The notes below the pieces were generated by a model, which made no database searches, was not told the origin of the DNA, and saw nothing but the letters and a program-made list of their open reading frames with translations. The position numbers and the translations under genes are program-made. This document shows, one piece after another, positions 1-64,000 of a DNA stretch of 64,000 bases. How positions within the stretch are numbered: the first letter of the stretch is position 1; the number at the start of each line of letters is the position of its first letter. Origin of the DNA: a virus (Duplodnaviria; Caudoviricetes); the IMG/VR virus record IMGVR_UViG_3300025367_000001, positions 3,152 to 67,151 of that record, one strand, 5' to 3'.

Positions 1-5
1 AAGTT

Positions 6-212
6 ATGGAAAAAGAACCTAAGTCAGAAGAGCGCATGGAAGAGTCGAAAGACAAAAAGCAGGACGTCGCCATGATTAAGAAAGCGTTTAAAGAGCACGA
101 TGCTCAAGAACATAAAGGCGGTAAGGGAACTAAAATCTCCCTTAAAGCTGGCGGTAAAGTAAGAGGTTGTGGTATCGCTCAACGTGGTTTAACTAAAGGA
201 AAAGTATTATGA
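6..212 (+). CDS. Small Lys-rich protein, probably virion-associated (may be 5' incomplete)
   Basis: LKAGGKV and RGCGIAQRG motifs; overlaps next start; late-gene context. Confidence 0.55.
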   Translation: MEKEPKSEERMEESKDKKQDVAMIKKAFKEHDAQEHKGGKGTKISLKAGGKVRGCGIAQRGLTKGKVL

Positions 213-415
213 AAGAGACAATGGGACCAAAAACTATGGCTAAAGATGTGGAGAAGTTTCCTCAGTTTGAAAGCCACGATGCTGCTACAACTAAACACGG
301 CGCAGGGCATTTGCCACACCACAAGTTCTTCCAAGAGCACAAAGCTGGCCATGACGTTCATACTGAAGCTGTTCAGAAGTTCTGTGGCGGCGGTATGGGC
401 AAGAAAAGCAAGTAA
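209..415 (+). CDS. Small His/Lys-rich protein
   Basis: Coupled to neighbours; ends FCGGGMGKKSK. Confidence 0.5.
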   Translation: MKETMGPKTMAKDVEKFPQFESHDAATTKHGAGHLPHHKFFQEHKAGHDVHTEAVQKFCGGGMGKKSK

Positions 416-675
416 TGAGAGCGTCTCGCGGTATGGGTGATATAAACCCTGCTAAAGAACCAAAGGCCAAGAAGTCTGCAGTCCTGATGAAGGAAGGCGG
501 AAAAACAAATTGGATCGCGGGAGCTATCAAGAAACCCGGCGCTTTACATAAAGCTTTGGGTGTACCAGAAGGTGAAAAGATTCCGTCTAGCAAACTGGCT
601 GCAGCTGCAAAGAAACCCGGCAAGATGGGTAAGCGGGCTGTCTTGGCGAAAACCTTAAAAGGGTTTAAAAAATAA
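415..675 (+). CDS. Small basic phage protein
   Basis: MKEGG then NWIAGAIKKPGALHKALGV; TAATG coupling on both sides. Confidence 0.6.
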   Translation: MRASRGMGDINPAKEPKAKKSAVLMKEGGKTNWIAGAIKKPGALHKALGVPEGEKIPSSKLAAAAKKPGKMGKRAVLAKTLKGFKK

Positions 676-1613
676 TGTCTACAGCCCTGACAACAGGAAC
701 AACACTATTTAACTTAGACTTAAATGATCTCGTAGAAGAGGCGTTTGAGCGTTGTGGCAGTGAGCTACGTACTGGATACGACTTCCGTACTGCTCGCCGT
801 TCTTTAAACTTATTGACTGTTGAGTGGGCTAACCGCGGCATTAACATGTGGACTATTGAGCAGGGAACAATTAACCTGAACCAAGGCCAGAATACATACG
901 CATTGCCAACTGACACCATTGACTTACTAGAGCACCAGATTCGCACACAAGCTAACAGTGCGGCAAACCAAACGGATATAACCATATCTAGAATTAGCGT
1001 ATCTACATACGCCACTATCCCAAACAAACTAGCGCAAGGGCGGCCGATTCAAGTTTGGATTCAACGCATGTCTGGCCAGTCTAACGACTCCGCATACCAG
1101 CTTGCTGGGGCTATTTCTTCTACTGATACAACGCTTACTTTAACAAGCACAACTAATCTGGCAGCAGCCGGTTTTATTCAAATTAACAATGAGATCATCG
1201 CCTACGGCTATGTATCTGGAAACACACTGGGTTTTTGTGCTCGTGGTCAAGCGAATACAACTGCCGTACCCCACCTTTTAGGCGCTAGCGTAAATGTTCA
1301 GAACCTACCCGCAGTTACAGTCTGGCCTACACCAGACGGTTCACAACCATACCAATTCGTGTACTGGCGTTTACGTCGTATTCAAGATGCCGGCAATGGT
1401 GTAAATATTCAAGACATTCCGTTCCGGTTTGTTAACTGCCTAGTGGCTGGATTAGCCTACTATTTATCTATCAAGCTTCCTGGTGTTGACCCTCAACGGG
1501 TCGTCGGGTTAAAAGCTGATTACGAACAGCAATTTCAACTTGCCTCCGAGGAAGATAGAGAAAAAGCACCTATTCGGTTTGTTCCTCGCAGGATGTTTAT
1601 TGGGGGTTACTAA
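675..1613 (+). CDS. Head-tail adaptor / tail tubular-type protein with an inserted beta-rich domain
   Basis: EAFERCG...ARRSLNLL..EWANRG N-terminus, WPTPD motif, C-terminal EDREKA; position. Confidence 0.55.
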   Translation: MSTALTTGTTLFNLDLNDLVEEAFERCGSELRTGYDFRTARRSLNLLTVEWANRGINMWTIEQGTINLNQGQNTYALPTDTIDLLEHQIRTQANSAANQTDITISRISVSTYATIPNKLAQGRPIQVWIQRMSGQSNDSAYQLAGAISSTDTTLTLTSTTNLAAAGFIQINNEIIAYGYVSGNTLGFCARGQANTTAVPHLLGASVNVQNLPAVTVWPTPDGSQPYQFVYWRLRRIQDAGNGVNIQDIPFRFVNCLVAGLAYYLSIKLPGVDPQRVVGLKADYEQQFQLASEEDREKAPIRFVPRRMFIGGY

Positions 1614-1990
1614 TGCCTAATAAGTTTGCTTCCGGTAAGTTCGCAATTGCAGAGTGTGATCGGTGCGCATTTAGATATAAGTTGGTGGAGCTTCGTACTG
1701 AGATTATTAAGACAAAACCCTACCAGCTAAAAGTATGTAATACCTGTTGGGACCCAGATCAACCTCAGTTACAATTAGGAATGTATCCTATCAATGACCC
1801 TCAAGCAGTGCGGGAACCAAGACGGGATTTGAGTTATGTTCAATCAGGCTTGACGGCGTATGGTTATCAAGCTGGCGGCAGTCGAGATACACAGTGGGGT
1901 TGGGCTCCTGTAGGCCAGGGGTATGACTACAATGAAACACCGAATTATTTGGTTGGGCAAGGGCAAGTAGGAACAGTAACAATTAACTAG
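1613..1990 (+). CDS. CxxC...CxxC hypothetical late protein
   Basis: CDRC and CNTC, DPQAVREPR; TAATG coupling. Confidence 0.6.
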   Translation: MPNKFASGKFAIAECDRCAFRYKLVELRTEIIKTKPYQLKVCNTCWDPDQPQLQLGMYPINDPQAVREPRRDLSYVQSGLTAYGYQAGGSRDTQWGWAPVGQGYDYNETPNYLVGQGQVGTVTIN

Positions 1991-1999
1991 GAGTAGGAT

Positions 2000-2194
2000 A
2001 TGGGATATAAAAGTGCAGCCGATGGCGTAACAAGTAAAGGTAAAACTAAGGGTAAAAACCTTGGGGATTCCGGTTCAGATGTTGGCATCGAAATGGGTAA
2101 AAAAGTTGGTAAAGGCACTGCTGGCGGTAAAACCGATGCAGACATGCTATCAATGGGCCGTAACTTGGCTAAAGTTAAAGCAAACGGAAAATAA
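2000..2194 (+). CDS. Small Gly/Lys-rich protein
   Basis: AGGAG SD upstream; KGKTKG motif. Confidence 0.55.
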   Translation: MGYKSAADGVTSKGKTKGKNLGDSGSDVGIEMGKKVGKGTAGGKTDADMLSMGRNLAKVKANGK

Positions 2195-2196
2195 TC

Positions 2197-2436
2197 ATGG
2201 CAAACAACAAACCAGCTTCTACATACGCACAGCCACACACTATGGGCGGTAAAGGCGTTAATGGCGAGTTACCTGCAGAGTCACTGCAAGTAGGAACCAA
2301 ATATATGGATGAGATGAATATTTCTATTGCTAACGTTAGTAAGGGTAACTACAAGCCGACTAAGACTTCTGGTATAGAAATGCGCGGTGGTAAAGCGCAG
2401 ACTAAAGGCAAAATGTCACGTGGGCCAATGGCTTAA
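2197..2436 (+). CDS. Small basic protein
   Basis: C-terminal KTSGIEMRGGKAQTKGKMSRGPMA. Confidence 0.6.
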   Translation: MANNKPASTYAQPHTMGGKGVNGELPAESLQVGTKYMDEMNISIANVSKGNYKPTKTSGIEMRGGKAQTKGKMSRGPMA

Positions 2437-2448
2437 GGGTAAACCCTA

Positions 2449-2580
2449 ATGAGTAATAAAGCGTATATATACTCGATTGAGAATAAGGTTAATGGTACCT
2501 GCTCAAAAGCAAACGTGTCGCAACTTATAAACAAAAAAGGCAAAGTAGGCGGTAAATATACTTTGGTTAGGGTGGCTTAA
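2449..2580 (+). pseudogene. Internally deleted GIY-YIG homing endonuclease remnant (43 aa)
   Basis: Own translation MSNKAYIYSIENKVNG-TCSKANVSQLINKKGKVGGKYTLVRVA*: start resembles the first GIY-YIG strand, the YIG half is missing. Confidence 0.55.
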
Positions 2581-3519
2581 ATCAATTACGAATCACTCTA
2601 CAACAATATCCAAGCTTATGCTGAGAATACCGAGTCGCTATTTGTGGCGTCTATTCCTGTATTTATTCAGCAGGCTGAAGATCGCATATATAATAGCGTT
2701 CAGATACCTTCGCTACGCAAAAACGTTACAGGTAATGTTAGTAGCGGAAACCAATATTTATCTTTACCTAGCGATTATTTGGCGTCATATTCTGTAGCCA
2801 TTATTGATACTTCAGGTAACTATACCTACCTTCTTAATAAAGACGTTAACTTCCTACGAGAAGCATACCCAAGCGTGACTTATGCAGGTATAGCCTATCA
2901 AGGCACACCTGGTGGGGTCCCGAAATACTACGCGCTATTTGGCTCACAGTACGGCAATATTGATTCTTTGTCTTATATTTTAGCCCCTACACCAGATAGT
3001 AACTACGTTGTAGAGATGCACTATTTTTACTATCCGCCTACCATTGTTCAAGGCCAAATTGCTACTTTGGATACCTTAGTAGGCGGGGCTTCATATACCA
3101 ATGGGGTATACCAAAATGTTCTATTAACCGGTGGTTCAGGCGCTAATGCTACTGCGGACATTGTTATTGTTGGCGGAGTCGTTACATCCTGTAGCCTTAA
3201 GTTTGGCGGTAATTTTTATGTAGTTGGCGATATTCTTTCTTGTTCCTCCCTTGGTTCTACTGGAACTGGATTTTCTATTACGGTAGCTGAAGTTTCTAAT
3301 ACTGCTGGTACTAGCTGGCTTGGGGATAACTACGATCCTGTACTGTTTTATGGTGCAATGCGTGAGGCTATAGTTTTTATGAAAGGTGAGCAAGACATGG
3401 TTCAATACTATGAAAAGCTATATCAAGAAGCCATACAACAGCTTAATCGCCTTGGAACGGGTCTTGAGCGCGGTGATGCTTATCGCAATGGTCAAGCTAA
3501 GATTGCGGTAAATCCATGA
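2581..3519 (+). CDS. Tail tubular/adaptor-type protein with inserted Gly-rich domain; probable ATC start
   Basis: Frame is open from 2581 (INYESLYNNIQAYAEN...FIQQAEDRI); PTPD motif; WLGDN..LFYGA. Confidence 0.6.
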   Translation: MNYESLYNNIQAYAENTESLFVASIPVFIQQAEDRIYNSVQIPSLRKNVTGNVSSGNQYLSLPSDYLASYSVAIIDTSGNYTYLLNKDVNFLREAYPSVTYAGIAYQGTPGGVPKYYALFGSQYGNIDSLSYILAPTPDSNYVVEMHYFYYPPTIVQGQIATLDTLVGGASYTNGVYQNVLLTGGSGANATADIVIVGGVVTSCSLKFGGNFYVVGDILSCSSLGSTGTGFSITVAEVSNTAGTSWLGDNYDPVLFYGAMREAIVFMKGEQDMVQYYEKLYQEAIQQLNRLGTGLERGDAYRNGQAKIAVNP

Positions 3520-3950
3520 CAATATCCCAAGGCCAATGTACTGTATTTAAGACTAACCTACTTAGTGGGTTAGAGAACTTTGCTGTTGGAACACCCTATA
3601 CCTATAAAGTAGCCCTCTATACCGGCAATGCAATACTTAATAGCGCTACAACAGCTTACACTACTGCCAATGAAGTTTCTGGTTCTGGGTATACCGCTGG
3701 TGGAAAACAGCTATTTATTGTGCCGCCTGCATCTGACTTTGTTTCTAGCGTTGCATATCTTTCGTTTTTGCCGGTTACATGGACCGGAGTTTCCTTTACT
3801 ACCAGGTGCGCTTTAATCTATAATAGCACTACGGGCGCATCAGTGGCTGTCTTGGATTTTGGCTCAGATAAAACGAATACAGCGGCAGGAACTTTTACAA
3901 TCACTTTTCCAACCCCTACGGCGACAAACGCCATTATTAGAATTAGTTAA
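3516..3950 (+). CDS. Tail structural protein
   Basis: YKVALYT...NEVSGSGYTAGG...VLDFGSDK motifs typical of phage tail proteins. Confidence 0.6.
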   Translation: MTISQGQCTVFKTNLLSGLENFAVGTPYTYKVALYTGNAILNSATTAYTTANEVSGSGYTAGGKQLFIVPPASDFVSSVAYLSFLPVTWTGVSFTTRCALIYNSTTGASVAVLDFGSDKTNTAAGTFTITFPTPTATNAIIRIS

Positions 3951-3959
3951 GGAGTTTTT

Positions 3960-4571
3960 ATGAACAATGAATTTGCAAGTTGTGGCGATCATGCAGAAAT
4001 TAGCATGCAAGCACAAGCTACTAATCAAGAAACCGTTGGTGTAGAAGGTTACTACCACGTAGAGTGCCGTGATGCTAATGGCAACGTAAAATGGACTGAA
4101 GATTTTCCTAACCAAGTTGTTCAGGTTGGTAAGATTTTTATGTTCCAGCAAACATTATTGACTTCACCTATTGCCTTAGTTGGCCCATATTTAGGTTTAG
4201 TATCTGGCACAGGTAATACTTTTTCACCTACAGATACAATGACTTCCCACGCTGGCTGGTCTGAATTTATTGCGTATACAGTTGGCGGTTCTGCTGTTCG
4301 TGGTACTGCAGTATTTGCAACACCTACTGGCAACAGCAATACAACTCCCGGCTCTAACGTAGTAACAGCTTCTGCAACAGCTATTACTTATACAATTACT
4401 GGCGCTGGTGGTACTGTTGGTGGTTGTTTCCTAGTAACAGGTTCTGGCGCTTCTTCTACACTCAGCAATACAGGCGGTACTTTGTATAGTGCTGGTGCTT
4501 TTGGTACAGCTAAAACTACAACTGCTGGTGATACAGTAAGCGTTACATATTCTACAACTGCTACTAGCTAA
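3960..4571 (+). CDS. Thr/Gly-rich tail structural protein
   Basis: AAGGAG SD; beta-rich composition; tail context. Confidence 0.6.
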   Translation: MNNEFASCGDHAEISMQAQATNQETVGVEGYYHVECRDANGNVKWTEDFPNQVVQVGKIFMFQQTLLTSPIALVGPYLGLVSGTGNTFSPTDTMTSHAGWSEFIAYTVGGSAVRGTAVFATPTGNSNTTPGSNVVTASATAITYTITGAGGTVGGCFLVTGSGASSTLSNTGGTLYSAGAFGTAKTTTAGDTVSVTYSTTATS

Positions 4572-4581
4572 GGAGTCCTAA

Positions 4582-5742
4582 ATGGCTCTAGTAGTTTATG
4601 ACCGGGTACAACAGACTGGCTCTGCTAACACAACCGTAAGCTTTACATTAAGCGGTTCTGTTACAGGGTTTCAGTCTTTCGCTGTTGTTGGTAACGGCAA
4701 TACTACATACTACGCAGCTACAGACTCTTCTGGTAATTGGGAAGTAGGTATTGGCACGTATTCAACTACTGGGCCTACCTTAACTCGTACAACGATTCTA
4801 TCTTCTAGTAACTCAGGTTCTGCAGTTACATTTAGCGGTACCGTTACTGTATTTGTTACATACCCAGCTGAGCGCTCTGTAAACCTTGATTCTTCTGGAA
4901 ACGTTACTGCATTAGGCACTATTAGTTCTGGTACTTGGCAAGGCACTACAGTTGGTGTTGCTTATGGCGGTACCGGTGTTACAACTTCTTCTGGAGCTAA
5001 CTCAGTAGTATTAAGAGACGCTAATCAAAATGTAACTGCTAATAACTTTTTAGCTGGATATACAAGCACTGCAACAGCTGGCGGTACAACAACTTTAACT
5101 GTAGCTTCAACGCAGTACCAACGATTTACTGGAACAACTACACAAACTGTTAAGCTCCCAGATGCAACTACATTGCAAAAAGGATTTGTTTTTAATATTA
5201 ATAATGGCTCAACAGGAAACTTAACTATAGTAGATAACGCATCCACTACATTAGATACAATTATTAGTGGGTCTATTGATAACTGGGTTTTACTAGATAA
5301 TAGTACAACTGCCGGAACTTGGATTGCTTATAGCTTGCTTCCTGCAGCATATGACTTTAATAACACATCAGCAAGTTTTGCGAATGCTAGCATAATTAAT
5401 GCTGTTTGGACTGGTACACAAATTGCAACTAACTATGGTGGTACAGGCTTAGTTTCGTTTAGTGCAGCTAATAATGCTCTTTATTCCACATCGTCATCTG
5501 CTTTAACTGCTGGTACTTTACCGGTGGCTGCTGGCGGTACAGGAATTACAACTACTACTCCATATGCTGTGGTTGCTGGTGGTACAACTTCTACTGGTGC
5601 ATTACAACAAGTATCTGGTTTAGGTTCGTCAGGTCAAGTATTAACTTCTAGTGGAGCTGGCGCACTTCCAACATGGCAAACCCCTTCGGGTGGCGCAACA
5701 AAAGCACAAGCAATTGCTTACTCAATGACATTAGGATTCTAA
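4582..5742 (+). CDS. Tail fibre protein
   Basis: MALVVYDRV...WEVGIGT N-terminal module; repeated GGTG fibre motifs. Confidence 0.7.
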   Translation: MALVVYDRVQQTGSANTTVSFTLSGSVTGFQSFAVVGNGNTTYYAATDSSGNWEVGIGTYSTTGPTLTRTTILSSSNSGSAVTFSGTVTVFVTYPAERSVNLDSSGNVTALGTISSGTWQGTTVGVAYGGTGVTTSSGANSVVLRDANQNVTANNFLAGYTSTATAGGTTTLTVASTQYQRFTGTTTQTVKLPDATTLQKGFVFNINNGSTGNLTIVDNASTTLDTIISGSIDNWVLLDNSTTAGTWIAYSLLPAAYDFNNTSASFANASIINAVWTGTQIATNYGGTGLVSFSAANNALYSTSSSALTAGTLPVAAGGTGITTTTPYAVVAGGTTSTGALQQVSGLGSSGQVLTSSGAGALPTWQTPSGGATKAQAIAYSMTLGF

Positions 5743-5743
5743 C

Positions 5744-6148
5744 ATGGCAAACCCAAACATTGCAGCACTAACCACGATTAACGGCAATACTGCCTATGTG
5801 GTTCCATCTACAACAGCCGCTACAGTAAGCTGGACTTATAACGGCACAACTTCATTAACTGGCCTAACACCAGCGTCTGGCACGGTAAACAAGATTACTG
5901 GCTTGATTGTGTCTAACACAACCGCTTCGGCTGCTTATGCAACGGTTGGTGTAGGAAACAACGCCACATTCGGTTCTGCTACCGTTATTGGATACTTGGC
6001 TTATCAGATCTCTGTGCCAGCCAACGCTTCTTTGATCATAGTTGATAAAACTACTGATCTGTATATCACGGAGAATCAATCTGTTGGCGTGACTTCAGGC
6101 ACTGCAAGTGCTTTGACCTACACAGCAATCTTTGAAGCGATCAGCTAA
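5744..6148 (+). CDS. Tail fibre-associated protein
   Basis: MANPNI...ISVPANASLIIVDK motif; lies between fibre and RCC1 genes. Confidence 0.55.
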   Translation: MANPNIAALTTINGNTAYVVPSTTAATVSWTYNGTTSLTGLTPASGTVNKITGLIVSNTTASAAYATVGVGNNATFGSATVIGYLAYQISVPANASLIIVDKTTDLYITENQSVGVTSGTASALTYTAIFEAIS

Positions 6149-6150
6149 TA

Positions 6151-7365
6151 ATGTCTGAGCGTTACACAGGAGCTTGGCTACAGGACGGAGCGTTTAATCC
6201 TTTATCTGTTCCTGTTCCGTCAAATAAATACATTCAATACGGTGGAGTTTGGACAACAAGCCAAGCCGCTGATGCCGTTGCCTCTGGCACTTGGGCTAAA
6301 GTTACGCAACCGCATTTATATTCATGGGGAGATAATAATAATGGTCAACTAGGATTAGGAAACACAACTAATTATTCCTCACCTAATCAAGTTGGATCAC
6401 TAACCAATTGGCTAAATATTGCTAGTGGATCTTATTTTAGTTTTATTATTAAAACTGATGGCACATTATGGTCTTGGGGGCAAAATGTTTTTGGTCAGCT
6501 TGGACTTAATAATATTACTTACTATTCTTCACCAAAACAAGTTGGCTCTTTGACAAATTGGCTAAATGTATCTTGTGGAGCTTATCATTCTATTGTTACA
6601 AAAACTGATGGCACATTATGGGCTTGGGGTAGAAATAACTTTGGTCAACTAGGTTTAGGCAATACAACTAATTATTCTTCTCCTAAACAAGTTGGATCAT
6701 TGACTACATGGTTATCAGTTGCAGCAAGTTTTTATTATACATTGGCAACCAAAACTGACGGAACATTATGGACTTGGGGTCAAAATAATAAAGGTCAACT
6801 AGGGCAAGGAAATATAACAAATTTATCTTCACCCAAACAGGTAGGATCTCTTACAAATTGGTTATTGGTTGCAAGTGGCGGATATGCTCATACTATTTCT
6901 GTGAAAAGTGATGGAACATTATGGGCTTGGGGCTTCAATAATTATGGTCAATTAGGACTTGGAAACAATGTAAGTTATTCATCTCCTAAACAAGTTGGTT
7001 CATTGACGAACTGGTTAAAATTAACAAAAGGTTTTTATTACACAATGTCCATTAAAACAGATGGTACTTTGTGGTCATGGGGGAATAATCACCGAGGAAA
7101 TTTGGGACTTGGAAATATAACGTACTATTCTTCTCCAAAGCAGATTGGTGCTTTAACCAATTGGCTTAATATTTCCAGTGGCTTTTATTCATCCAAAGCC
7201 ATTAAAACAGACAGCACTTTATGGGCATGGGGAGCAAATACTTTTGGTCAATTAGGGACAAATAATGTAACGTATTATTCATCTCCCGTACAAGTAGGAT
7301 CTTTGACAACTTGGAGTTCGATTACCAGTGGTTTATATCATACAATAGCAATTGCCAAAACATAA
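6151..7365 (+). CDS. RCC1/BLIP-II repeat 7-blade beta-propeller, putative receptor-binding tail protein (paralog 1)
   Basis: Seven ~50-aa repeats KTDGTLWxWGxNxxGQLG...YSSPxQVG. Confidence 0.85.
   Translation: MSERYTGAWLQDGAFNPLSVPVPSNKYIQYGGVWTTSQAADAVASGTWAKVTQPHLYSWGDNNNGQLGLGNTTNYSSPNQVGSLTNWLNIASGSYFSFIIKTDGTLWSWGQNVFGQLGLNNITYYSSPKQVGSLTNWLNVSCGAYHSIVTKTDGTLWAWGRNNFGQLGLGNTTNYSSPKQVGSLTTWLSVAASFYYTLATKTDGTLWTWGQNNKGQLGQGNITNLSSPKQVGSLTNWLLVASGGYAHTISVKSDGTLWAWGFNNYGQLGLGNNVSYSSPKQVGSLTNWLKLTKGFYYTMSIKTDGTLWSWGNNHRGNLGLGNITYYSSPKQIGALTNWLNISSGFYSSKAIKTDSTLWAWGANTFGQLGTNNVTYYSSPVQVGSLTTWSSITSGLYHTIAIAKT
6691..6758 (+). repeat. 68-bp perfect direct repeat, second copy at 9436..9503
   Basis: gttggatcattgactacatggttatcagttgcagcaagtttttattatacattggcaaccaaaactga in both RCC1 genes. 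Confidence 0.9.
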
Positions 7366-7426
7366 TGTTATCCACTATTAACCACTCTTTGTGTATACTT
7401 CAAATCCTTACACGGAGAATAAATAA

Positions 7427-9199
7427 ATGAAAAAACAACTTCACTTTCTTTCTGGGATACCACGTTCAGGCTCTACAGTACTAGCTGCGATCCTTAATCA
7501 GAACCCAGAAACCCACGTCTCTACCACATCTGGTTTGGTACACGCTTTAGATGGCCTTGCAAATACATGGCACTCAGCCGGTCTACTCAATGAAAACGAC
7601 CCAGACCGCAAGAAGTTAGCCCAAACTATGCGTGGCATGATTGATGCGTTCTACGAAGATACTGATAAGCCTGTAGTCATTGACAAGGGACGTGGCTGGC
7701 CTATTCCTATCATTATGGGTGCTATGACGCAGGTATTGGGTCACGCACCAAAAATTATCGCTACAGTACGTCCCGTTCCTGACTGTATGGCTTCTTTTGT
7801 ACGTGTTGCAAAACCAACTGACTTAGATGAATTTATGTACTCTGGACAGCTTGCTGACCACCTTAAAGCTGCGTATATCTCGTTGCAGCAAGGCTATGAA
7901 GCCATGCCAGAGAACTTCCTATTTGTAGAGTATGACAACCTTTTGGCGGATCCTAGAAAAGAACTAGCCCGTATCCATGAGTTCTTGGGTCTGGCTCCAT
8001 TTGAGTATGACCTATCTAACATTGACGGCACTCCAGTTAAAGAAGATGACGAGAACTTGCATGGCTACGCTGGTATGCATGACATCAAGCCAGAGTTAAA
8101 AAAGCAACACTCAGACCGCTCGCAAGATCTATTAAAGCATCACTACAATCAGTTTTGCCAGCCAGAGTTCTGGAATGATAACAAGCGCACTATGCCTGAG
8201 TTAGATGACTTGGATCTCCAGTTAGCAGCGGGTAAAATTGGTGACTTTGTAGAAGGATGGAGACTATCTGAGAAGTTGGCTGCTGAGCGCCCAACAGACC
8301 ATCGTGCAGCGTATAACCGTTCTTGGTATTTGCTCAAACAGGGTAAAGTACGTGAAGGCTATAAAGAGATGGATCGTGGACGTTTTTGTGGAATTATTGG
8401 CGAGCGTCATCCAGACACTCCAATGCCAGAATGGGACGGACGTTCCAAAGGCACAATTTTGCTCTATGTTGACCACGGATTAGGCGATCAGATCCACCAA
8501 GTACGCTATGCAAAAGACTTAGTCGCCCGTGGTAATAAAGTGATTGTTTGCTGTTCTGGTCAATTGGCACAGCTTTTCTCACAAGTCGAAGGTGTCTCTG
8601 CGGTAATTCAGCATGGCGCTGAGTATGGTGTTTACCATGACTTCTGGGCATTTGCTATGGTGGCTCCAAACTACCTAGGATACGAGATGGCTGACCTTAA
8701 AGGTACACCATACATTCCTAAACCGACAGTCATTAAAGGACGCAAGAAGCGTATCGGACTGCGTTGGCAAGGTAATAGTAAGTTTGAAGATGACCACAAT
8801 AAACGTTTCCCATATCAACTCCTGTTTGATGCAGTCTATGGTGCTGACTATGAGTTCATCTCATTACAGCGTGATGAGGGTGCTGAAGCTTGTCCATTAT
8901 GGGTAAAGCGTGTGCCATTAGATAGCTGGCAAGATACTCAGGCTGCCGTAGCAAGTTGCGATTTAGTAATCTCTTCTTGCACTTCAGTAAGCCATCTAGC
9001 AGCCGCTATGGGCATTGAAACTCTTGTCGTAATACCAGTTATGGGGTACTATTTATACGCCCTAGATGGCGATAAAGTACCGTATTATGATTCAATGACG
9101 CTGTTTCGCCAAGAAATATTTGGTGACTGGCAAGCACCGTTTGACCGCATCAAGGCTAAATTAAACGTAGAAAAACCACAGATCAGAATGGTAAGTTAA
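7427..9199 (+). CDS. Sulfotransferase - TPR - glycosyltransferase (GT9-like) fusion
   Basis: GIPRSGSTVL PAPS-binding loop; GLGDQI and DLVISSCTSVSHLAAAMG GT-B motifs. Confidence 0.75.
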   Translation: MKKQLHFLSGIPRSGSTVLAAILNQNPETHVSTTSGLVHALDGLANTWHSAGLLNENDPDRKKLAQTMRGMIDAFYEDTDKPVVIDKGRGWPIPIIMGAMTQVLGHAPKIIATVRPVPDCMASFVRVAKPTDLDEFMYSGQLADHLKAAYISLQQGYEAMPENFLFVEYDNLLADPRKELARIHEFLGLAPFEYDLSNIDGTPVKEDDENLHGYAGMHDIKPELKKQHSDRSQDLLKHHYNQFCQPEFWNDNKRTMPELDDLDLQLAAGKIGDFVEGWRLSEKLAAERPTDHRAAYNRSWYLLKQGKVREGYKEMDRGRFCGIIGERHPDTPMPEWDGRSKGTILLYVDHGLGDQIHQVRYAKDLVARGNKVIVCCSGQLAQLFSQVEGVSAVIQHGAEYGVYHDFWAFAMVAPNYLGYEMADLKGTPYIPKPTVIKGRKKRIGLRWQGNSKFEDDHNKRFPYQLLFDAVYGADYEFISLQRDEGAEACPLWVKRVPLDSWQDTQAAVASCDLVISSCTSVSHLAAAMGIETLVVIPVMGYYLYALDGDKVPYYDSMTLFRQEIFGDWQAPFDRIKAKLNVEKPQIRMVS

Positions 9200-10413
9200 T
9201 GAGCTATCGGTATTCAAGTTCTTTTGAAAAACCCGGGTTAAATACCTTGGTTTCACCATCCCCCTCTGGATCATACACCCAATACGGCGGCATCTGGAAA
9301 CTCTCCGCAGCAAGCGCAGCTCAGGGTGCTGGAACTTGGGCAAAAGTGACACAGCCTCATCTTTATGGTTGGGGAGGCAATGCTTCTGGCGCTTTAGGTT
9401 TAGGAAACACAACCTCTTATTCATCCCCTAGGCAGGTTGGATCATTGACTACATGGTTATCAGTTGCAGCAAGTTTTTATTATACATTGGCAACCAAAAC
9501 TGATGGAACATTATGGGCATGGGGGTACAACAATATTGGTCAACTAGGCCTTGGAAATACAACAAGGTATTCCTCTCCAATGCAAGTCGGTTCTTTAACT
9601 AATTGGCTAACCGTTTCTTGTGGTGCATATCACACAGCAGCTATTAAAACTGATGGAACTTTATGGACTTGGGGAAAAAATTTTTACGGTCAATTGGGCT
9701 TAGGAAATACAACAGCCTATTCATCTCCAGTTCAAGTAGGTTTGTTAACCAATTGGTTATCAGTGTCATGCGGTTATGTATACACTGCATCTATAAAAAC
9801 AGACGGTACTTTATGGACTTGGGGTAGAAATACTTACGGTCAATTAGGCACTAACAATGGAACAAATTATTCATCCCCAAAACAAATTGGTGCGTTAACA
9901 AATTGGTCAACAATAGCATGCGGTGCAAACCATACCATATCTGTTAAAACTAATGGAACTCTTTGGGCTTGGGGATATAATTTATATGGTCAATTAGGTT
10001 TGGGAAATAGGACATATTATTCCTCACCAGTGCAGGTTGGGTCTTTAAATACATGGTCATCAATATCTTGTGGACAAAATTACACAGAATCTATTAAAAC
10101 CGATGGAACGCTATGGTCTTGGGGATATAATCCTTATGGTGCATTAGGATTGAATAATAGAACTAACTATTCATCTCCAAAACAAGTTGGATCACTAACC
10201 AATTGGCTTATAGTATCATGCGCACAGTACTCCACACTATCAATTAAAACAGACGGTACTCTTTGGGGATGGGGATATAATGGTGCTGGTGGTTTAGGAA
10301 CGGGAAACACTACCTATTATTCATCGCCTAAACAAGTTGGCTCATTAACTACTTGGAGTAAACTATTTAAAGGTTATGCAACTACCTCAACATTTGGAAT
10401 AGCAAAAACTTAA
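9199..10413 (+). CDS. RCC1/BLIP-II repeat 7-blade beta-propeller (paralog 2)
   Basis: Same repeat architecture and length (404 aa) as 6151..7365. Confidence 0.85.
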   Translation: MSYRYSSSFEKPGLNTLVSPSPSGSYTQYGGIWKLSAASAAQGAGTWAKVTQPHLYGWGGNASGALGLGNTTSYSSPRQVGSLTTWLSVAASFYYTLATKTDGTLWAWGYNNIGQLGLGNTTRYSSPMQVGSLTNWLTVSCGAYHTAAIKTDGTLWTWGKNFYGQLGLGNTTAYSSPVQVGLLTNWLSVSCGYVYTASIKTDGTLWTWGRNTYGQLGTNNGTNYSSPKQIGALTNWSTIACGANHTISVKTNGTLWAWGYNLYGQLGLGNRTYYSSPVQVGSLNTWSSISCGQNYTESIKTDGTLWSWGYNPYGALGLNNRTNYSSPKQVGSLTNWLIVSCAQYSTLSIKTDGTLWGWGYNGAGGLGTGNTTYYSSPKQVGSLTTWSKLFKGYATTSTFGIAKT

Positions 10414-10429
10414 CAAAAGGAGCATTAAC

Positions 10430-10822
10430 ATGGCATTATATGTACAAGTAGTAAACAATGAAGTAAAACAGTGCATCGACACTGTACCCGCTGAAGGCGT
10501 AGGTAACGCTGGCTGGAAGAACGCAGTTGAAGTTCGCCCAACCATCACCCCAAATCGTCAAGGCTACACAGCGCACACATTTGATCTAACAACAGATCCA
10601 GTGCAAATTGTGTACGGCACATTTGACATTCCTGTAGCAGACCGTCAAAAAGGCATGATCGCTAACGCTAACTTTGCTGTGTCACAGTTGCTTCAGGGTA
10701 TGTCCCATGATCCAAGCACTTTTAATGCAGACACAATTCATACCGCCCAAGCTGACGCTGCTACTAAAATTGCCGCAATTGAAGCTGCTACAACACACGA
10801 CCAATTGGACGCTATCCAGTGA
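10430..10822 (+). CDS. Tail fibre assembly-like protein
   Basis: AAAAGGAG SD; C-terminal IEAATTHDQLDAI resembles fibre chaperones. Confidence 0.45.
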   Translation: MALYVQVVNNEVKQCIDTVPAEGVGNAGWKNAVEVRPTITPNRQGYTAHTFDLTTDPVQIVYGTFDIPVADRQKGMIANANFAVSQLLQGMSHDPSTFNADTIHTAQADAATKIAAIEAATTHDQLDAIQ

Positions 10823-11247
10823 AAATTCTCATCATGGGATTGCCAGGCTCTGGTAAAACAACTCTGGCACAAGCTCTTTGCAAGCAATTGGGTGCGGTTC
10901 ACCTTAATGCAGATACCATGCGTAATCGTGTTTGGACAGACTTAGACTTTTCTTTATCCTGCCGCCTAATCCAAGCTCACCGCATGGGCGCTTTATCTGA
11001 TGTGCTAAACGAACAAGGTTTAGATACAGTAGCAGACTTTGTTTGCCCAACAGAATATGCCCGTGAGAACTTTGGTAAAGGCTTTTATATTTGGGTAGAC
11101 CGTATTGAAAAAGGTCGATTTGAAGATACCAATAAGATGTTTGAGACACCATCAAAAGTAGATCTGCGTATCCCCGATGGCTTGACGGTAGAGCAAGAGG
11201 TTGATATGGTTATTAAAGCTATTACTAAGTTTAAGAAGGCAGCATGA
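10819..11247 (+). CDS. cysC: Adenylylsulfate (APS) kinase-like protein
   Basis: GLPGSGKTT P-loop, LNADTMR, DFS...R, DFVCPT, FETP. Confidence 0.7.
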   Translation: MKILIMGLPGSGKTTLAQALCKQLGAVHLNADTMRNRVWTDLDFSLSCRLIQAHRMGALSDVLNEQGLDTVADFVCPTEYARENFGKGFYIWVDRIEKGRFEDTNKMFETPSKVDLRIPDGLTVEQEVDMVIKAITKFKKAA

Positions 11248-11447
11248 ACGATAGCCCTATTAGAAGCCTAGCTAAAGCCATTTCTTGGAGGGTTACAGGA
11301 ACTCTAGATACCTTTATAATTAGCTGGATTATAACTGGTCAAGCGCTATTGGCTTCTGGCATTGCTCTTACAGAAATTTTGACCAAGATTTGCCTGTTTT
11401 GGTTTCATGAACGGGTTTGGAACAAAATTAACTTTGGTAGACAATAA
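11244..11447 (+). CDS. DUF2061-like small membrane protein
   Basis: RSLAKAISWR...FHERVW signature. Confidence 0.7.
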   Translation: MNDSPIRSLAKAISWRVTGTLDTFIISWIITGQALLASGIALTEILTKICLFWFHERVWNKINFGRQ

Positions 11448-12349
11448 TGTTTGGAATAAGTGCATTTGCTCAATCTCCTTTTGCCTCATTAGGCACGAAT
11501 GCTTATGCACTTAGTATTACCGAAAACGTTAGCTTAGCCGACTCAAATACACAGGCTAGCGCATTTCTACAAAGTATTACTGAGCCAGTTACTTTAAATG
11601 ATGTTAATTCCGAAGGCGTTATTTTCTTTGGATCGGTTTCAGAAAACGTTGGTTTAGCTGACACGCCAACAATATCTTCAATTGCCTTGTTTAGCATTAC
11701 AGAGAACGTTAATTTCGCTGATGCTAATTCTCCATTCAATAACTACGTGTTTTCACAATCTGAAAATTTAACTGTTGCTGATGTTTTGGTGTCTTATTTT
11801 GCCGCTTTAGAAGACCGCTCTGAATCAATTAACAGTATTTTAGACTTAAATTCTACCCAATCTGCGTTTGTAAATACCATAGCGGAACCATTGAGTTTGG
11901 CAGATTCTAGGTCGGCTACCGCCCAGTTTGCAGCTAGCATTACCGAGAATATTACCGTAGCTGGTGTTATTTCTTTGGCAGCGCAATATGCCTTGACTAT
12001 TAGCGAAAACGCTACGCTGGCAGACGTAGAAAGCATTGTTCAAACGTTTATTTTAGCCATTACAGAGAACTTATCTGTTGCTGATACCGCTTCAATTATT
12101 AGTGTATTTAGCCTATCTATTACCGAAAACTTTGTTTTGGGGGATTCTAACTCGGTTCAAACAAGCTTTGTGGCTGCGATTACAGAAAATGTCAACCTGC
12201 TAGACTCGCTTATTACCGCAGGATGGGTTAAAATCAACGATAATCAGACATCGGCATGGAACACAATTAGCAATACCCAAAACCCAGGGTGGGGTACCAT
12301 AAGTGACAGCCAAAACCCAAACTGGACAGACATAGATGACAATCAATAA
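11447..12349 (+). CDS. Fibre/spike protein with ~19-aa SITEN..LAD repeats
   Basis: MFGISAFAQSPFASL start; many ITEN repeats; C-terminal W..I.D.Q repeats. Confidence 0.65.
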   Translation: MFGISAFAQSPFASLGTNAYALSITENVSLADSNTQASAFLQSITEPVTLNDVNSEGVIFFGSVSENVGLADTPTISSIALFSITENVNFADANSPFNNYVFSQSENLTVADVLVSYFAALEDRSESINSILDLNSTQSAFVNTIAEPLSLADSRSATAQFAASITENITVAGVISLAAQYALTISENATLADVESIVQTFILAITENLSVADTASIISVFSLSITENFVLGDSNSVQTSFVAAITENVNLLDSLITAGWVKINDNQTSAWNTISNTQNPGWGTISDSQNPNWTDIDDNQ

Positions 12350-12358
12350 GGAAAAATT

Positions 12359-13969
12359 ATGAGTTCTACATATACACCCAGTCTAACGCTTACCCAAATC
12401 GGTAACGGCGAACAATCAGGTACTTGGGGTACAACTACCAATACCAACTGGCAATTAATTGAAGATTCTGTAGCTGGTGTAGCAACAGTCTCCGTATCAG
12501 GCACAACAGGGGCTACCCTATCCGTTGCCAACGGTGCAACCGACCAATCTAGAAAAGCAGTTATTATTGTTAACGGTGCAACCTCTGGTACAAACGCTAT
12601 TGTTGCTCCATTGCAGCCTAAAGTTTATGTTGTTTCTAACCAAACAACTGGTGGATTCTCTATTACTATCGGTGCTTCTACAGGCTCAATTGTTACTATT
12701 CCTAATGGAGTTACTACTTTAGTCTACTGTGATGGTACAAACTTTAGCTCTGGTATTACGGGCTTTACTGGCGGTAACCTAAGTATTAGCGGAAATATTA
12801 CAGCTACTGGCACAGTTACAGGGGCTACTTTTGCCACATCTGGTGGTGTTCCACAACTAGGTGGCGGTGCAACAGGACAAATACCTTATCAAACAGGCGC
12901 TAATGCTACAGGGTATACCCCAACTCCAACTGCAGGTTCTTATTTGTCATGGAACGGAACAGCCTATACATGGTCTACTGGTAGCGTAACTACGGCATCT
13001 AATCTTGCTGGCGGTAGTGCTAACTCAGTCCCATATCAAACTTCTGCAGGTAATACATCTTTCCTTACTCCTACTGGCGGCACTCCACTTACTTTGCAAT
13101 ACAACGGCTCTACCCTTAACTGGGCAGCTGCCGGCGCAGTATCTAGCTTTTCTGGAAGCTCAACTGGGTTAACTCCAAATACGCCGACTACGGGTGCAAT
13201 TACTCTTGGTGGAATACTAAACGTTGCTAACGGCGGTACTGGCGCAGCGTCATTCTCTGCTGCAGGGCTATTAACTACTTCTACTGGCGCACAGCTAAGC
13301 GGTGGAACATCTGGTTCGTTCCAAGTTTTTACTGGGTATAACGCATTTACCAATGGAGCGACTTTTGGATCCGTTGGAGCTGGTATTGGCGTTGGAGCTG
13401 CGGCCATTAATTTTACTACATACACATCTATTTTTTATAGCGCCAGCCAAATGCAATTTGCTGTTAGTGGGTCTAGTTTTAATGATGTGTTGCTTTTAGA
13501 TCCTAGTTATATATACGCTAATAAATCATTAATTCCGTATTCAGATAATAGTTTTTCTTGTGGCGGTGGCGCTAATCGTTGGACTCAAATATACGCTGTT
13601 AGCAACGTAATTAATACTTCTGACGAAAACGAAAAAACAGAAATATCTAGCTTAGATGAAGTAGAAAAACGTGTAGCTACAAGAATCAAGGGTTTAGTTA
13701 AGAAGTATAAATGGAAAGATTCTGTTGCTGAAAAAGGTGCAGATAGCGCACGTATCCATGTTGGCTTTATTGCACAGGACATTAGAGATGCATTTGTAGC
13801 TGAAGGGCTTGACCCAACTAGATATGGTATGTTCTGTTCTGATGATATCCCTGCAGAAGAAGCGGTATATTACCCAGACGGTACATTGAAAAAAGCAGCG
13901 GTTATTGCCTGCACTCGTTTAGGCGTACGGTATGACCAAGTAATTGCTTTTATTATTTCAGCCCTTTAA
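12359..13969 (+). CDS. Tail fibre with C-terminal peptidase S74-type intramolecular chaperone
   Basis: GEQSGTWGTTTNTN N-terminus; TSDENEK...HVGFIAQ...GVRYDQ. Confidence 0.8.
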   Translation: MSSTYTPSLTLTQIGNGEQSGTWGTTTNTNWQLIEDSVAGVATVSVSGTTGATLSVANGATDQSRKAVIIVNGATSGTNAIVAPLQPKVYVVSNQTTGGFSITIGASTGSIVTIPNGVTTLVYCDGTNFSSGITGFTGGNLSISGNITATGTVTGATFATSGGVPQLGGGATGQIPYQTGANATGYTPTPTAGSYLSWNGTAYTWSTGSVTTASNLAGGSANSVPYQTSAGNTSFLTPTGGTPLTLQYNGSTLNWAAAGAVSSFSGSSTGLTPNTPTTGAITLGGILNVANGGTGAASFSAAGLLTTSTGAQLSGGTSGSFQVFTGYNAFTNGATFGSVGAGIGVGAAAINFTTYTSIFYSASQMQFAVSGSSFNDVLLLDPSYIYANKSLIPYSDNSFSCGGGANRWTQIYAVSNVINTSDENEKTEISSLDEVEKRVATRIKGLVKKYKWKDSVAEKGADSARIHVGFIAQDIRDAFVAEGLDPTRYGMFCSDDIPAEEAVYYPDGTLKKAAVIACTRLGVRYDQVIAFIISAL

Positions 13970-13978
13970 GGAGCGTAT

Positions 13979-14170
13979 ATGTTTATAGTAACTTGGTTGT
14001 TTGATAAGTTAGGCTATATACCTAAGATTGATATGCAAGTTGGCGCAGTAAATCAAGCTTGGCCTTTCCCTGTGGTTGAAGTTACGTCTTTATCTGAAAA
14101 ACCTAAATCACAAACAAAGAAAAAGCCAGTAGTTAAAAAAGCTACGACACGTAAACCAAAGGCTAAGTAA
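13979..14170 (+). CDS. Small hypothetical protein with Lys-rich tail
   Basis: AAGGAG SD; WPFP motif. Confidence 0.5.
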   Translation: MFIVTWLFDKLGYIPKIDMQVGAVNQAWPFPVVEVTSLSEKPKSQTKKKPVVKKATTRKPKAK

Positions 14171-14718
14171 TGCTTTACTTACTGTATATGTTGTTAGTCC
14201 CACTAAATTTAGTGGTAACTGCACTTGCTTTTTTATTAGCCCCTATCCTTCCTGTTTTTTCTGGTAACGAATACGGCTGGTTAGACAATGGCTCTAAAGA
14301 AGGGTTTGGCCCACGCCTACCTAAATGGCTTGGATGGTTTCAAACTTGGGATAATTCACTAGACGGCGATGCTACTTTTGAAAAGGCTAACCCGCCAAGT
14401 TATATCAGTAAAATCAAATGGCTAATCCGCAATCCAGCTCCATCTGTTGCGTTGCGTACTTTAACAGCACCATATAACACCAGCTATAAAGGCGACCCAA
14501 CAATCAAGGATAACGATAATGCAAAATCTGGCTGGTTACTCGTTCACGCTAATGGATTATTTCAGTTTACGTTTATTATTCCTATTGGTTTTAGCCGTTG
14601 TGTTTACTGCAATTTTGGCTGGAATATTAGAGCTTTGGTTGATGATAACGTCCAGCCTAAACCTAACCCCTACCAAGCAACATTTGTCTTTTCACCAAGA
14701 ATAAGTGGCTTTAGATGA
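14170..14718 (+). CDS. Membrane-anchored hypothetical protein
   Basis: Hydrophobic N-terminus; WFQTWDNSLDGD, WLIRNP. Confidence 0.6.
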   Translation: MLYLLYMLLVPLNLVVTALAFLLAPILPVFSGNEYGWLDNGSKEGFGPRLPKWLGWFQTWDNSLDGDATFEKANPPSYISKIKWLIRNPAPSVALRTLTAPYNTSYKGDPTIKDNDNAKSGWLLVHANGLFQFTFIIPIGFSRCVYCNFGWNIRALVDDNVQPKPNPYQATFVFSPRISGFR

Positions 14719-14936
14719 AAGACTTTCTTAACCAGCTTCTAACTGGGAGAGATAACCATACTCAAGATATTGCTAGGTGGAGTTGGTTAATTTGTTTACT
14801 TGCAGTTATTGCCCTAGCGGGTTATGAAGCAATGCACAGTGCGGTTAGCTTAAGAGAGTTAGCAGAAGCGTTTGGTATTGTTGCCGGCGCACATGGGGCT
14901 GCAGTTATGATGAAAAAAGATACGGAGCCTCAATAA
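14715..14936 (+). CDS. Putative holin
   Basis: 73 aa, two hydrophobic segments, directly upstream of spanins and endolysin. Confidence 0.55.
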   Translation: MKDFLNQLLTGRDNHTQDIARWSWLICLLAVIALAGYEAMHSAVSLRELAEAFGIVAGAHGAAVMMKKDTEPQ

Positions 14937-15361
14937 TGTGGGGACTTTTAGGTAACTATGCAAATCTCGTCAAAGCTGGACTTATTGTTTTTGCTATATG
15001 CTTGGTATTTTTTGCTGGCTGGCATATGCGGGATAGGGATTTTACTACATACAAAATGGCAATCCAAATCGCAGCAGAGAAACAGCAGGCGCAAACGGAG
15101 TCAATCCAAGCGCAACACGAACTTGTAACAAAAGGAATCCAAGATGAATACGAAGCTAAGCTTGTTGCTCTTCGCAACTACTATAAGTCTACTAGCGTGT
15201 GGAACAACCCCAGTAGCAGTACCATGTCCGGTATTTCCACGGCCCCCAAGTCAGCTGATGTTATCGCCGCCCACAATGAACTTGCTGGAAATTGCGCCCA
15301 AACAACCTTGATGCTAGTTGAACTTCAAAAATGGCTTAATGAACAGATTGGTATTAAATGA
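14936..15361 (+). CDS. Inner-membrane spanin (Rz-like)
   Basis: N-terminal TM, coiled coil, embedded lipoprotein gene. Confidence 0.75.
   Translation: MWGLLGNYANLVKAGLIVFAICLVFFAGWHMRDRDFTTYKMAIQIAAEKQQAQTESIQAQHELVTKGIQDEYEAKLVALRNYYKSTSVWNNPSSSTMSGISTAPKSADVIAAHNELAGNCAQTTLMLVELQKWLNEQIGIK
15144..15311 (+). CDS. Outer-membrane spanin (Rz1-like lipoprotein) embedded in +1 frame, 55 aa
   Basis: Own translation MNTKLSLLLFATTISLLAC-GTTPVAVPCPVFPRPPSQLMLSPP...: lipobox LLAC, Pro-rich. Confidence 0.8.
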   Translation: MNTKLSLLLFATTISLLACGTTPVAVPCPVFPRPPSQLMLSPPTMNLLEIAPKQP

Positions 15362-15879
15362 AAGACAATTTTGCAGACGCCCTAACAGCGCTTTTAATCC
15401 ATGAAGCAGGATTTGTTGATAATAAAGACGATCCCGGTGGTATGACAAACCTTGGAGTTACTGCCTCAACATGGGCTATGTGGGTAGGGCATGATGTAAA
15501 CGAAAAGCAGATGCGTGCTCTAACGCCGTCTATTGTTGCTCCTTTATATAGAAGGAAATTTTGGGATGCTTGCAGAGCTGATGAGCTTATATCTGGTCTT
15601 GACTACGCTGTTTTTGACTACGCTGTTAATTCCGGGGTCGGGCGTGCTATTAAGGCTTTGCAGAATTGCGTTGGGGTTGCTCCTGATGGCGGTTTTGGTA
15701 CAACCACTATGGCTGCCGTAAGCCAGTTTACGGGCGATGCAGCTAAAACTTTAATTGAAGAATACTGTGAAAATCGGTTACAATTTCTCAAATCCCTGAA
15801 GACTTTTCCTGTGTTCGGTAAAGGTTGGGAAAAACGGGTGAATGAAGTCAAAGCCATGTCACTTAAGATGCTAGGGTAA
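15358..15879 (+). CDS. Endolysin, glycoside hydrolase family 108 with peptidoglycan-binding domain
   Basis: HEAGFV...DPGGMTNLGVT, FDYAVNSG, FGKGW. Confidence 0.85.
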   Translation: MKDNFADALTALLIHEAGFVDNKDDPGGMTNLGVTASTWAMWVGHDVNEKQMRALTPSIVAPLYRRKFWDACRADELISGLDYAVFDYAVNSGVGRAIKALQNCVGVAPDGGFGTTTMAAVSQFTGDAAKTLIEEYCENRLQFLKSLKTFPVFGKGWEKRVNEVKAMSLKMLG

Positions 15880-15885
15880 ACACAA

Positions 15886-18054
15886 ATGCCATTACAAAAG
15901 TTACAGTTTCGCCCAGGGGTAAATAGAGAAGGAACCGACTATAGTAATGAGGGCGGGTGGTTTGATTGTGAAAAAGTTCGTTTTCGTTCTGGTTTTCCTG
16001 AAAAATTAGGCGGTTGGCAACAAATTTCCAATAGTCAATTCCAAGGCGTTTGTCGTTCTTTATGGGTATGGGCAGATGGCGATGGCGGTGCTGGAACGGT
16101 CTATATAGGGCTAGGCACTAATAGTAACTATTACATTTATCAAGGTGGTGTTTATTACGACATTACCCCTGTGATTCAAACAGATACGCTAACAAACCCC
16201 TTTACAGGCAGTGGCACAACAACTGTTACAGTTACCGACGCTTCTTATAATCCTAATGTTGGAGACTCTGTATATATTACAAGTAGCGCTCCTGTAGGTT
16301 CTGCAGCTGGATGGGGTGTCGATGGCTGGGGTGTTGATGCTTGGGGTGGCTACTATGGCACGGGAGTTACTATATCCGGTGTTTATACTGTTACTTCAGT
16401 TATTTCTTCTACGCAGTATACAATTCAGTCAACTGTGCCAGTTACGGGAGTGGGTGGCGGTACAGTTACTATTGCATACAAGTATCCAGCTGGGTTAGAT
16501 GTTTACGTTACTGGTACTGGGTGGGGCGCCGGACCTTGGTCTCGTGGTGCTTGGGGTTCTTCATATTCTTCAGGAATTGGTCAGCAGCTTCGTCTTTGGT
16601 CTAATGATAATTTTGGTACTGACCTTGTTTTAGCTCCTCGTGGTGGACCTATATTCTATTGGTCAGATAGCAGCGGCGTATCAACACCCGCAACATATGT
16701 AAGTTCTTTAGCTAATTCTACTGTTGCCTATACTGATGGTGGGTCGGGTACATCGTTTTCTTCTGGCGCATCTAGTATCACAGTATCAGCTTCTCTTGCG
16801 CCTAACCTATATCCGTACATGGTAATTACAGGAACCCACATCGCTGCAGGTACTAAGATAGCCTCAAATTATGTTACTGGCTCTACTACAGTACCTATAA
16901 CAAGCCCAACAACAGGTACACAGTCAGGTACTTATTCTTTCTCATATGCTGGTTCTTTTGTGCCAACATCAACGTACCAAGTTATTACCTCAGCTATTCA
17001 AGAATTTGTTATTGCATTTGGAGCCAATTCATATATTCCAAATAATGCAGCAACTACATTTAACCCGATGTTAGTGCGGTGGTCAGACCAAGCTAATCCT
17101 TACCAGTGGGTACCAATAGCCACTAATCAATCTGGCGAATATTTGCTTACCAACGGCTCCTATATTATGGGTGCGCGTGCCACACGCCAAGAGATTCTGG
17201 TTTGGACTGATTCCTGTCTGTATTCTATGCAATATTTAGGTGCTCCGTATGTTTGGGGTTTCCAAGTATTAATGGATAACATCTCAGTAATATCACCTAA
17301 CTCTATGATTACTGTTAACAACGTTACTTATTGGATGGGGCGCGACAGATTCTATATGTATTCTGGACGGGTAGAAGTTCTACCTTGCTCATTACGCCAG
17401 TATATTTTTGCAGACATAAACCAAGACCAGTCATATCAAGTATTTGCGGGAAACAATGATGCCTTTAACGAGGTTTGGTGGTTCTATGTTAGCGAATCAA
17501 GCGGCGGTACTACAGTAGACAAATACGTTATTTATAACTATCTAGATAGAGTCTGGTACTACGGTAATATGAACCGTTCTGCTTGGTTCCAAACAGGTAT
17601 TTTACAAAGCCCAATTGCAGCAGATTACAACAATAGAGTACTAAATCATGAAGTTGGCTGCGATGATAATGCTACTACAACAACACTGCCTATAGACGCC
17701 TACGTACAAAGCTCTGATTTTGATATTGGTGACGGGCACAACTTTGGCTTTGTATGGCGCATACTGCCTGATGTAAACTTTAACGGGTCTACTATAAACC
17801 AACCATCAGTAACGATGACCGTAAAGCCCCGTGAAAACTCTGGTACACCATACGGTGTTGCGGATACCCCTCAAGTTCAATCTGCTCAAAACTATACAAC
17901 AGTTCCAGAATATACAATTCAACAGTTTGATGGCCAGGTTTATACAAGACTACGTGGGCGGCAGATGAGCTTCAGAATAGAATCTACTGAGGTCGGTGTT
18001 GCTTGGCAGTTGGGTAGTCCTCGTATTGATATTAGACCTGATGGGCGTAGATAA
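15886..18054 (+). CDS. Tail nozzle / stabilisation protein (P22 gp10 / T7 gp12-like)
   Basis: MPLQKLQFRPG..KVRFR start, VRWSDQ, end DIRPDGRR; precedes ejection genes. Confidence 0.6.
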   Translation: MPLQKLQFRPGVNREGTDYSNEGGWFDCEKVRFRSGFPEKLGGWQQISNSQFQGVCRSLWVWADGDGGAGTVYIGLGTNSNYYIYQGGVYYDITPVIQTDTLTNPFTGSGTTTVTVTDASYNPNVGDSVYITSSAPVGSAAGWGVDGWGVDAWGGYYGTGVTISGVYTVTSVISSTQYTIQSTVPVTGVGGGTVTIAYKYPAGLDVYVTGTGWGAGPWSRGAWGSSYSSGIGQQLRLWSNDNFGTDLVLAPRGGPIFYWSDSSGVSTPATYVSSLANSTVAYTDGGSGTSFSSGASSITVSASLAPNLYPYMVITGTHIAAGTKIASNYVTGSTTVPITSPTTGTQSGTYSFSYAGSFVPTSTYQVITSAIQEFVIAFGANSYIPNNAATTFNPMLVRWSDQANPYQWVPIATNQSGEYLLTNGSYIMGARATRQEILVWTDSCLYSMQYLGAPYVWGFQVLMDNISVISPNSMITVNNVTYWMGRDRFYMYSGRVEVLPCSLRQYIFADINQDQSYQVFAGNNDAFNEVWWFYVSESSGGTTVDKYVIYNYLDRVWYYGNMNRSAWFQTGILQSPIAADYNNRVLNHEVGCDDNATTTTLPIDAYVQSSDFDIGDGHNFGFVWRILPDVNFNGSTINQPSVTMTVKPRENSGTPYGVADTPQVQSAQNYTTVPEYTIQQFDGQVYTRLRGRQMSFRIESTEVGVAWQLGSPRIDIRPDGRR

Positions 18055-18350
18055 TGGCTATTACACCTGAAAAGACTGGGGTACCTGTACCTTCAAAAGC
18101 CCCCAATTTACCCATAGCGCCAGTAGACTATACGCAGGTATACCAAGACCAGCTTAATAATGCGTTGCGCCTTTATTTTAATCAGGTGGATAATTTTGCT
18201 TTAAGCACAAACACGCCTTTAATTGGTACTACAACACAACGCCCCACAGATAATGTGCAAATAGGCTTAATTTATTTTGATACTACTTTAGGTATCCCGG
18301 TTTGGTGGACTGGAACTAAATGGGTAAACGCTAGTGGTACAACAGTTTAA
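18054..18350 (+). CDS. Small tail protein
   Basis: NALRLYF; GTTTQRP...YFDTTLG.PVWW...WVNA. Confidence 0.55.
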   Translation: MAITPEKTGVPVPSKAPNLPIAPVDYTQVYQDQLNNALRLYFNQVDNFALSTNTPLIGTTTQRPTDNVQIGLIYFDTTLGIPVWWTGTKWVNASGTTV

Positions 18351-18383
18351 GTGGTAAAATCGGTAAAAAGTAAAGGATAGATT

Positions 18384-19856
18384 ATGGCTGGCGGCGGAAG
18401 TTCTGGTGGTTTTGAAAGTTATTTACCAATAGCTGCGGCTTTAGCCGCTACAGTTATGACTGATGGCGCAGCTGCGCCTTTACTTACTGAAGAGCTAGGC
18501 GCTACTGGCGCTGCGGCTGTAATGGGCGGTGGTATTGGTGCAGTAACAGGTGGCGGTGTTGCGGCTCTTACAGGCCAGAATGTAATGCAGAATGCCCTTA
18601 TGGGCGGTATTGGTGGGGCTTCTCTTGGTTATGGCGGTCTCTATCAGGGTGCCGGTGACTTAGCTGCTGGCGCTCCTACAATGACTTCTCTTTCTGGGGC
18701 TCCTGTTTCTTCTGCCGTAGCTGGGGCGGATACTGCTGGAATGCAAGCTGGTTCAAACGCTCTTCTAAATGCTGGATACTCTATGCCAGTTACTTCTGGC
18801 GCTGAACTTGGTACATTAACCCCGCAAGCGTTAAGCCAGGGTGTAGCAGCCGGTCAAATACCTATGGATGCCGCAAACGTGTACGGCCAAGCTTATTCTG
18901 GGGCTTTTGGTGGAGTTCCAGCAAACTCTGTTCTTGGCGCTGCTGGTACAGGTACAGCGCCTCTTGGGTTTGGTACTAAAGCTGCTTTAGGCGGTTTAGG
19001 TTTAAGCGCTTTAATAGCTCAAGATAACAAACGTTACGGAGGAACAGCTGCAGCGGCGGTTCCTTATACTGGTGGAAATTTAGCTAAGTTCCACTACGAC
19101 CCGGCTAACTATAATCCTGATGTAGTGCAACCCCCTAATCCACCATACCAAGCTAACTATTCTGGGTATGCACGGCCGCCTGGTTATGCTGGTGGTGGTT
19201 TACTTGATCCACATTCTGAGCCTGTAGATTTTATGGGCGGTGATATGTACCCACAAAGCCAACAACAGCGCTCGTACTACGCTACCCCAAGTCAAATGCC
19301 TACTAGCGCCCAGCAGACTATGGCTAGCTATGAGCCTCAAACAAATCCATTAACGGGCGAGCCAACCGCTAATATGCGTGGGGGCGGTACCGGTGCAGAT
19401 GCCCTTAAAGATTTAATGGGTAGCCGCGATGCAATAGATAAATACACACTCCAATATGCACAAGAAGGTGGTCCAGCGGCATTAGCAGCTAAAGCACAGG
19501 GCGGCGATTATAACGCTATGATTGCTTTAAAGAAACTACGCGGCACACCTAACGCAAACTATGCTGGCGGGGGTATTGCTAATTTAGGCGGGTACTCTGA
19601 TGGTGGTCGTATGCTTAAAGGCCCTGGTGATGGTATGAGCGACTCTATTCCTGCCAGTATCCAAGGTAAACAACCAGCGCGTCTTGCTGATAATGAGTTT
19701 GTTGTGCCTGCGGATGTTGTCTCTCATCTTGGGAATGGCTCTTCTGACGCTGGTGCTAAAAAACTATACGCTATGATGGACAAAGTAAGAAAGGCTAGAA
19801 CTGGTAAAGCTAAACAAGCTCCTGCAATTACAGCTGACAAGTACACGCCAGCATGA
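18384..19856 (+). CDS. Internal virion / ejection protein
   Basis: Gly/Ala-rich; GPGDGMSDSIPA...RLADNEFV C-terminal motif. Confidence 0.6.
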   Translation: MAGGGSSGGFESYLPIAAALAATVMTDGAAAPLLTEELGATGAAAVMGGGIGAVTGGGVAALTGQNVMQNALMGGIGGASLGYGGLYQGAGDLAAGAPTMTSLSGAPVSSAVAGADTAGMQAGSNALLNAGYSMPVTSGAELGTLTPQALSQGVAAGQIPMDAANVYGQAYSGAFGGVPANSVLGAAGTGTAPLGFGTKAALGGLGLSALIAQDNKRYGGTAAAAVPYTGGNLAKFHYDPANYNPDVVQPPNPPYQANYSGYARPPGYAGGGLLDPHSEPVDFMGGDMYPQSQQQRSYYATPSQMPTSAQQTMASYEPQTNPLTGEPTANMRGGGTGADALKDLMGSRDAIDKYTLQYAQEGGPAALAAKAQGGDYNAMIALKKLRGTPNANYAGGGIANLGGYSDGGRMLKGPGDGMSDSIPASIQGKQPARLADNEFVVPADVVSHLGNGSSDAGAKKLYAMMDKVRKARTGKAKQAPAITADKYTPA

Positions 19857-20266
19857 GCCTCTTAATTCGCCATGTTCCTATTCAATATGTTAATCAAGCT
19901 TGGCCTTTGGTTGAAAAGTATATTGCAGATGCTGTGCAATATGGTGGTGATGATTACACGCTGGATCAAGTCAGAGTTTACCTTGCGTCGGGCCAATGGC
20001 TTTTGGTGGTGGCATCAACTGAAGATGGCTCAATTAAAGGAGCGGCCACGATTAGCTTTAGTAATTATCCTAATGATCGTGTGGCTTTTGTTACATTTAT
20101 TGGTGGTCGGTTAATTTCTAACCAAGAGACTTTTAAGCAATTTAAAGATTTACTAAAGGCTAACGGAGCCACTAAAATACAGGGTGCAGCAAGAGAAGCA
20201 ATAGCCCGGTTGTGGAGCCGTTATGGATTTGAAGAGCGTTACAGAATTGTAGAGACAAAAATATGA
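19853..20266 (+). CDS. GNAT-like protein in ejection module
   Basis: Size, position and ARLWSRYGFEE motif. Confidence 0.45.
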   Translation: MSLLIRHVPIQYVNQAWPLVEKYIADAVQYGGDDYTLDQVRVYLASGQWLLVVASTEDGSIKGAATISFSNYPNDRVAFVTFIGGRLISNQETFKQFKDLLKANGATKIQGAAREAIARLWSRYGFEERYRIVETKI

Positions 20267-21951
20267 GATATACATTAGATTCTATGTTGCCTGAAAAGGC
20301 TTTTTCCCCGCGCTTAGGCCGTGGATTTGGGGCTGGTGGAATGACATTAGAGGGCGGTAGTGGGGGTGGAAGTGCTCCCGCTCCCGCTGCGCCTACTCAA
20401 ACTACTGTACAAAATACCAATATTCCTGACTATCTGCAACCTTATGCGGAAACGATGCTTGGTGCTACTCAGCAACAGCTATTTAATACACGACAAGTTG
20501 GCGGTACACCAGCTAAAGCTGCTACGTATGATGCAGAAGGTAACATGCTAACTCCGGAAGTTGCGGCTACTGGGGGTACAACTGAAATTACAGGCGTAAA
20601 ACCCTACGTACCATACAGCACTAACCCGCAAGACTATGTAGCTGGTTTTTCTCCTATGCAGCAAGCTGCGCAACAAGGGGCTGCTAACTTACAAGTACCA
20701 GGCCAATATGGTCAAGCTACTGATATGGCGGGTGCTTCAGGTTTAGGCGCTTTAGGTACTGTAGGTCAGGCTGGAATGTACGGCCAACAAGGTTCGGCTT
20801 TATCTAATATGTACGGCAATGCTGGCGCTCAAGCTGGGCAACAAGCTGCTGGGCAATCTAGTATGTATGGTATGGCTGGATATGGTCAAGGGCAACAAGG
20901 CGCACAAATTGGGCAAAGTTTAGGTCAGCAATCTCAAAACGCATCTACTGGTCCCGGTTCTGTAGCTTCTTATATGAATCCATACCTTCAAAATTCGTTA
21001 AACCCACAACTACAATTAGCTAATCAACAATATGGTATAGCTGGGCAACAACAACAAGGTGCTGCTACTTCTGCTGGCGCTTTTGGTGGGTCACGTTCAG
21101 CTTTAGCAAATTCTCTAAACCAACAAAACCAGATGTTGGCTCAAAATCAAATTATTGGCCAAGGATATAACCAAGCTTATAACAACGCACAAAACCAAAT
21201 GAACACCGCAAACCAAGCGGCTTTGGCTGGTAATGCACAAGCACAACAAGGTATAGCTCAAGGACTACAAGGCGCTGGTCAAGCTGGTTCTCAGGCTATG
21301 CAAGGTTATGGCATGGGCTTAACTGGCGCTAACCAAGCGGCTAATATCGGTTTACAAGGCGTAGGAGCACAACAAGCCGGTTACAATTTAGCTAATACAG
21401 CCGCTTCTAATTTGGCGAATATCGGTACTCAACAATTAGGTGCGCAGCAAAATGTTATTGCAACGCAAAGCCAGGCCGGTCAGCAACAGCAAACACAACA
21501 GCAAAATATTCTTAACCAAGCAATTCAAAATTACGCTACTGCTCAACAGTACCCACAGCAACAGCTTTCGTTTATGAATTCAATGTTGCGAGGTTTGCCA
21601 ACGCAGCAAACAACTACTGCTACCTACCAAGCAGCACCTAGTACGTTAAATCAGGTTACTGGTTTAGGCATTGCAGGTCTTGGTGCGTACAATGCGTTTG
21701 GTGGCGGTGCTGCTGCTGGCTCAGATATTAACCTGAAAGAAAATGTGGTGCTTTTGTGGCGTGCTGATAACGGTATGGGTATTTACGAGTTTGAGTACAA
21801 GCCAGAGTTTAAGGACCACGCTCTATGTGGACACGGTAAGTTTATCGGGTACGTGGCTCAAGAAGTTGAGAAATTCATGCCTGAAGCTGTACTTATTATG
21901 GACAACGGTTACAAAGCTGTTAATTACGATATGGTTGGGAGGGCTGCATAA
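20263..21951 (+). CDS. Gln/Gly-rich ejection protein with C-terminal S74-like domain
   Basis: YMNPY, GAFGGSR motifs; SDINLKENV...GIYEFEY...GYVAQEV. Confidence 0.6.
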   Translation: MRYTLDSMLPEKAFSPRLGRGFGAGGMTLEGGSGGGSAPAPAAPTQTTVQNTNIPDYLQPYAETMLGATQQQLFNTRQVGGTPAKAATYDAEGNMLTPEVAATGGTTEITGVKPYVPYSTNPQDYVAGFSPMQQAAQQGAANLQVPGQYGQATDMAGASGLGALGTVGQAGMYGQQGSALSNMYGNAGAQAGQQAAGQSSMYGMAGYGQGQQGAQIGQSLGQQSQNASTGPGSVASYMNPYLQNSLNPQLQLANQQYGIAGQQQQGAATSAGAFGGSRSALANSLNQQNQMLAQNQIIGQGYNQAYNNAQNQMNTANQAALAGNAQAQQGIAQGLQGAGQAGSQAMQGYGMGLTGANQAANIGLQGVGAQQAGYNLANTAASNLANIGTQQLGAQQNVIATQSQAGQQQQTQQQNILNQAIQNYATAQQYPQQQLSFMNSMLRGLPTQQTTTATYQAAPSTLNQVTGLGIAGLGAYNAFGGGAAAGSDINLKENVVLLWRADNGMGIYEFEYKPEFKDHALCGHGKFIGYVAQEVEKFMPEAVLIMDNGYKAVNYDMVGRAA

Positions 21952-23309
21952 TGCTCGGTATGGAACAAATGTACAAGATGGCGCTTGATCCGCGTATCTA
22001 CCCTGATGCACGCTTGCTTTCTATTATGCAAGGCAAAGACCAGTCTCTTCCTATGGCTATTGCCATGGCCGCTAAACAACAACGCGACCAATTAACCAAA
22101 GCTTCCCAAGGCCAGCAAGCGCAACAAGGCGCTAAACAGCCGTCTGTAAAAGACCAAATGTTGGCTAGAGATTTACCCCCAGAACACTCTGGCCTAGCTG
22201 CATTACCTGCTGAAAATATGCATGATATGGGTAGTGAACAGATGATGGCCGGTGGCGGTATTGTTGCATTTAGTGGATTAGATGACAGCTTGGTTGAATT
22301 AAATAAACAAGCAAAATCTGACGATGATGCAAAGAACGAATGGTTACAAAATGCCAAAAAGAACCCACCAGCACCTTCGACACCTTCTTTCTTAGATACA
22401 TTGCCCGCCCGCCTTGCAGATAAACGTAGTGTAGCAACAGACACCGCTATTGCACAAGCAAATGCAGATGCTGCAGCGCAAGACAAAGCTGCTGGTATAG
22501 CTACACCTACAGGTCAAACAAACCCACTAGCAATAACCCCTGAAATGCAAGCTGAAATAGACAAGCAATCAGCAGCCACACCGAGCCTTAAAAATAACCA
22601 ACAGGGGAACGTAGGCAAACCGCCAGTTCAACCACAGGCTCCGCAAGATTCAGGTATTGCATCCGCATATAAAGAGTTTATGGGAAGAAAAGATCCATTT
22701 GCTGGTTTGGGAGACACTGACGCGCAGCATGCGCAGAAGATTGCCGAAGCCAAAAACCAAGGTTTAAGTAGTTTCCTTATGAACATGGGCGCTAAGATGA
22801 TGACTCATGTAGGGCCTCTTGGGGCTGCTGGTGGTGCAGGTATTACCGCTGGAATGCCTGCCCTTGAAAATAGCCATAAAGTAGTTCGTGAACTTGACAA
22901 TAATCGAGAACAATTTACGTTTAATAAAGCTAAAGCTGAAGAATTGCGTGCCCAAGGTAACATTGAAGCAGCTATTAAGTACGAGAACGCTAATACTGAC
23001 CTCATGTATAAGTCTGGTAGTTTGGCTGTTGAGCACGAGAAAAACGATATGATGCGTCCATACTACGCTGGATTGGGTAGTTTTTATGCTAGCGGTAGAG
23101 GCAAAAACGCTAATGAGTTAACGTTAGAACAAGCTGGCAAACAGTATAAAGACCTTATTAAAGATAAAAGTGAACAACGCAAGTTAATAGCAGCCGGAGT
23201 AACCAATGCATCCGACTACCATAGGTTCATAAATGGCGGTGGTATTCCACTACTTAATGTTTCTGGTACACTACCACAAGGCGCTCCAACGTTGCAGTTA
23301 CCAAGCTAA
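21951..23309 (+). CDS. Internal virion / ejection protein
   Basis: GLAALP...MAGGGIVAF; position. Confidence 0.55.
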   Translation: MLGMEQMYKMALDPRIYPDARLLSIMQGKDQSLPMAIAMAAKQQRDQLTKASQGQQAQQGAKQPSVKDQMLARDLPPEHSGLAALPAENMHDMGSEQMMAGGGIVAFSGLDDSLVELNKQAKSDDDAKNEWLQNAKKNPPAPSTPSFLDTLPARLADKRSVATDTAIAQANADAAAQDKAAGIATPTGQTNPLAITPEMQAEIDKQSAATPSLKNNQQGNVGKPPVQPQAPQDSGIASAYKEFMGRKDPFAGLGDTDAQHAQKIAEAKNQGLSSFLMNMGAKMMTHVGPLGAAGGAGITAGMPALENSHKVVRELDNNREQFTFNKAKAEELRAQGNIEAAIKYENANTDLMYKSGSLAVEHEKNDMMRPYYAGLGSFYASGRGKNANELTLEQAGKQYKDLIKDKSEQRKLIAAGVTNASDYHRFINGGGIPLLNVSGTLPQGAPTLQLPS

Positions 23310-23358
23310 CGCCTGCTTGGACAACAAAATTTAATTTACCACATTTAGTGAAGAACTT

Positions 23359-26300
23359 ATGGCATACGTACAGCTCCCAAATGGATCCTATCTTGAAGTC
23401 CCTAAAGGCATGGACCCGCATGAAGCGTACGCTAAAGCCCAACAGCACTTTCCAGAAGCCTTTATTTCAAAAGCTGAGCGCGAAGAGCGTCAAGGTTTTG
23501 GCTCCGCAGTAAAGCAAGGTTGGAATCAAGCTAAATCAGCAACTGAAGCTGGTTTAGGTTCTTTATTAAACAATGACACGCTCAAAGCCTGGGCCGAACA
23601 AGATAAAGCTGAAGGCGCCAATGAAAGCTTTATCCCCACAACCGATGAAGACGTAAAAGCTGGATTTAAAGAAGGCTTACTTCCAGGTGTAGGGGCAGCT
23701 GCACGTAAATATGTTACTGAACCAGTTGGCGGTATTGTTGGTCGTTATGCTGCTCCCGCAGCTGTTGGTGCTGGTGCTGGTGCTCTTGCGGCTGTAGCCG
23801 CTCCAGAAATTGCTGGCGCTTCATTAATTGGTGGTATGACAGGTCGGGCACTAGCAGGGGCAGTAGCAACCTCCGCAGCAGATCTACCTGCTGAAATTGG
23901 CGAGAATTTAGAGTACCAAAAAGAAAAAGGTAAGCCTGAGAATCTACCTAAAGCAGTGGCGGCGGGTCTTCTTCAAGCTACCTTTGCTGGATTTGGTTTG
24001 CCGGGTATGGGTGCAATTCCAAAATACGCCCGTGGTCTTTTAGGCAAAGAGGCTGAAAGCCTTGGCGAACAAGTAGCCAAAGGCGCGCTTAAAAAAGAAG
24101 ATGCCCTAGCTAAACTTAGCGGCACAACAAGAAACTTTTTAACTGAAACTGGCACTAATGCTATTGCTGGTACTGGCATGATGGTTGGCACTGAGGCTGC
24201 ACGTCGTGCGTCTGCTGATCAAGATTTATTAAGCCCAGAAGCACTCCAGTCTTATAAAGAAAGCGCTCTTGGAGCCGCTGAGTTGTCTCCCATCTTCGGT
24301 GCCTTGCATGGCCTGCCTAAACGTAAGGGTGAAGTAAGAGCGATTGAGGCTGGCGAAGCTAAGTTTAATGAAACTGAGCGCAAGAAAAAGCAAATTGCAG
24401 ATGATGCAGAAGCCTCTCGTCTAGCTGAGAGACAACAACAAGTTGATTTTGAACAATCGCAGCGTCAGACTGGCGACTTGCTTGGTATGGAAGTTCCGGT
24501 GCAAGAACAACCGGGTGTTAGCGGTGTTTCTCGTGACCAACGCACGTTAGCTGAAAAAGAACAAGCCGACACTGATTTATCTAGCCATAGACAGATGCTG
24601 GAGAATAGTGTTCCAGCGCTTAAGCAAACAATAGCAACGGTTGAAGGGCACTTAAATACTGCCATCGAAAAAGGTGACATCCCCACATACAAACAGTTGT
24701 CTGAGCGTCATGCCCAACTTACTGGCGTTCTAGAAACAACGCAAAAGCAGCTGGAAGCGCTTGGACCTACTGAAAAAACAGATGCGCAGCAGCGCAAAGC
24801 ATTAGAAAAGCAGCTTAAAGACGCTACGTCTGAATTCCAGAGTCTTAATATGACTAACGGAATGTACGACAAAGAACGTTTAGATGCTCTTACTACTAAG
24901 ATTGAAACCGCTCAGAAAAAATTAGCTGACCTTGGCCCTGCAAAAGAAACCCAAGGGGGGTTTGACTTTGAAGCTGGTCCAAAAGAAGACCAAACAGCTA
25001 GCGCAGCTAAACAAGCTGAAGAACTTACACAGAAAAAGTACCTTGGCGAAGAAACCGCGCCTGCTACTGAAGAAGATATTGCAGCGCAGAAACAGCAAGA
25101 AGCAGCCCATGCGCAGGCTACTGAACGCCATAGTATGTTGGAAGATTTGTTTAACAAGGCTAACAATAGCAACGATATTCAGGGCGCCATTCAGATTAGA
25201 AAACTGATGGAACAAAGCGCTGCAGCAGTTGAAGCTGCTAAGCCAAAAGCAAGAACAGAAGCCGAGCCTTCTAGAGAGCAAGCTCTAAACCGTGTAGATC
25301 CTGTAACTGAAGCTAGAGAAATCCGCGATATGGAAAACAAAGCCAAGGCTTTGGATGACCAAATGAAAGCGGCTGCCGGTAAAAAACAAGCACTAGAAAA
25401 AGATGGTGAACTTACGCCAGCTGGCCAAAAATTAGCTGCTATACAAGTTGAACGAGACCAGCTGCTGGCCGACGCTAAAAGACGTCAAGATGCCCTTAAT
25501 GCCCAGAACCTCAGCGAAGGTTCTTCCAAACAAACTACTGCTGCAATAGCTAACGCGTTCCCTAAAAATGAAATGCACCCAGAAGTAATGGGTAAACTAG
25601 CTACACTAAAACGCCATGTTGGGGATAACTTAACATTACGTGGCGCTCTAATGGGGCTAAAACGCAAGTTAGATTTGGCTCGTGGCAAACGCAATCGTTC
25701 TACTGCTAATAGAGAAGAAGTTTCAGAAGTTGTTAACCAGATGCGTAATCTGGCTGAACGCATTCAACATTTAGATAAAGATATTGATTTGCCGGTTGGG
25801 GAACATGTGCCAGGAAAAATAAGGGCATACCATGAGCTTCTCAATAGTGTAAGACGTACTCAGCGCAAACATTTAGAAACATACCTTGATTCTCTTGGCG
25901 CTCTGGCTAACCGTGACTATATTGGTGGCGATACTAAGCGCGCAAAAGTAACTAAGGGTGTGTTGGAAAACCGTGTGGCGCAAGCTGAAAAATCTTTTTC
26001 TGATTCTTTAGTTGATGAAGTAGCCGCCCACCGCCATGTTGCGGGTAGTATGCCGCTAAATGAACAGCAAGTAAAAGAAGTTAAAGCTAAGTTCATGGAA
26101 GCTGTTGGCGATATTAAACGTTTAGCCACAGGTGAAATTGCATCCCCAGAAGCAGCGCAAGCGGTTATTGCTGAACATATTGCTAACGTAACCCACGATG
26201 CCGTTTCTATTAAGAATCCAATAAGCAGATATACCCCTGAACTTAGAAAACAGTTTAATAATGCTGATGAGCGTTCTACAGAAATTAAGTATCAAGAAGC

Positions 26301-29300
26301 GCGTATTAAAGAAGAACGCAGTAGCGAGAAACCCGACTTAGAAGTAATAGCTAAAGCCCAAGAAAAGATTGGTAAGCTGGTTAAGGAGTTGCGCACAGAA
26401 GAAGCACAACGTATGGCGGAAGAAGACCGCAAAGCTAAAGCCCCAGACGTATCTAATGTAGGTAACTTAGAACAACAAGATTTGTTTGGTAAAGAAAACC
26501 AAGAAAATACACAAGCAGCTAACGTTGAGCGTATTGAACGCGCTATTAAAGAACAAGAAGATATTGTTAAGGAAGTAAATGCCTCTAAGTTCCCTGATTT
26601 AAAACGTGGATTCGAGGCTCAGAATAAAGCCGCCGAGTTACGCAAAGAACTAGAGCAGGCTAAAGAAAAGCAACCGGTTGCCAAGCTAGAGCCAATTGCT
26701 ACAGTACGTGCAACAACCGCTAACTTTATGCGTTTTGTAGAAACTCAAGGTAAAAAACTTAAAGCCGCTAAAGAAAAAGTTGCAACTGAGCTAGCTGCTT
26801 TAGAAAAACAGGCAGAAGCAAATAAAGCCGCAGCGGAAAAGCGTGCTGCCGCCAAAATGGAAACTACAGAAGAATCAACCGCTGAATTACGTAAACAAAT
26901 TGAGATTCAAAAATCGTTTGTTGAAGACGTAGCTAATGCAGACAAGTTAGTTAAAGGGCTTGTTAAACAAGCTAGTGGCTTATGGATATCAAAAAATTCT
27001 ATTACGAAGCAAATAGAGAAGCTAAAAGCTAAGCGTGAAAAAGAAGAAGGTACATCACGCCACTACACAGAAGCTAAGTATGAGCTAGATAAACAGATTA
27101 AAGCTGTTAATAAAGAGCTGACAGAACGTTTAGCGGAAATCGACGACCTCCACGCTCGCGCCAACAAAATAAAAGAAGCAAACATTAAAACTGAACGCGC
27201 TATTCTTTCTAGCATGGAGCGTAAATATAAGCAAACGCCACAGGCTGCACTAGAGCGCCAGATTGAGCAGGCTAAAACAAATATTCGTGTTCAAGAAGCT
27301 GCGTTGCTTAAGTCCATAGAAGATAATGCAAAGCAAAATCGTGAAAACGAACAACGCCTACTAGAAGGTTTAGGCCTTCCAGGAACCAAAGTAACTGGCG
27401 ATGTGGTTGGTTTGCGCGGTGAGTTAGTTACTTTACAGGCTAAACTTAAGACTGCTAAGGGTAAAAACCGCGATAAAGTTAAAGCGGCTATAGAAGAAAA
27501 AGAATCCGAAATTAAAGAAGCTGTTGCGCCCACTCAAACCGTAGAAGAAAAAACTGCATCTGATAGATTAGCCCTTGAAAAACAGCGTGAAAAAGATGTC
27601 GATTATTCTACACGTAGAAAAGCGCGTAATGAAGTTATTGCAGAAGCGAATCTACAAGGCGCTAAAGAACAAGCTAAAAAACAAAAAGCCAAGATTGATG
27701 GTGAAATTAAAGTTTTAGAAGAAAAGATTAAGAAAGTAAATACTCCGGAAGCTGCGGCTGAACGAGTAGTAGAAGCTAAAGCGTCTGTCGCTGAAACTCG
27801 CAGAAAACTGGCTCAAGAACGCAATCTACTTAAAGAAAAATACGAACGTACAGACAAAAAATCTGTGGCTGCGAGAACTAACTTTCTTCAAGAAGCTAAT
27901 GCTATTACTGAAAAAATGAAAGCAGCTAAAGCTAAACCGTTAACAGCAGAACAAGCTGTTACTAAACTTCAAACTGAAGTCGCTCTATTAAAAGAGAAAA
28001 AAGATAAGATAGAAGCTAAGGTAGAAGTCGAGCCAAAACAATCTGAAAGAGCTAAAGGCCCAGCAGTTCGTGTAGTACACCTACCTAAAATGTTTGAACG
28101 CGGCACCAAGAAAGAAATTACCCCTGAGCAACGTAAGGCTAATGAAAAAGAACTAAAAGAAGCGATAGAAGCGGAAAAAGATTTTGCTGAGCTACGTCAA
28201 TCAGATTTAAGCGCTGAAGATTTCGGTGACTTATTTAGCGGTTTAAATTCTAACAATTGGGAAGCTCGTACGGATAAAGCGCATGGCGGTGAAGGTATTA
28301 ACCACGCAGAAGCCAAGGCTATTATTGGCGGTGTAAGCAAACCAAAGGGCCTTAAGCTCATGGTCGTTAAAGAAGCAACGCCTACACTACGTAAAATCAT
28401 CGAAGCATCTGGCCACAATCCTGATGAAGTTCGCGGTGGTATTCTGCCAGACGGAACAGTTTTTGTTATTACTAAGAACCACGCTGACGCTATTGACCTT
28501 AAGAAAACTATGGCCCACGAAATTACTGGTCACTTAGGCGTTGAAGGTGTGCTTGGCGATGAAGGTGTTAGAGCGCTAGTAAACAAAATAGCTAAACAAG
28601 AAGGCGGAGTCTTTGGGCTTGCTGAGAAATTAGGCGTTCGCGATGATGCAGAAAAAGCTCATGCAGCAGCGCTCAACTCTGGTAAAACAGAAGCGGAAGC
28701 AATGACAGCCGCAGTTAAGGAAATGATAGCCTATACTGAAGAAGCAAGGCCGTCCAAGAGTTTTGTTGAAAAAGCAAATGAATGGCTTAAAGCTTTAGTC
28801 GGCGCGGTTCGATCTGGCTTACGTAAAATGGGCCTTGATTTAGATATTAGTACTTCTGACATTTACAAGATTCTTCGTGACGCTAGAAAAGACTTTGACG
28901 CTTCGCGGCCTATCGCCTCCAGATTAGAAAACGGCGAAGTGTCTTTTGCAAGCAAGCCTTTTTACAAAGCAGGATTTGATACGTCTCTTCAAGGATACGC
29001 AAAAGATGTTATCGCCCAAGAAAAACCCTTTACCGATAGAATTAAAGGTGGCGTTCTTGGTATGATCTTGATGCACCGTTTTGTTGACCGTTTTGCGGGT
29101 CTCGAATATATAGCACGGGCAATGTCAGACAAACTGCAAGCGGTTCAAATGATGTACTACAACCGCCTGTATGACCAACGTAATAATATGGTGTCCGAAA
29201 TAGCTACGCACGGACCTATTAGACTAGAAAAGAATGAGCTTGGAGAACATCAATATAAGAGTGCAAAAAAACCTGGCCTTAAAGATATATTTGCAACTAT

Positions 29301-31599
29301 TGGTAAAGCCATACCAGAAATTGGTAATGCGGAAGCAGCCAATGAGCAGTTTGGTTTGTATTTAGCAGCCGAACGTGCCTCATCTACACCAAATGGTTTA
29401 GAAAAATTAAACCTAGCAGGCAAGATTTCACAAAAGCAGCTAGACGATATTTTAAAGTTTGGCCGCACTAACCCCCACTTTCAAGAAGCTCGTAAGATGT
29501 ACCGCGAGTATAACAACGGGTTACTAGATTTTGCTGTTCAAACTGGGCGCTTATCTAAAGAAGCTGTTGATAAGCTAAAGCAAGGTGACTATGTTCCTTA
29601 CTATCGCGAACGTGCCGATGGTTCTGTATGGGATGAAGAAAATCACATCCGTATTGGTGATATTAAAACGCAGCAGTATCTGAAAGAGCTCCTTGGCGGA
29701 GACAAATCAATTGTTAACTTTGAAGTAAGTTCGCTTCAAAATACATACATGTTGACGGACATGGCTATGAGTAACATAGCTACAAAAAATACAGCCCACA
29801 CATTACGCACCTTAGGCGTTGCGGAAGTTCATGATGGCAATGGTCCTGCTTCTCCTAGTACAGTTCGTTTCTATGATAAAGGCGAAGAGAAACACGCCGT
29901 AATCCAAACTTCAGGCTTGTCTACCCAGCTTGAAGACCGCCTTGATAAAATGCGTGCAGAAGGTAAAGCCAATACTGAAGAGTACAAGAAGCTACGTGAA
30001 CGTGCAGAAGTTAGCCGCCAGTCTGAATCTTTGTTTGGCGATATTCCTGGCGATATGATTGCGCGCGGCATGGAGGGCGTATCTATGACTCTGCCTTCCG
30101 CCATTAGTTTTATGCAAGGCCCAGCCAATTTACTTCGTAAAGCCGTAACAAGATTTCCAGCTTACTCAGCCCGTGTGGCATTTAAAGAGTCTATTGATAG
30201 CTGGATTAAGACTGGCGCAGATGTACGCCCTATAGTAGATGTCCTTGGCAACATAAAGAAAAGTTGGGAAGGTTCTTCTCCTGAAGTTCGCCTGCTCCAA
30301 GAGCAGGGTATTATTGGCGGCCATGTATACGCCGGTACTATGGCTGATATGCGCACTATCTCGCAACAGATGGCCCGTGGTCAATCAGGTTGGGAAAAAC
30401 TTTGGGCTAAGGCGGACAGATTGGCAATTGTAGCTGATGAATCCGCTCGTTTGACGCTATACCAAGGCTTTATTAAAAAGGGTATGTCTCCAATGGAAGC
30501 ATCCTTAGCTACCTTAGAGTCCCAAAACTTTACCAAGCACGGCTATTCACCTAGTGTGCGGGCGTTAAGCGTCATGATTCCTTTCTTTAATGCGCAGATC
30601 CAAGGCCTTAATACTTTGGCACGCGCTGGTTTAGGTAAATCTTTGTTTGAAGATAAACTTAATGTAAAGAATACGCTACTTAAACGCGGTGCTATGGTCG
30701 CTGGTATGTCATTACTTTATACCTCGCTAATGCAGAATAACAAAGCGTACAAAAATGCTACGGATGAAGACAAGCTTAACTACTGGTTTATTCCAATTCC
30801 CGGCATGAAAGACCCAGTTCGTGTACCTATTCCATTTGAATCTGGCGTTATCTTTAAAGCGCTACCAGAAGCAGTGTTTAACTTGGCGGCTACTGATGCA
30901 AAAACAAAAGATGTTCTTCCCGCATTTGCTAAACAGTTAATTGGAAACGTACCTGGAGTGTCTACTGCATTCTTGCCACAAGGGGTTAAGCCTGTTATTG
31001 AAGCATTAACAAACACTGATTTGTATTCATTATCCCCGATTGAAAGTGCCCGTGATAAAGCGCAGCAAGCAGGATACCGTTCTCATGCTAATACGACTGA
31101 AGTATCGAAGCTTGTCGGTAGCTACCTCGGTGTTTCCCCCGTTCAACTAGACCATTTCATTCAAAGCTACACAAGCAGTACTGGTATAGCTCTGATGTCT
31201 ATGTTTAATCCTGTTTTGCGTAGCACAACTTCTCCTGAAATGACAGCGCATGACTTGCCGATAGTTGGCGGTTTTTTCCAACCTTCTGACGGTGCTGGTT
31301 TGATTAACAAAGCCTACAACTCTATGGTTAACATTGAACAGCTGCACAACACCTACACAGCGCTTGAGGCAGAAAACCCGGACAAAGCAGATAAATTCTA
31401 TCAGAAGTATTCCAAAGAAATTGACTCTACTTCCTCAGCTGGAGCATTCAAACAGCAAATGGGCGATCTTAATAAGCGTGAACGTGAAGTACGTGGCGAT
31501 AAAACGCTAACACCTTCACAAAAACGCAAAGAACTTGATCTAGTTAAGCAAGATAAAATTGATTTGGCAAAAGACTTTAGGTCTAGCGTAGGCGGGTAA
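23359..31599 (+). CDS. Giant (2746 aa) polyvalent virion protein: coiled coils, zincin-like HExxxH motif, LPD38-like C-terminus
   Basis: MAHEITGHLG; PFFNAQIQG, RVPIPFE.G, SPVQLDH motifs; last gene of the late arm. Confidence 0.65.
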   Translation: MAYVQLPNGSYLEVPKGMDPHEAYAKAQQHFPEAFISKAEREERQGFGSAVKQGWNQAKSATEAGLGSLLNNDTLKAWAEQDKAEGANESFIPTTDEDVKAGFKEGLLPGVGAAARKYVTEPVGGIVGRYAAPAAVGAGAGALAAVAAPEIAGASLIGGMTGRALAGAVATSAADLPAEIGENLEYQKEKGKPENLPKAVAAGLLQATFAGFGLPGMGAIPKYARGLLGKEAESLGEQVAKGALKKEDALAKLSGTTRNFLTETGTNAIAGTGMMVGTEAARRASADQDLLSPEALQSYKESALGAAELSPIFGALHGLPKRKGEVRAIEAGEAKFNETERKKKQIADDAEASRLAERQQQVDFEQSQRQTGDLLGMEVPVQEQPGVSGVSRDQRTLAEKEQADTDLSSHRQMLENSVPALKQTIATVEGHLNTAIEKGDIPTYKQLSERHAQLTGVLETTQKQLEALGPTEKTDAQQRKALEKQLKDATSEFQSLNMTNGMYDKERLDALTTKIETAQKKLADLGPAKETQGGFDFEAGPKEDQTASAAKQAEELTQKKYLGEETAPATEEDIAAQKQQEAAHAQATERHSMLEDLFNKANNSNDIQGAIQIRKLMEQSAAAVEAAKPKARTEAEPSREQALNRVDPVTEAREIRDMENKAKALDDQMKAAAGKKQALEKDGELTPAGQKLAAIQVERDQLLADAKRRQDALNAQNLSEGSSKQTTAAIANAFPKNEMHPEVMGKLATLKRHVGDNLTLRGALMGLKRKLDLARGKRNRSTANREEVSEVVNQMRNLAERIQHLDKDIDLPVGEHVPGKIRAYHELLNSVRRTQRKHLETYLDSLGALANRDYIGGDTKRAKVTKGVLENRVAQAEKSFSDSLVDEVAAHRHVAGSMPLNEQQVKEVKAKFMEAVGDIKRLATGEIASPEAAQAVIAEHIANVTHDAVSIKNPISRYTPELRKQFNNADERSTEIKYQEARIKEERSSEKPDLEVIAKAQEKIGKLVKELRTEEAQRMAEEDRKAKAPDVSNVGNLEQQDLFGKENQENTQAANVERIERAIKEQEDIVKEVNASKFPDLKRGFEAQNKAAELRKELEQAKEKQPVAKLEPIATVRATTANFMRFVETQGKKLKAAKEKVATELAALEKQAEANKAAAEKRAAAKMETTEESTAELRKQIEIQKSFVEDVANADKLVKGLVKQASGLWISKNSITKQIEKLKAKREKEEGTSRHYTEAKYELDKQIKAVNKELTERLAEIDDLHARANKIKEANIKTERAILSSMERKYKQTPQAALERQIEQAKTNIRVQEAALLKSIEDNAKQNRENEQRLLEGLGLPGTKVTGDVVGLRGELVTLQAKLKTAKGKNRDKVKAAIEEKESEIKEAVAPTQTVEEKTASDRLALEKQREKDVDYSTRRKARNEVIAEANLQGAKEQAKKQKAKIDGEIKVLEEKIKKVNTPEAAAERVVEAKASVAETRRKLAQERNLLKEKYERTDKKSVAARTNFLQEANAITEKMKAAKAKPLTAEQAVTKLQTEVALLKEKKDKIEAKVEVEPKQSERAKGPAVRVVHLPKMFERGTKKEITPEQRKANEKELKEAIEAEKDFAELRQSDLSAEDFGDLFSGLNSNNWEARTDKAHGGEGINHAEAKAIIGGVSKPKGLKLMVVKEATPTLRKIIEASGHNPDEVRGGILPDGTVFVITKNHADAIDLKKTMAHEITGHLGVEGVLGDEGVRALVNKIAKQEGGVFGLAEKLGVRDDAEKAHAAALNSGKTEAEAMTAAVKEMIAYTEEARPSKSFVEKANEWLKALVGAVRSGLRKMGLDLDISTSDIYKILRDARKDFDASRPIASRLENGEVSFASKPFYKAGFDTSLQGYAKDVIAQEKPFTDRIKGGVLGMILMHRFVDRFAGLEYIARAMSDKLQAVQMMYYNRLYDQRNNMVSEIATHGPIRLEKNELGEHQYKSAKKPGLKDIFATIGKAIPEIGNAEAANEQFGLYLAAERASSTPNGLEKLNLAGKISQKQLDDILKFGRTNPHFQEARKMYREYNNGLLDFAVQTGRLSKEAVDKLKQGDYVPYYRERADGSVWDEENHIRIGDIKTQQYLKELLGGDKSIVNFEVSSLQNTYMLTDMAMSNIATKNTAHTLRTLGVAEVHDGNGPASPSTVRFYDKGEEKHAVIQTSGLSTQLEDRLDKMRAEGKANTEEYKKLRERAEVSRQSESLFGDIPGDMIARGMEGVSMTLPSAISFMQGPANLLRKAVTRFPAYSARVAFKESIDSWIKTGADVRPIVDVLGNIKKSWEGSSPEVRLLQEQGIIGGHVYAGTMADMRTISQQMARGQSGWEKLWAKADRLAIVADESARLTLYQGFIKKGMSPMEASLATLESQNFTKHGYSPSVRALSVMIPFFNAQIQGLNTLARAGLGKSLFEDKLNVKNTLLKRGAMVAGMSLLYTSLMQNNKAYKNATDEDKLNYWFIPIPGMKDPVRVPIPFESGVIFKALPEAVFNLAATDAKTKDVLPAFAKQLIGNVPGVSTAFLPQGVKPVIEALTNTDLYSLSPIESARDKAQQAGYRSHANTTEVSKLVGSYLGVSPVQLDHFIQSYTSSTGIALMSMFNPVLRSTTSPEMTAHDLPIVGGFFQPSDGAGLINKAYNSMVNIEQLHNTYTALEAENPDKADKFYQKYSKEIDSTSSAGAFKQQMGDLNKREREVRGDKTLTPSQKRKELDLVKQDKIDLAKDFRSSVGG

Positions 31600-31774
31600 A
31601 CCAAACGCCTAGCTTGCCATTTTTGCGTCCTACTTCAGCTTTGGCAGGTACTTGGTGGTAAAGGGCGGCTTTTAAACCGTTTACCTTTACCACATCCAAG
31701 TTTAAAGTTGGTACGAAAAAGCCCCCTTGTGGGGGTACTTCTAACCACGGATAATGCACTTTAATCTTCCTCAC
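31583..31774 (-). CDS. Small hypothetical protein
   Basis: YPW...GGFFVP...GVWFTR; overlaps primase end. Confidence 0.55.
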   Translation of the reverse strand: MRKIKVHYPWLEVPPQGGFFVPTLNLDVVKVNGLKAALYHQVPAKAEVGRKNGKLGVWFTRLR

Positions 31775-34619
31775 TTATCACCAGCGGCCGTGTAATTCTC
31801 ATTACATTGACTCGCATCGATGGGCCGCGTGTCTTAGCCAGCATGTCTTTGCGCATGTACGCTATCTTGTAGTTAGGTAGCGTTTCAAGCTCCTTCTTCA
31901 AGTCAGAGTATCCATAACTCATAGTAGAGCAGTGTTGTTTAAGCAATTGCTCCTCAATGAAGTAGTCAACGTGCCCCGGGGTCATATCATGCTCAACCCT
32001 TCCAGCCACATCTGACCTAGTTAACGACTGGTCGATTTCATTGTTGCCCCCCAGCGTTGCCTTAGTAATACCGTCAATGGCTTTAACCACAACGAATTTA
32101 CCGTAGCACTCACGGGTGTAAGCATTAAGAACGTCTTCAGCGGAACGGCGGTTGCCTCGTACTGCAGCTCTAGCTTCATTAACCATGCCACGAAGGGTTT
32201 CTATAATTGGACGAATAGGGACATCAACAATGCCTGCGTATTTTTTGCTCATAAGAATCACTATAGCTACGATGGCGGCATTACCAGCAGTCCAATAACG
32301 CTCGTCATCTGATGAATTAAATTCCGCTTTTAACTTCTCGCGGGTCTCTTCAAAAACCTTAACTGCGGTTTCTCTGTTCCTGACAATCCAACGAATCAAT
32401 TCACGACCTACGACACCGTAATTAGACTTTAGGAGATCAACAGTACTACTCTCTGTTGACGACGCCCATTGAACTTCCTTGGCAGGCTTTACTTCCAGCA
32501 TACGGAGCATTTCAGCTTGGGATGTATGCTTGCGCCCACCCGATAAGAAGTCGTAAATATGAGTGTTGCTTGAAAACAACACCATCAAGTTCCATACAGT
32601 TGTGTTCAAACGTTCCTTATTGGCGCCTTGTTCCATGCGCTCTTTGCCCTTACCTTGGGTTAAATCCAGTAAGAACTGGGGCAACCACTCAAATGACTCC
32701 CGATTTTTGTTTGTAATCTCGTCCATTACAAGCGGGAGGCTGTTTAATAAGCCCTGTCTTTGCTGTGCAGCTACGGCTGAAGTTGATTGCGTGACCCTGT
32801 AGAGCTCTGGATGGCCCCAAAAACTAGCCGCAAGGGCTAAGGCAAGTGACTTACCACGACCTGAACCCGAAGATCCAAGATGATAAACAACGCCCCTAAA
32901 GCCCGAGAAGTGCATCAGAATAGACGCAGGCCCCACCATACCCATGGTAACAATCTCCCACAGCTCCTTGGCGATGTACATATTGAGAACTTTCTTCCAC
33001 TCATCAAGCGTGCCCATAGGTTTAGTAGCGTAGTTAACGTTAGCCATACCAGGGGTCGGGACATATAGTTCCTTGCCATCAGGGGAGAAGATGGTGCTGT
33101 CGTAAACAAACGAATTGTCCTCTTGCCAGCCGCAGCTATGAGGAACCTTGACCGCCACCTTATTAGAACTGGCGTATTCCACACAACCACGGATGTACTC
33201 GTATAGGTGGACATCATTGCCCTTGCCGTAGACTGCGATTATATTGTGGCTAGCTAGCATCTTCACAGTCTCATCCTTACTTACTGCCGATTTTTGAGGC
33301 ATTATGATATCTGAGGTGTGGGTAGGGCGGCAAACAATCATATGAATCAAATGCTCATCGCCATTATCTAGGATATCAACCACAAACAAATCGTAAGGCA
33401 GGATCATTACCTGCTTCTTGACCTTTTCTCCGCCTTCTTCTTCAATTACCTTGTCGATAAAGATGCCCCCATTAGCCCCATAGCTAAATCCGCGGGGTGG
33501 AATTGGGCGCACAATCATTAACTGCTCGGCAGGTTTGTCTGCTGTAGCCGCCTTGGTTTCTACTATGATTTCCTTAGGCTTATTGTCGACCTTAATCTCA
33601 CGCCCTAAAGCTAGTGGGTTAGTAATCTTACCGAAGTGTGGGCAACCTTTACATAAACCTGGGTTTGCCTCGTCAAGCTTCAAGCAACTGTAAGGACCTT
33701 TGATTTGGTGCCACTTGGTATTGTGCCGATCCATATCGTAGGGGTGCATGGCAGATAGGGCTTGACCTTCTTCCTCGCCATCTTCGCAGTACTTAGCTAT
33801 GCTGAGGATACCCCGCCACAAAGGTTCCATGCCGTCATCTTTAGCATGCTCAATGTAATGGTTTATCTGTTTGCATTTGGGTGCCAAAGTTTTAAAGAAC
33901 GTGATGCTGTTCTCGACTATCTTGACGTTTGATGCGGAACCTTTTAAGTCTGGACGCTTGCCTGGTAAATCAAATTTAGGCAGCATTTCATGGGAGTCTT
34001 CCCCGACTTTTTCCCTGATGACCGTAGACAGTTGGGTAAAGTCAAACGTTACACCGACCACCTTGATGGCAACAGACCGCGGCTTTTCTTGTTTATAGTT
34101 CTGTGTGTCAGGCACACGTAGTACCCGAGCGGCATCGCCAGTAACCATAGCGTCAATCCGAAGTCCTTCTTTCTTACAAAGGCGCTTAAGATTTTCTGCT
34201 ACTGGTTTCCATGTGGCTATATCTACTTCGTCAAAGAAAGGCCAGTATACGTGCAGTCCACCGCCACTAGATACGACATACGGGGTTCCAAGCTGGTCTA
34301 ACGAAGTTGAAGACAAAAATGTACCCAGTGCCGCTGCAGCCGCCTGCTTATTAGGATAATCCTTTCCTTCACCACAATCAATATCCAAGAATAAAGATTT
34401 TATTTTTAATGCGTTTGTGGCTAATCGCTTGCCACTTGTGTTGAATGATGCTAAGGCGTAGAAAGCGTTTAAACCTTCTCCACTAAAGTGTGTAGCGTTG
34501 CTATACAGTTCATCAATCGTGTCAACAAAGACATGTTCTTTTTTAGCTGTGCTAAGTTCGCAGGCGCAATATTTACCCGAAGACGGAAGCACAGTCGCTA
34601 GGAATTCCTGCGACTTCAT
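31761..34619 (-). CDS. AEP-type primase fused to DUF927-like helicase
   Basis: LFLDID, SSGGGLHVYW, RVLRVP; Walker A GSGRGKS, Walker B LVMDE. Confidence 0.85.
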   Translation of the reverse strand: MKSQEFLATVLPSSGKYCACELSTAKKEHVFVDTIDELYSNATHFSGEGLNAFYALASFNTSGKRLATNALKIKSLFLDIDCGEGKDYPNKQAAAAALGTFLSSTSLDQLGTPYVVSSGGGLHVYWPFFDEVDIATWKPVAENLKRLCKKEGLRIDAMVTGDAARVLRVPDTQNYKQEKPRSVAIKVVGVTFDFTQLSTVIREKVGEDSHEMLPKFDLPGKRPDLKGSASNVKIVENSITFFKTLAPKCKQINHYIEHAKDDGMEPLWRGILSIAKYCEDGEEEGQALSAMHPYDMDRHNTKWHQIKGPYSCLKLDEANPGLCKGCPHFGKITNPLALGREIKVDNKPKEIIVETKAATADKPAEQLMIVRPIPPRGFSYGANGGIFIDKVIEEEGGEKVKKQVMILPYDLFVVDILDNGDEHLIHMIVCRPTHTSDIIMPQKSAVSKDETVKMLASHNIIAVYGKGNDVHLYEYIRGCVEYASSNKVAVKVPHSCGWQEDNSFVYDSTIFSPDGKELYVPTPGMANVNYATKPMGTLDEWKKVLNMYIAKELWEIVTMGMVGPASILMHFSGFRGVVYHLGSSGSGRGKSLALALAASFWGHPELYRVTQSTSAVAAQQRQGLLNSLPLVMDEITNKNRESFEWLPQFLLDLTQGKGKERMEQGANKERLNTTVWNLMVLFSSNTHIYDFLSGGRKHTSQAEMLRMLEVKPAKEVQWASSTESSTVDLLKSNYGVVGRELIRWIVRNRETAVKVFEETREKLKAEFNSSDDERYWTAGNAAIVAIVILMSKKYAGIVDVPIRPIIETLRGMVNEARAAVRGNRRSAEDVLNAYTRECYGKFVVVKAIDGITKATLGGNNEIDQSLTRSDVAGRVEHDMTPGHVDYFIEEQLLKQHCSTMSYGYSDLKKELETLPNYKIAYMRKDMLAKTRGPSMRVNVMRITRPLVISEED

Positions 34620-34633
34620 AAATGCTCCTTGGG

Positions 34634-34789
34634 TTAACCGTTAATGCGTTGATTGAATCTTTTTAGTACTTCCTTCTGAAAACTTAACGGCATGCCAGTA
34701 TCAAGGTAGCGTTCTGCAAAGCTAATTAGTTCTTTGTCGGTTAAGGCAGTTGGCGATATTGCCGATTCTTTTATTTGTTCTGCTTGCAT
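34634..34789 (-). CDS. 51-aa hypothetical protein
   Basis: Own translation MQAEQIKESAISPTALTDKELISFAER...; fills the gap before primase. Confidence 0.5.
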   Translation of the reverse strand: MQAEQIKESAISPTALTDKELISFAERYLDTGMPLSFQKEVLKRFNQRING

Positions 34790-35037
34790 TTTTTCATTGC
34801 CTCTTCAACAGTACTGCTTGTTTGTAGTATGCGTAACAAGTTGGTTACGCTCGTTCTGTACGATGGAGTAACTTCGGTTCCAGCGAACCAGTTATAAACC
34901 GTCTGTCTTGTTGCGCCTGTGTATTGCGAAATCTGAATTACAGGTAAATTTAATTTAATAGCCCATCGACCTAGCTGATTGCCTAGAGTCTTCTCCGCCT
35001 TAGCGGTGGACTGCCTTATTGTTTCTGAGTAAGCCAT
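34771..35037 (-). CDS. Cro/XRE-like HTH protein
   Basis: ISQYTGATRQTVYNWF. Confidence 0.7.
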   Translation of the reverse strand: MAYSETIRQSTAKAEKTLGNQLGRWAIKLNLPVIQISQYTGATRQTVYNWFAGTEVTPSYRTSVTNLLRILQTSSTVEEAMKKCKQNK

Positions 35038-35059
35038 AGTCTTTTCTTAGTTGTAGGGT

Positions 35060-35124
35060 GGGGAGACAGTCTTTTTAGTCTGAAATCTCTAAGAGCCATA
35101 GAGCTGAATAGTGTCAGCCTCCCC
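35060..35124 (-). ncRNA. tRNA-like cloverleaf element lacking canonical tRNA loops
   Basis: Hand-folded four-way junction with a 7-bp closing stem GGGGAGG/UCUCCCC followed by ACC. Confidence 0.4.
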
Positions 35125-35131
35125 GTAAACT

Positions 35132-35281
35132 TTATCCTGAGCAGGTTGTAAAACAGTTGCCAGACCCATCACAGCAAATAGTACAGATTCGTCCTGTTTG
35201 CATATCAGTGTTTGTCATACATCCAGCATAAACAGCGGATGCCGCTAAGACCAGCCCAAGGGCTACGATAATTTTACTCAT
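35132..35281 (-). CDS. 49-aa secreted Cys-rich peptide
   Basis: Own translation MSKIIVALGLVLAASAVYA-GCMTNTDMQTGRICTICCDGSGNCFTTCSG. Confidence 0.65.
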   Translation of the reverse strand: MSKIIVALGLVLAASAVYAGCMTNTDMQTGRICTICCDGSGNCFTTCSG

Positions 35282-36161
35282 CGTCTGTATCCCACTCGTC
35301 AACAACAGAAGCTAGGTCGCCAGTTTTCTTCTTTGGTACCGCTGACGGTTTAACTGTAGGCTTACGCTTCTCAGGCTCATCAAACGACTCCGCTTCTTCC
35401 TTAGGTGCAGCTAATGCTGGAGCTGCTTTCTTTGTACCTGCACTTTGGGAGACAGACATTGTAACCGCCTGCTTAGCTTCCTTAGACTCGCTCTTTTCCT
35501 TGACGCTTTCATACTCGTCCTCAGACAACCAACGCATAGGCTGGAAGAACAACTTAGGTACTGCGGCTTTAGTATCGAAACGCAACCGAGTAACAACAGT
35601 CTCGGGGCTAATGCTCTGCGCGGCTAAGAATCTTGCATACGCTTGTAGTGGGCGCTTGTCGCCTTCTTCTTTACCGAAGATTGATGTAGCAGATAGGGTT
35701 AACTGCATAACATCGCCAGTTACATCGTTAGACAATACAACCGCAAGACGCTGACTGAAACGACACGCACGGGAATCACCTTGACCGGAGCCTTTGGCAT
35801 TTTGTGGGCATGACGCGCAGTTACTAGCTTGCGCTTCTTTAGCGGATGCATCGGGTTTTTCACCGTCAGCGGACCAGCAATCGGGGGCTTTAGATGCGCC
35901 TTCTTCATAGCTACCAGCGTAGTACGTACGGCTGATCTTTGGGGCGGCTTGAACAATCACCACATCAAGATGGCGGTCTTCGATAGCTGCTACCTCATCA
36001 CTACCTGACATTAAACGAAATACACCACCTTTAACGGAGATGCGCTTACCAAAATTACCACTGCCACCGCCTGATAGGCTTCTCGCTAATTCAGAAATCT
36101 CTACCGTCTTAGCAAATGCTGGTAGTTGGGCGGGGTTAAATGCTGTGAGTTCTTTACTCAT
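35274..36161 (-). CDS. Putative ssDNA-binding protein
   Basis: RISVKGGVF, Cys cluster, acidic tail VDEWDTDDE; replication context. Confidence 0.5.
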   Translation of the reverse strand: MSKELTAFNPAQLPAFAKTVEISELARSLSGGGSGNFGKRISVKGGVFRLMSGSDEVAAIEDRHLDVVIVQAAPKISRTYYAGSYEEGASKAPDCWSADGEKPDASAKEAQASNCASCPQNAKGSGQGDSRACRFSQRLAVVLSNDVTGDVMQLTLSATSIFGKEEGDKRPLQAYARFLAAQSISPETVVTRLRFDTKAAVPKLFFQPMRWLSEDEYESVKEKSESKEAKQAVTMSVSQSAGTKKAAPALAAPKEEAESFDEPEKRKPTVKPSAVPKKKTGDLASVVDEWDTDDE

Positions 36162-36381
36162 TTGTTACTGCTCCTGTACTAGTTGGCTTGGCAACTGCCG
36201 CACCTGTTTGTAAAAATAATAAGAATGCTTCGGCTACTTCGGTAACTTCATAGGCACTGCCTTCATACATACACTTAGCGGCTGTGTCTAGAGCCATTCT
36301 GCGTAGGTCAAGTTCAAGCATGACGTTACGTGTTGCATTTTCTACTGCTTGTTGTTCTGGTGTTAATTGAGTGTTGCTCAT
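36154..36381 (-). CDS. Hypothetical protein
   Basis: AAGGAG SD; overlaps next start. Confidence 0.55.
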   Translation of the reverse strand: MSNTQLTPEQQAVENATRNVMLELDLRRMALDTAAKCMYEGSAYEVTEVAEAFLLFLQTGAAVAKPTSTGAVTNE

Positions 36382-36391
36382 GTACTTCTCC

Positions 36392-36796
36392 TTATTTGGT
36401 TGGTTTACGAACTGATACTGATACTTCGGACATGGAGTTTAAACCCATTGGTACAACTCCAGGGTTCTCATCCAAAAACATCGCCATATTTTTCTGAGCA
36501 ATTCTTTTCTCAAAAAGGTCAAGCGCATCGTGCTCTATCGCGAACGTCTTAAATGAATCCCAGTCGTCTGTGTAGTAGCGCGTCTTTTGCGACAAGATAA
36601 TAGTGCCTTCATCTGTTCGTACAGATTGAAGACCAAGCGCCACCATCTGATCCTTCATGGCGTTCTTAATTTCTTCCTGCTGCAGTTTAAGTTCCTCAAG
36701 CTTGGACTCATACTCCGTCGTAAGCTCATTAGTCCTGCTATATATCTTGCGATATATCTTTGCTAGTTTGTCTAGCGGAATCACTTCGTCTGACAT
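36392..36796 (-). CDS. Coiled-coil hypothetical replication-region protein
   Basis: AAGGAGG SD; DWDSF...LFEKRI motif. Confidence 0.6.
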   Translation of the reverse strand: MSDEVIPLDKLAKIYRKIYSRTNELTTEYESKLEELKLQQEEIKNAMKDQMVALGLQSVRTDEGTIILSQKTRYYTDDWDSFKTFAIEHDALDLFEKRIAQKNMAMFLDENPGVVPMGLNSMSEVSVSVRKPTK

Positions 36797-36859
36797 ACTT
36801 CCTCCTTTGTCAATAATTATACATCAATACAGACAGCTGTACAACCCGATAATGGGTTT

Positions 36860-38422
36860 TTAAATTTTGCCTATCTCCTCCTTATACAGATTGAGCAGAA
36901 TGTCATGTCCTTCAACACGCTTTTCTAACTGCGCAAACATCCGCTTTTCTATATCACTACCTTGTAAGTGTATCACAGTAACATTCGTACTTGTCTGTCC
37001 AATACGATCTGCTCGGGCAATACACTGTAGATAGGTTTCTACAGACATAACGGGGCCATAAAATACTACTGTATCCGCGGCTGTAAGCGTTACCCCATGA
37101 GAGGCTGACTGGGGTTGAACTACCAGTATACGCGGATTAGGTTCTGTTTGGAACCGTTTAAATATATCGGTACGCTTATTAACCGATACGTCACCATGAA
37201 TCACCTCTGCCGCCACGTTATGCTTAAGAAGGTACTCGTGGATGGTCTCAATGCTGTGCCTAAAGGGTGCAAATACAATCACCTTTCTGTTGGTTTCTTC
37301 CAACACTTCTAGCAAAACATTCAAGCGAGGAGCACAGTCAAATTCCACGACCTCATGGTTGTCGGTGTACGCCGCACCAGCAGAAATCTGTAGTAGCTTG
37401 GATACACCAGCCGCGGCGTTAACTGCCGTGATAGTCTCGCCCGAAGCCTGCATAACCATGCGCTCTTTGAGGAGTTTATAGTACTTGACTTGCTGTGGGG
37501 TTAGGGGTATCTCTCGTGTCTCAGTTAGTACTGGTGGTAGGTCTGTACACTCTTCTTTGGTAAACCTAATGGCAGGTTGCAATGCAGCAAATACCGCCTC
37601 AGCTGCCCCGCTCTTAGGAACCCATTTGAATTGGGTAAGCTTTTTCATAACCTTATCGCGCCATGCAGTAGCAAACTTCGGTACACCAGTCGGGTTAACT
37701 AACTTAGCTAAACCATACGCATCCACAGGCGATTGCGCAGAAGGAGTTCCTGTCATCATCCACAACATTGAATCAGGGTGCAGAATTTTATTAAGGGACT
37801 TCCATCGTTTAGTTGATGCGTTCTTGTATGCGTTGGCTTCATCTACTATGACTAAATCAAACCGCCCATCGCGTGCAACTTCCTCGGCAATTAAGTTAAG
37901 CCCGTCGTAGTTAACGATAACGAACTCGTAGTCGCCTTGAACCATCTCGATACGCCGACTAGCCTGAGCATGGTGCGCCGCAATTGCAGACCTATGTATT
38001 ATGCTGTTAGATATACCGCTTATCCAAGCATCGTGCATGATTGATAAAGGGCACAAGATTAAGCAACGTCTGACTTTCTTTAACCGCATCAAGTAATCCG
38101 CCGCCCATAAAGCACTAAGCGTCTTACCAGTTCCCGGGTCATTAAATACAAACGCTCTTGGGTTAAGTGTTAAGAAGGAGGATGTTTCAACCTGATGCGC
38201 AAAGGGTCTATGCCTGCCTGGCCAATCATACCTAGCCGTTATGGGCGAGACTAAATCTTTAACACCTAAGTTTCTTAATACCCTTACTTCCTCTAGACCC
38301 CAAAATACTGCCATCTCATATACACCACCATTCTCACCGACTATCTTACTGCGCGGAATAATACTGTACTTATCGGGGTCACGCGTCCTAAATACTAGAG
38401 CTTTGTTCTCTACTATTTCCAT
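36860..38422 (-). CDS. SNF2-family helicase
   Basis: DPGTGKT, VDEAN, TGTP, QCIARADRIGQ. Confidence 0.9.
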   Translation of the reverse strand: MEIVENKALVFRTRDPDKYSIIPRSKIVGENGGVYEMAVFWGLEEVRVLRNLGVKDLVSPITARYDWPGRHRPFAHQVETSSFLTLNPRAFVFNDPGTGKTLSALWAADYLMRLKKVRRCLILCPLSIMHDAWISGISNSIIHRSAIAAHHAQASRRIEMVQGDYEFVIVNYDGLNLIAEEVARDGRFDLVIVDEANAYKNASTKRWKSLNKILHPDSMLWMMTGTPSAQSPVDAYGLAKLVNPTGVPKFATAWRDKVMKKLTQFKWVPKSGAAEAVFAALQPAIRFTKEECTDLPPVLTETREIPLTPQQVKYYKLLKERMVMQASGETITAVNAAAGVSKLLQISAGAAYTDNHEVVEFDCAPRLNVLLEVLEETNRKVIVFAPFRHSIETIHEYLLKHNVAAEVIHGDVSVNKRTDIFKRFQTEPNPRILVVQPQSASHGVTLTAADTVVFYGPVMSVETYLQCIARADRIGQTSTNVTVIHLQGSDIEKRMFAQLEKRVEGHDILLNLYKEEIGKI

Positions 38423-38567
38423 CTTCGTTTCTCTCTTCTTTTTGTTTTATGTAATCGTTCAAAGTCTTTGGTTGTTTTTTTCCAAAGATTGCTTCAAAGT
38501 TTTTATCAAACTGTTCTAGTTCTACACCTAATGGGCGAGGTGTATCGCCTTTACCACCATCTCTCAT
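38388..38567 (-). CDS. 59-aa hypothetical protein
   Basis: Own translation MRDGGKGDTPRPLGV...FDKNFEAIFGKK; TAATG coupling. Confidence 0.55.
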   Translation of the reverse strand: MRDGGKGDTPRPLGVELEQFDKNFEAIFGKKQPKTLNDYIKQKEERNEDGNSREQSSSI

Positions 38568-38809
38568 TATTTTTCCTTTGCTAATATCTGAGCTGCTCTA
38601 TGAATTTTTCCATCAAACCAACGACGAACAACATAACTGCGAACAACAGAAATGACTGTGTAAAGTAATCCCATGTAAAAGTTGTTAGTAAGAGTAATAT
38701 GGAACCCAAAAAGAGGAAGGATAAAAAGGTTAGCAGTAAAATTAATGCCAAACCCAATAGCCACGTTAATGCACGCTTCATAAAAACTCCCTAGTTTAGT
38801 CTGTCTCAT
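38567..38809 (-). CDS. Small two-TM membrane protein
   Basis: QTKLGSFYEA..NVAIG...RSYVVRRWF. Confidence 0.6.
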   Translation of the reverse strand: MRQTKLGSFYEACINVAIGFGINFTANLFILPLFGFHITLTNNFYMGLLYTVISVVRSYVVRRWFDGKIHRAAQILAKEK

Positions 38810-38997
38810 TTCTCTTGTGCCTTTCCTTCACGTGCTACCTCTAAGTAATCTTCTATTGTGTAATCACTCATGCACTTCCAATAATATTCAAGACCTTCTC
38901 TTATTGAGCGATGCTCTCCTGTTACATATTGCATGTAGTAATCAACAATCTCTTTCATATCTTTTTCTTGTTGTTTCGTAAACTTTCTGTGCTTCAT
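38806..38997 (-). CDS. Mini-ORF ending KAQEK
   Basis: Bounded on both sides by the 20-bp junction repeat. Confidence 0.6.
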   Translation of the reverse strand: MKHRKFTKQQEKDMKEIVDYYMQYVTGEHRSIREGLEYYWKCMSDYTIEDYLEVAREGKAQEK

Positions 38998-39308
38998 TTA
39001 TCTTGTGCCTTTCTTAGTATTGCTCTAGCAAACTCATAAACTCCGCTTTCTTTGTAACCATAAATCTGATAACCAAGAATATCGTCAGCCAGTTTTGCTA
39101 TTTCATCATCTGTTAGTGTCTTTGCTGGATAACTAACATACTCACCAGCCATATGACTAGCGGTTCTGTCAAAGGATTCATCTGCTGGATGGGTGTAGAG
39201 TGGAATCCATGTGCCTTCAAGATGCTCAATCACTTGTAAGTTAATTAACTTTGGCTTTCGGTCTTCCAAGCCCAACAACATCCACGCTACTGGTTCATTT
39301 GCGTTCAT
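38994..39308 (-). CDS. Modular mini-protein (EPVAW / LYTHP / KTLTDDEI / RKAQDK boxes)
   Basis: Shares three nucleotide boxes with 45660..45878. Confidence 0.65.
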   Translation of the reverse strand: MNANEPVAWMLLGLEDRKPKLINLQVIEHLEGTWIPLYTHPADESFDRTASHMAGEYVSYPAKTLTDDEIAKLADDILGYQIYGYKESGVYEFARAILRKAQDK

Positions 39309-39703
39309 GGCATTAACTCTTTAGGTGGACGATCATCGCCTTCTCGGTAAGTCTTGCTATACAGCGTTAGCATCCGTAGATTACACATCGCATGAGCTAG
39401 ATGTGGTTGTCCTGATTCGGGGTCTAGTTCTTCACCTCGTTGCCAAGCAGCTAAGTGTCTCATTGCACAAGCATAGGGAACAGACCAAGGCATTCCTTTA
39501 GCCCAATTCCAAGCAGCATATTTCTCTTTACCATACATCCAAACTCTAGCCTCATCTTCCAATGTAGCTAGTGGGATCAAACTAAGATCGGCTTTACCGC
39601 CGTTGAACCTAGCGCCTGATCCTTTTGCTGTACTGTTTACATCTCCTATACCTTTAGTTACTGTATCGTCACTGTGGTATACGTATTCTTCGTTTGGCAT
39701 CAT
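39305..39703 (-). CDS. DUF5664-like dATP/dGTP diphosphohydrolase domain protein
   Basis: GK..LSLIP, YGKEKY..WNW.KG, RHL..W, DPESG.PHLAHA. Confidence 0.75.
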   Translation of the reverse strand: MMPNEEYVYHSDDTVTKGIGDVNSTAKGSGARFNGGKADLSLIPLATLEDEARVWMYGKEKYAAWNWAKGMPWSVPYACAMRHLAAWQRGEELDPESGQPHLAHAMCNLRMLTLYSKTYREGDDRPPKELMP

Positions 39704-39709
39704 TCCTCC

Positions 39710-39967
39710 TTATTTGATTGAGCCATCTGCCTTCCTTGGGAAACTTCTATTAGCACTAGCGCTCTTAGCGCTAAGATTACTTCGTACCGTCTTACCGCCT
39801 TTGCTTAGGGGCTCGGTGTGATCTACATCCTTGCCATCGCCTTTATGCACTACGCCTTCCCTCTCAAGCATACGTCTAGCTTTATTGCGTTGGGCGCGTT
39901 TCTTCTTAACGGCTTCTGTGCCGTCGTAGTTTAGGTACTCTTGTCGAAAATTACGCTTAGCTACCAT
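39710..39967 (-). CDS. Small HNH endonuclease
   Basis: GDGKDVDH..PLSKGG...NL......NR. Confidence 0.7.
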   Translation of the reverse strand: MVAKRNFRQEYLNYDGTEAVKKKRAQRNKARRMLEREGVVHKGDGKDVDHTEPLSKGGKTVRSNLSAKSASANRSFPRKADGSIK

Positions 39968-40466
39968 TTTTAAGTCCTTTCTTATTGTGCTCGGCTACTG
40001 CCTCACACCAATCAATAAATTCCTCTACAGAGGTATCGTTTCTAAAGCTGTTTACTGCCCTACAAACCATTTGAATATTATCGGGCGTATACCCTTCGCC
40101 TGCAACAATACGATCTATGGACGCATTTGTTTTTGTTATTACGCCTTTTTCTAAAGAGCAGGTCAAGTCTCGCCCCGTTAGAGCACACTTGTAGTTTTGC
40201 TTTTCAAGTCTGTCTAGAATAATCTGCTTAGTTAGTTTGTCTCTTTTTCTACCGCCATAATACAAAAGGCGTGCGGCATACCTTGACCAATCACCGCTTA
40301 TATATGCGTATTGATTCTCAGTAGACTGTATACCTGTAATGTATTTCCATTTGCCTTTACATTGTGGAGAACAAAATTTATGTACGCCCGAACGTGGAGT
40401 AAACAAAGTACCACAAACAGCGCATGCTTTTTGTTTAAATGTTTGTGGTGTGTCCCAGCGTGGCAT
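39957..40466 (-). CDS. Zn-finger + HNH-like (homing) endonuclease
   Basis: CAVC...FCSPQC; CALTG...SIDRI...GY...NIQMVC..VN. Confidence 0.7.
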   Translation of the reverse strand: MPRWDTPQTFKQKACAVCGTLFTPRSGVHKFCSPQCKGKWKYITGIQSTENQYAYISGDWSRYAARLLYYGGRKRDKLTKQIILDRLEKQNYKCALTGRDLTCSLEKGVITKTNASIDRIVAGEGYTPDNIQMVCRAVNSFRNDTSVEEFIDWCEAVAEHNKKGLKNGS

Positions 40467-40477
40467 TTTGTTCTCTC

Positions 40478-41146
40478 TTAATAACGTTTGCGGTGAAACT
40501 CACAGCTTTTTACAGGACACCACCCACATAGCGGGGTGCTATTTGGATTCCATATGTCATTGTCGTGGCTAGAGGCGAGCTTGGCAACCCGTTCTCTATA
40601 CTTATTCCAATGGTAAGGGGCGTCTTCTAACAGCATTTTATGCTTAACCGCGCTACCTTTAACTACAAATAGCAGGGCTGAGTTAACTTGCCGTATGTGG
40701 GGGAAGTGAGCGAACACCATCAAAGACATTAGGATTAGCTGATCTCGGTCAGGATACTTGTCATTGCCTGTCTTATAGTCAATAACCCAAGCTTTTAAGC
40801 CATCGTCATCAATAATAAGTAAATCAGCAATACCGCGTACCCAAACGTCGTCATCTTTAAAACCGCATGGGGAGAGGTCAACCCTCAACCCCATCTCATA
40901 CTCAGCTAACTTGCGTCCTTCTTTTTTAAGTAGGCTATCCAGTACTGGCTTCATGTAGTCATACTCAGGGGGCAGGGGTGTGCCATCCTTAACGTAAACT
41001 TCTGCCGCTTCATGCACTTGCTTACCGTAGATAGTGTGGACAGTATCAGTGAAGGGGTAGTTTTTAAGTACCTTGACTTCATGAAACCGCCTAGCACAAC
41101 CTTCGTAATCTTTAAGCCCTGAATGGCTCCACTTAATTGTAGTCAT
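40478..41146 (-). CDS. PD-(D/E)XK / Cas4-like exonuclease
   Basis: WSHS...C, G...H, RGIAD, DYKTG, QL, C-terminal CGWC...C. Confidence 0.8.
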   Translation of the reverse strand: MTTIKWSHSGLKDYEGCARRFHEVKVLKNYPFTDTVHTIYGKQVHEAAEVYVKDGTPLPPEYDYMKPVLDSLLKKEGRKLAEYEMGLRVDLSPCGFKDDDVWVRGIADLLIIDDDGLKAWVIDYKTGNDKYPDRDQLILMSLMVFAHFPHIRQVNSALLFVVKGSAVKHKMLLEDAPYHWNKYRERVAKLASSHDNDIWNPNSTPLCGWCPVKSCEFHRKRY

Positions 41147-41442
41147 TAGAATTTCGCTGTTCGTATGGCTTGTTCAAGGCGGTCGGCAAACCCACTAACA
41201 AATGTTTCCTTGGCGTTTAGCTTGGACTCACCCATATCATACAAAATAGCATGAACAATCTCATGCCACAAAGTATTATGTTGCCGCGATGCCGCCTGCT
41301 TAGCAATGGATATAGTGTGGTTACTGTAGTTATATGCACCTCGGCACTCATCCCTACCGACAAACACACTATCGTATAGCTCTACTTTGATTTTGGTTTT
41401 GCCTATTGTTATTACCTTTGGTACTGCAAATCGTTTGGTCAC
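41146..41442 (-). CDS. Small HExxH metallopeptidase-like protein
   Basis: TLWHEIVHA...E. Confidence 0.6.
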   Translation of the reverse strand: MTKRFAVPKVITIGKTKIKVELYDSVFVGRDECRGAYNYSNHTISIAKQAASRQHNTLWHEIVHAILYDMGESKLNAKETFVSGFADRLEQAIRTAKF

Positions 41443-43427
41443 TTCGCTTCTCCATATCGTTTGGCACAGCCGGTCTCAGCGTCAAGAGGGATTCCTGACA
41501 TGTACTTAGGATCTGCTACCATCTGCGCGTGTACCCAAGTTTCAGCTTCTACGGCTTCTGTCTCGGGAACTAGTACTACAACTTCATCATGCACAGTTAG
41601 TACACACGGATACCTCTTTTGTATCCGTAGCATCCCATCCGTCATGACACATCGTGCTACTGCTTGCACAATATTTTCTACTATTTTACCACCATACAGC
41701 TTCTTAGGCTTGTTCTTATCATCCCCACCATACTGCCATTGGATTCTGCCCTTGTTGTCAGCTACTCCTTCAAGGTTTGGGTATCTTAAAGACAGCCCAC
41801 TAGGTAGCTCAATGCTCTCCTTGGCAAACTTAATGCACTTGTAAGGATGTTCTTTACCCCTAGATAAGCAAGTCAAAATAGCATCGCTACATAGTTGCCA
41901 AAAAGCAACAACTGGTTGGGCTTTACTTCTATAGATGTCGATGATCTTCTTGGCAGATACGCAATGAATCAATAGCTCGTCCTCCGTACAAGTATGAGGT
42001 ATAGCCCGCATTTTTTCTAAGTTCTTATCCCACCCAATAAAGTCTTGCATGTCTTGGCCAGTAACACCGAGTTGTTTAGCAAACGCTTTATCGTACATCG
42101 TAGGGGGTGCACCTAGAAAGCCCGTCAATAATTGAGCCGCAAAGCTAGCCCAACCCATGCCATAGCCACATCCTAAGAGAGCTGACTTCGCCGACTGCCT
42201 GAGATCCGCATGGTCTTTTTTATTGAGACCGGCAATACCGAACATCTGTGCTCCGAACGCCGCATATGCGTCTTGCCCTGACGCAAAGATTTCAAGAAGA
42301 TTTTGATAGTCGGCGAGGTACGCAAGTACACGCGGTTCAATCTGCGATAGGTCGCAAACAACGAGAGTGTAACCTCTCGGCGCTTGAATACTTTTGCGTA
42401 AAAAAGACCCCCGCTTGAGGTTCTGCAGATTAAGCCCCGAACCCTTGCTCGCTGACCAACGACCGGTGTGGGCGCCGTAATAATTGAGCGGGACAGGTAG
42501 CGTACCTCGTTCTGATATATCCACGAACCTTTGCGCTCGCGTTCTTTCGAGTGTCGACTTAACTTTAAGCCTTGCCTCACATATAAGTGATACGTCTTCG
42601 TTGTTTGAATTAAGCAGTGCTTGGAAGAGGGCATCCGTTTTAGCGAAAGCGAAAGCTTCTTTACCAGTCGTCTTGCTAATTTTTGTTGGGGGGGATACCC
42701 CAAGTGCCCTAAGGACTTCAGCAAACTGATCGTTACTAGCCAACGCCGTTTCATCAACGTTAACTTTTTTAAGGATCGCTTCGCGCTTGGTACGCTCATC
42801 AATAATGGCTTCATTCAACATCTCCTTATCAAGTTCAAGGACGGGGTCAATAAACATTTTTAGTGTGAGGTCGATAAGCTTTAGCTCACCTTTTGGATAG
42901 CCGCCCGTGATTTCCTCGTTTAAGTTATTAAATATTGCTTCGCACAAGAACACATCATGAAGACAATAAGTCGCTAACTCTTCCTCTATGTTTAGTGGTA
43001 GTTCTTCCAAGCCGTCGGTAGAGTAGACTGCTTGCCCTTTTGGTGGGAGCTCGTAGTATTCTGCGAGTTTGGCGAGGCTGTTTCCGACCTCAACGCCCCT
43101 AAGAGCACGAGCCATAGATAGAGAATCAAAAATAAAAGTAGGATGCGCGCCGTAAACCCATGACAAAATTGCCACATCAAACTGGGCATTGTGCGCAAGC
43201 ACCGCCGTCCGACTCCAATCAACTGACTCGACCCATTGAGGGATATTCTCATGCGTAACCCAATGCGACTTGTCATCGCCATACTCTTTCCAACCAATTC
43301 CAAATGCTTTAAATTTATCATCACGAATATACTCCTCCGTTGTCATCTTAGATAGGGTGTAGTCTGACCTATCCCATCTTGTCTCAAAGTCCACGACCAG
43401 TAGTCGGTCAAATGGTTTGTTTGCCAT
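41439..43427 (-). CDS. polA: Family A DNA polymerase with 3'-5' exonuclease
   Basis: DFET, HNAQFD, YCLHD; motif A DLSQIEPR, motif B RQSAKSALLGCGYG, motif C TVHDE. Confidence 0.92.
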   Translation of the reverse strand: MANKPFDRLLVVDFETRWDRSDYTLSKMTTEEYIRDDKFKAFGIGWKEYGDDKSHWVTHENIPQWVESVDWSRTAVLAHNAQFDVAILSWVYGAHPTFIFDSLSMARALRGVEVGNSLAKLAEYYELPPKGQAVYSTDGLEELPLNIEEELATYCLHDVFLCEAIFNNLNEEITGGYPKGELKLIDLTLKMFIDPVLELDKEMLNEAIIDERTKREAILKKVNVDETALASNDQFAEVLRALGVSPPTKISKTTGKEAFAFAKTDALFQALLNSNNEDVSLICEARLKVKSTLERTRAQRFVDISERGTLPVPLNYYGAHTGRWSASKGSGLNLQNLKRGSFLRKSIQAPRGYTLVVCDLSQIEPRVLAYLADYQNLLEIFASGQDAYAAFGAQMFGIAGLNKKDHADLRQSAKSALLGCGYGMGWASFAAQLLTGFLGAPPTMYDKAFAKQLGVTGQDMQDFIGWDKNLEKMRAIPHTCTEDELLIHCVSAKKIIDIYRSKAQPVVAFWQLCSDAILTCLSRGKEHPYKCIKFAKESIELPSGLSLRYPNLEGVADNKGRIQWQYGGDDKNKPKKLYGGKIVENIVQAVARCVMTDGMLRIQKRYPCVLTVHDEVVVLVPETEAVEAETWVHAQMVADPKYMSGIPLDAETGCAKRYGEAK

Positions 43428-43435
43428 TGGGTTCC

Positions 43436-43639
43436 TTAGTTAAATATAAATACACCAAATAGGGTGGCTACAAGCACACCCACATATACTACTGAAACCG
43501 TTTTGCGTCTTTTAAGTTCTTTAATGTTTCCTATAAGGGCTGTTTGTAGAATCTCCATATCCCCATCAATCGGTGGTCTTCGATCAGGGCGGTAGTTAAT
43601 ACCCATTTTTATCTTGCCGTTATCGTAAGGAACATTCAT
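43436..43639 (-). CDS. Small protein with C-terminal TM
   Basis: Hydrophobic C-terminus; ATGA coupling. Confidence 0.5.
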   Translation of the reverse strand: MNVPYDNGKIKMGINYRPDRRPPIDGDMEILQTALIGNIKELKRRKTVSVVYVGVLVATLFGVFIFN

Positions 43640-43809
43640 ACACGCCCTCCAGTAACCAGACTTGGGGCACTTCTAAACGTTTTTAAATCGCGTTCCCGTG
43701 GGTGGATTGTTGGTTTGTAGATGACCGTAGTATTTACAGTTCTTGGTTGTGCCCATTTGATTGGGTCAGATTTATCTTCTTCGATTACTCTTTTTGGTTT
43801 ACTACTCAT
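43636..43809 (-). CDS. 57-aa hypothetical protein
   Basis: Own translation MSSKPKRVIEEDKSDPIKWAQPR...; AAGGA SD. Confidence 0.45.
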   Translation of the reverse strand: MSSKPKRVIEEDKSDPIKWAQPRTVNTTVIYKPTIHPRERDLKTFRSAPSLVTGGRV

Positions 43810-43818
43810 TTGTTTTCC

Positions 43819-44046
43819 TTAGTTTAATGTTCGGTTGTCCATGTGTTGCTTTACATAGAACCCAGTTGTTTCAGCCGCATCGTGCAGTAGCTCAGGAACT
43901 TCCCATTCTTCGATGTTAATTCCATAAATCTTAACTACCTGAGAATCGTAGTCGTAGCCTACAACAATGGCGCAGGAATTCTTTTCCTCGTCTACGCAGT
44001 CATTCAGTATATCTTGTACTGCTTTGTAGGTTTCATTAGATTCCAT
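43819..44046 (-). CDS. Hypothetical protein
   Basis: AAAGGA SD; tight packing. Confidence 0.55.
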   Translation of the reverse strand: MESNETYKAVQDILNDCVDEEKNSCAIVVGYDYDSQVVKIYGINIEEWEVPELLHDAAETTGFYVKQHMDNRTLN

Positions 44047-44344
44047 GTCGATCCTTTAGTTCTTGCAAAGTGTCAGTAACATCATAAATGTTGTCTTCGT
44101 TTACGACCATTGTTACTCCGCCAGCCTTTCGTATTAACGCCATTTGCGCTTCTTGGAGAGGAGTAGGTTTGTTATTGCCCGCCTTACACTCGATGCCAAT
44201 AAACAAACCAAGGTAACAAGCCACAATATCAGGTACACCACTACGCCCAAAACCCCCAGTAACAGGGTAGAAATAATATGCCCCATAAGAGTTAAGTACA
44301 TTGACCACTTTCTTCTTTACCTTGGCTTCGGGTGTCATGCTCAT
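44036..44344 (-). CDS. VRR-NUC nuclease
   Basis: PEAKVK, GVPD, IECK, PTPLQ. Confidence 0.85.
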   Translation of the reverse strand: MSMTPEAKVKKKVVNVLNSYGAYYFYPVTGGFGRSGVPDIVACYLGLFIGIECKAGNNKPTPLQEAQMALIRKAGGVTMVVNEDNIYDVTDTLQELKDRHGI

Positions 44345-44538
44345 TGTAGTTCCGCATTGCGTCTCCTAACTTCGTCGATCCGTTGTAAACAAGTTACTAT
44401 CTGAAAGCGTTGTTTATCTAGCATCTGAAAATCGCCGACAGCTTCCGCCTTAAGTGCAAGAATAACCTCAGCCTCTAAATTACATAACGCCGCATTTTCC
44501 CTGACTATCTTTAGTACTTCCAACTCACTTAACTGCAT
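44341..44538 (-). CDS. Hypothetical protein
   Basis: Coupled ORF, AAGGAG SD. Confidence 0.5.
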   Translation of the reverse strand: MQLSELEVLKIVRENAALCNLEAEVILALKAEAVGDFQMLDKQRFQIVTCLQRIDEVRRRNAELQ

Positions 44539-44818
44539 TGCGTAGCTCCTTCATAAATTCCCTTCCTTTATCAGTTAGCGCATGATACACGCTTCTTTTG
44601 TCGTCAGATTCGTTGTACTTGTGCATAAGCTTTTTAGCTATGGCGGAATTGACGTGGTATTGGGCAGTGGTAGATACCATCGCCCCTTGCTTATTAACTA
44701 AAGCTAGAAGCCGAGTAGTTGTTATAGGCTCAGTCTTTTCCACCAAACCAATAACATACTCCTCGCCCCAAGACACGCCAACCTTATCTCTAATGTGCTG
44801 GGTGGCAAATATAGTCAT
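44525..44818 (-). CDS. MarR-like winged-HTH protein
   Basis: DKRSVYHALTDKG wing motif. Confidence 0.65.
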   Translation of the reverse strand: MTIFATQHIRDKVGVSWGEEYVIGLVEKTEPITTTRLLALVNKQGAMVSTTAQYHVNSAIAKKLMHKYNESDDKRSVYHALTDKGREFMKELRNAVK

Positions 44819-45396
44819 TACTTAATCTGCTTTCCAAACACTTGGTTAAGCTCAGCCCATAGCTCGCGTGCTTGGTAGATGTTAAGGCTATTTACTAAGT
44901 CCTTCACACTAGTATGAACAGGCAAAACCGCAGGCTTGGTAAACTTCTCAACATTCTCAGCGTCCATCGTTGCTTGCTTCATACGCTTAGTCGCTTCCCC
45001 TACGCTAACATACTTCTTGCTTACTACCTTAACTAACTTTTTCTTCTTACTATACAGCCCCTTGACCTGCGTTGTGTATGTAGAAGCTACCGCCCAGTAT
45101 ACGAATACCATGCGTCTGCCGACCCCTTTGTAGTTCTTGTTTAGAATTGGGGCACGACCAATTAGCTGGCGGTCGTATAGGGTTTTAAGTGATGAGGCTA
45201 GCCCTGCAACATCGTCTTTATTGATATTAAATGCGATGCGTAAAGAATCTAGACTGCATTGGGGGTTGGTTTTGATGTGCTCGTATACAGATTCACAAAA
45301 AGATTTTTTCTCTGTTACTGGCGTAGATGTAACTTCTTCTACTGGTAGGTTCCAACTGTTGATGATTTTTTGTACTTCAGTTTGAATATCTGGCAT
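44818..45396 (-). CDS. Hypothetical, possible winged-HTH protein
   Basis: LASSLKTLYDRQLI; C-terminal LNIYQARELW. Confidence 0.5.
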   Translation of the reverse strand: MPDIQTEVQKIINSWNLPVEEVTSTPVTEKKSFCESVYEHIKTNPQCSLDSLRIAFNINKDDVAGLASSLKTLYDRQLIGRAPILNKNYKGVGRRMVFVYWAVASTYTTQVKGLYSKKKKLVKVVSKKYVSVGEATKRMKQATMDAENVEKFTKPAVLPVHTSVKDLVNSLNIYQARELWAELNQVFGKQIK

Positions 45397-45459
45397 AACT
45401 TTTCCTTTGTTTGTAATACTTCGGTAATTTTACTACAAATTTTAACTGTTGTTTTTTAA

Positions 45460-45663
45460 CTACTTTTTCTCAATTAACTTAAACAGTTTCTCAACCATCT
45501 CTTCAGCGTCTAGTGCTATATTGATAAGGGCTAACAACTTCTCGTTAAATGCAGGTTCTAGGTTAGCGGCGTTATCCACTGCTCCTATGTTTGTGAGTTC
45601 CGCTATTTCATTGTGTAGCGTTCTTATGTCCGAGCCTAGCTCGTTGATTCTTTGTTTATTCAT
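45460..45663 (-). CDS. Mini-ORF (MNKQRINELG...)
   Basis: Start codon supplied by the junction repeat at 45660. Confidence 0.55.
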   Translation of the reverse strand: MNKQRINELGSDIRTLHNEIAELTNIGAVDNAANLEPAFNEKLLALINIALDAEEMVEKLFKLIEKK

Positions 45664-45878
45664 TTCTCTTGTGCCTTTCTTATAATTTCTCTGCAAAATT
45701 TGTAATCAAGCTCTGTTAAACAGTCATATCCCTTAAAGTCATAGACTTCACACCATAAACCCTTTATTTCATCATCTGTTAGTGTCTTTAACTGTGGTGA
45801 GCAAGTATGAATAGAATCCCCTGTAACCCTTTTGCCACAATCTAAACACGCAGTCCACGCTACTGGTTCATTGTTCAT
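45660..45878 (-). CDS. Modular mini-protein (EPVAW / CxxC filler / KTLTDDEI / RKAQEK)
   Basis: Bounded by two junction repeats. Confidence 0.65.
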   Translation of the reverse strand: MNNEPVAWTACLDCGKRVTGDSIHTCSPQLKTLTDDEIKGLWCEVYDFKGYDCLTELDYKFCREIIRKAQEK

Positions 45879-46054
45879 TTCTCTTGTGCCTTTCTATGTG
45901 TTTCTTTAACAGCGTCCATAAATCCTTCAGCAACCTCTGGATACATCTCACGCAAACGGACAATAATTTCTTTTAACGTATCTTCAAAATTTTCATTTTC
46001 AAATGCTGGACGCAATACGTTATCTACTAACTCTTTTCTTGTTACTTTTGTCAT
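45875..46054 (-). CDS. Mini-ORF (MTKVTRKEL...RKAQEK)
   Basis: Bounded by two junction repeats. Confidence 0.6.
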   Translation of the reverse strand: MTKVTRKELVDNVLRPAFENENFEDTLKEIIVRLREMYPEVAEGFMDAVKETHRKAQEK

Positions 46055-46125
46055 TTCTCTTGTGCCTTTCTCCATGCTTTTTTTAGCCAAGCCATCCATT
46101 GTTTTCTTGTCATTGGTTTGTTCAT
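46051..46125 (-). CDS. 24-aa mini-ORF MNKPMTRKQWMAWLKKAWRKAQEK
   Basis: ATGA coupling at both ends; ends in the junction repeat. Confidence 0.5.
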   Translation of the reverse strand: MNKPMTRKQWMAWLKKAWRKAQEK

Positions 46126-46364
46126 AGCTTTCTCCACTTCTGAATGTCATCCCAAACCTCTGGGCGGTTTTCTTTTAGCCAATACACTACGCTTTTCAAC
46201 ACTTCTATTTCAGCTTGTTGCTGGCGTAGCATTTCTTCATACTTACTTGTTATCCTTTCAATTTCTACCTCTTGTTGGCGTAGCATGGTGGCTATCTCTT
46301 CTCGAGTCACCAGCTTGTACCAACTGTCAACTTCCAATAAATCAGCTAGTTCATTTGCGTTCAT
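46122..46364 (-). CDS. Modular mini-protein (MNANE box, two MLRQQ boxes)
   Basis: First 16 nt identical to the start of 38994..39308. Confidence 0.6.
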   Translation of the reverse strand: MNANELADLLEVDSWYKLVTREEIATMLRQQEVEIERITSKYEEMLRQQQAEIEVLKSVVYWLKENRPEVWDDIQKWRKL

Positions 46365-46576
46365 CCCACATACTCCTCTGCCATGTTTTCAGCATATGTT
46401 AACCAAGGCTTCCATGCCCTACGTATTTCACCAAACACATAGTGGTTGGGGTTTTCACGTAACACTAAGTCTCGTTTAGCTTCCACCGTCTCTGCTAATG
46501 GGATTGTTGTAAACAAAGAGTTCTTGTTTGCGTCGTGGATTATATATTTTCTAGTGCGAGGTGCTTCATTTTCCAC
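46361..46576 (-). CDS. Hypothetical protein
   Basis: Coupled ORF. Confidence 0.45.
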   Translation of the reverse strand: MENEAPRTRKYIIHDANKNSLFTTIPLAETVEAKRDLVLRENPNHYVFGEIRRAWKPWLTYAENMAEEYVG

Positions 46577-46769
46577 AGTTGTTTTCCTTTTGGTTTTGCT
46601 TTGTTTGAATCTGCTTGATGACCGTTGATAAAGCCTGCAGTTGGGTGCATATAGTGTTAATGATCTGCGTCACTTCATACGCTTGGGGGCTTGTATCCAC
46701 AAAACTATACTGCGCACCCGATGCCCCTTGTATAACCGCCTCCCTATCCTCCGTTGTAAATGTTGTCAT
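46566..46769 (-). CDS. Hypothetical protein (MTTFTTEDR start)
   Basis: AAGGAGG SD; ATGA coupling. Confidence 0.5.
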   Translation of the reverse strand: MTTFTTEDREAVIQGASGAQYSFVDTSPQAYEVTQIINTICTQLQALSTVIKQIQTKQNQKENNCGK

Positions 46770-47080
46770 ACTTCCTCCTTTTGTTTATGTAACTTAACTA
46801 ACTCGTGCATCTTACCCGCAATAAACCCAGCCTCCCATAGCACATCTACCATACCACTATTCATATATTGGTCGTAGTCTTTTGGTATAAATAGCCAGTC
46901 GGCATACTCTTCGTCGTATAAAGCTTGGTCATCATTACGCAAAGCCTCATAATCCATAGCGTAACTTTGTAACTCCAAGCCTAAATCAGAATCGGCAGTC
47001 AATAGATTCTCATCAAACTCCTCTATCTTGCCGTCATTCCATATAAACCTTACCTGCACCTTCGTTATTGTTTTGCTCAT
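46766..47080 (-). CDS. Acidic hypothetical protein
   Basis: ATGA coupling. Confidence 0.55.
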   Translation of the reverse strand: MSKTITKVQVRFIWNDGKIEEFDENLLTADSDLGLELQSYAMDYEALRNDDQALYDEEYADWLFIPKDYDQYMNSGMVDVLWEAGFIAGKMHELVKLHKQKEEV

Positions 47081-47244
47081 AGTTTTAGCATTCCTTCCTC
47101 TACTTGCGTGTTAATAATTAAATCGTTAGCGTCCCATATAGCCGTTTCTAAATGTTTAGTCCGATACTCTTGCGGGCAATCCTCTCTAACTTGGGTTAGT
47201 AACTCAATCAAACAATTAAACAACTTTTTTTCTAACACATTCAT
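47077..47244 (-). CDS. 55-aa hypothetical protein
   Basis: Own translation MNVLEKKLFNCLIELLTQVREDCPQEYRTKHL...; AAGGAGG SD. Confidence 0.5.
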   Translation of the reverse strand: MNVLEKKLFNCLIELLTQVREDCPQEYRTKHLETAIWDANDLIINTQVEEGMLKL

Positions 47245-48011
47245 ACAACCTCCTTAATTGCATTAACATATTTGTTAACAGTCGAACCCTCTAGACCGCA
47301 CGCTGTATTTACTTCTAACACATAGCACTTATCCTGTGCCTCATTCCATACAACATCTACTGCACCGAAGTCTAGACCTAATGCACTAACGGCAGATGTA
47401 GCCACGCCCCTAAGATCATGAGGTTCTTCGATATCACCCCGACAAAAGACATACCCGTTTGCATGGTTTCTAATATAAGGGTGGTGGTCAGCAACACTAG
47501 AACTCCTACGCTTTTCTTGTATGTCAATAATTTTACTATTAAATACATGGACTCTAAACTCCTTTTGTTTGCGTATGTATTTGGTATACAACGGGGCATC
47601 TACTAACTCATCTTGTTGTTTAGCTACAACAATGCCTTGCCCTGAGTGTGCGGTGAGTAGCATACGACATACTACCTTGTGCCCTTGGTCTATCCACTCC
47701 TTTGCTTTGTCCTTATCTGTTGTGTACTCAGGGTGTGGGACATCCGCCAACTTAAAATGCAGTAACGACCTATGTTTGTTTGACGCTACGCTGACGGCAC
47801 TAGCGGAGTTGATGACCGTAGCATTTGTATCACTAACCCCACTACTACCCCAATTCACCACAACCCTACTAGACTTACACAAGCCCACCCGCTCAGGGGT
47901 AATAAACAACACATCTCTACCTAGTGCCTCGCTCAATCCTTTCTTTAATAGCCTAGCACTTTTACTGCCTCGTTTGTATGGGGCTATTGCCACTCGCGAT
48001 GTGTTTGTCAT
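47241..48011 (-). CDS. ATP-grasp (RimK-like) ligase
   Basis: HSGQGI, EFRVHV, LGLDFGAVD, LEVNTA.G. Confidence 0.85.
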   Translation of the reverse strand: MTNTSRVAIAPYKRGSKSARLLKKGLSEALGRDVLFITPERVGLCKSSRVVVNWGSSGVSDTNATVINSASAVSVASNKHRSLLHFKLADVPHPEYTTDKDKAKEWIDQGHKVVCRMLLTAHSGQGIVVAKQQDELVDAPLYTKYIRKQKEFRVHVFNSKIIDIQEKRRSSSVADHHPYIRNHANGYVFCRGDIEEPHDLRGVATSAVSALGLDFGAVDVVWNEAQDKCYVLEVNTACGLEGSTVNKYVNAIKEVV

Positions 48012-48250
48012 TTATGCACCTCCCTTATAGTCATTTCGTGGTCACCCATATCAAAAGTCATGCGACCATCGGGGTGGGTTTTTAATGTAGCATCACCCTT
48101 TGCAATAGCCTCAAGGATAATGCATAGTATTACCGCCCCTCTTGTAGCCTTGCGTAGGTTATGTTGAAAATAGCCCGCCGCAACTGTAGCTAAGACAGCC
48201 CAGACTAACAAGAACACTTCACTCATTTCTAAATTCATACTGTTTGTCAT
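48008..48250 (-). CDS. Small membrane protein
   Basis: Hydrophobic segments; ATGA coupling. Confidence 0.5.
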   Translation of the reverse strand: MTNSMNLEMSEVFLLVWAVLATVAAGYFQHNLRKATRGAVILCIILEAIAKGDATLKTHPDGRMTFDMGDHEMTIREVHK

Positions 48251-48540
48251 TCCGTATCTTTCCTTTCTAAGCCTTTGATTTTGTTAAGCAAATCCGTTAT
48301 CTGCTCATCGTTTTGGTATCCGATTACATCATTACATACAGGGTTTTGGGAGTCTAAGTAGTAGTTTGTTTTACTTAACCACTTAATAACTGCCAATTCA
48401 TATGGGCGTTCATCATTACCACGAATCAGACCATCACCCCCCCATACCACACTCGCACCATACCCATTAGGAAAACGGTAAAGTCTTTGGTTGTGTGGCA
48501 TATCCTTATTCGGATTCTCTGCTACTAAATGTTCTTTCAT
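48247..48540 (-). CDS. Hypothetical phage protein
   Basis: YRFPNGYGASVV...YELAVI motif. Confidence 0.6.
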   Translation of the reverse strand: MKEHLVAENPNKDMPHNQRLYRFPNGYGASVVWGGDGLIRGNDERPYELAVIKWLSKTNYYLDSQNPVCNDVIGYQNDEQITDLLNKIKGLERKDTE

Positions 48541-48743
48541 ACTCCCTCCTCTAGGTTTATATACTGACTCTCTTCCCCTAACTCCAAGGTTTCGTACTGC
48601 TCATAGTTGTCACTTTGAATGTGCTTATCCCACAAACTGGGGTCAGTCTTATATGCTTTTCTTTCTGCTTCTTCTCTAGTAAGGGCAGTTACTTCTTGGA
48701 CTGCAAAGCGGGTCGCCCCCGCAACTATATAAAACTTAGACAT
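48537..48743 (-). CDS. Hypothetical protein
   Basis: AAAGGA SD; ATGA coupling. Confidence 0.5.
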   Translation of the reverse strand: MSKFYIVAGATRFAVQEVTALTREEAERKAYKTDPSLWDKHIQSDNYEQYETLELGEESQYINLEEGV

Positions 48744-48763
48744 ACTTTATTTTCCTTTCGTTG

Positions 48764-49945
48764 TTAGCAGATACTGATTTTTTGTGGCTTAGTTCTTTCC
48801 ATCCAAGGGAACGCTTCACGGGCGCAGATGTGGTCAGTCAAGATACGCTGGAACCAACTGCTATCAATCATGTCATCTAGTGCCATGTAGCACACCTCCA
48901 TGAAGTTGTCGATACCAAACTCCTTGATGAACTCATCGCCTGCAACACGGCTGAGATACTTGATCTCGAATGTCTGCTCGATCTCAAATAGTAAGTCTTC
49001 CATCACATCTTCAATCTCTTGAGGCGACACACCATACTCAGGGCTACGATTAGTATTATCTTCATCATCGTAATCACCATCTTCATCTTCAAAGATATTA
49101 CCTACTGGCGGGACATACACAGGGCGATCTAGCTTGTCCGTTGTTTCTACCTTGTCATATGTCTTGGTAGTGTGGTTGTATTTGTAATCCTCCCAGTAGT
49201 CATCGCTATCGTAAACACTAGAACTATAACTAGAACCGTAGCCAGCACCATAGCCAGACCACTGCTTGTAAGACTTACTACCACCAGTTTTCCACACCGC
49301 CTTGTATGGCTCAGCCTCGATCTGTTGCACCGCTAACTCAGCACTATCAACATACTCTTTGGGCACACCAGTAGGACTAGACCACGCATATGTATTAGAT
49401 AACCAACGACCGCCCCAATACACGCCTGAGGTTTGATTGACTGTCTGAATACGACCTGTGCTATCCATGATGACAAACTTATTAGACGCACCGATATGAT
49501 CACCAATAATCTCAGCAAACGCATCGGTAAACGCAAAGTCTAAGTTGTTAGCAAGCATAGGTCGTAAGTAGTCACGAATGTAGTGCCATGTATCTGACTT
49601 GGTAACATCACCCGCATTACCTGTACCTAGTATGCCGTTATGCATGAGCCAAACATCAAGCCCGTGCTCAGCACTATTGAATACTTCATATGGGTGGCAA
49701 TTCTCCATATCGATGTTGCCGTGGGTCTTCATACGCAGATGGAACGCACAATCGTACCCATCAATGTGGTTGTTATAAAACTCTACAAACTCTTGGGCAT
49801 TCTTAGGCAAGATCTTCTCGATGAGAAGCTCGCCGTCAACTGAACGCATGATACCAACGCCATCGGCGTTAGATGAATAGAAATCCTCTAACCACTCTTG
49901 GGTTAATGAAGGGGCTGTTGCTGGTTGTACGATTAACAAACACAT
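48764..49945 (-). CDS. Class II (Ntn) glutamine amidotransferase with long low-complexity C-terminus
   Basis: N-terminal MC, NADGVG, HLRMKTHG, NCHPY, MHNG, SDT. Confidence 0.85.
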   Translation of the reverse strand: MCLLIVQPATAPSLTQEWLEDFYSSNADGVGIMRSVDGELLIEKILPKNAQEFVEFYNNHIDGYDCAFHLRMKTHGNIDMENCHPYEVFNSAEHGLDVWLMHNGILGTGNAGDVTKSDTWHYIRDYLRPMLANNLDFAFTDAFAEIIGDHIGASNKFVIMDSTGRIQTVNQTSGVYWGGRWLSNTYAWSSPTGVPKEYVDSAELAVQQIEAEPYKAVWKTGGSKSYKQWSGYGAGYGSSYSSSVYDSDDYWEDYKYNHTTKTYDKVETTDKLDRPVYVPPVGNIFEDEDGDYDDEDNTNRSPEYGVSPQEIEDVMEDLLFEIEQTFEIKYLSRVAGDEFIKEFGIDNFMEVCYMALDDMIDSSWFQRILTDHICAREAFPWMERTKPQKISIC

Positions 49946-50001
49946 GTGTATTTCCTTTATTTAGATTGATTTAAATTTGTTTGGGACAGGTTTCTGCCCG
50001 C

Positions 50002-51477
50002 TTACACTTCAGCTAATTGTTCTTTCTTCTCGAAGCGTGGGTTAGCTTTAACGATTGCTGATTTATCTAGCATGAATCCCTTAGACCGCAAGAATGACCG
50101 TAGATTGATTGTGTCCTTGCGATTGTCAGGCTGGCTAATAAACTTGAGGAAGTTATCCGTAGTTAAGTCTTGTTGACCTGTATCACGACTAAAGAACCAA
50201 GCCATGTAAGTAAACTCAAGACAAGACATGATGGTCTCATAGCGTAGCGTGCCCTTAAACAAGCGGAACTCAATAGTTCTCTCAGGCTGGAAGTTAACCG
50301 ACTCATACCGATCCTCATTCAAGCGTTGCATACCATTACGCTTGCCGTGCTTGAGCCATGCATAGTCGGCTGTCTTGTTCTTAACTTGCGAGTAGCGGTT
50401 GCCATCTCGTCTTGCTATGGTACGAAAGAGTCGCTGGTTTCTACTATCGTGCATGAACAGGATTAACTTTGCCGCATGAAACATACTCATGCCCTTCTTG
50501 CAGATGTGAACATGAAGCCCACAAGTCTTGGTATCGTGCGACTTAACATCAGCCCATCTATGCTTGAAGAACTCTAACTGCTTGGCATGAACATCTAACC
50601 CTGTATAGCCAGTCACCATCTCAAAGCCGTGGCTAAGAGACCCATCGTCTTCTAAGAAACAATAGTTGTGCCCTTCAGGCGTAACACCGATAGCCTCGAA
50701 CAACTCCTCAGCCTTAGCCTCTCGGTCGCAACCATCGCCGACCTCCATCTCAAGCTCAAGCCCCATGTAGATCTTAGTCTCTCGCTTGGAGAACTCGGTT
50801 GGAATAAGACCTAGCTTACGCTTACTACTATGGTAGCCCCCGATGAATCGGCTTTCTTCTTCTTGCTCTTCATCATCTTCGTAGTCAGGCTCTTCATCGT
50901 CTTCATGCACCACGCTATCATGGTAGTCTGACCAACGATAGCTATTCTCCCTACAACTAGAGCACACCCATCTGTCGCCGTTATACACCCAAGAGCCATC
51001 GTCTTCTGCTTCTATATACTCGCAGTCAGAACAAACCTCATATGCGGGTGCGTTGGGGAATTTATCAGAGTCGTTAAGGATCTCGCACCAATCGCTACTA
51101 CCTGCCATATCCCTGATGTCAGAGTCGTTATTAAGTATACAAACTAACTCACTATCGTCTTGAGTTCTAAAACACTCCCTAGCCCTCACTCCGAAGTCGT
51201 ATAGAGCACGCTTGCGAGTCATAAGCGAGGCATAACTTGTTACTGAAAACCGATTGAGTCGGTTGCTGTGCCTTTGAGGTGTTACTACGAGGTTGTTCTT
51301 GATAGTGTATTTACTATGCTCTACTGCTTCCGCCATAGTCCATGCGTGGGGTCTTTCCATGTGATTCAACTTCATATTGAGGAATGTCCGCAACACATCA
51401 TGCTTACCATCGGGCAGGCTTGCTTTGCGAAGACGGACTGCTTCTACCTGTGCAACTGTATATGTAACTGTTGGCAT
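50002..51477 (-). CDS. Putative amidoligase (COOH-NH2 ligase)
   Basis: GLELE, DGSL..GFEMVT, CGLHVH, RYESVN, TIEFRLF. Confidence 0.85.
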   Translation of the reverse strand: MPTVTYTVAQVEAVRLRKASLPDGKHDVLRTFLNMKLNHMERPHAWTMAEAVEHSKYTIKNNLVVTPQRHSNRLNRFSVTSYASLMTRKRALYDFGVRARECFRTQDDSELVCILNNDSDIRDMAGSSDWCEILNDSDKFPNAPAYEVCSDCEYIEAEDDGSWVYNGDRWVCSSCRENSYRWSDYHDSVVHEDDEEPDYEDDEEQEEESRFIGGYHSSKRKLGLIPTEFSKRETKIYMGLELEMEVGDGCDREAKAEELFEAIGVTPEGHNYCFLEDDGSLSHGFEMVTGYTGLDVHAKQLEFFKHRWADVKSHDTKTCGLHVHICKKGMSMFHAAKLILFMHDSRNQRLFRTIARRDGNRYSQVKNKTADYAWLKHGKRNGMQRLNEDRYESVNFQPERTIEFRLFKGTLRYETIMSCLEFTYMAWFFSRDTGQQDLTTDNFLKFISQPDNRKDTINLRSFLRSKGFMLDKSAIVKANPRFEKKEQLAEV

Positions 51478-51651
51478 AACTGTATTTCCTTTCGTTTGTG
51501 TAATAACTGATGACCGAAGTCATTGGACAGAAACCTGTCCCAATCTATTTAATAATCAAACCTACTACATACCTAACTACTTGTGCCCCTATGAATAAAC
51601 TACAAAACAACAGGGCGATCCTGCTATACAAATTAAATCCGTGAAATACTT

Positions 51652-52278
51652 TCATCCTTCGTTCCTTTCTGCTAGTCGATACCGCATGATGTCGTTGCTC
51701 GTGCCATCTAAACTCCAATACCAATTTCTAACATTTTGGGCAGTCGGGTTCGGTCGTGGGTTATCTCTTAGCCACACAAATACTCGTGCTTCGGGGTTTG
51801 TTGTGACTATGTCAGGCACTTGGTCGTTTAGTGGTCGATCCCTTAAGTCGATAAGGCGGTGCAAGTTACCCCAATCCACCCAAGGACTCTCTTTCTTGAG
51901 CTTCTTGTATGCAACTATCGCACCGCTTTGACTCGGGGCATCACCCCACCATAAGTGGGACACCAAACTACTACCTTTCTCCCCACCCCGCAAGACATAC
52001 CTAACCCTATCTGTGCGTAGTAAGTGCTCAGGCTTTTCATCGGCTTGGGTTGTGGTATTTATTAGTGGGTGCAGGGGTGTGAACCCCTTGGGTATTTTGA
52101 AGCGTGGTTCAGGGGTTTGGGATGCTAGGGTGAGGGTGGGTTGAGTTGTGCGTATTACAGTAGCTCGCATTTCTGCAATCATCTCTTCAACGCTCATATC
52201 CCTAACTGCCCTACCTACATACTGCCTTTCCCGTTCTAGCACATCTTCCAGCCCTTCTCTACTTTCGCCATTAGGCAC
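51652..52278 (-). CDS. Hypothetical early protein
   Basis: GTG start with AAGGAGG SD; two W-x-W...I.(A/R)Y(K/R) segments. Confidence 0.55.
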   Translation of the reverse strand: MPNGESREGLEDVLERERQYVGRAVRDMSVEEMIAEMRATVIRTTQPTLTLASQTPEPRFKIPKGFTPLHPLINTTTQADEKPEHLLRTDRVRYVLRGGEKGSSLVSHLWWGDAPSQSGAIVAYKKLKKESPWVDWGNLHRLIDLRDRPLNDQVPDIVTTNPEARVFVWLRDNPRPNPTAQNVRNWYWSLDGTSNDIMRYRLAERNEG

Positions 52279-52306
52279 GGTCTATTCCTCCTTTGTTAGT
52301 GGTTGT

Positions 52307-52906
52307 TTACTTGGACAGGTTTCTGTCCGTATCGTATTCATTTAACTTCTCTACTCTCCTTTCTTTCATCAATCTATATTGCGTTTCTAAAACCGCCAAG
52401 TGAGAGTGTCTCTCCCTAACTAAATTAAGTCTTTCCTCCTCGGTGTTCCACTTGGTCTGTCTTGTTTGTTTTATGGGACAGGTTTCTGTCCGTCTGAAGT
52501 AGGCGTGGTATCTGTTCTTAGCTAGGTTTACTTCTTTATCTAGGGTGGTTTTTAGTGCTTCTCGTTCCTTACCCTTTTCCTTTTGCCACCTCTCTTTCAT
52601 ATGACGGCTTCGGGTTTTGTTTATTACCTCTCGCTTTTCAGCGATCAGGGCTTCACCTAGCTTCTCGTTTATTCTTTTGTTGGTGATCTTGTTGCGTAGT
52701 TCTTTGAGGGTGAGCTTAGCCCTCGGTTTGCGTTTGGGTTGGCATTGTTTGCACAAAGAGCTGATGACCGTAGTTCCTGTTTCAACCCGCCTGTTTAGGG
52801 CGTTTGAATATTCTTCTGCAGTCATGCGTCTTTTAAACTCAGCTCGCTCTCTTGTTTCCCCGCATTTCGCACAAGTTAGTTGTGCTTGCTTGGTTAGTTT
52901 TTTCAT
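52307..52906 (-). CDS. Basic Zn-ribbon (CxxC...CxxC) protein
   Basis: CAKC and CKQC; Lys/Arg-rich helices. Confidence 0.6.
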   Translation of the reverse strand: MKKLTKQAQLTCAKCGETRERAEFKRRMTAEEYSNALNRRVETGTTVISSLCKQCQPKRKPRAKLTLKELRNKITNKRINEKLGEALIAEKREVINKTRSRHMKERWQKEKGKEREALKTTLDKEVNLAKNRYHAYFRRTETCPIKQTRQTKWNTEEERLNLVRERHSHLAVLETQYRLMKERRVEKLNEYDTDRNLSK

Positions 52907-52959
52907 GTGGTTTGTTTCCGTTTTAATGAAGCAAGGGCAGGTTTCTGTCCCGTTTAGCC

Positions 52960-53280
52960 ATAAAAGTCTACTAATGTCCAGTAATTATACCTATGTTGTC
53001 CACAGTAGTTGTCATGTGTTTGAGCCTTATACTACTACGCTTTTTCCTTATGCTGTCACAGATGTCTACGGATTTCCAGCAACTTAAGGACTAAGAAAGT
53101 AAGACACAAATAAACAGTCCCACTTATTTACCCTTATATATATATATATTTAGAATTTAGTATTTATATATATAGGTGTGCTGGGAATGTGGTAGACGCA
53201 CATAAACAAAAGGGTTGCGGGCGTCAAGGTAGTGTCCACCTGCGAGATAAAGTAGACAATTACCAAGTGCATTATTATGG
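52960..53280. other. Candidate replication origin
   Basis: Non-coding; (TA)7 at 53135 and (TA)5 at 53165; flanking GTCTAC/GTCCAC hexamers. Confidence 0.4.
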
Positions 53281-53318
53281 TGCATAACGGGACAGAAACC
53301 TGTCCCAAACCCCTCTCA

Positions 53319-53576
53319 TTACAGCCAGATGAAGCCACAAGAAGCTAACGCATCGGAGGTGATGACTACCCAGCCTGAGTCCTTGCCGTGCTTCTCAATG
53401 CGTTTACGCCACGCTGTTGTGGCTCGGGCTAAAGACTGATATGGCTTTCTTACTATCTCGCCTACTTCATCGCCTTTCTTTTGGCATACGACCCATACAT
53501 TACTACGCTTACCTAGTGTGCCTTCGGCTAGGATCTGTTTGTATACAGCGTTTGGTTTGAGGGTGATTGATTTCAT
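53319..53576 (-). CDS. Hypothetical early protein
   Basis: AAAGGAG SD; ATGA coupling. Confidence 0.55.
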   Translation of the reverse strand: MKSITLKPNAVYKQILAEGTLGKRSNVWVVCQKKGDEVGEIVRKPYQSLARATTAWRKRIEKHGKDSGWVVITSDALASCGFIWL

Positions 53577-53716
53577 AGTAATTCTCCTTTGTAAAGGTTA
53601 ACGACAGATTGGACTTGCTTGGTTGATAACTTGAGAGAGCGGGCAATCGCTAGGATTGTGTAGCCTTCCCAATACATTAGTGCTACCTCTTCTACTAATC
53701 GCTTCATGCCTGACAT
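53573..53716 (-). CDS. 47-aa HTH protein
   Basis: AAGGAGG SD before MSGMKRL; EGYTILAIARSLKLSTKQVQSVV. Confidence 0.55.
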   Translation of the reverse strand: MSGMKRLVEEVALMYWEGYTILAIARSLKLSTKQVQSVVNLYKGELL

Positions 53717-53718
53717 GG

Positions 53719-53898
53719 TTAGTCCTCCTTGATTGCTTGTGCTATGCCCTGCCATGTTTGCTTGGATATGATGGAGTTGCCCCAATCACTATCGTCTGCT
53801 AACACATCATTGGCGTAGCGGGTTATTGCTTCTAGGATAAAAGCCTCTGCCAAAGGCTCGTGGTTGAACTGCTTGATGATGGCTTTGATTTGCTTCAT
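53719..53898 (-). CDS. 59-aa hypothetical early protein
   Basis: Own translation MKQIKAIIKQFNHEPLAEAFILEAITRY... Confidence 0.5.
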   Translation of the reverse strand: MKQIKAIIKQFNHEPLAEAFILEAITRYANDVLADDSDWGNSIISKQTWQGIAQAIKED

Positions 53899-54065
53899 TC
53901 GTATTTCCCTTGTTTGTAGGTGTTGCGGTTAAAGGTCATAAACACCTCGCCCATAGTGATGGGCTTGTGGTAGTCAGGTTTGGGTTTGGTATCGGACAGA
54001 ATCCTGTCCCGTTGTTGCCTGACCATTTGGTGCATGGCTAGTTGTTGCGCTTTGGTTAAGTGCAT
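53895..54065 (-). CDS. 56-aa hypothetical early protein
   Basis: Own translation MHLTKAQQLAMHQMVRQQRDRILSD...; AAGGAG SD. Confidence 0.5.
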   Translation of the reverse strand: MHLTKAQQLAMHQMVRQQRDRILSDTKPKPDYHKPITMGEVFMTFNRNTYKQGKYE

Positions 54066-54120
54066 GGTTACTCCTTGATTAGACAGAAAATTAAACTGCG
54101 ATGAAGCCTCGTTGCCACGC

Positions 54121-54576
54121 TTACTTGATAATCCGCATGAACTTGGCTTGCTCGGCTTTACTCAACTGTTCGAACAACTCTACTACCTTATCAACTGTTA
54201 CCTTGACTTGCTTAAACGATGTGGGCTTATCTTCAGGGCGAATGATGTGGTAGAGGAACTGAGCACTTGCTCGCTTGACGGCTGGCTGGCGTTGATCTAT
54301 CTTGGCTAACTTGCGATCCCCTGCAACCCTCTCATCACGAGTTTGGGACAGAATCCTGTCCGCTTCCTTACTACTCACCTTCAAATTACCCATAAGATAC
54401 TGTTGCAACCATTCGTATCTCCACACCTTCTGAGCTTCTTTATCCTCCTTGATGTATTGCTCATGCCACACTTGGCTTTCCTCGATAGCTATACGACCTT
54501 GCTGTCCTAAGCCAAAAGCGAATTGGTCATAAGTGATAGCTGTTCCCTTTGATGCATTGATGTATGTTGTTGCCAT
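54121..54576 (-). CDS. First early protein (MATTYIN...)
   Basis: AAGGAG SD before the ATG at 54576; follows an extended -10 promoter. Confidence 0.6.
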   Translation of the reverse strand: MATTYINASKGTAITYDQFAFGLGQQGRIAIEESQVWHEQYIKEDKEAQKVWRYEWLQQYLMGNLKVSSKEADRILSQTRDERVAGDRKLAKIDQRQPAVKRASAQFLYHIIRPEDKPTSFKQVKVTVDKVVELFEQLSKAEQAKFMRIIK

Positions 54577-54668
54577 GATGTGTAACTCCTTCTTTGATTT
54601 AGATAAACAAAAAGCCAAGCGGTTAGGCTTGGCTCTGAACACCGAACCATTCCTGATCCGATACCTCT

Positions 54669-54677
54669 ATTATAACA
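54669..54677 (-). promoter_or_regulatory. Extended -10 sigma70 promoter for the early arm
   Basis: TGTTATAAT on - strand, ~90 nt upstream of the first early ORF. Confidence 0.5.
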
Positions 54678-55015
54678 GACAGGCTTTGTGGCTTGGCGGT
54701 TTGGCTATATGGCGACCCCACTAGGGGGGTATCAGCCCTGTTGGAGGGAGTGGTGACATGGTCACTAGATCATTGTTCCTTAGCCGCACAGCTAAAAAAT
54801 GTCAAATTTTGTATAAAATCAACGGCTTACAGCAAAATTTTATTAAAAATTCATGCACTTTCATGTCAAATATTTGACCAAACATGTGACATCCCCAGTT
54901 TCCCAGTTTTTTTTTTGCGCTAGCCGGCTAGCGAAAATGATACCTACAGGCATAAAACATCTATACATATTGATACCCATATGTATAAAAAACTCCAAAA
55001 AATATACATGTCAAA

Positions 55016-55046
55016 TGTTGCAGTGCAACAAAATGTGTAATAAACT
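55016..55046 (+). promoter_or_regulatory. Sigma70-like promoter TTGCAG-N17-TAAACT overlapped by palindrome TGTTGCAGTGCAACA
   Basis: 7-bp arms with 1-nt spacer covering the -35 box. Confidence 0.5.
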
Positions 55047-55092
55047 ACACAAACCGGGAAAAATGTTTCCCACAATTTACAAAGGACCTACC

Positions 55093-55221
55093 ATGTACGA
55101 TTTTTTTAAACCGATTGAGCTTAGCAAAACTTATCAGCAAACCGAAAAAGCAGTTAAAGACGCATACCACTTTTGGCTAGACGTTACGATTGACACAATC
55201 AAGATGCTAAAAGCTAAGTAA
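55093..55221 (+). CDS. 42-aa amphipathic mini-protein
   Basis: AAAGGA SD; MYDFFKPIELSKTYQQTEKAVKDAYHFWLDVTIDTIKMLKAK. Confidence 0.5.
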   Translation: MYDFFKPIELSKTYQQTEKAVKDAYHFWLDVTIDTIKMLKAK

Positions 55222-55252
55222 AAAAAACCCCCGGGCGTTTTAAGTCCGGGGG
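55220..55252 (-). terminator. GC hairpin with U-tract on - strand (possibly bidirectional)
   Basis: A-run then cccccgggc-gttttaa-gtccggggg. Confidence 0.5.
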
Positions 55253-55396
55253 CCAAACCATCACAACAAAGGAGATTTGCGCATAGCTCAAACGAAGGAG
55301 GAAAAGCCACACGCAAAAGAATAGTAACATAAAAAACAAAAACGTTGTATACTTCCAACATTCGCTCACCCCAGCGCAACCCAGGAGGTAGTTAGT

Positions 55397-56017
55397 TTGC
55401 TTTTAGAGCATTTGGTCTCAGCCTCAGCTGCAGATTTTGTCCCAGACATCGAGTCTGGTGTGGACAACTTTACCCCCTTAGAAAAGCTAGACGCCCCCCA
55501 AACCCTTGGCGCCCAAAAGCAAACGGTAGATTGGTTAAACCAGTTCTCTTCCGAAGAGGACGAGCAAGAAATACTAACAAACGCTCAAGAACAACAAGTG
55601 GCCAACGCATTCGCGGCCCTAACTACTAATTCCCCAGACGCAAAGAACCAACTACTTAATCTACAAGTCCCAGAAGAAATCGTCAGTGCCGTTGCTATGG
55701 TTAGCGGGTACCAGTGGGAGTTTGTAAAGCAAGCCAATGAGCTTCGCAGCATGTCAGTGGCCAAAATAGTAAAAGAAACGGAGCACCCCGATGCTCGCAT
55801 CCGCTTAAAAGCCTTAGAGTTGCTGGGTAAGGTAACGGAAGTAGCCTTGTTTACCGAACGCGTAGAAGTAAACCAAAAAGAAATAAGCAATGAGGAACTC
55901 GAAAAGCGCATTAGAGAGAAGCTGTCCAAGTACATGGGCAAGGTTGACGTCATTGACGTAGATGAAATTGTTGAAACTAAGGTTGTTGCAGAAAAACAAC
56001 ACTACAAAGACGAATGA
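55397..56017 (+). CDS. terS: Terminase small subunit (putative)
   Basis: TTG start with AGGAGG SD; RLKALELLGK; overlaps TerL. Confidence 0.6.
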   Translation: MLLEHLVSASAADFVPDIESGVDNFTPLEKLDAPQTLGAQKQTVDWLNQFSSEEDEQEILTNAQEQQVANAFAALTTNSPDAKNQLLNLQVPEEIVSAVAMVSGYQWEFVKQANELRSMSVAKIVKETEHPDARIRLKALELLGKVTEVALFTERVEVNQKEISNEELEKRIREKLSKYMGKVDVIDVDEIVETKVVAEKQHYKDE

Positions 56018-57546
56018 TTCTAGACTTTTTATCCCCAGAAGAGGCTCTTGCCGCGCAATTAGCGCTAAAAGACATGAGTGTTGAGGAAAAAATGCTGTTC
56101 CTTGCAGATTTAGAAGAGCAAGAACACCGTGTGCACTTGCATGGTGCGCAAAATAAGCCATTAGAGTTTGCTAAAGCGGTCTATCCGGGTTTCAAAGTCG
56201 GTCCGCAGCACCGCAAACTAGCTAAAATCTTCCAGGATGTAGTCGAGGGTCGAAAAAAGCGCGTAATTATTAATATTGCACCACGTATGGGCAAGTCCGA
56301 GTTTTCGTCCTACCTGTTTCCGGCATACTTTCTAGGTCAATACCCCGAGAAGAAAATCATTATGGCCACGCATACCGCGGGGCTCTCGGAAGACTTTGGA
56401 CGGAGAGTGAGGAACTTAATTGACTCAGATGATTACAAAAGCGTTTTCCCCAACACAGTCGTTGCCGACGACCAAAAGGCTGCGGGTAAGTGGAGCACAT
56501 CTGCTGGCGGGCAGTATTATGCTGCTGGTGTCGGGGGTGCCTTGGCAGGACGAGGCGCTGACTTGTTTGTTATTGATGACCCTCATTCTGAACAGGACAT
56601 GAAAGCAAATTCAAGGCTAGCGTTTGATAACGCCTGGTCTTGGTTTCAAACCGGTCCACTACAACGTTTAATGCCGGGGGGTGCGATCATAGTAATTATG
56701 ACGCGCTGGAGTTTGCTTGATTTAACTGGGCGGATCATTGACTACAACATAAAAAACCCGCACACGACTCCGTGGGAGATTGTAGAGCTGCCCGCTATCC
56801 TTAACGAAGATACAGACGCAGAAAAATCCCTTTGGCCAGAACAATGGCCCCTCGAAACACTGAAAGCTACAAAGGCAGTACTAGATCCTCGTTATTGGAA
56901 TGCCCAGTATATGCAGAACCCGACTAGCGATATGAGCGCTGTTGTTGGAAGAAAAGACTGGATGATATGGGAAAAAGATGACCCGCCTACTGTAGAGTAT
57001 ATTATTCAAAGCTGGGATACGGCGTTTGAAACTAAGACAACATCTGACTACTCCGCATGTACAACGTGGGGGGTTTGGTATAACGAGGAGGATGGGAACT
57101 CACCCAATTTAATCTTACTCGACGCCTTTAAAGACCGAATGGCATTTCCAGAACTTAAACAAGTAGCATTAAAGCACTACAAGGAATGGAAGCCCGATGC
57201 GTTTATTGTGGAGAAAAAAGCTTCAGGTGCCCCATTGATCCAGGAACTTAGGATGATGGGGATACCAGTGCAGGAGACCAACCCTTCCCGTGGAAATGAT
57301 AAGATGGTTCGCTTGAATGCCGTAGCTGATCTTTTTACTAGCGGGAAGGTTTGGGCGCCCGATAGGCGGTGGGCCCGGGATGTAATAGAAGAATTGGCAT
57401 CGTTCCCAGTTGGCGAGCACGACGACTTTGTGGATACGACAACCCAAGCGCTATTGCGCTACCGTCAAGGTGGGTTCATTAGTTTGGACACCGACGAGAA
57501 AGATGATTTGCAGTACAAGTACAGACGGAAGGCGGCATACTACTAA
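56014..57546 (+). CDS. terL: Terminase large subunit
   Basis: APRMGKS, VIDDP, QSWDTA, HDDFVD. Confidence 0.95.
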   Translation: MILDFLSPEEALAAQLALKDMSVEEKMLFLADLEEQEHRVHLHGAQNKPLEFAKAVYPGFKVGPQHRKLAKIFQDVVEGRKKRVIINIAPRMGKSEFSSYLFPAYFLGQYPEKKIIMATHTAGLSEDFGRRVRNLIDSDDYKSVFPNTVVADDQKAAGKWSTSAGGQYYAAGVGGALAGRGADLFVIDDPHSEQDMKANSRLAFDNAWSWFQTGPLQRLMPGGAIIVIMTRWSLLDLTGRIIDYNIKNPHTTPWEIVELPAILNEDTDAEKSLWPEQWPLETLKATKAVLDPRYWNAQYMQNPTSDMSAVVGRKDWMIWEKDDPPTVEYIIQSWDTAFETKTTSDYSACTTWGVWYNEEDGNSPNLILLDAFKDRMAFPELKQVALKHYKEWKPDAFIVEKKASGAPLIQELRMMGIPVQETNPSRGNDKMVRLNAVADLFTSGKVWAPDRRWARDVIEELASFPVGEHDDFVDTTTQALLRYRQGGFISLDTDEKDDLQYKYRRKAAYY

Positions 57547-57782
57547 TGTTTAAATTCATAAAGCGGTGGTGGAAAGTTAAAAAAATGTCCCGCGCTATCT
57601 GGCGTCAGGTTAAAATCGAGCAAACTTGTAATTTTATGTATGTAGCTGAACCTGTTGAGCGCGTACACGAGTGCTTAAAAGAATTTGGGCTTACGGATAA
57701 AGATATGCAGGCAAAATGTATGTCGTCTTTACCACCAGCGCGAAACAATAATGTAATTAAGGAAGACATAACATGCCAGTAG
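57546..57782 (+). CDS. Hypothetical protein between TerL and portal
   Basis: TAATG coupling only. Confidence 0.35.
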   Translation: MFKFIKRWWKVKKMSRAIWRQVKIEQTCNFMYVAEPVERVHECLKEFGLTDKDMQAKCMSSLPPARNNNVIKEDITCQ

Positions 57783-60280
57783 ATAAAGGTTTATACCAAG
57801 CGCCGAAAGGCCTAGAGCAACTGACTCAAAACGAGCCAGACATTGAGATTGAAATTGAAGACCCAGAAGCGGTTCATATTAACGGCGATGGCTTTGAGCT
57901 AGATATCGAAAAAATGGACGAAGTTGACGGTAGCGAAGAGTTCAATATGAACTTAGCCGAAGAACTTGATGCTGGCGCCCTTGAAACGATTGCCGGTGAT
58001 CTGGCCTCTGACATCGAAAACGATTTGGCTTCCCGCAAAGACTGGGAGCAGATGTACAAAGACGGTATTACATTGCTTGGTCTGAAGTTTGAAGAACGCG
58101 TAGAACCTTGGGATGGCGCTTGTGGTGTATTCCACCCAATGATTACAGAAGCCGTAGTTCGTTTCCAATCAGAAACAATTATGGAGACTTTCCCTGCTAA
58201 GGGGCCAGTCCGTACACAGATTATCGGTAAAGAGACCCGCGAAAAGATGGAAGCGGCGCAGCGTGTCGAAGCTGACATGAATTACCAGCTTACAGAAAAG
58301 ATGCCTGAGTTCAGGAATGAGCACGAGCGTATGCTGTGGAATCTGCCATCCGCTGGTTCTGCGTTTAAGAAGGTGTACTTTGATCCGTCTATTGATCGCC
58401 AGGTTTCGATGTTTATTCCAGCAGAAGATATTATTCTGCCTTATGGGGCTAGCGAAATTGCTTCTTGCCACCGCGTTACACACCGTATGCGCAAGACTAA
58501 ACAAGATTTGATCAAACTCCAGCGCGCTAATTTTTATACTGATGTTGAACTTGGGGAACCACAAAAGTTCCGTACTGAGATTCAAGAAAAGAAAGATAAA
58601 GAAACTGGCTTTACTGCTAGCTATGATGATCGCTTTGAGCTGTACGAAGTACATGCTGATTTAGATTTACCTGGTTTTGAAGATAAGGACGATAGTGGTG
58701 AAGAAACAGGAATTGCTCTCCCGTATGTGGTTACAATGGTACGCGGCACGAATCAGGTTTTGGCGGTTCGTAGAAACTGGAAAGAAGAAGATCCGCTGCG
58801 TCTTAAACGCCAGCACTTTGTCCACTACCAATATATTCCTGGTTATGGCGCTTACGGTTTCGGCCTTTTCCATCTTGTTGGCGGTTTTGCTAAATCAGCC
58901 ACTTCCATCTTGCGACAGCTTGTCGATGCCGGAACCTTATCGAATCTGCCGGGTGGTTTAAAATCCCGCGGTCTTCGCATTAAAGGTGACGACACTCCGA
59001 TTGCTCCAGGCGAATTCCGTGACGTAGATGTTGGTTCAGGAACTATTCGCGACAATATCCTACCGCTTCCATACAAAGAGCCATCTGCAGTTTTAGCTGG
59101 TTTAATGGACAAAATCATTGAGGAAGGCCGCCGTTTTGCAGCTACTTCGGATATGCAGGTATCTGACATGTCGGCTAATGCCCCTGTCGGTACAACTTTG
59201 GCGATCTTGGAGCGAACCCTTAAGGTTATGTCTGCTGTTCAGGCGCGTGTGCATTACGCACTACGTCAGGAATTAAAGCTAATTGCCGGTATTATTCGGG
59301 ACTACACAGATGATGAGTACACCTACGAGCCAGAACATGGCGACATGCAGGTTAAAAAATCTGACTACAAACACGTAGACATCCTACCAGTATCAGATCC
59401 AAACGCGGCTACGCTATCTCAGCGTGTTGTCCAGTACCAGGCGGTTATTCAATTAGCCCAGACAGCTCCACAGATTTACAACTTGCCAGAACTACATCGC
59501 CAGATGCTAGACGTGCTTGGCATTAAGAACGCCGATAAGTTAGTTCCGCTTGATGATGACCAGAAACCGAAAGATCCAGTAACAGAAAACATGGCTGCTC
59601 TAAAAGGCAAACCAATGAAAGCGTTTATGTTCCAGGATCACCAGGCCCATATTCAGGTACACCAGATGGCTATGCAAGACCCAATCGTTCAACAACTTGT
59701 TGGGCAAAACCCACAGGCACAAGCAATTATGGGTGCAATGCAGGCTCATATAGCAGAACACGTTGGGTATGCATACCGTCAGAAGATCGAAGAGGCTATG
59801 GGCGCATCACTCCCTTCACCAAAAGAAGAGCTTTCACCAGATTTGGAAGTTGAATTGTCTCGTTTGATTGCCCAAGCAGCTCCGCAAGTACTGGCTCAAT
59901 CTCAAGCTATGGCTGCTCAACAGCAAGCCCAGCAAAATGCAAAAGATCCTGTAATGCAAGCTGAGTTAATTGACCAGCAAGTTAAGCAGGGCGAGCTGGA
60001 GCGTAAGAAGGCTAAAGACCAAACCGATGCACAGTTTAAACAACAAGAGCTCGCACTTAAAGCGCAGGAGCTTCAGTCCAAGAAAGTACAGGCTGGGGTC
60101 GATACCGCCACAACCTTTATCAATAATCAGCAGCAACACCAAGCTACTAAACGCCAGACATTGACTAGCGGGGCCTTGCAATTAGCCCAACTAGCTCAGC
60201 AAGATAAAGAGCACAGGCTTAATACAGCAGTAACCCTAAACCAACAGCAACAAACACCTAAGGAGAGTAAAACCAAATGA
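57773..60280 (+). CDS. Portal protein with long C-terminal Gln-rich barrel
   Basis: Follows TerL; GSAFKKVY, YGFGL, P22-like size and tail. Confidence 0.85.
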   Translation: MPVDKGLYQAPKGLEQLTQNEPDIEIEIEDPEAVHINGDGFELDIEKMDEVDGSEEFNMNLAEELDAGALETIAGDLASDIENDLASRKDWEQMYKDGITLLGLKFEERVEPWDGACGVFHPMITEAVVRFQSETIMETFPAKGPVRTQIIGKETREKMEAAQRVEADMNYQLTEKMPEFRNEHERMLWNLPSAGSAFKKVYFDPSIDRQVSMFIPAEDIILPYGASEIASCHRVTHRMRKTKQDLIKLQRANFYTDVELGEPQKFRTEIQEKKDKETGFTASYDDRFELYEVHADLDLPGFEDKDDSGEETGIALPYVVTMVRGTNQVLAVRRNWKEEDPLRLKRQHFVHYQYIPGYGAYGFGLFHLVGGFAKSATSILRQLVDAGTLSNLPGGLKSRGLRIKGDDTPIAPGEFRDVDVGSGTIRDNILPLPYKEPSAVLAGLMDKIIEEGRRFAATSDMQVSDMSANAPVGTTLAILERTLKVMSAVQARVHYALRQELKLIAGIIRDYTDDEYTYEPEHGDMQVKKSDYKHVDILPVSDPNAATLSQRVVQYQAVIQLAQTAPQIYNLPELHRQMLDVLGIKNADKLVPLDDDQKPKDPVTENMAALKGKPMKAFMFQDHQAHIQVHQMAMQDPIVQQLVGQNPQAQAIMGAMQAHIAEHVGYAYRQKIEEAMGASLPSPKEELSPDLEVELSRLIAQAAPQVLAQSQAMAAQQQAQQNAKDPVMQAELIDQQVKQGELERKKAKDQTDAQFKQQELALKAQELQSKKVQAGVDTATTFINNQQQHQATKRQTLTSGALQLAQLAQQDKEHRLNTAVTLNQQQQTPKESKTK

Positions 60281-60486
60281 TGGATCTACTAACGGCTGAT
60301 TTCGTAGCCGCAATGCGTGACAAGTTGCGCACAGATATGAATAACTACACTGACGATTTGGCAAACGGGCAGTGCACAAGTTTTGAGCAGTACAAAGAGC
60401 TCTGCGGTGTAATTCGAGGCCTAGCATTTGCAGAGCGCCATTTATTCGACCTCGCTGACAATATGAAAGAAGACAACGATGAGTGA
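60277..60486 (+). CDS. Small head-module protein
   Basis: YKELCGVIRGL; between portal and GroES. Confidence 0.6.
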   Translation: MMDLLTADFVAAMRDKLRTDMNNYTDDLANGQCTSFEQYKELCGVIRGLAFAERHLFDLADNMKEDNDE

Positions 60487-60943
60487 AACCATCGCTTTGC
60501 CCCCACAAGGGTTTGTATTACCGGATGGCAGTATGCATTCGCTTGACGCAGTAGACGTAGAAGTAAATGAAGTAGCTGAGCCAACACCCGAAGAAATCCA
60601 GGTGCAAATGGCCCGCCAGCTACCTGAACCACGTGGTTGGAGAATGCTGTGTTCGCTGGTTACAGCCACAGACCAATACGATAGCGGCATTGTTAAGGCT
60701 GATGAGACTAAGAAGATTGAGGAGCTAACTTCCCCAGTTTTATTTGTTTTGAAGCTAGGCGATCTAGCCTATAAAGATGAAGCTAAATTTCCAACAGGTG
60801 CTTGGTGTAAAGAGGGTGATTTTGTTATTACCCGCCCTTATACAGGTACTAGGATCATGATTTATGGAAAAGAATTTCGTGTTATTTATGACGACCAAGT
60901 AGAAGCAGTAGTCGAGGACCCACGCGGAATTACCCGCGCTTAA
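60479..60943 (+). CDS. groES: GroES/Cpn10-like co-chaperonin
   Basis: P.GWRML, SGI, KEGDFV...Y.G, EFRVI.DD.VEAVV. Confidence 0.75.
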   Translation: MSETIALPPQGFVLPDGSMHSLDAVDVEVNEVAEPTPEEIQVQMARQLPEPRGWRMLCSLVTATDQYDSGIVKADETKKIEELTSPVLFVLKLGDLAYKDEAKFPTGAWCKEGDFVITRPYTGTRIMIYGKEFRVIYDDQVEAVVEDPRGITRA

Positions 60944-60953
60944 AGGAGCAATT

Positions 60954-61925
60954 ATGGTTTACAAATTCCCAGACGAAGACGGAAGCTTTGATGAAAAGCC
61001 AGAAGTCGAGTTAGATGTAACTGCTGAAGGCGATGTTGTTGAGGCGGATATTGTTGTTGAAGACGATACTCCTGAACAAGATCGAAAGGCGCAGCCCCTA
61101 AACCGTGATGTAGAAGATCCCTCGGATGAAGAGATTGAGGGCTATACAAAAGGTGTTCAATCGCGCATTAAAGAGCTAACGCATGCCCGTCATGACGAGC
61201 GTAGAGCCAAAGAAAAGGCCGAACGTGAGAAAGAAGAAGCAATTCGTCTAGCTCAACATGCTATGGAAGAGAACAAGAAACTGAAGCAGTACGTTCAGAC
61301 TGGTGAGACTTCCTACCAAGAGATGATGCGCGAAAAAGCCGAGGCTGAGCTTAATAATGCACGTGATAAGTTTAAGAAAGCGTCTGAAGACTACGACTCC
61401 GAGGCATTGCTTGCCGCCCAAGAAGCGTTGACTGAAGCGAAGATGAAAATTGAAGCTGCAAAAAATTTCCGTCCAAGTACTTTACAAACTCAAGAAAATG
61501 ATGTACAAATACAACATACGGCTCCAGATGTACCCAAGCCCGACGAAAAAACTCTGCGCTGGCAGGCAAAAAACCAGTGGTTCGGATCGCCGGGGTACGA
61601 AGAGATGACAGCCTTTGCATTAGGCTTGCATCAGAAGTTGGTGGCCACGGGTTACGACCCGCGTAGTGAAGAATATTTCGAGAAAATTAATTCTCGCTTA
61701 AAGTCTGTGTTCCCTGATTTACTTCAGGATGACGAGCCAGCTAGCCGTAGAACCGGTGAACCTAGTAAAAAGCCGGCAACAGTCGTGGCTTCTGCTACCC
61801 GTTCAACGGGGGCAAAAAAAACTATCCGACTTACATCCACCCAAGCAGCACTGGCTGATAAGTTAGGTATTTCACGTGAATTGTATGCTAAGGAATTTTT
61901 AAAACAGGAGGCCCGTAATGGCTAA
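60954..61925 (+). CDS. Capsid scaffolding protein
   Basis: Acidic N-terminus, coiled coil, NQWFG, position before capsid genes. Confidence 0.65.
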   Translation: MVYKFPDEDGSFDEKPEVELDVTAEGDVVEADIVVEDDTPEQDRKAQPLNRDVEDPSDEEIEGYTKGVQSRIKELTHARHDERRAKEKAEREKEEAIRLAQHAMEENKKLKQYVQTGETSYQEMMREKAEAELNNARDKFKKASEDYDSEALLAAQEALTEAKMKIEAAKNFRPSTLQTQENDVQIQHTAPDVPKPDEKTLRWQAKNQWFGSPGYEEMTAFALGLHQKLVATGYDPRSEEYFEKINSRLKSVFPDLLQDDEPASRRTGEPSKKPATVVASATRSTGAKKTIRLTSTQAALADKLGISRELYAKEFLKQEARNG

Positions 61926-62370
61926 TACTCGTAAGACGCGCGATGGCGAGAATCGCGAAACAGCTTCAACCCGTCCAATCTACCGCCCAGCGGCTACTCT
62001 GCCTGATCCTACTCCAGAATCTGGTTATAGCTTCAGATGGGTTGCTAAAGAGGTATTAGGACAAGCGGTACCAACTAACGTATCCCAAAAGTTTCGTGAT
62101 GGTTGGGTACCGGTTAAAGCTGAGGATCACCCCGAACTTATGATTGTGGGTGATGCAAATGGAAACGTTGAAATCGGTGGTTTGATCTTGTGTAAGATCT
62201 TAACAGAGCACCTCGCAGCACAAAAAGAGTACTACGAGTCGCAAGCACAAAATCAGATGGATTCGGTTGATAACCATTTCATGCGTAATAACGATGCACG
62301 TATGCCTTTGTATAGTGAGCGTAAAAGCACAGTAAGTAAAGGTGGTGGCTTCGGGAGTGGTTCACGTTAA
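61918..62370 (+). CDS. Head-module protein
   Basis: GYSFRWV...DGWVPV...GGLILCK. Confidence 0.6.
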   Translation: MANTRKTRDGENRETASTRPIYRPAATLPDPTPESGYSFRWVAKEVLGQAVPTNVSQKFRDGWVPVKAEDHPELMIVGDANGNVEIGGLILCKILTEHLAAQKEYYESQAQNQMDSVDNHFMRNNDARMPLYSERKSTVSKGGGFGSGSR

Positions 62371-62392
62371 TTAACTTTTTAGGAGGCTTTAA

Positions 62393-63076
62393 ATGGCTAC
62401 AGTATCCAGTCCTTATGGACTAAAGCCGATCAGCCTGATCGGTGGTCAATCCTTTACTGGCGGCACAATCCGCGAGTATCAGTTGACCTATAACAACACA
62501 GCACCAATTTTTACTGGTGACTTAGTGCAACTTGGCACAACCAGCAATTTACCTGGTATGCCTATTGTTGTTTCTTCAACCCCAACAACCAGTTCTACTG
62601 GTATTGCTGGCGTTTGCGTAGGCGTACGTTATCAATTAGCAGGTCAACAACTAGGCTACCCTTTGTACGCTCAGTATTTGCCAGCTAACGCGATCACTGC
62701 AGGCTATACAAACGTATTTATCCGTGTAATCGAAGACCCAGATCAGTTGTATCAAGTACAAGCTGCTGGTTCTGTAACTTATACCTCTATTGGTAAAACT
62801 GCTGCTTTAGGCAACTTTACTGGTGGTACAAGCTCTGCAACTGGTAACACAACATCTGGTGATTCAGTAATCAACGTAACTGGCTCTTTGAGTTCAGGCG
62901 TGTTGACTGTTGCTAACACCTCCGCTCTTGCTGTTAAGATTGTTGACTTGGTTAACTCCAGCTCTACATTCGGCGGCAATTTCCCTTCTAACCCCGGTGA
63001 TGCATACACTGATTTGATCGTCAAGTTAAACTTTGGCGTACATCAGTACTATCAATCCGCTGGTACAGCTAACTAA
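62393..63076 (+). CDS. Capsid decoration / minor head protein
   Basis: PYGLKP, IFTGD, DPDQLY; directly precedes the capsid gene. Confidence 0.55.
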   Translation: MATVSSPYGLKPISLIGGQSFTGGTIREYQLTYNNTAPIFTGDLVQLGTTSNLPGMPIVVSSTPTTSSTGIAGVCVGVRYQLAGQQLGYPLYAQYLPANAITAGYTNVFIRVIEDPDQLYQVQAAGSVTYTSIGKTAALGNFTGGTSSATGNTTSGDSVINVTGSLSSGVLTVANTSALAVKIVDLVNSSSTFGGNFPSNPGDAYTDLIVKLNFGVHQYYQSAGTAN

Positions 63077-63091
63077 TAAAGGAGCTATAAC

Positions 63092-64000
63092 ATGGCTATT
63101 TCACGTTCACAGCTCTTAAAAGAGTTACTCCCAGGACTAAACGCGTTGTTCGGTTTAGAGTACAAGCGCTATGGCGAAGAGCATAAAGAAATTTATGACA
63201 TCGAAGCCTCTGAGCGTTCATTTGAAGAAGAGACAAAACTGTCTGGTTTCTCGGCTGCTCCAGTCAAGAACGAAGGCGGTGCAATTTCTTACGATAATGC
63301 ACAAGAAGCTTTTACAGCTCGCTACTCACACGAAACTATCGCTTTGGGTTTCTCAATCACTGAAGAAGCGATTGAAGATAACTTGTATGACTCATTGTCT
63401 GCTCGTTACACCAAAGCATTGGCTCGCGCTATGTCTTACACCAAGCAAGTTAAAGGTGCTTCTGTATTGAATAACGGTTTCTCATCTAGCTACCTCGGTG
63501 GCGATGGCGTTGCATTGTTCTCTACAGCTCATCCATTGGTAAACGGTGGTACAAACAGCAATACTGCTGCTACCCCTGTTGATTTGAACGAGACTTCTTT
63601 GGAAGCCGCAACAATTCAAATCGCTGCCTGGACTGATGAGCGCGGTCTCTTGATCGCTGCTAAGCCACGCAAACTGGTGATCCCACCTGCTTTGATGTTC
63701 GTTGCTACTCGTCTGTTGGAAACTAACCTCCGTGTTGGTACAAACAACAACGATATCAATGCATTGAAAAACAATGGCACAATCCCAGAAGGCTACGCTG
63801 TTAACCACTTCTTGACCGATACAAACGCATGGTTTATTTTGACCGACGTTCCAAACGGCCTGAAAATGTTTGAGCGTACACCACTCCAGAATTCTATGGA
63901 TGGTGACTTCGATACTGGTAACGTTCGTTACAAGTCTCGTGAGCGTTACAGCTTCGGTTGGTCCGATCCCCTCGGAGCATGGGGCTCAAGCGGTTCATTC
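63092..64000 (+). CDS. Major capsid protein (runs off window end)
   Basis: Not in ORF track; AAAGGAG SD, MAISRSQLLKELLPGLNALFGLEY...; open to the end of the window. Confidence 0.85.
   Translation, partial: MAISRSQLLKELLPGLNALFGLEYKRYGEEHKEIYDIEASERSFEEETKLSGFSAAPVKNEGGAISYDNAQEAFTARYSHETIALGFSITEEAIEDNLYDSLSARYTKALARAMSYTKQVKGASVLNNGFSSSYLGGDGVALFSTAHPLVNGGTNSNTAATPVDLNETSLEAATIQIAAWTDERGLLIAAKPRKLVIPPALMFVATRLLETNLRVGTNNNDINALKNNGTIPEGYAVNHFLTDTNAWFILTDVPNGLKMFERTPLQNSMDGDFDTGNVRYKSRERYSFGWSDPLGAWGSSGSF

What the first reader, a model, noticed from the sequence alone, without database searches (positions are those of the whole stretch)
38806..46125. Mini-gene cassettes joined by one 20-bp junction that is C-terminus, stop, RBS and next start at once
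Seen: GAAAGGCACAAGAGAAATGA (- strand) occurs at 38806, 38994 (1 mismatch), 45660, 45875 and 46051, in two tandem clusters about 6.6 kb apart. Each copy encodes KAQ(E/D)K-stop of one small ORF and, via ATGA, the start of the next; the purine run (AAAGG/GAG) could act as RBS. Most ORFs between junctions are unrelated to each other, yet synonymous positions in the junction are not diverged. Inference: junction-to-junction units (about 175-215 bp) are plug-in cassettes that can be gained, lost or swapped by short-homology recombination and always land translationally coupled, like an integron array with no integrase in view.
Basis: partly seen in the sequence, partly recalled or inferred. Interest (0 to 1): 0.82.

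Follow-up and report, generated by a model that had tools for sequence, protein, structure and literature searches.

The report
Portable gene junction shuffling phage cassettes
A 20-base stop/ribosome-site/start junction, identical in very different freshwater phages, joins small genes in variable arrays and marks the points where these genes and gene pieces have been swapped, gained or lost.

Summary
The 20-mer stands five times on the minus strand, and 0 of 100 shuffles reached five.

It is a sharply bounded DNA element, (TAA)GAAAGGCACAAGAGAAATGA. Those phages' PolA proteins share a median of 39% residues with the window's.

- **DNA-level conservation.** 72 of 80 listed contigs from a scan allowing 64 synonymous versions carry the one exact version.
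- **Not only a peptide tag.** In 15 of 231 junctions the upstream gene ends in another frame, mostly at TAA just before the element.
- **Variable arrays.** Near-identical relatives keep the flanks but differ in the arrays, with homology breaking at the element.
- **Precise indels.** Junction-to-junction gain or loss occurs.
- **Broken linkage.** Linkage across the junction is 13-18%, against 71-96% at control positions.

In 91 of 283 contexts the 20-mer ends a 39-nt module, FARAILRKAQEK-stop, of a large mosaic small-protein family. That family's internal modules are just as conserved and are also mosaic boundaries.

No integrase, hairpin or promoter was found. The closest known kind is the PeSL of T4-type phages, here at the level of translation. 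Recombination and translational coupling are inferred, not shown.

The parts
38806..38825 (-). Junction copy 1 (exact 20-mer). It ends the 63-aa ORF (..EGKAQEK-TGA) and holds the ATG of the DUF7220 gene.
   Evidence: Homology with the near-identical relative L052 ends exactly at 38825.
38994..39032 (-). Junction copy 2 (20-mer 38994-39013, one mismatch) inside the 39-nt family module that encodes FARAILRKAQDK-stop.
   Evidence: (D1).
45660..45679 (-). Junction copy 3. It ends the 72-aa family ORF and starts the 67-aa ORF.
   Evidence: The long homology with L170/L171, L168 and L169 begins 0, 3 and 19 nt from its 5' base.
45875..45894 (-). Junction copy 4. It ends the 59-aa ORF and starts the 72-aa family ORF.
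46051..46070 (-). Junction copy 5. It ends the 24-aa mini-ORF and starts the 59-aa ORF.
   Evidence: It is bridged without differences by contigs of two other runs (X2 record 24 and X8 record 32).
38994..39308 (-). 104-aa member of the mosaic small-protein family (MNANEPVAW .. PLYTHPA .. KTLTDDEI .. FARAILRKAQDK).
   Evidence: No Pfam or PHROG family. AF2 model with mean pLDDT 67.9: N-terminal strands and two C-terminal helices.
38806..38997 (-). 63-aa cassette ORF with no family.
38567..38809 (-). 80-aa DUF7220 membrane protein, the conserved flank downstream of array 1.
   Evidence: PF23858, E 6e-27; kept in L052.
39305..39703 (-). 132-aa dATP/dGTP diphosphohydrolase-like gene, the conserved flank upstream of array 1.
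46122..46364 (-). 80-aa coiled-coil ORF (MNANELAD .. MLRQQ .. AEIE modules). It is the first variable ORF of array 2.
   Evidence: D7, D15. Its first 172 nt recur at 89% identity in the 198-aa ORF of L170.
46051..46125 (-). 24-aa mini-ORF (MNKPMTRKQWMAWLKKAWRKAQEK), ATGA-coupled at both ends.
   Evidence: Comparable mini-ORFs of 19-33 codons between junctions occur in L009, L010, L046, L066, L076 and L092.
45875..46054 (-). 59-aa cassette ORF with no family.
45660..45878 (-). 72-aa family member (MNNEPVAW .. KTLTDDEI .. CREIIRKAQEK).
   Evidence: Its middle segment recurs fused to the N-part of the 104-aa ORF in protein P0011.
45460..45663 (-). 67-aa ORF, the conserved flank downstream of array 2.
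46361..46576 (-). 71-aa ORF, the conserved flank upstream of array 2.
   Evidence: L170 1092..1307.
39099..39123 (-). KTLTDDEI module, 25 nt identical to 45765-45789.
   Evidence: (D16).
45765..45789 (-). KTLTDDEI module, second copy.
   Evidence: (D16).
39282..39299 (-). NEPVAW module (coordinates worked out from the ORF start). The second copy is at 45855-45872.

Best explanation
**What the element is.** The 20-mer is the core of a standard, portable inter-cistronic junction, (TAA)GAAAGGCACAAGAGAAATGA. It is read at the nucleotide level and has four features:
- a TGA that closes one reading frame;
- usually a TAA just before it that closes a second frame;
- a purine-rich, unstructured stretch with Shine-Dalgarno-like AAAGG and GAG;
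- the ATG of the next gene, overlapping the stop as ATGA.

A ribosome that finishes almost any upstream ORF can therefore restart on the next one. This step is inferred.

**How it shuffles genes.** The same letters stand at many gene borders, in one phage and in very different freshwater phages. They therefore offer short identical DNA at which recombination during co-infection, or between neighbouring copies, can swap, insert or delete whole small genes. The internal modules of the NEPVAW/KTLTDEEI/FARAILRKAQEK family allow the same for pieces of genes. Every product is again an in-phase, expressed array.

**Shown and inferred.** Shown by comparison are the mosaic breakpoints, the indels and the broken linkage. 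Inferred are homologous crossover as the cause, and homogenisation or selection for exchangeability as the reason the DNA stays identical.

**In this phage.** Two such arrays (38.8-39.3 kb and 45.66-46.36 kb) flank the replication gene block.
For: **1. The element is real and wide-spread.**
- Five copies in the window; 0 of 100 shuffles reached five.
Across the 162 loci hold 2-8 co-oriented copies; 0 of the 162 have copies on both strands. Median spacing is 206 nt, and 152 of 159 spacings are at most 1000 nt.

**2. Conservation is at the DNA level.**
- The scan for peptide AILRKAQEK plus TRR, with all synonymous codons allowed, gave 140 hits in 120 contigs. Of these, 117 are one identical 30-mer, with ATA 140/140, AGA 140/140 and TGA 140/140.
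- In the scan allowing 64 synonymous versions of the 20-mer, 72 of 80 listed contigs are exact-version contigs.
- In 23 alignable gene pairs of 65-92% identity, third codon positions are identical at 574/614 inside modules against 711/999 outside.

**3. The carrier phages are very diverged.** Only 56 of 162 loci share any of 51 window proteins. PolA is shared by 18 loci at a median of 39% amino-acid identity, and SNF2 by 27 loci at 51%.

**4. It is not just a peptide.**
- In 15 of 231 junctions an upstream ORF of at least 40 codons ends in another frame: TAA (13) or TGA (1) directly before the element, and one TAA overlapping its first bases. The sequence before the stop is unrelated.
- In 155 unique non-FARAIL contexts, conservation begins at the TAA and stops right after ATGA.

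**5. It is a mosaic boundary.**
- 17 of 160 internal ends of long inter-locus matches fall in the element, against a random mean of 1.2 and maximum of 4.
- Linkage across the junction is 15/116 and 15/83 pairs, against 71-96% at positions displaced by 600-3000 nt.
- Of 367 isolated shared segments between otherwise unrelated loci, 260 end in a module (random mean 11.8) and 91 do so at both ends (random mean 0.95).

**6. Close relatives differ in the arrays.** L052, L168-L171, L164/L165.

**7. Precise indels leave one copy of the 20-mer.**
- L165 has a 179-nt unit with a 60-aa ORF that L003 lacks; the flanks match at 92/100 and 89/100.
- Further cases of 324 nt and 864 nt, and the L048/L150 pair.

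**8. The signals fit coupling.**
- Every junction ATG opens an ORF of at least 24 codons, median 66.
- All five window contexts are unstructured: MFE 0 to -2.6 kcal/mol, with the 20-mer unpaired.
- There is no excess of promoters or terminators in the region.

**9. Arrays are reproduced in separate assemblies.** L170 and L171 differ at 5 of 8576 bases. X2 and X8 contigs bridge 46051-46070 without differences.
Against: - Nothing here shows translation, coupling or a recombination event directly. All data are metagenome assemblies and Logan contigs.
- Assemblers can mis-join at shared repeats, which would inflate the mosaic signal. Only some arrays are confirmed by a second assembly.
- 198 of 231 junctions keep the KAQEK frame open, so a role for the peptide, the end of a predicted C-terminal helix, is not excluded.
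- The AAAGG lies 10 nt before the ATG. The phage's other genes have AAGGAG-like sites placed closer to the start codon (read by eye).
- Twenty identical bases are few for ordinary homologous recombination. No single-strand annealing protein, integrase or reverse transcriptase was recognised in 50 window ORFs scanned with Pfam and 20 with PHROGs. YqaJ-like exonucleases do follow the junction in 6 of 150 cargo ORFs of other carriers.
- 19 of 26 small-indel rows are not flanked by the junction.
- The internal modules are frozen at synonymous sites too. A ribosome-site function cannot explain that.
Confidence: 0.65

Rival explanations
1. Shared translational operator. The exact 20-mer is kept because a phage or host factor recognises this one initiation region. 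The factor could be a translational repressor, an endoribonuclease or a small RNA. It would control the whole class of small genes together, and the mosaic breakpoints would be a by-product of the shared sequence.
For: The element is used in two frames and as untranslated spacer. It is sharply bounded around SD and ATG. It is single-stranded in all five folds, and the spacer letters are conserved beyond what an SD needs. That T4 RegA and RegB act on the initiation regions of early mRNAs is recalled, not looked up here.
Against: Internal coding modules far from any start codon (NEPVAW, KTLTDEEI) are frozen to the same degree. No complement of 11 nt or more to the element lies elsewhere in the window. 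No candidate factor was identified. The carriers share few proteins, so a common phage-encoded factor is not evident.
Confidence: 0.15
2. Protein tail of a young gene family. RKAQEK is simply the conserved C-terminus of a recently spread family, and the DNA identity reflects recent common descent rather than any function of the DNA.
For: 67 of 235 upstream ORFs end in FARAILRKAQEK. 74 of the 120 best homologs end in RKAQEK. 198 of 231 junctions are read in that frame. The tail closes a predicted helix.
Against: In the same gene pairs, third positions outside the modules are only 71% identical against 93.5% inside. That is not what recent descent of the whole gene would give. In 15 junctions the upstream ORF ends in another frame before the element. 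155 of 283 unique contexts lack the family module, and unrelated ORFs carry the tail.
Confidence: 0.1
3. Dedicated site-specific cassette system. An unrecognised recombinase or nuclease recognises the 20-mer and inserts or excises cassettes, as IntI does at attC.
For: Co-oriented arrays of promoterless small ORFs. Precise indels that leave one copy of the site. Endonuclease VII/HNH-like and VRR-NUC genes lie between the two arrays.
Against: No integrase or recombinase family was found among the 50 window ORFs scanned with Pfam. There is no inverted repeat or fold in the element. Breakpoints also lie at other modules and at other short repeats. The carriers share few proteins.
Confidence: 0.04
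4. Assembly artefact. The apparent shuffling comes from chimeric joins of co-occurring phage genomes at a shared repeat.
For: Logan contigs break at the modules, and depth rises 5- to 80-fold there. All loci are metagenome assemblies.
Against: The repeat itself and its exactness cannot be an artefact. The modules are 20-39 nt, which I take to be shorter than typical reads and the final k-mers of modern assemblers; that is my own knowledge, not tested here. L170 and L171, which carry different metagenome numbers, hold the same 6-junction array with 5 differences in 8576 nt. Contigs of two other runs bridge junction 46051-46070 without differences. The L052-type allele shows up as loose ends in run X13.
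Confidence: 0.04

Closest known systems
PeSLs (promoter-early stem-loops) of T4-type phages: Arbiol et al. 2010, PMC2839356 (abstract and sections 13 and 16 read); Comeau et al. 2014, PMC4122927 (abstract read)
   Same: Both are short conserved expression signals that flank small ORFan genes in hyperplastic regions. In both, insertions, deletions and replacements between close relatives are bounded by the motif. The proposed cause in both is homologous exchange between motif copies, so that cassettes arrive with their own expression signals.
   Different: PeSLs are intergenic motifs of about 100 bp holding a sigma-70 promoter, a terminator stem-loop, an SD and a start, so each is a transcription unit. 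They were described within T4-type phages. Here the element is 20-23 nt (39 nt in its family form) and mostly lies inside the upstream gene's last codons. It has no promoter hexamers and no hairpin, and it works, if at all, by stop-restart translation inside one operon. It is letter-identical in phages whose PolA proteins share about 39% residues. Mini-circles, shown for PeSLs, could not be looked for here.
Conserved 'linker' or boundary sequences of lambdoid phages (the modular theory of Susskind and Botstein, and later lambdoid genome comparisons; recalled, not read here)
   Same: Short conserved DNA at gene borders is proposed as the crossover point for exchanging functional modules.
   Different: As I recall, those sequences are few, weakly conserved and lie between functional modules of temperate phages. 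Here one exact word recurs up to 8 times per locus and also carries the translation signals.
Integron gene-cassette arrays
   Same: Co-oriented arrays of small, promoterless, unrelated ORFs whose number and order differ between relatives.
   Different: Integrons need an IntI integrase and folded attC sites of imperfect inverted repeats. Neither was found here. The junction here overlaps coding sequence and provides stop and start.
Synthetic bicistronic-design translational couplers (leader cistron with an embedded SD and overlapping stop/start; recalled, not read here)
   Same: A standard short upstream cistron end with an SD and overlapping stop/start makes initiation on any downstream gene less dependent on context. 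The 24-aa mini-ORF plus junction at 46051-46125 has this layout.
   Different: This one is natural and multi-copy, and it also serves as a recombination boundary. Its function has not been measured.
Mini-cassette gene conversion in antigenic variation (for example the pilS/pilE conserved and variable segments of Neisseria; recalled)
   Same: Short DNA-identical segments alternate with hypervariable ones inside a gene family and serve as anchors for segment exchange.
   Different: That system works inside one bacterial genome from silent copies into one expression locus. Here expressed genes in many different phage genomes are involved.

Membership tests
PeSL (T4-type mobile regulatory cassette) | Sigma-70-like promoter (-35/-10) inside the motif | tested here: not met
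   29 promoter-like sites in 36-55 kb against 34.2 +/- 5.7 in shuffles, and none on the minus strand at the five junctions. The 20-mer holds no such hexamers.
PeSL (T4-type mobile regulatory cassette) | Stable stem-loop that acts as terminator or attenuator | tested here: not met
   MFE 0 to -2.6 kcal/mol for 60-nt contexts, z-scores +0.06 to +1.6, with the 20-mer unpaired; no terminator-like site at the junctions.
PeSL (T4-type mobile regulatory cassette) | Sits beside small genes of unknown function in regions that vary between close relatives | tested here: met
PeSL (T4-type mobile regulatory cassette) | Indels and replacements between close relatives are bounded by the motif | tested here: met
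PeSL (T4-type mobile regulatory cassette) | Mini-circles from exchange between neighbouring motifs | not testable with these tools
   Only assembled contigs of the runs were available. The joints listed there have sides under 30 nt and come from other family members.
Integron cassette array | IntI-type tyrosine recombinase next to the array | tested here: not met
   No recombinase family among 50 window ORFs scanned with Pfam. The other ORFs of the crude list of 89 were not scanned.
Integron cassette array | attC site: imperfect inverted repeats that fold as a single strand | tested here: not met
   The element is 17 purines of 20 and cannot pair with itself.
Integron cassette array | Co-oriented promoterless cassettes | tested here: met
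   (0 of 162 loci with copies on both strands).
Translationally coupled gene junction (termination-reinitiation) | Stop and start codons overlap or abut | tested here: met
   ATGA in 5 of 5 window copies. TGA in 140 of 140 hits although TAA, TAG and TGG were allowed. TAATG variants occur in L170 and L065.
Translationally coupled gene junction (termination-reinitiation) | SD-like site at working distance before the restart codon | tested here: inconclusive
   AAAGG lies 10 nt and GAG 3 nt before the ATG. The phage's other genes show AAGGAG-like sites placed closer to the start codon (read by eye). The host and its 16S rRNA are unknown.
Translationally coupled gene junction (termination-reinitiation) | Downstream translation depends on upstream translation | not testable with these tools
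   This needs reporter assays or ribosome profiling.
Any curated protein family for the NEPVAW/KTLTDEEI/FARAILRKAQEK proteins | Match to a Pfam or PHROG model | tested here: not met
   no family for the 104-aa ORF and only sub-threshold noise for the 72-aa ORF; 1502 relatives, none listed with a Pfam domain, and where named only 'hypothetical protein'; the nearest named clusters score 0.76 and 0.75, which are leads only.

The most novel reading that the evidence does not exclude
The 20-mer and its sister modules form a community-wide 'standard interface'. Through it, very different freshwater phages share one pool of small accessory genes and of gene segments, and they build new small proteins combinatorially from module-bounded pieces, a kind of exon shuffling without introns. 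The letter-perfect identity is then kept by selection for staying exchangeable and always expressed, or by a still unknown dedicated mechanism, and not by descent or by the protein.
Probability: 0.3. Interest if true: 0.9.

Novelty: new variant of a known kind. Interest (0 to 1): 0.78.

Why it matters
Phage genomes are mosaics, and the idea that short conserved 'linkers' guide module exchange is old. Well-documented examples are few; PeSLs are the main one I could find and read. This case works at the level of translation and is only 20-23 bases long. Comparative data can score it: letter-identical junctions in phages whose polymerases share about 39% of residues, broken linkage, breakpoints, and precise cassette indels.

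If the mechanism holds, it explains how arrays of tiny genes of unknown function turn over quickly while every new arrival is still expressed. It gives a simple search key for hyperplastic regions and their cargo in freshwater viromes. It also offers a natural, context-independent translational coupler for synthetic operons.

The sub-genic mosaicism of the associated protein family, with at least 1502 clusters, is a rare clear case of proteins built from exchangeable segments in viruses.

Tried and rejected
- **Phage isolates.** Megablast of 38300-46700 against INPHARED gave only one 45-nt match, so no isolate relative was found.
- **RNA families.** Rfam at E up to 1 gave only two sub-threshold chance matches away from the junctions.
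- **Host.** The scan of genome contigs found 12 MAG contigs binned to discordant taxa (Bacteroidetes, cyanobacterium, Micrarchaeota, Nitrosotalea, four betaproteobacterial) and no isolate genome. I draw no host from this.
- **Read laying.** The four runs were available only as Logan contigs. The many 'joints' between the two arrays have sides of 18-40 nt and reflect other family members in the community. I do not count them as deletions or circles.
- **Structure.** The model of the 104-aa ORF has mean pLDDT 67.9 and pTM 0.37, too weak for a fold search, which I did not run.
- **Protein atlas.** The nearest named clusters are PF26207 (0.76) and DUF551 (0.75), which are leads only.
- **Antisense partner.** No complement of 11 nt or more to the element lies in the window.
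- **Literature.** Searches for the motif strings RKAQEK, FARAIL, NEPVAW and GAAAGGCACAAGAG found nothing relevant. A phrase search on translational coupling, hyperplastic regions and small phage genes also found nothing relevant. The statement that the element is undescribed rests on these two searches and only.

Full report
**1. The observation**

The word GAAAGGCACAAGAGAAATGA stands on the minus strand at 38806, 45660, 45875 and 46051. With one change (G to T) it also stands at 38994. Chance gives 0.01 matches, and 0 of 100 shuffles had five.

The window is bases 3152-67151 of a complete 67,151-bp virus record with terminal repeats. That record has no further copy: 0 forward and 5 reverse at up to 2 mismatches.

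Each copy supplies the last codons, KAQ(E/D)K-TGA, of one ORF and the ATG of the next as ATGA. In the direction of transcription the two arrays read as follows.

| Array | Upstream flank | Variable ORFs and junctions | Downstream flank |
|---|---|---|---|
| 1 | dATP/dGTP diphosphohydrolase-like gene (132 aa) | 104 aa - J - 63 aa - J | DUF7220 (80 aa) |
| 2 | 71-aa ORF | 80 aa - 24-aa mini-ORF - J - 59 aa - J - 72 aa - J | 67-aa ORF |

- Nearly all these ORFs overlap their neighbours by ATGA.
- Only the 104-aa and 72-aa ORFs are paralogs (E 1.6e-8). The other pairs share little beyond the tail.
- At 46051 the ATG frame is also open back to 46150, so a 91-aa reading is possible. I cannot decide between the two readings.

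**2. The element is far wider than this phage**

- In those 120 loci I counted 180 exact copies, 29 with one mismatch and 25 with two.
- In the 162 loci the copies per locus (at most 2 mismatches) were: 1 in 82 loci, 2 in 41, 3 in 18, 4 in 9, 5 in 7, 6 in 4 and 8 in 1.
- No locus has copies on both strands. Neighbouring copies are a median of 206 nt apart, and 152 of 159 spacings are at most 1000 nt.
- All 24 sequencing runs listed as holding the window stretch are freshwater or freshwater-sediment metagenomes.
- Bacterial and archaeal genomes gave only 12 MAG contigs of discordant taxa. The host is unknown.
- The carriers are not close kin. Only 56 of 162 loci encode a relative of any of 51 window proteins. 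PolA is shared by 18 loci at a median of 39% amino-acid identity, and SNF2 by 27 loci at 51%.
- At the DNA level most loci match the window only at the short modules.

**3. The conservation is in the DNA**

- *First degenerate scan.* It asked for the peptide AILRKAQEK followed by TRR with every synonymous codon allowed. It returned 140 hits in 120 contigs. Of these, 117 are one identical 30-mer. Ile is ATA in 140 of 140, Arg is AGA in 140 of 140, Leu is CTA in 137 of 140, and the stop is TGA in 140 of 140.
- *Second degenerate scan.* It allowed 64 synonymous versions of the 20-mer itself. 72 of the 80 listed contigs are contigs that hold the one exact version. Over the loci held, 230 of 263 occurrences are exact. 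That second figure is biased, because many of the loci were fetched with the exact word.
- *Control within genes.* In 23 inter-contig gene pairs that align over their length at 65-92% identity, third codon positions agree at 574 of 614 sites inside the modules and at 711 of 999 outside. The pairs are not independent of each other.

**4. It is not only a peptide tail**

- Of 231 junctions with enough flank, 198 have an open frame of at least 40 codons in the KAQEK frame.
- In 15 junctions an upstream ORF of at least 40 codons lies in another frame. It ends at TAA (13) or TGA (1) directly before the element, and once at a TAA that overlaps its first bases. The sequence before the stop is unrelated.
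- The remaining 18 junctions have only short or edge-truncated upstream ORFs.
- Among 283 unique 120-nt contexts, 91 carry the full 39-nt module TTTGCT...AAATGA that encodes FARAILRKAQEK-stop.
- 155 contexts do not carry it. In those, conservation starts at the TAA (60-70%), is 80-90% or more through the 20 letters, and falls to background right after ATGA. The requirement of at most 2 mismatches forces the middle of that profile, but not its sharp edges.
- The unit is therefore (TAA)GAAAGGCACAAGAGAAATGA: stops in two frames and a start in the third.
- Every junction ATG opens an ORF of at least 24 codons, median 66.
- The five window contexts do not fold (MFE 0 to -2.6 kcal/mol), and the 20-mer is unpaired in each.
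- There is no excess of promoter-like or terminator-like sites in 36-55 kb and no Rfam family.

**5. The gene family behind it**

Most upstream ORFs belong to one mosaic family of small proteins. It is built of short constant modules with unalignable, length-variable stretches between them:
- MNNEPVAW
- PLYTHPAKTLTDEEI
- FARAILRKAQEK
- in some members also MNANELAD..MLRQQQAEIEALK or DESFDRTASHMAGEYVS

Further facts about the family:
- A database search with the 104-aa ORF found 1502 clusters at E up to 0.001 among 5954 candidates. Almost all come from JGI or ENA metagenome sources, and the few that are named are called 'hypothetical protein'. The listed hits carry no Pfam domain. 74 of the 120 best end in RKAQEK.
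- The mosaicism can be seen directly. P0011 joins the N-part of the window's 104-aa ORF to the middle of its 72-aa ORF. P0027 carries the C-part of the 104-aa ORF on another N-part.
- The internal modules are as frozen at synonymous sites as the junction. NEPVAW has 81 hits, almost all AAT GAA CCA GTA GCG TGG. KTLTDEEI has 89 hits. FARAIL is TTT GCT AGA GCA ATA in 127 of 127.
- The AF2 model is of modest quality (mean pLDDT 67.9). It places KTLTDDEI at the start of one helix and FARAILRKAQDK in the last helix.
- No function can be named.

**6. The junction is a mosaic boundary**

(a) *Ends of long matches.* Of 160 internal ends of long matches between loci (at least 300 nt and at least 88% identity), 17 lie within the element plus or minus 3 nt. 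Random placement gives a mean of 1.2 and a maximum of 4 in 200 trials. Some of the pairs are duplicates of one another.

(b) *Linkage.* Among inter-contig pairs of junctions with similar upstream flanks, 15 of 116 also have similar downstream flanks. The other way round it is 15 of 83. At control points displaced by 600-3000 nt the figures are 71-96%. Linkage is also low across KTLTDEEI (17 of 53 and 17 of 132) and NEPVAW (15 of 32 and 15 of 80). Those two have no matched control of their own.

(c) *Isolated shared segments.* There are 367 segments of 100-800 nt, with median identity 93.6%, shared between 351 pairs of otherwise unrelated loci. Of these, 260 end in a module (random mean 11.8, maximum 23). 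91 do so at both ends (random mean 0.95, maximum 5).

(d) *Close relatives.*
- L052 matches the window at 96.4% over 31596-38825 and at 99.0% over 39304-42548. The first match ends at the last base of junction copy 1. In between, L052 has a 35-aa ORF and a 181-aa composite family ORF instead of the 104-aa and 63-aa ORFs.
- A search with the 192-aa neighbour gene found L168, L169, L170 and L171. Their long homology with the window (90-98% identity) starts 3, 19, 0 and 0 nt from the 5' base of junction copy 3.
- Upstream, L170/L171 have 9 ORFs and 6 junction copies where the window has 4 ORFs and 3 copies.
- At the first hot spot, upstream of the SNF2 gene, the window, L052, L165 and L164 hold 2, 1, 4 and at least 6 junctions.
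- The more distant L139 has none there, but it has one directly before its PolA gene.

(e) *Precise indels.*
- L165 carries a 179-nt unit (one junction plus a 60-aa ORF that itself ends in RLRKAQEK) between two junctions. L003 has the same flanks (92/100 and 89/100 identical) and one junction.
- Similar cases: 324 nt (L071 against L136 and L078), 864 nt (L165 against L164), and the L048/L150 pair.
- In all, 7 of 26 indel rows are junction-flanked and 19 are not.
- A 391-nt indel between the window and L170 lies between two MNANEL start modules.

**7. What the cassettes carry**

Of 150 non-family ORFs that start at a junction ATG, most match no Pfam family. The matches include YqaJ-like recombinase exonuclease (6), sigma-70 region 4 (3), DUF6552 (3), PolA (2), amino acid:DNA transferase (2) and radical SAM/SPASM (2).

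**8. Caveats**

- Everything rests on metagenome assemblies.
- Contigs of the runs break at the modules, and depth rises 5- to 80-fold there. This shows how repeated the modules are in the community and warns of possible mis-joins.
- Against a pure artefact: L170 and L171, which bear different metagenome numbers, agree at all but 5 of 8576 bases. Contigs of runs X2 and X8 bridge junction 46051-46070 without a difference. The L052-type allele appears as loose ends at 38825 and 39304 in run X13.
- No recombination protein of the annealing type, integrase or reverse transcriptase was recognised in the window. Not all ORFs were scanned.
- Translation, coupling and crossover were not observed.

**9. 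Reading**

The best explanation is a portable stop-SD-start junction that keeps any neighbour pair of small genes translationally linked. Because it is letter-identical at many borders and in many phages, it also serves as the place where cassettes are exchanged. The family's internal modules do the same for gene segments.

- The frozen synonymous sites in internal modules argue that homogenisation by exchange, or selection to remain exchangeable, matters at least as much as the ribosome-site function.
- A shared operator for a regulator remains a serious rival.

**10. Comparison with what is known**

- The closest known kind is the PeSL of T4-type phages (PMC2839356, abstract and sections 13 and 16 read; PMC4122927, abstract read). 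The role in hyperplastic regions is the same, but the anatomy and level differ: no promoter, no stem-loop, 20-23 nt, overlapping coding sequence, and translational rather than transcriptional.
- It is not an integron.
- I found no description of the motif in the searchable literature. Supplements were not seen.
- I rate it a new variant of a known kind.

Noticed in passing
window 49979-54365: At least eight copies of a 16-nt perfect hairpin word, GGACAG-NNNN-CTGTCC (GGACAGGTTTCTGTCC or GGACAGAAACCTGTCC, in both orientations). Most lie between the minus-strand genes at 50-54 kb, and most have no T-run after the stem. They may be regulatory hairpins, terminators or promoters of an unusual type.
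   Followed up: no
window 39305-39703; 47241-48011; 50002-51477; 7427-9199: Genes that hint at modified DNA or modified surface chemistry: a dATP/dGTP diphosphohydrolase N-domain (PF18909), a RimK-like ATP-grasp, an amidoligase-like protein and a sulfotransferase. Amino acid:DNA transferase (PF18724) occurs among junction-driven cargo genes of other carriers.
   Followed up: no
window 6151-7365 and 9199-10413: Two 404-aa RCC1-repeat paralogs (PF00415, E about 1e-81) flank the sulfotransferase gene in the structural half of the phage. Tail-spike-like proteins with endosialidase chaperone domains lie nearby at 12359-13969 and 20263-21951.
   Followed up: no
window 23359-31599: A 2746-aa ORF whose only Pfam match is LPD38 (large polyvalent protein domain) near its C-terminus. 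Together with the SU10-adaptor matches at 675-1613 and 2644-3519, it suggests a podovirus with a giant internal or ejected protein.
   Followed up: partly
window 46566-46769; L015 419-1057; L170 845-1102: The N-terminus MTTFTTEDR is shared by the window's 67-aa ORF, an 85-aa ORF of L170 and full-length YqaJ-like exonucleases that follow a junction in other contigs. This looks like another short start module shared by otherwise different genes.
   Followed up: no
L019 2509-2708: The 60-aa cassette ORF that is present in L165 and absent from L003 occurs in L019 with an internal stop (41 aa, a stop, then ..SEEYIESEWAKLRKAQEK). It is a decaying or split cassette still framed by two junctions.
   Followed up: no
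window 46192-46232 and 46246-46286: An internal 41-nt direct repeat (73% identical) inside the 80-aa ORF encodes two MLRQQ..AEIE heptad stretches. The same module is a breakpoint against L170 and L168.
   Followed up: partly
L139 5187-7179: In a distant relative (about 71% nucleotide identity) the essential PolA gene itself starts at an exact junction copy. The window's PolA (41439-43427) has an ordinary TAAGGA site instead. The element is therefore not confined to accessory genes.
   Followed up: partly
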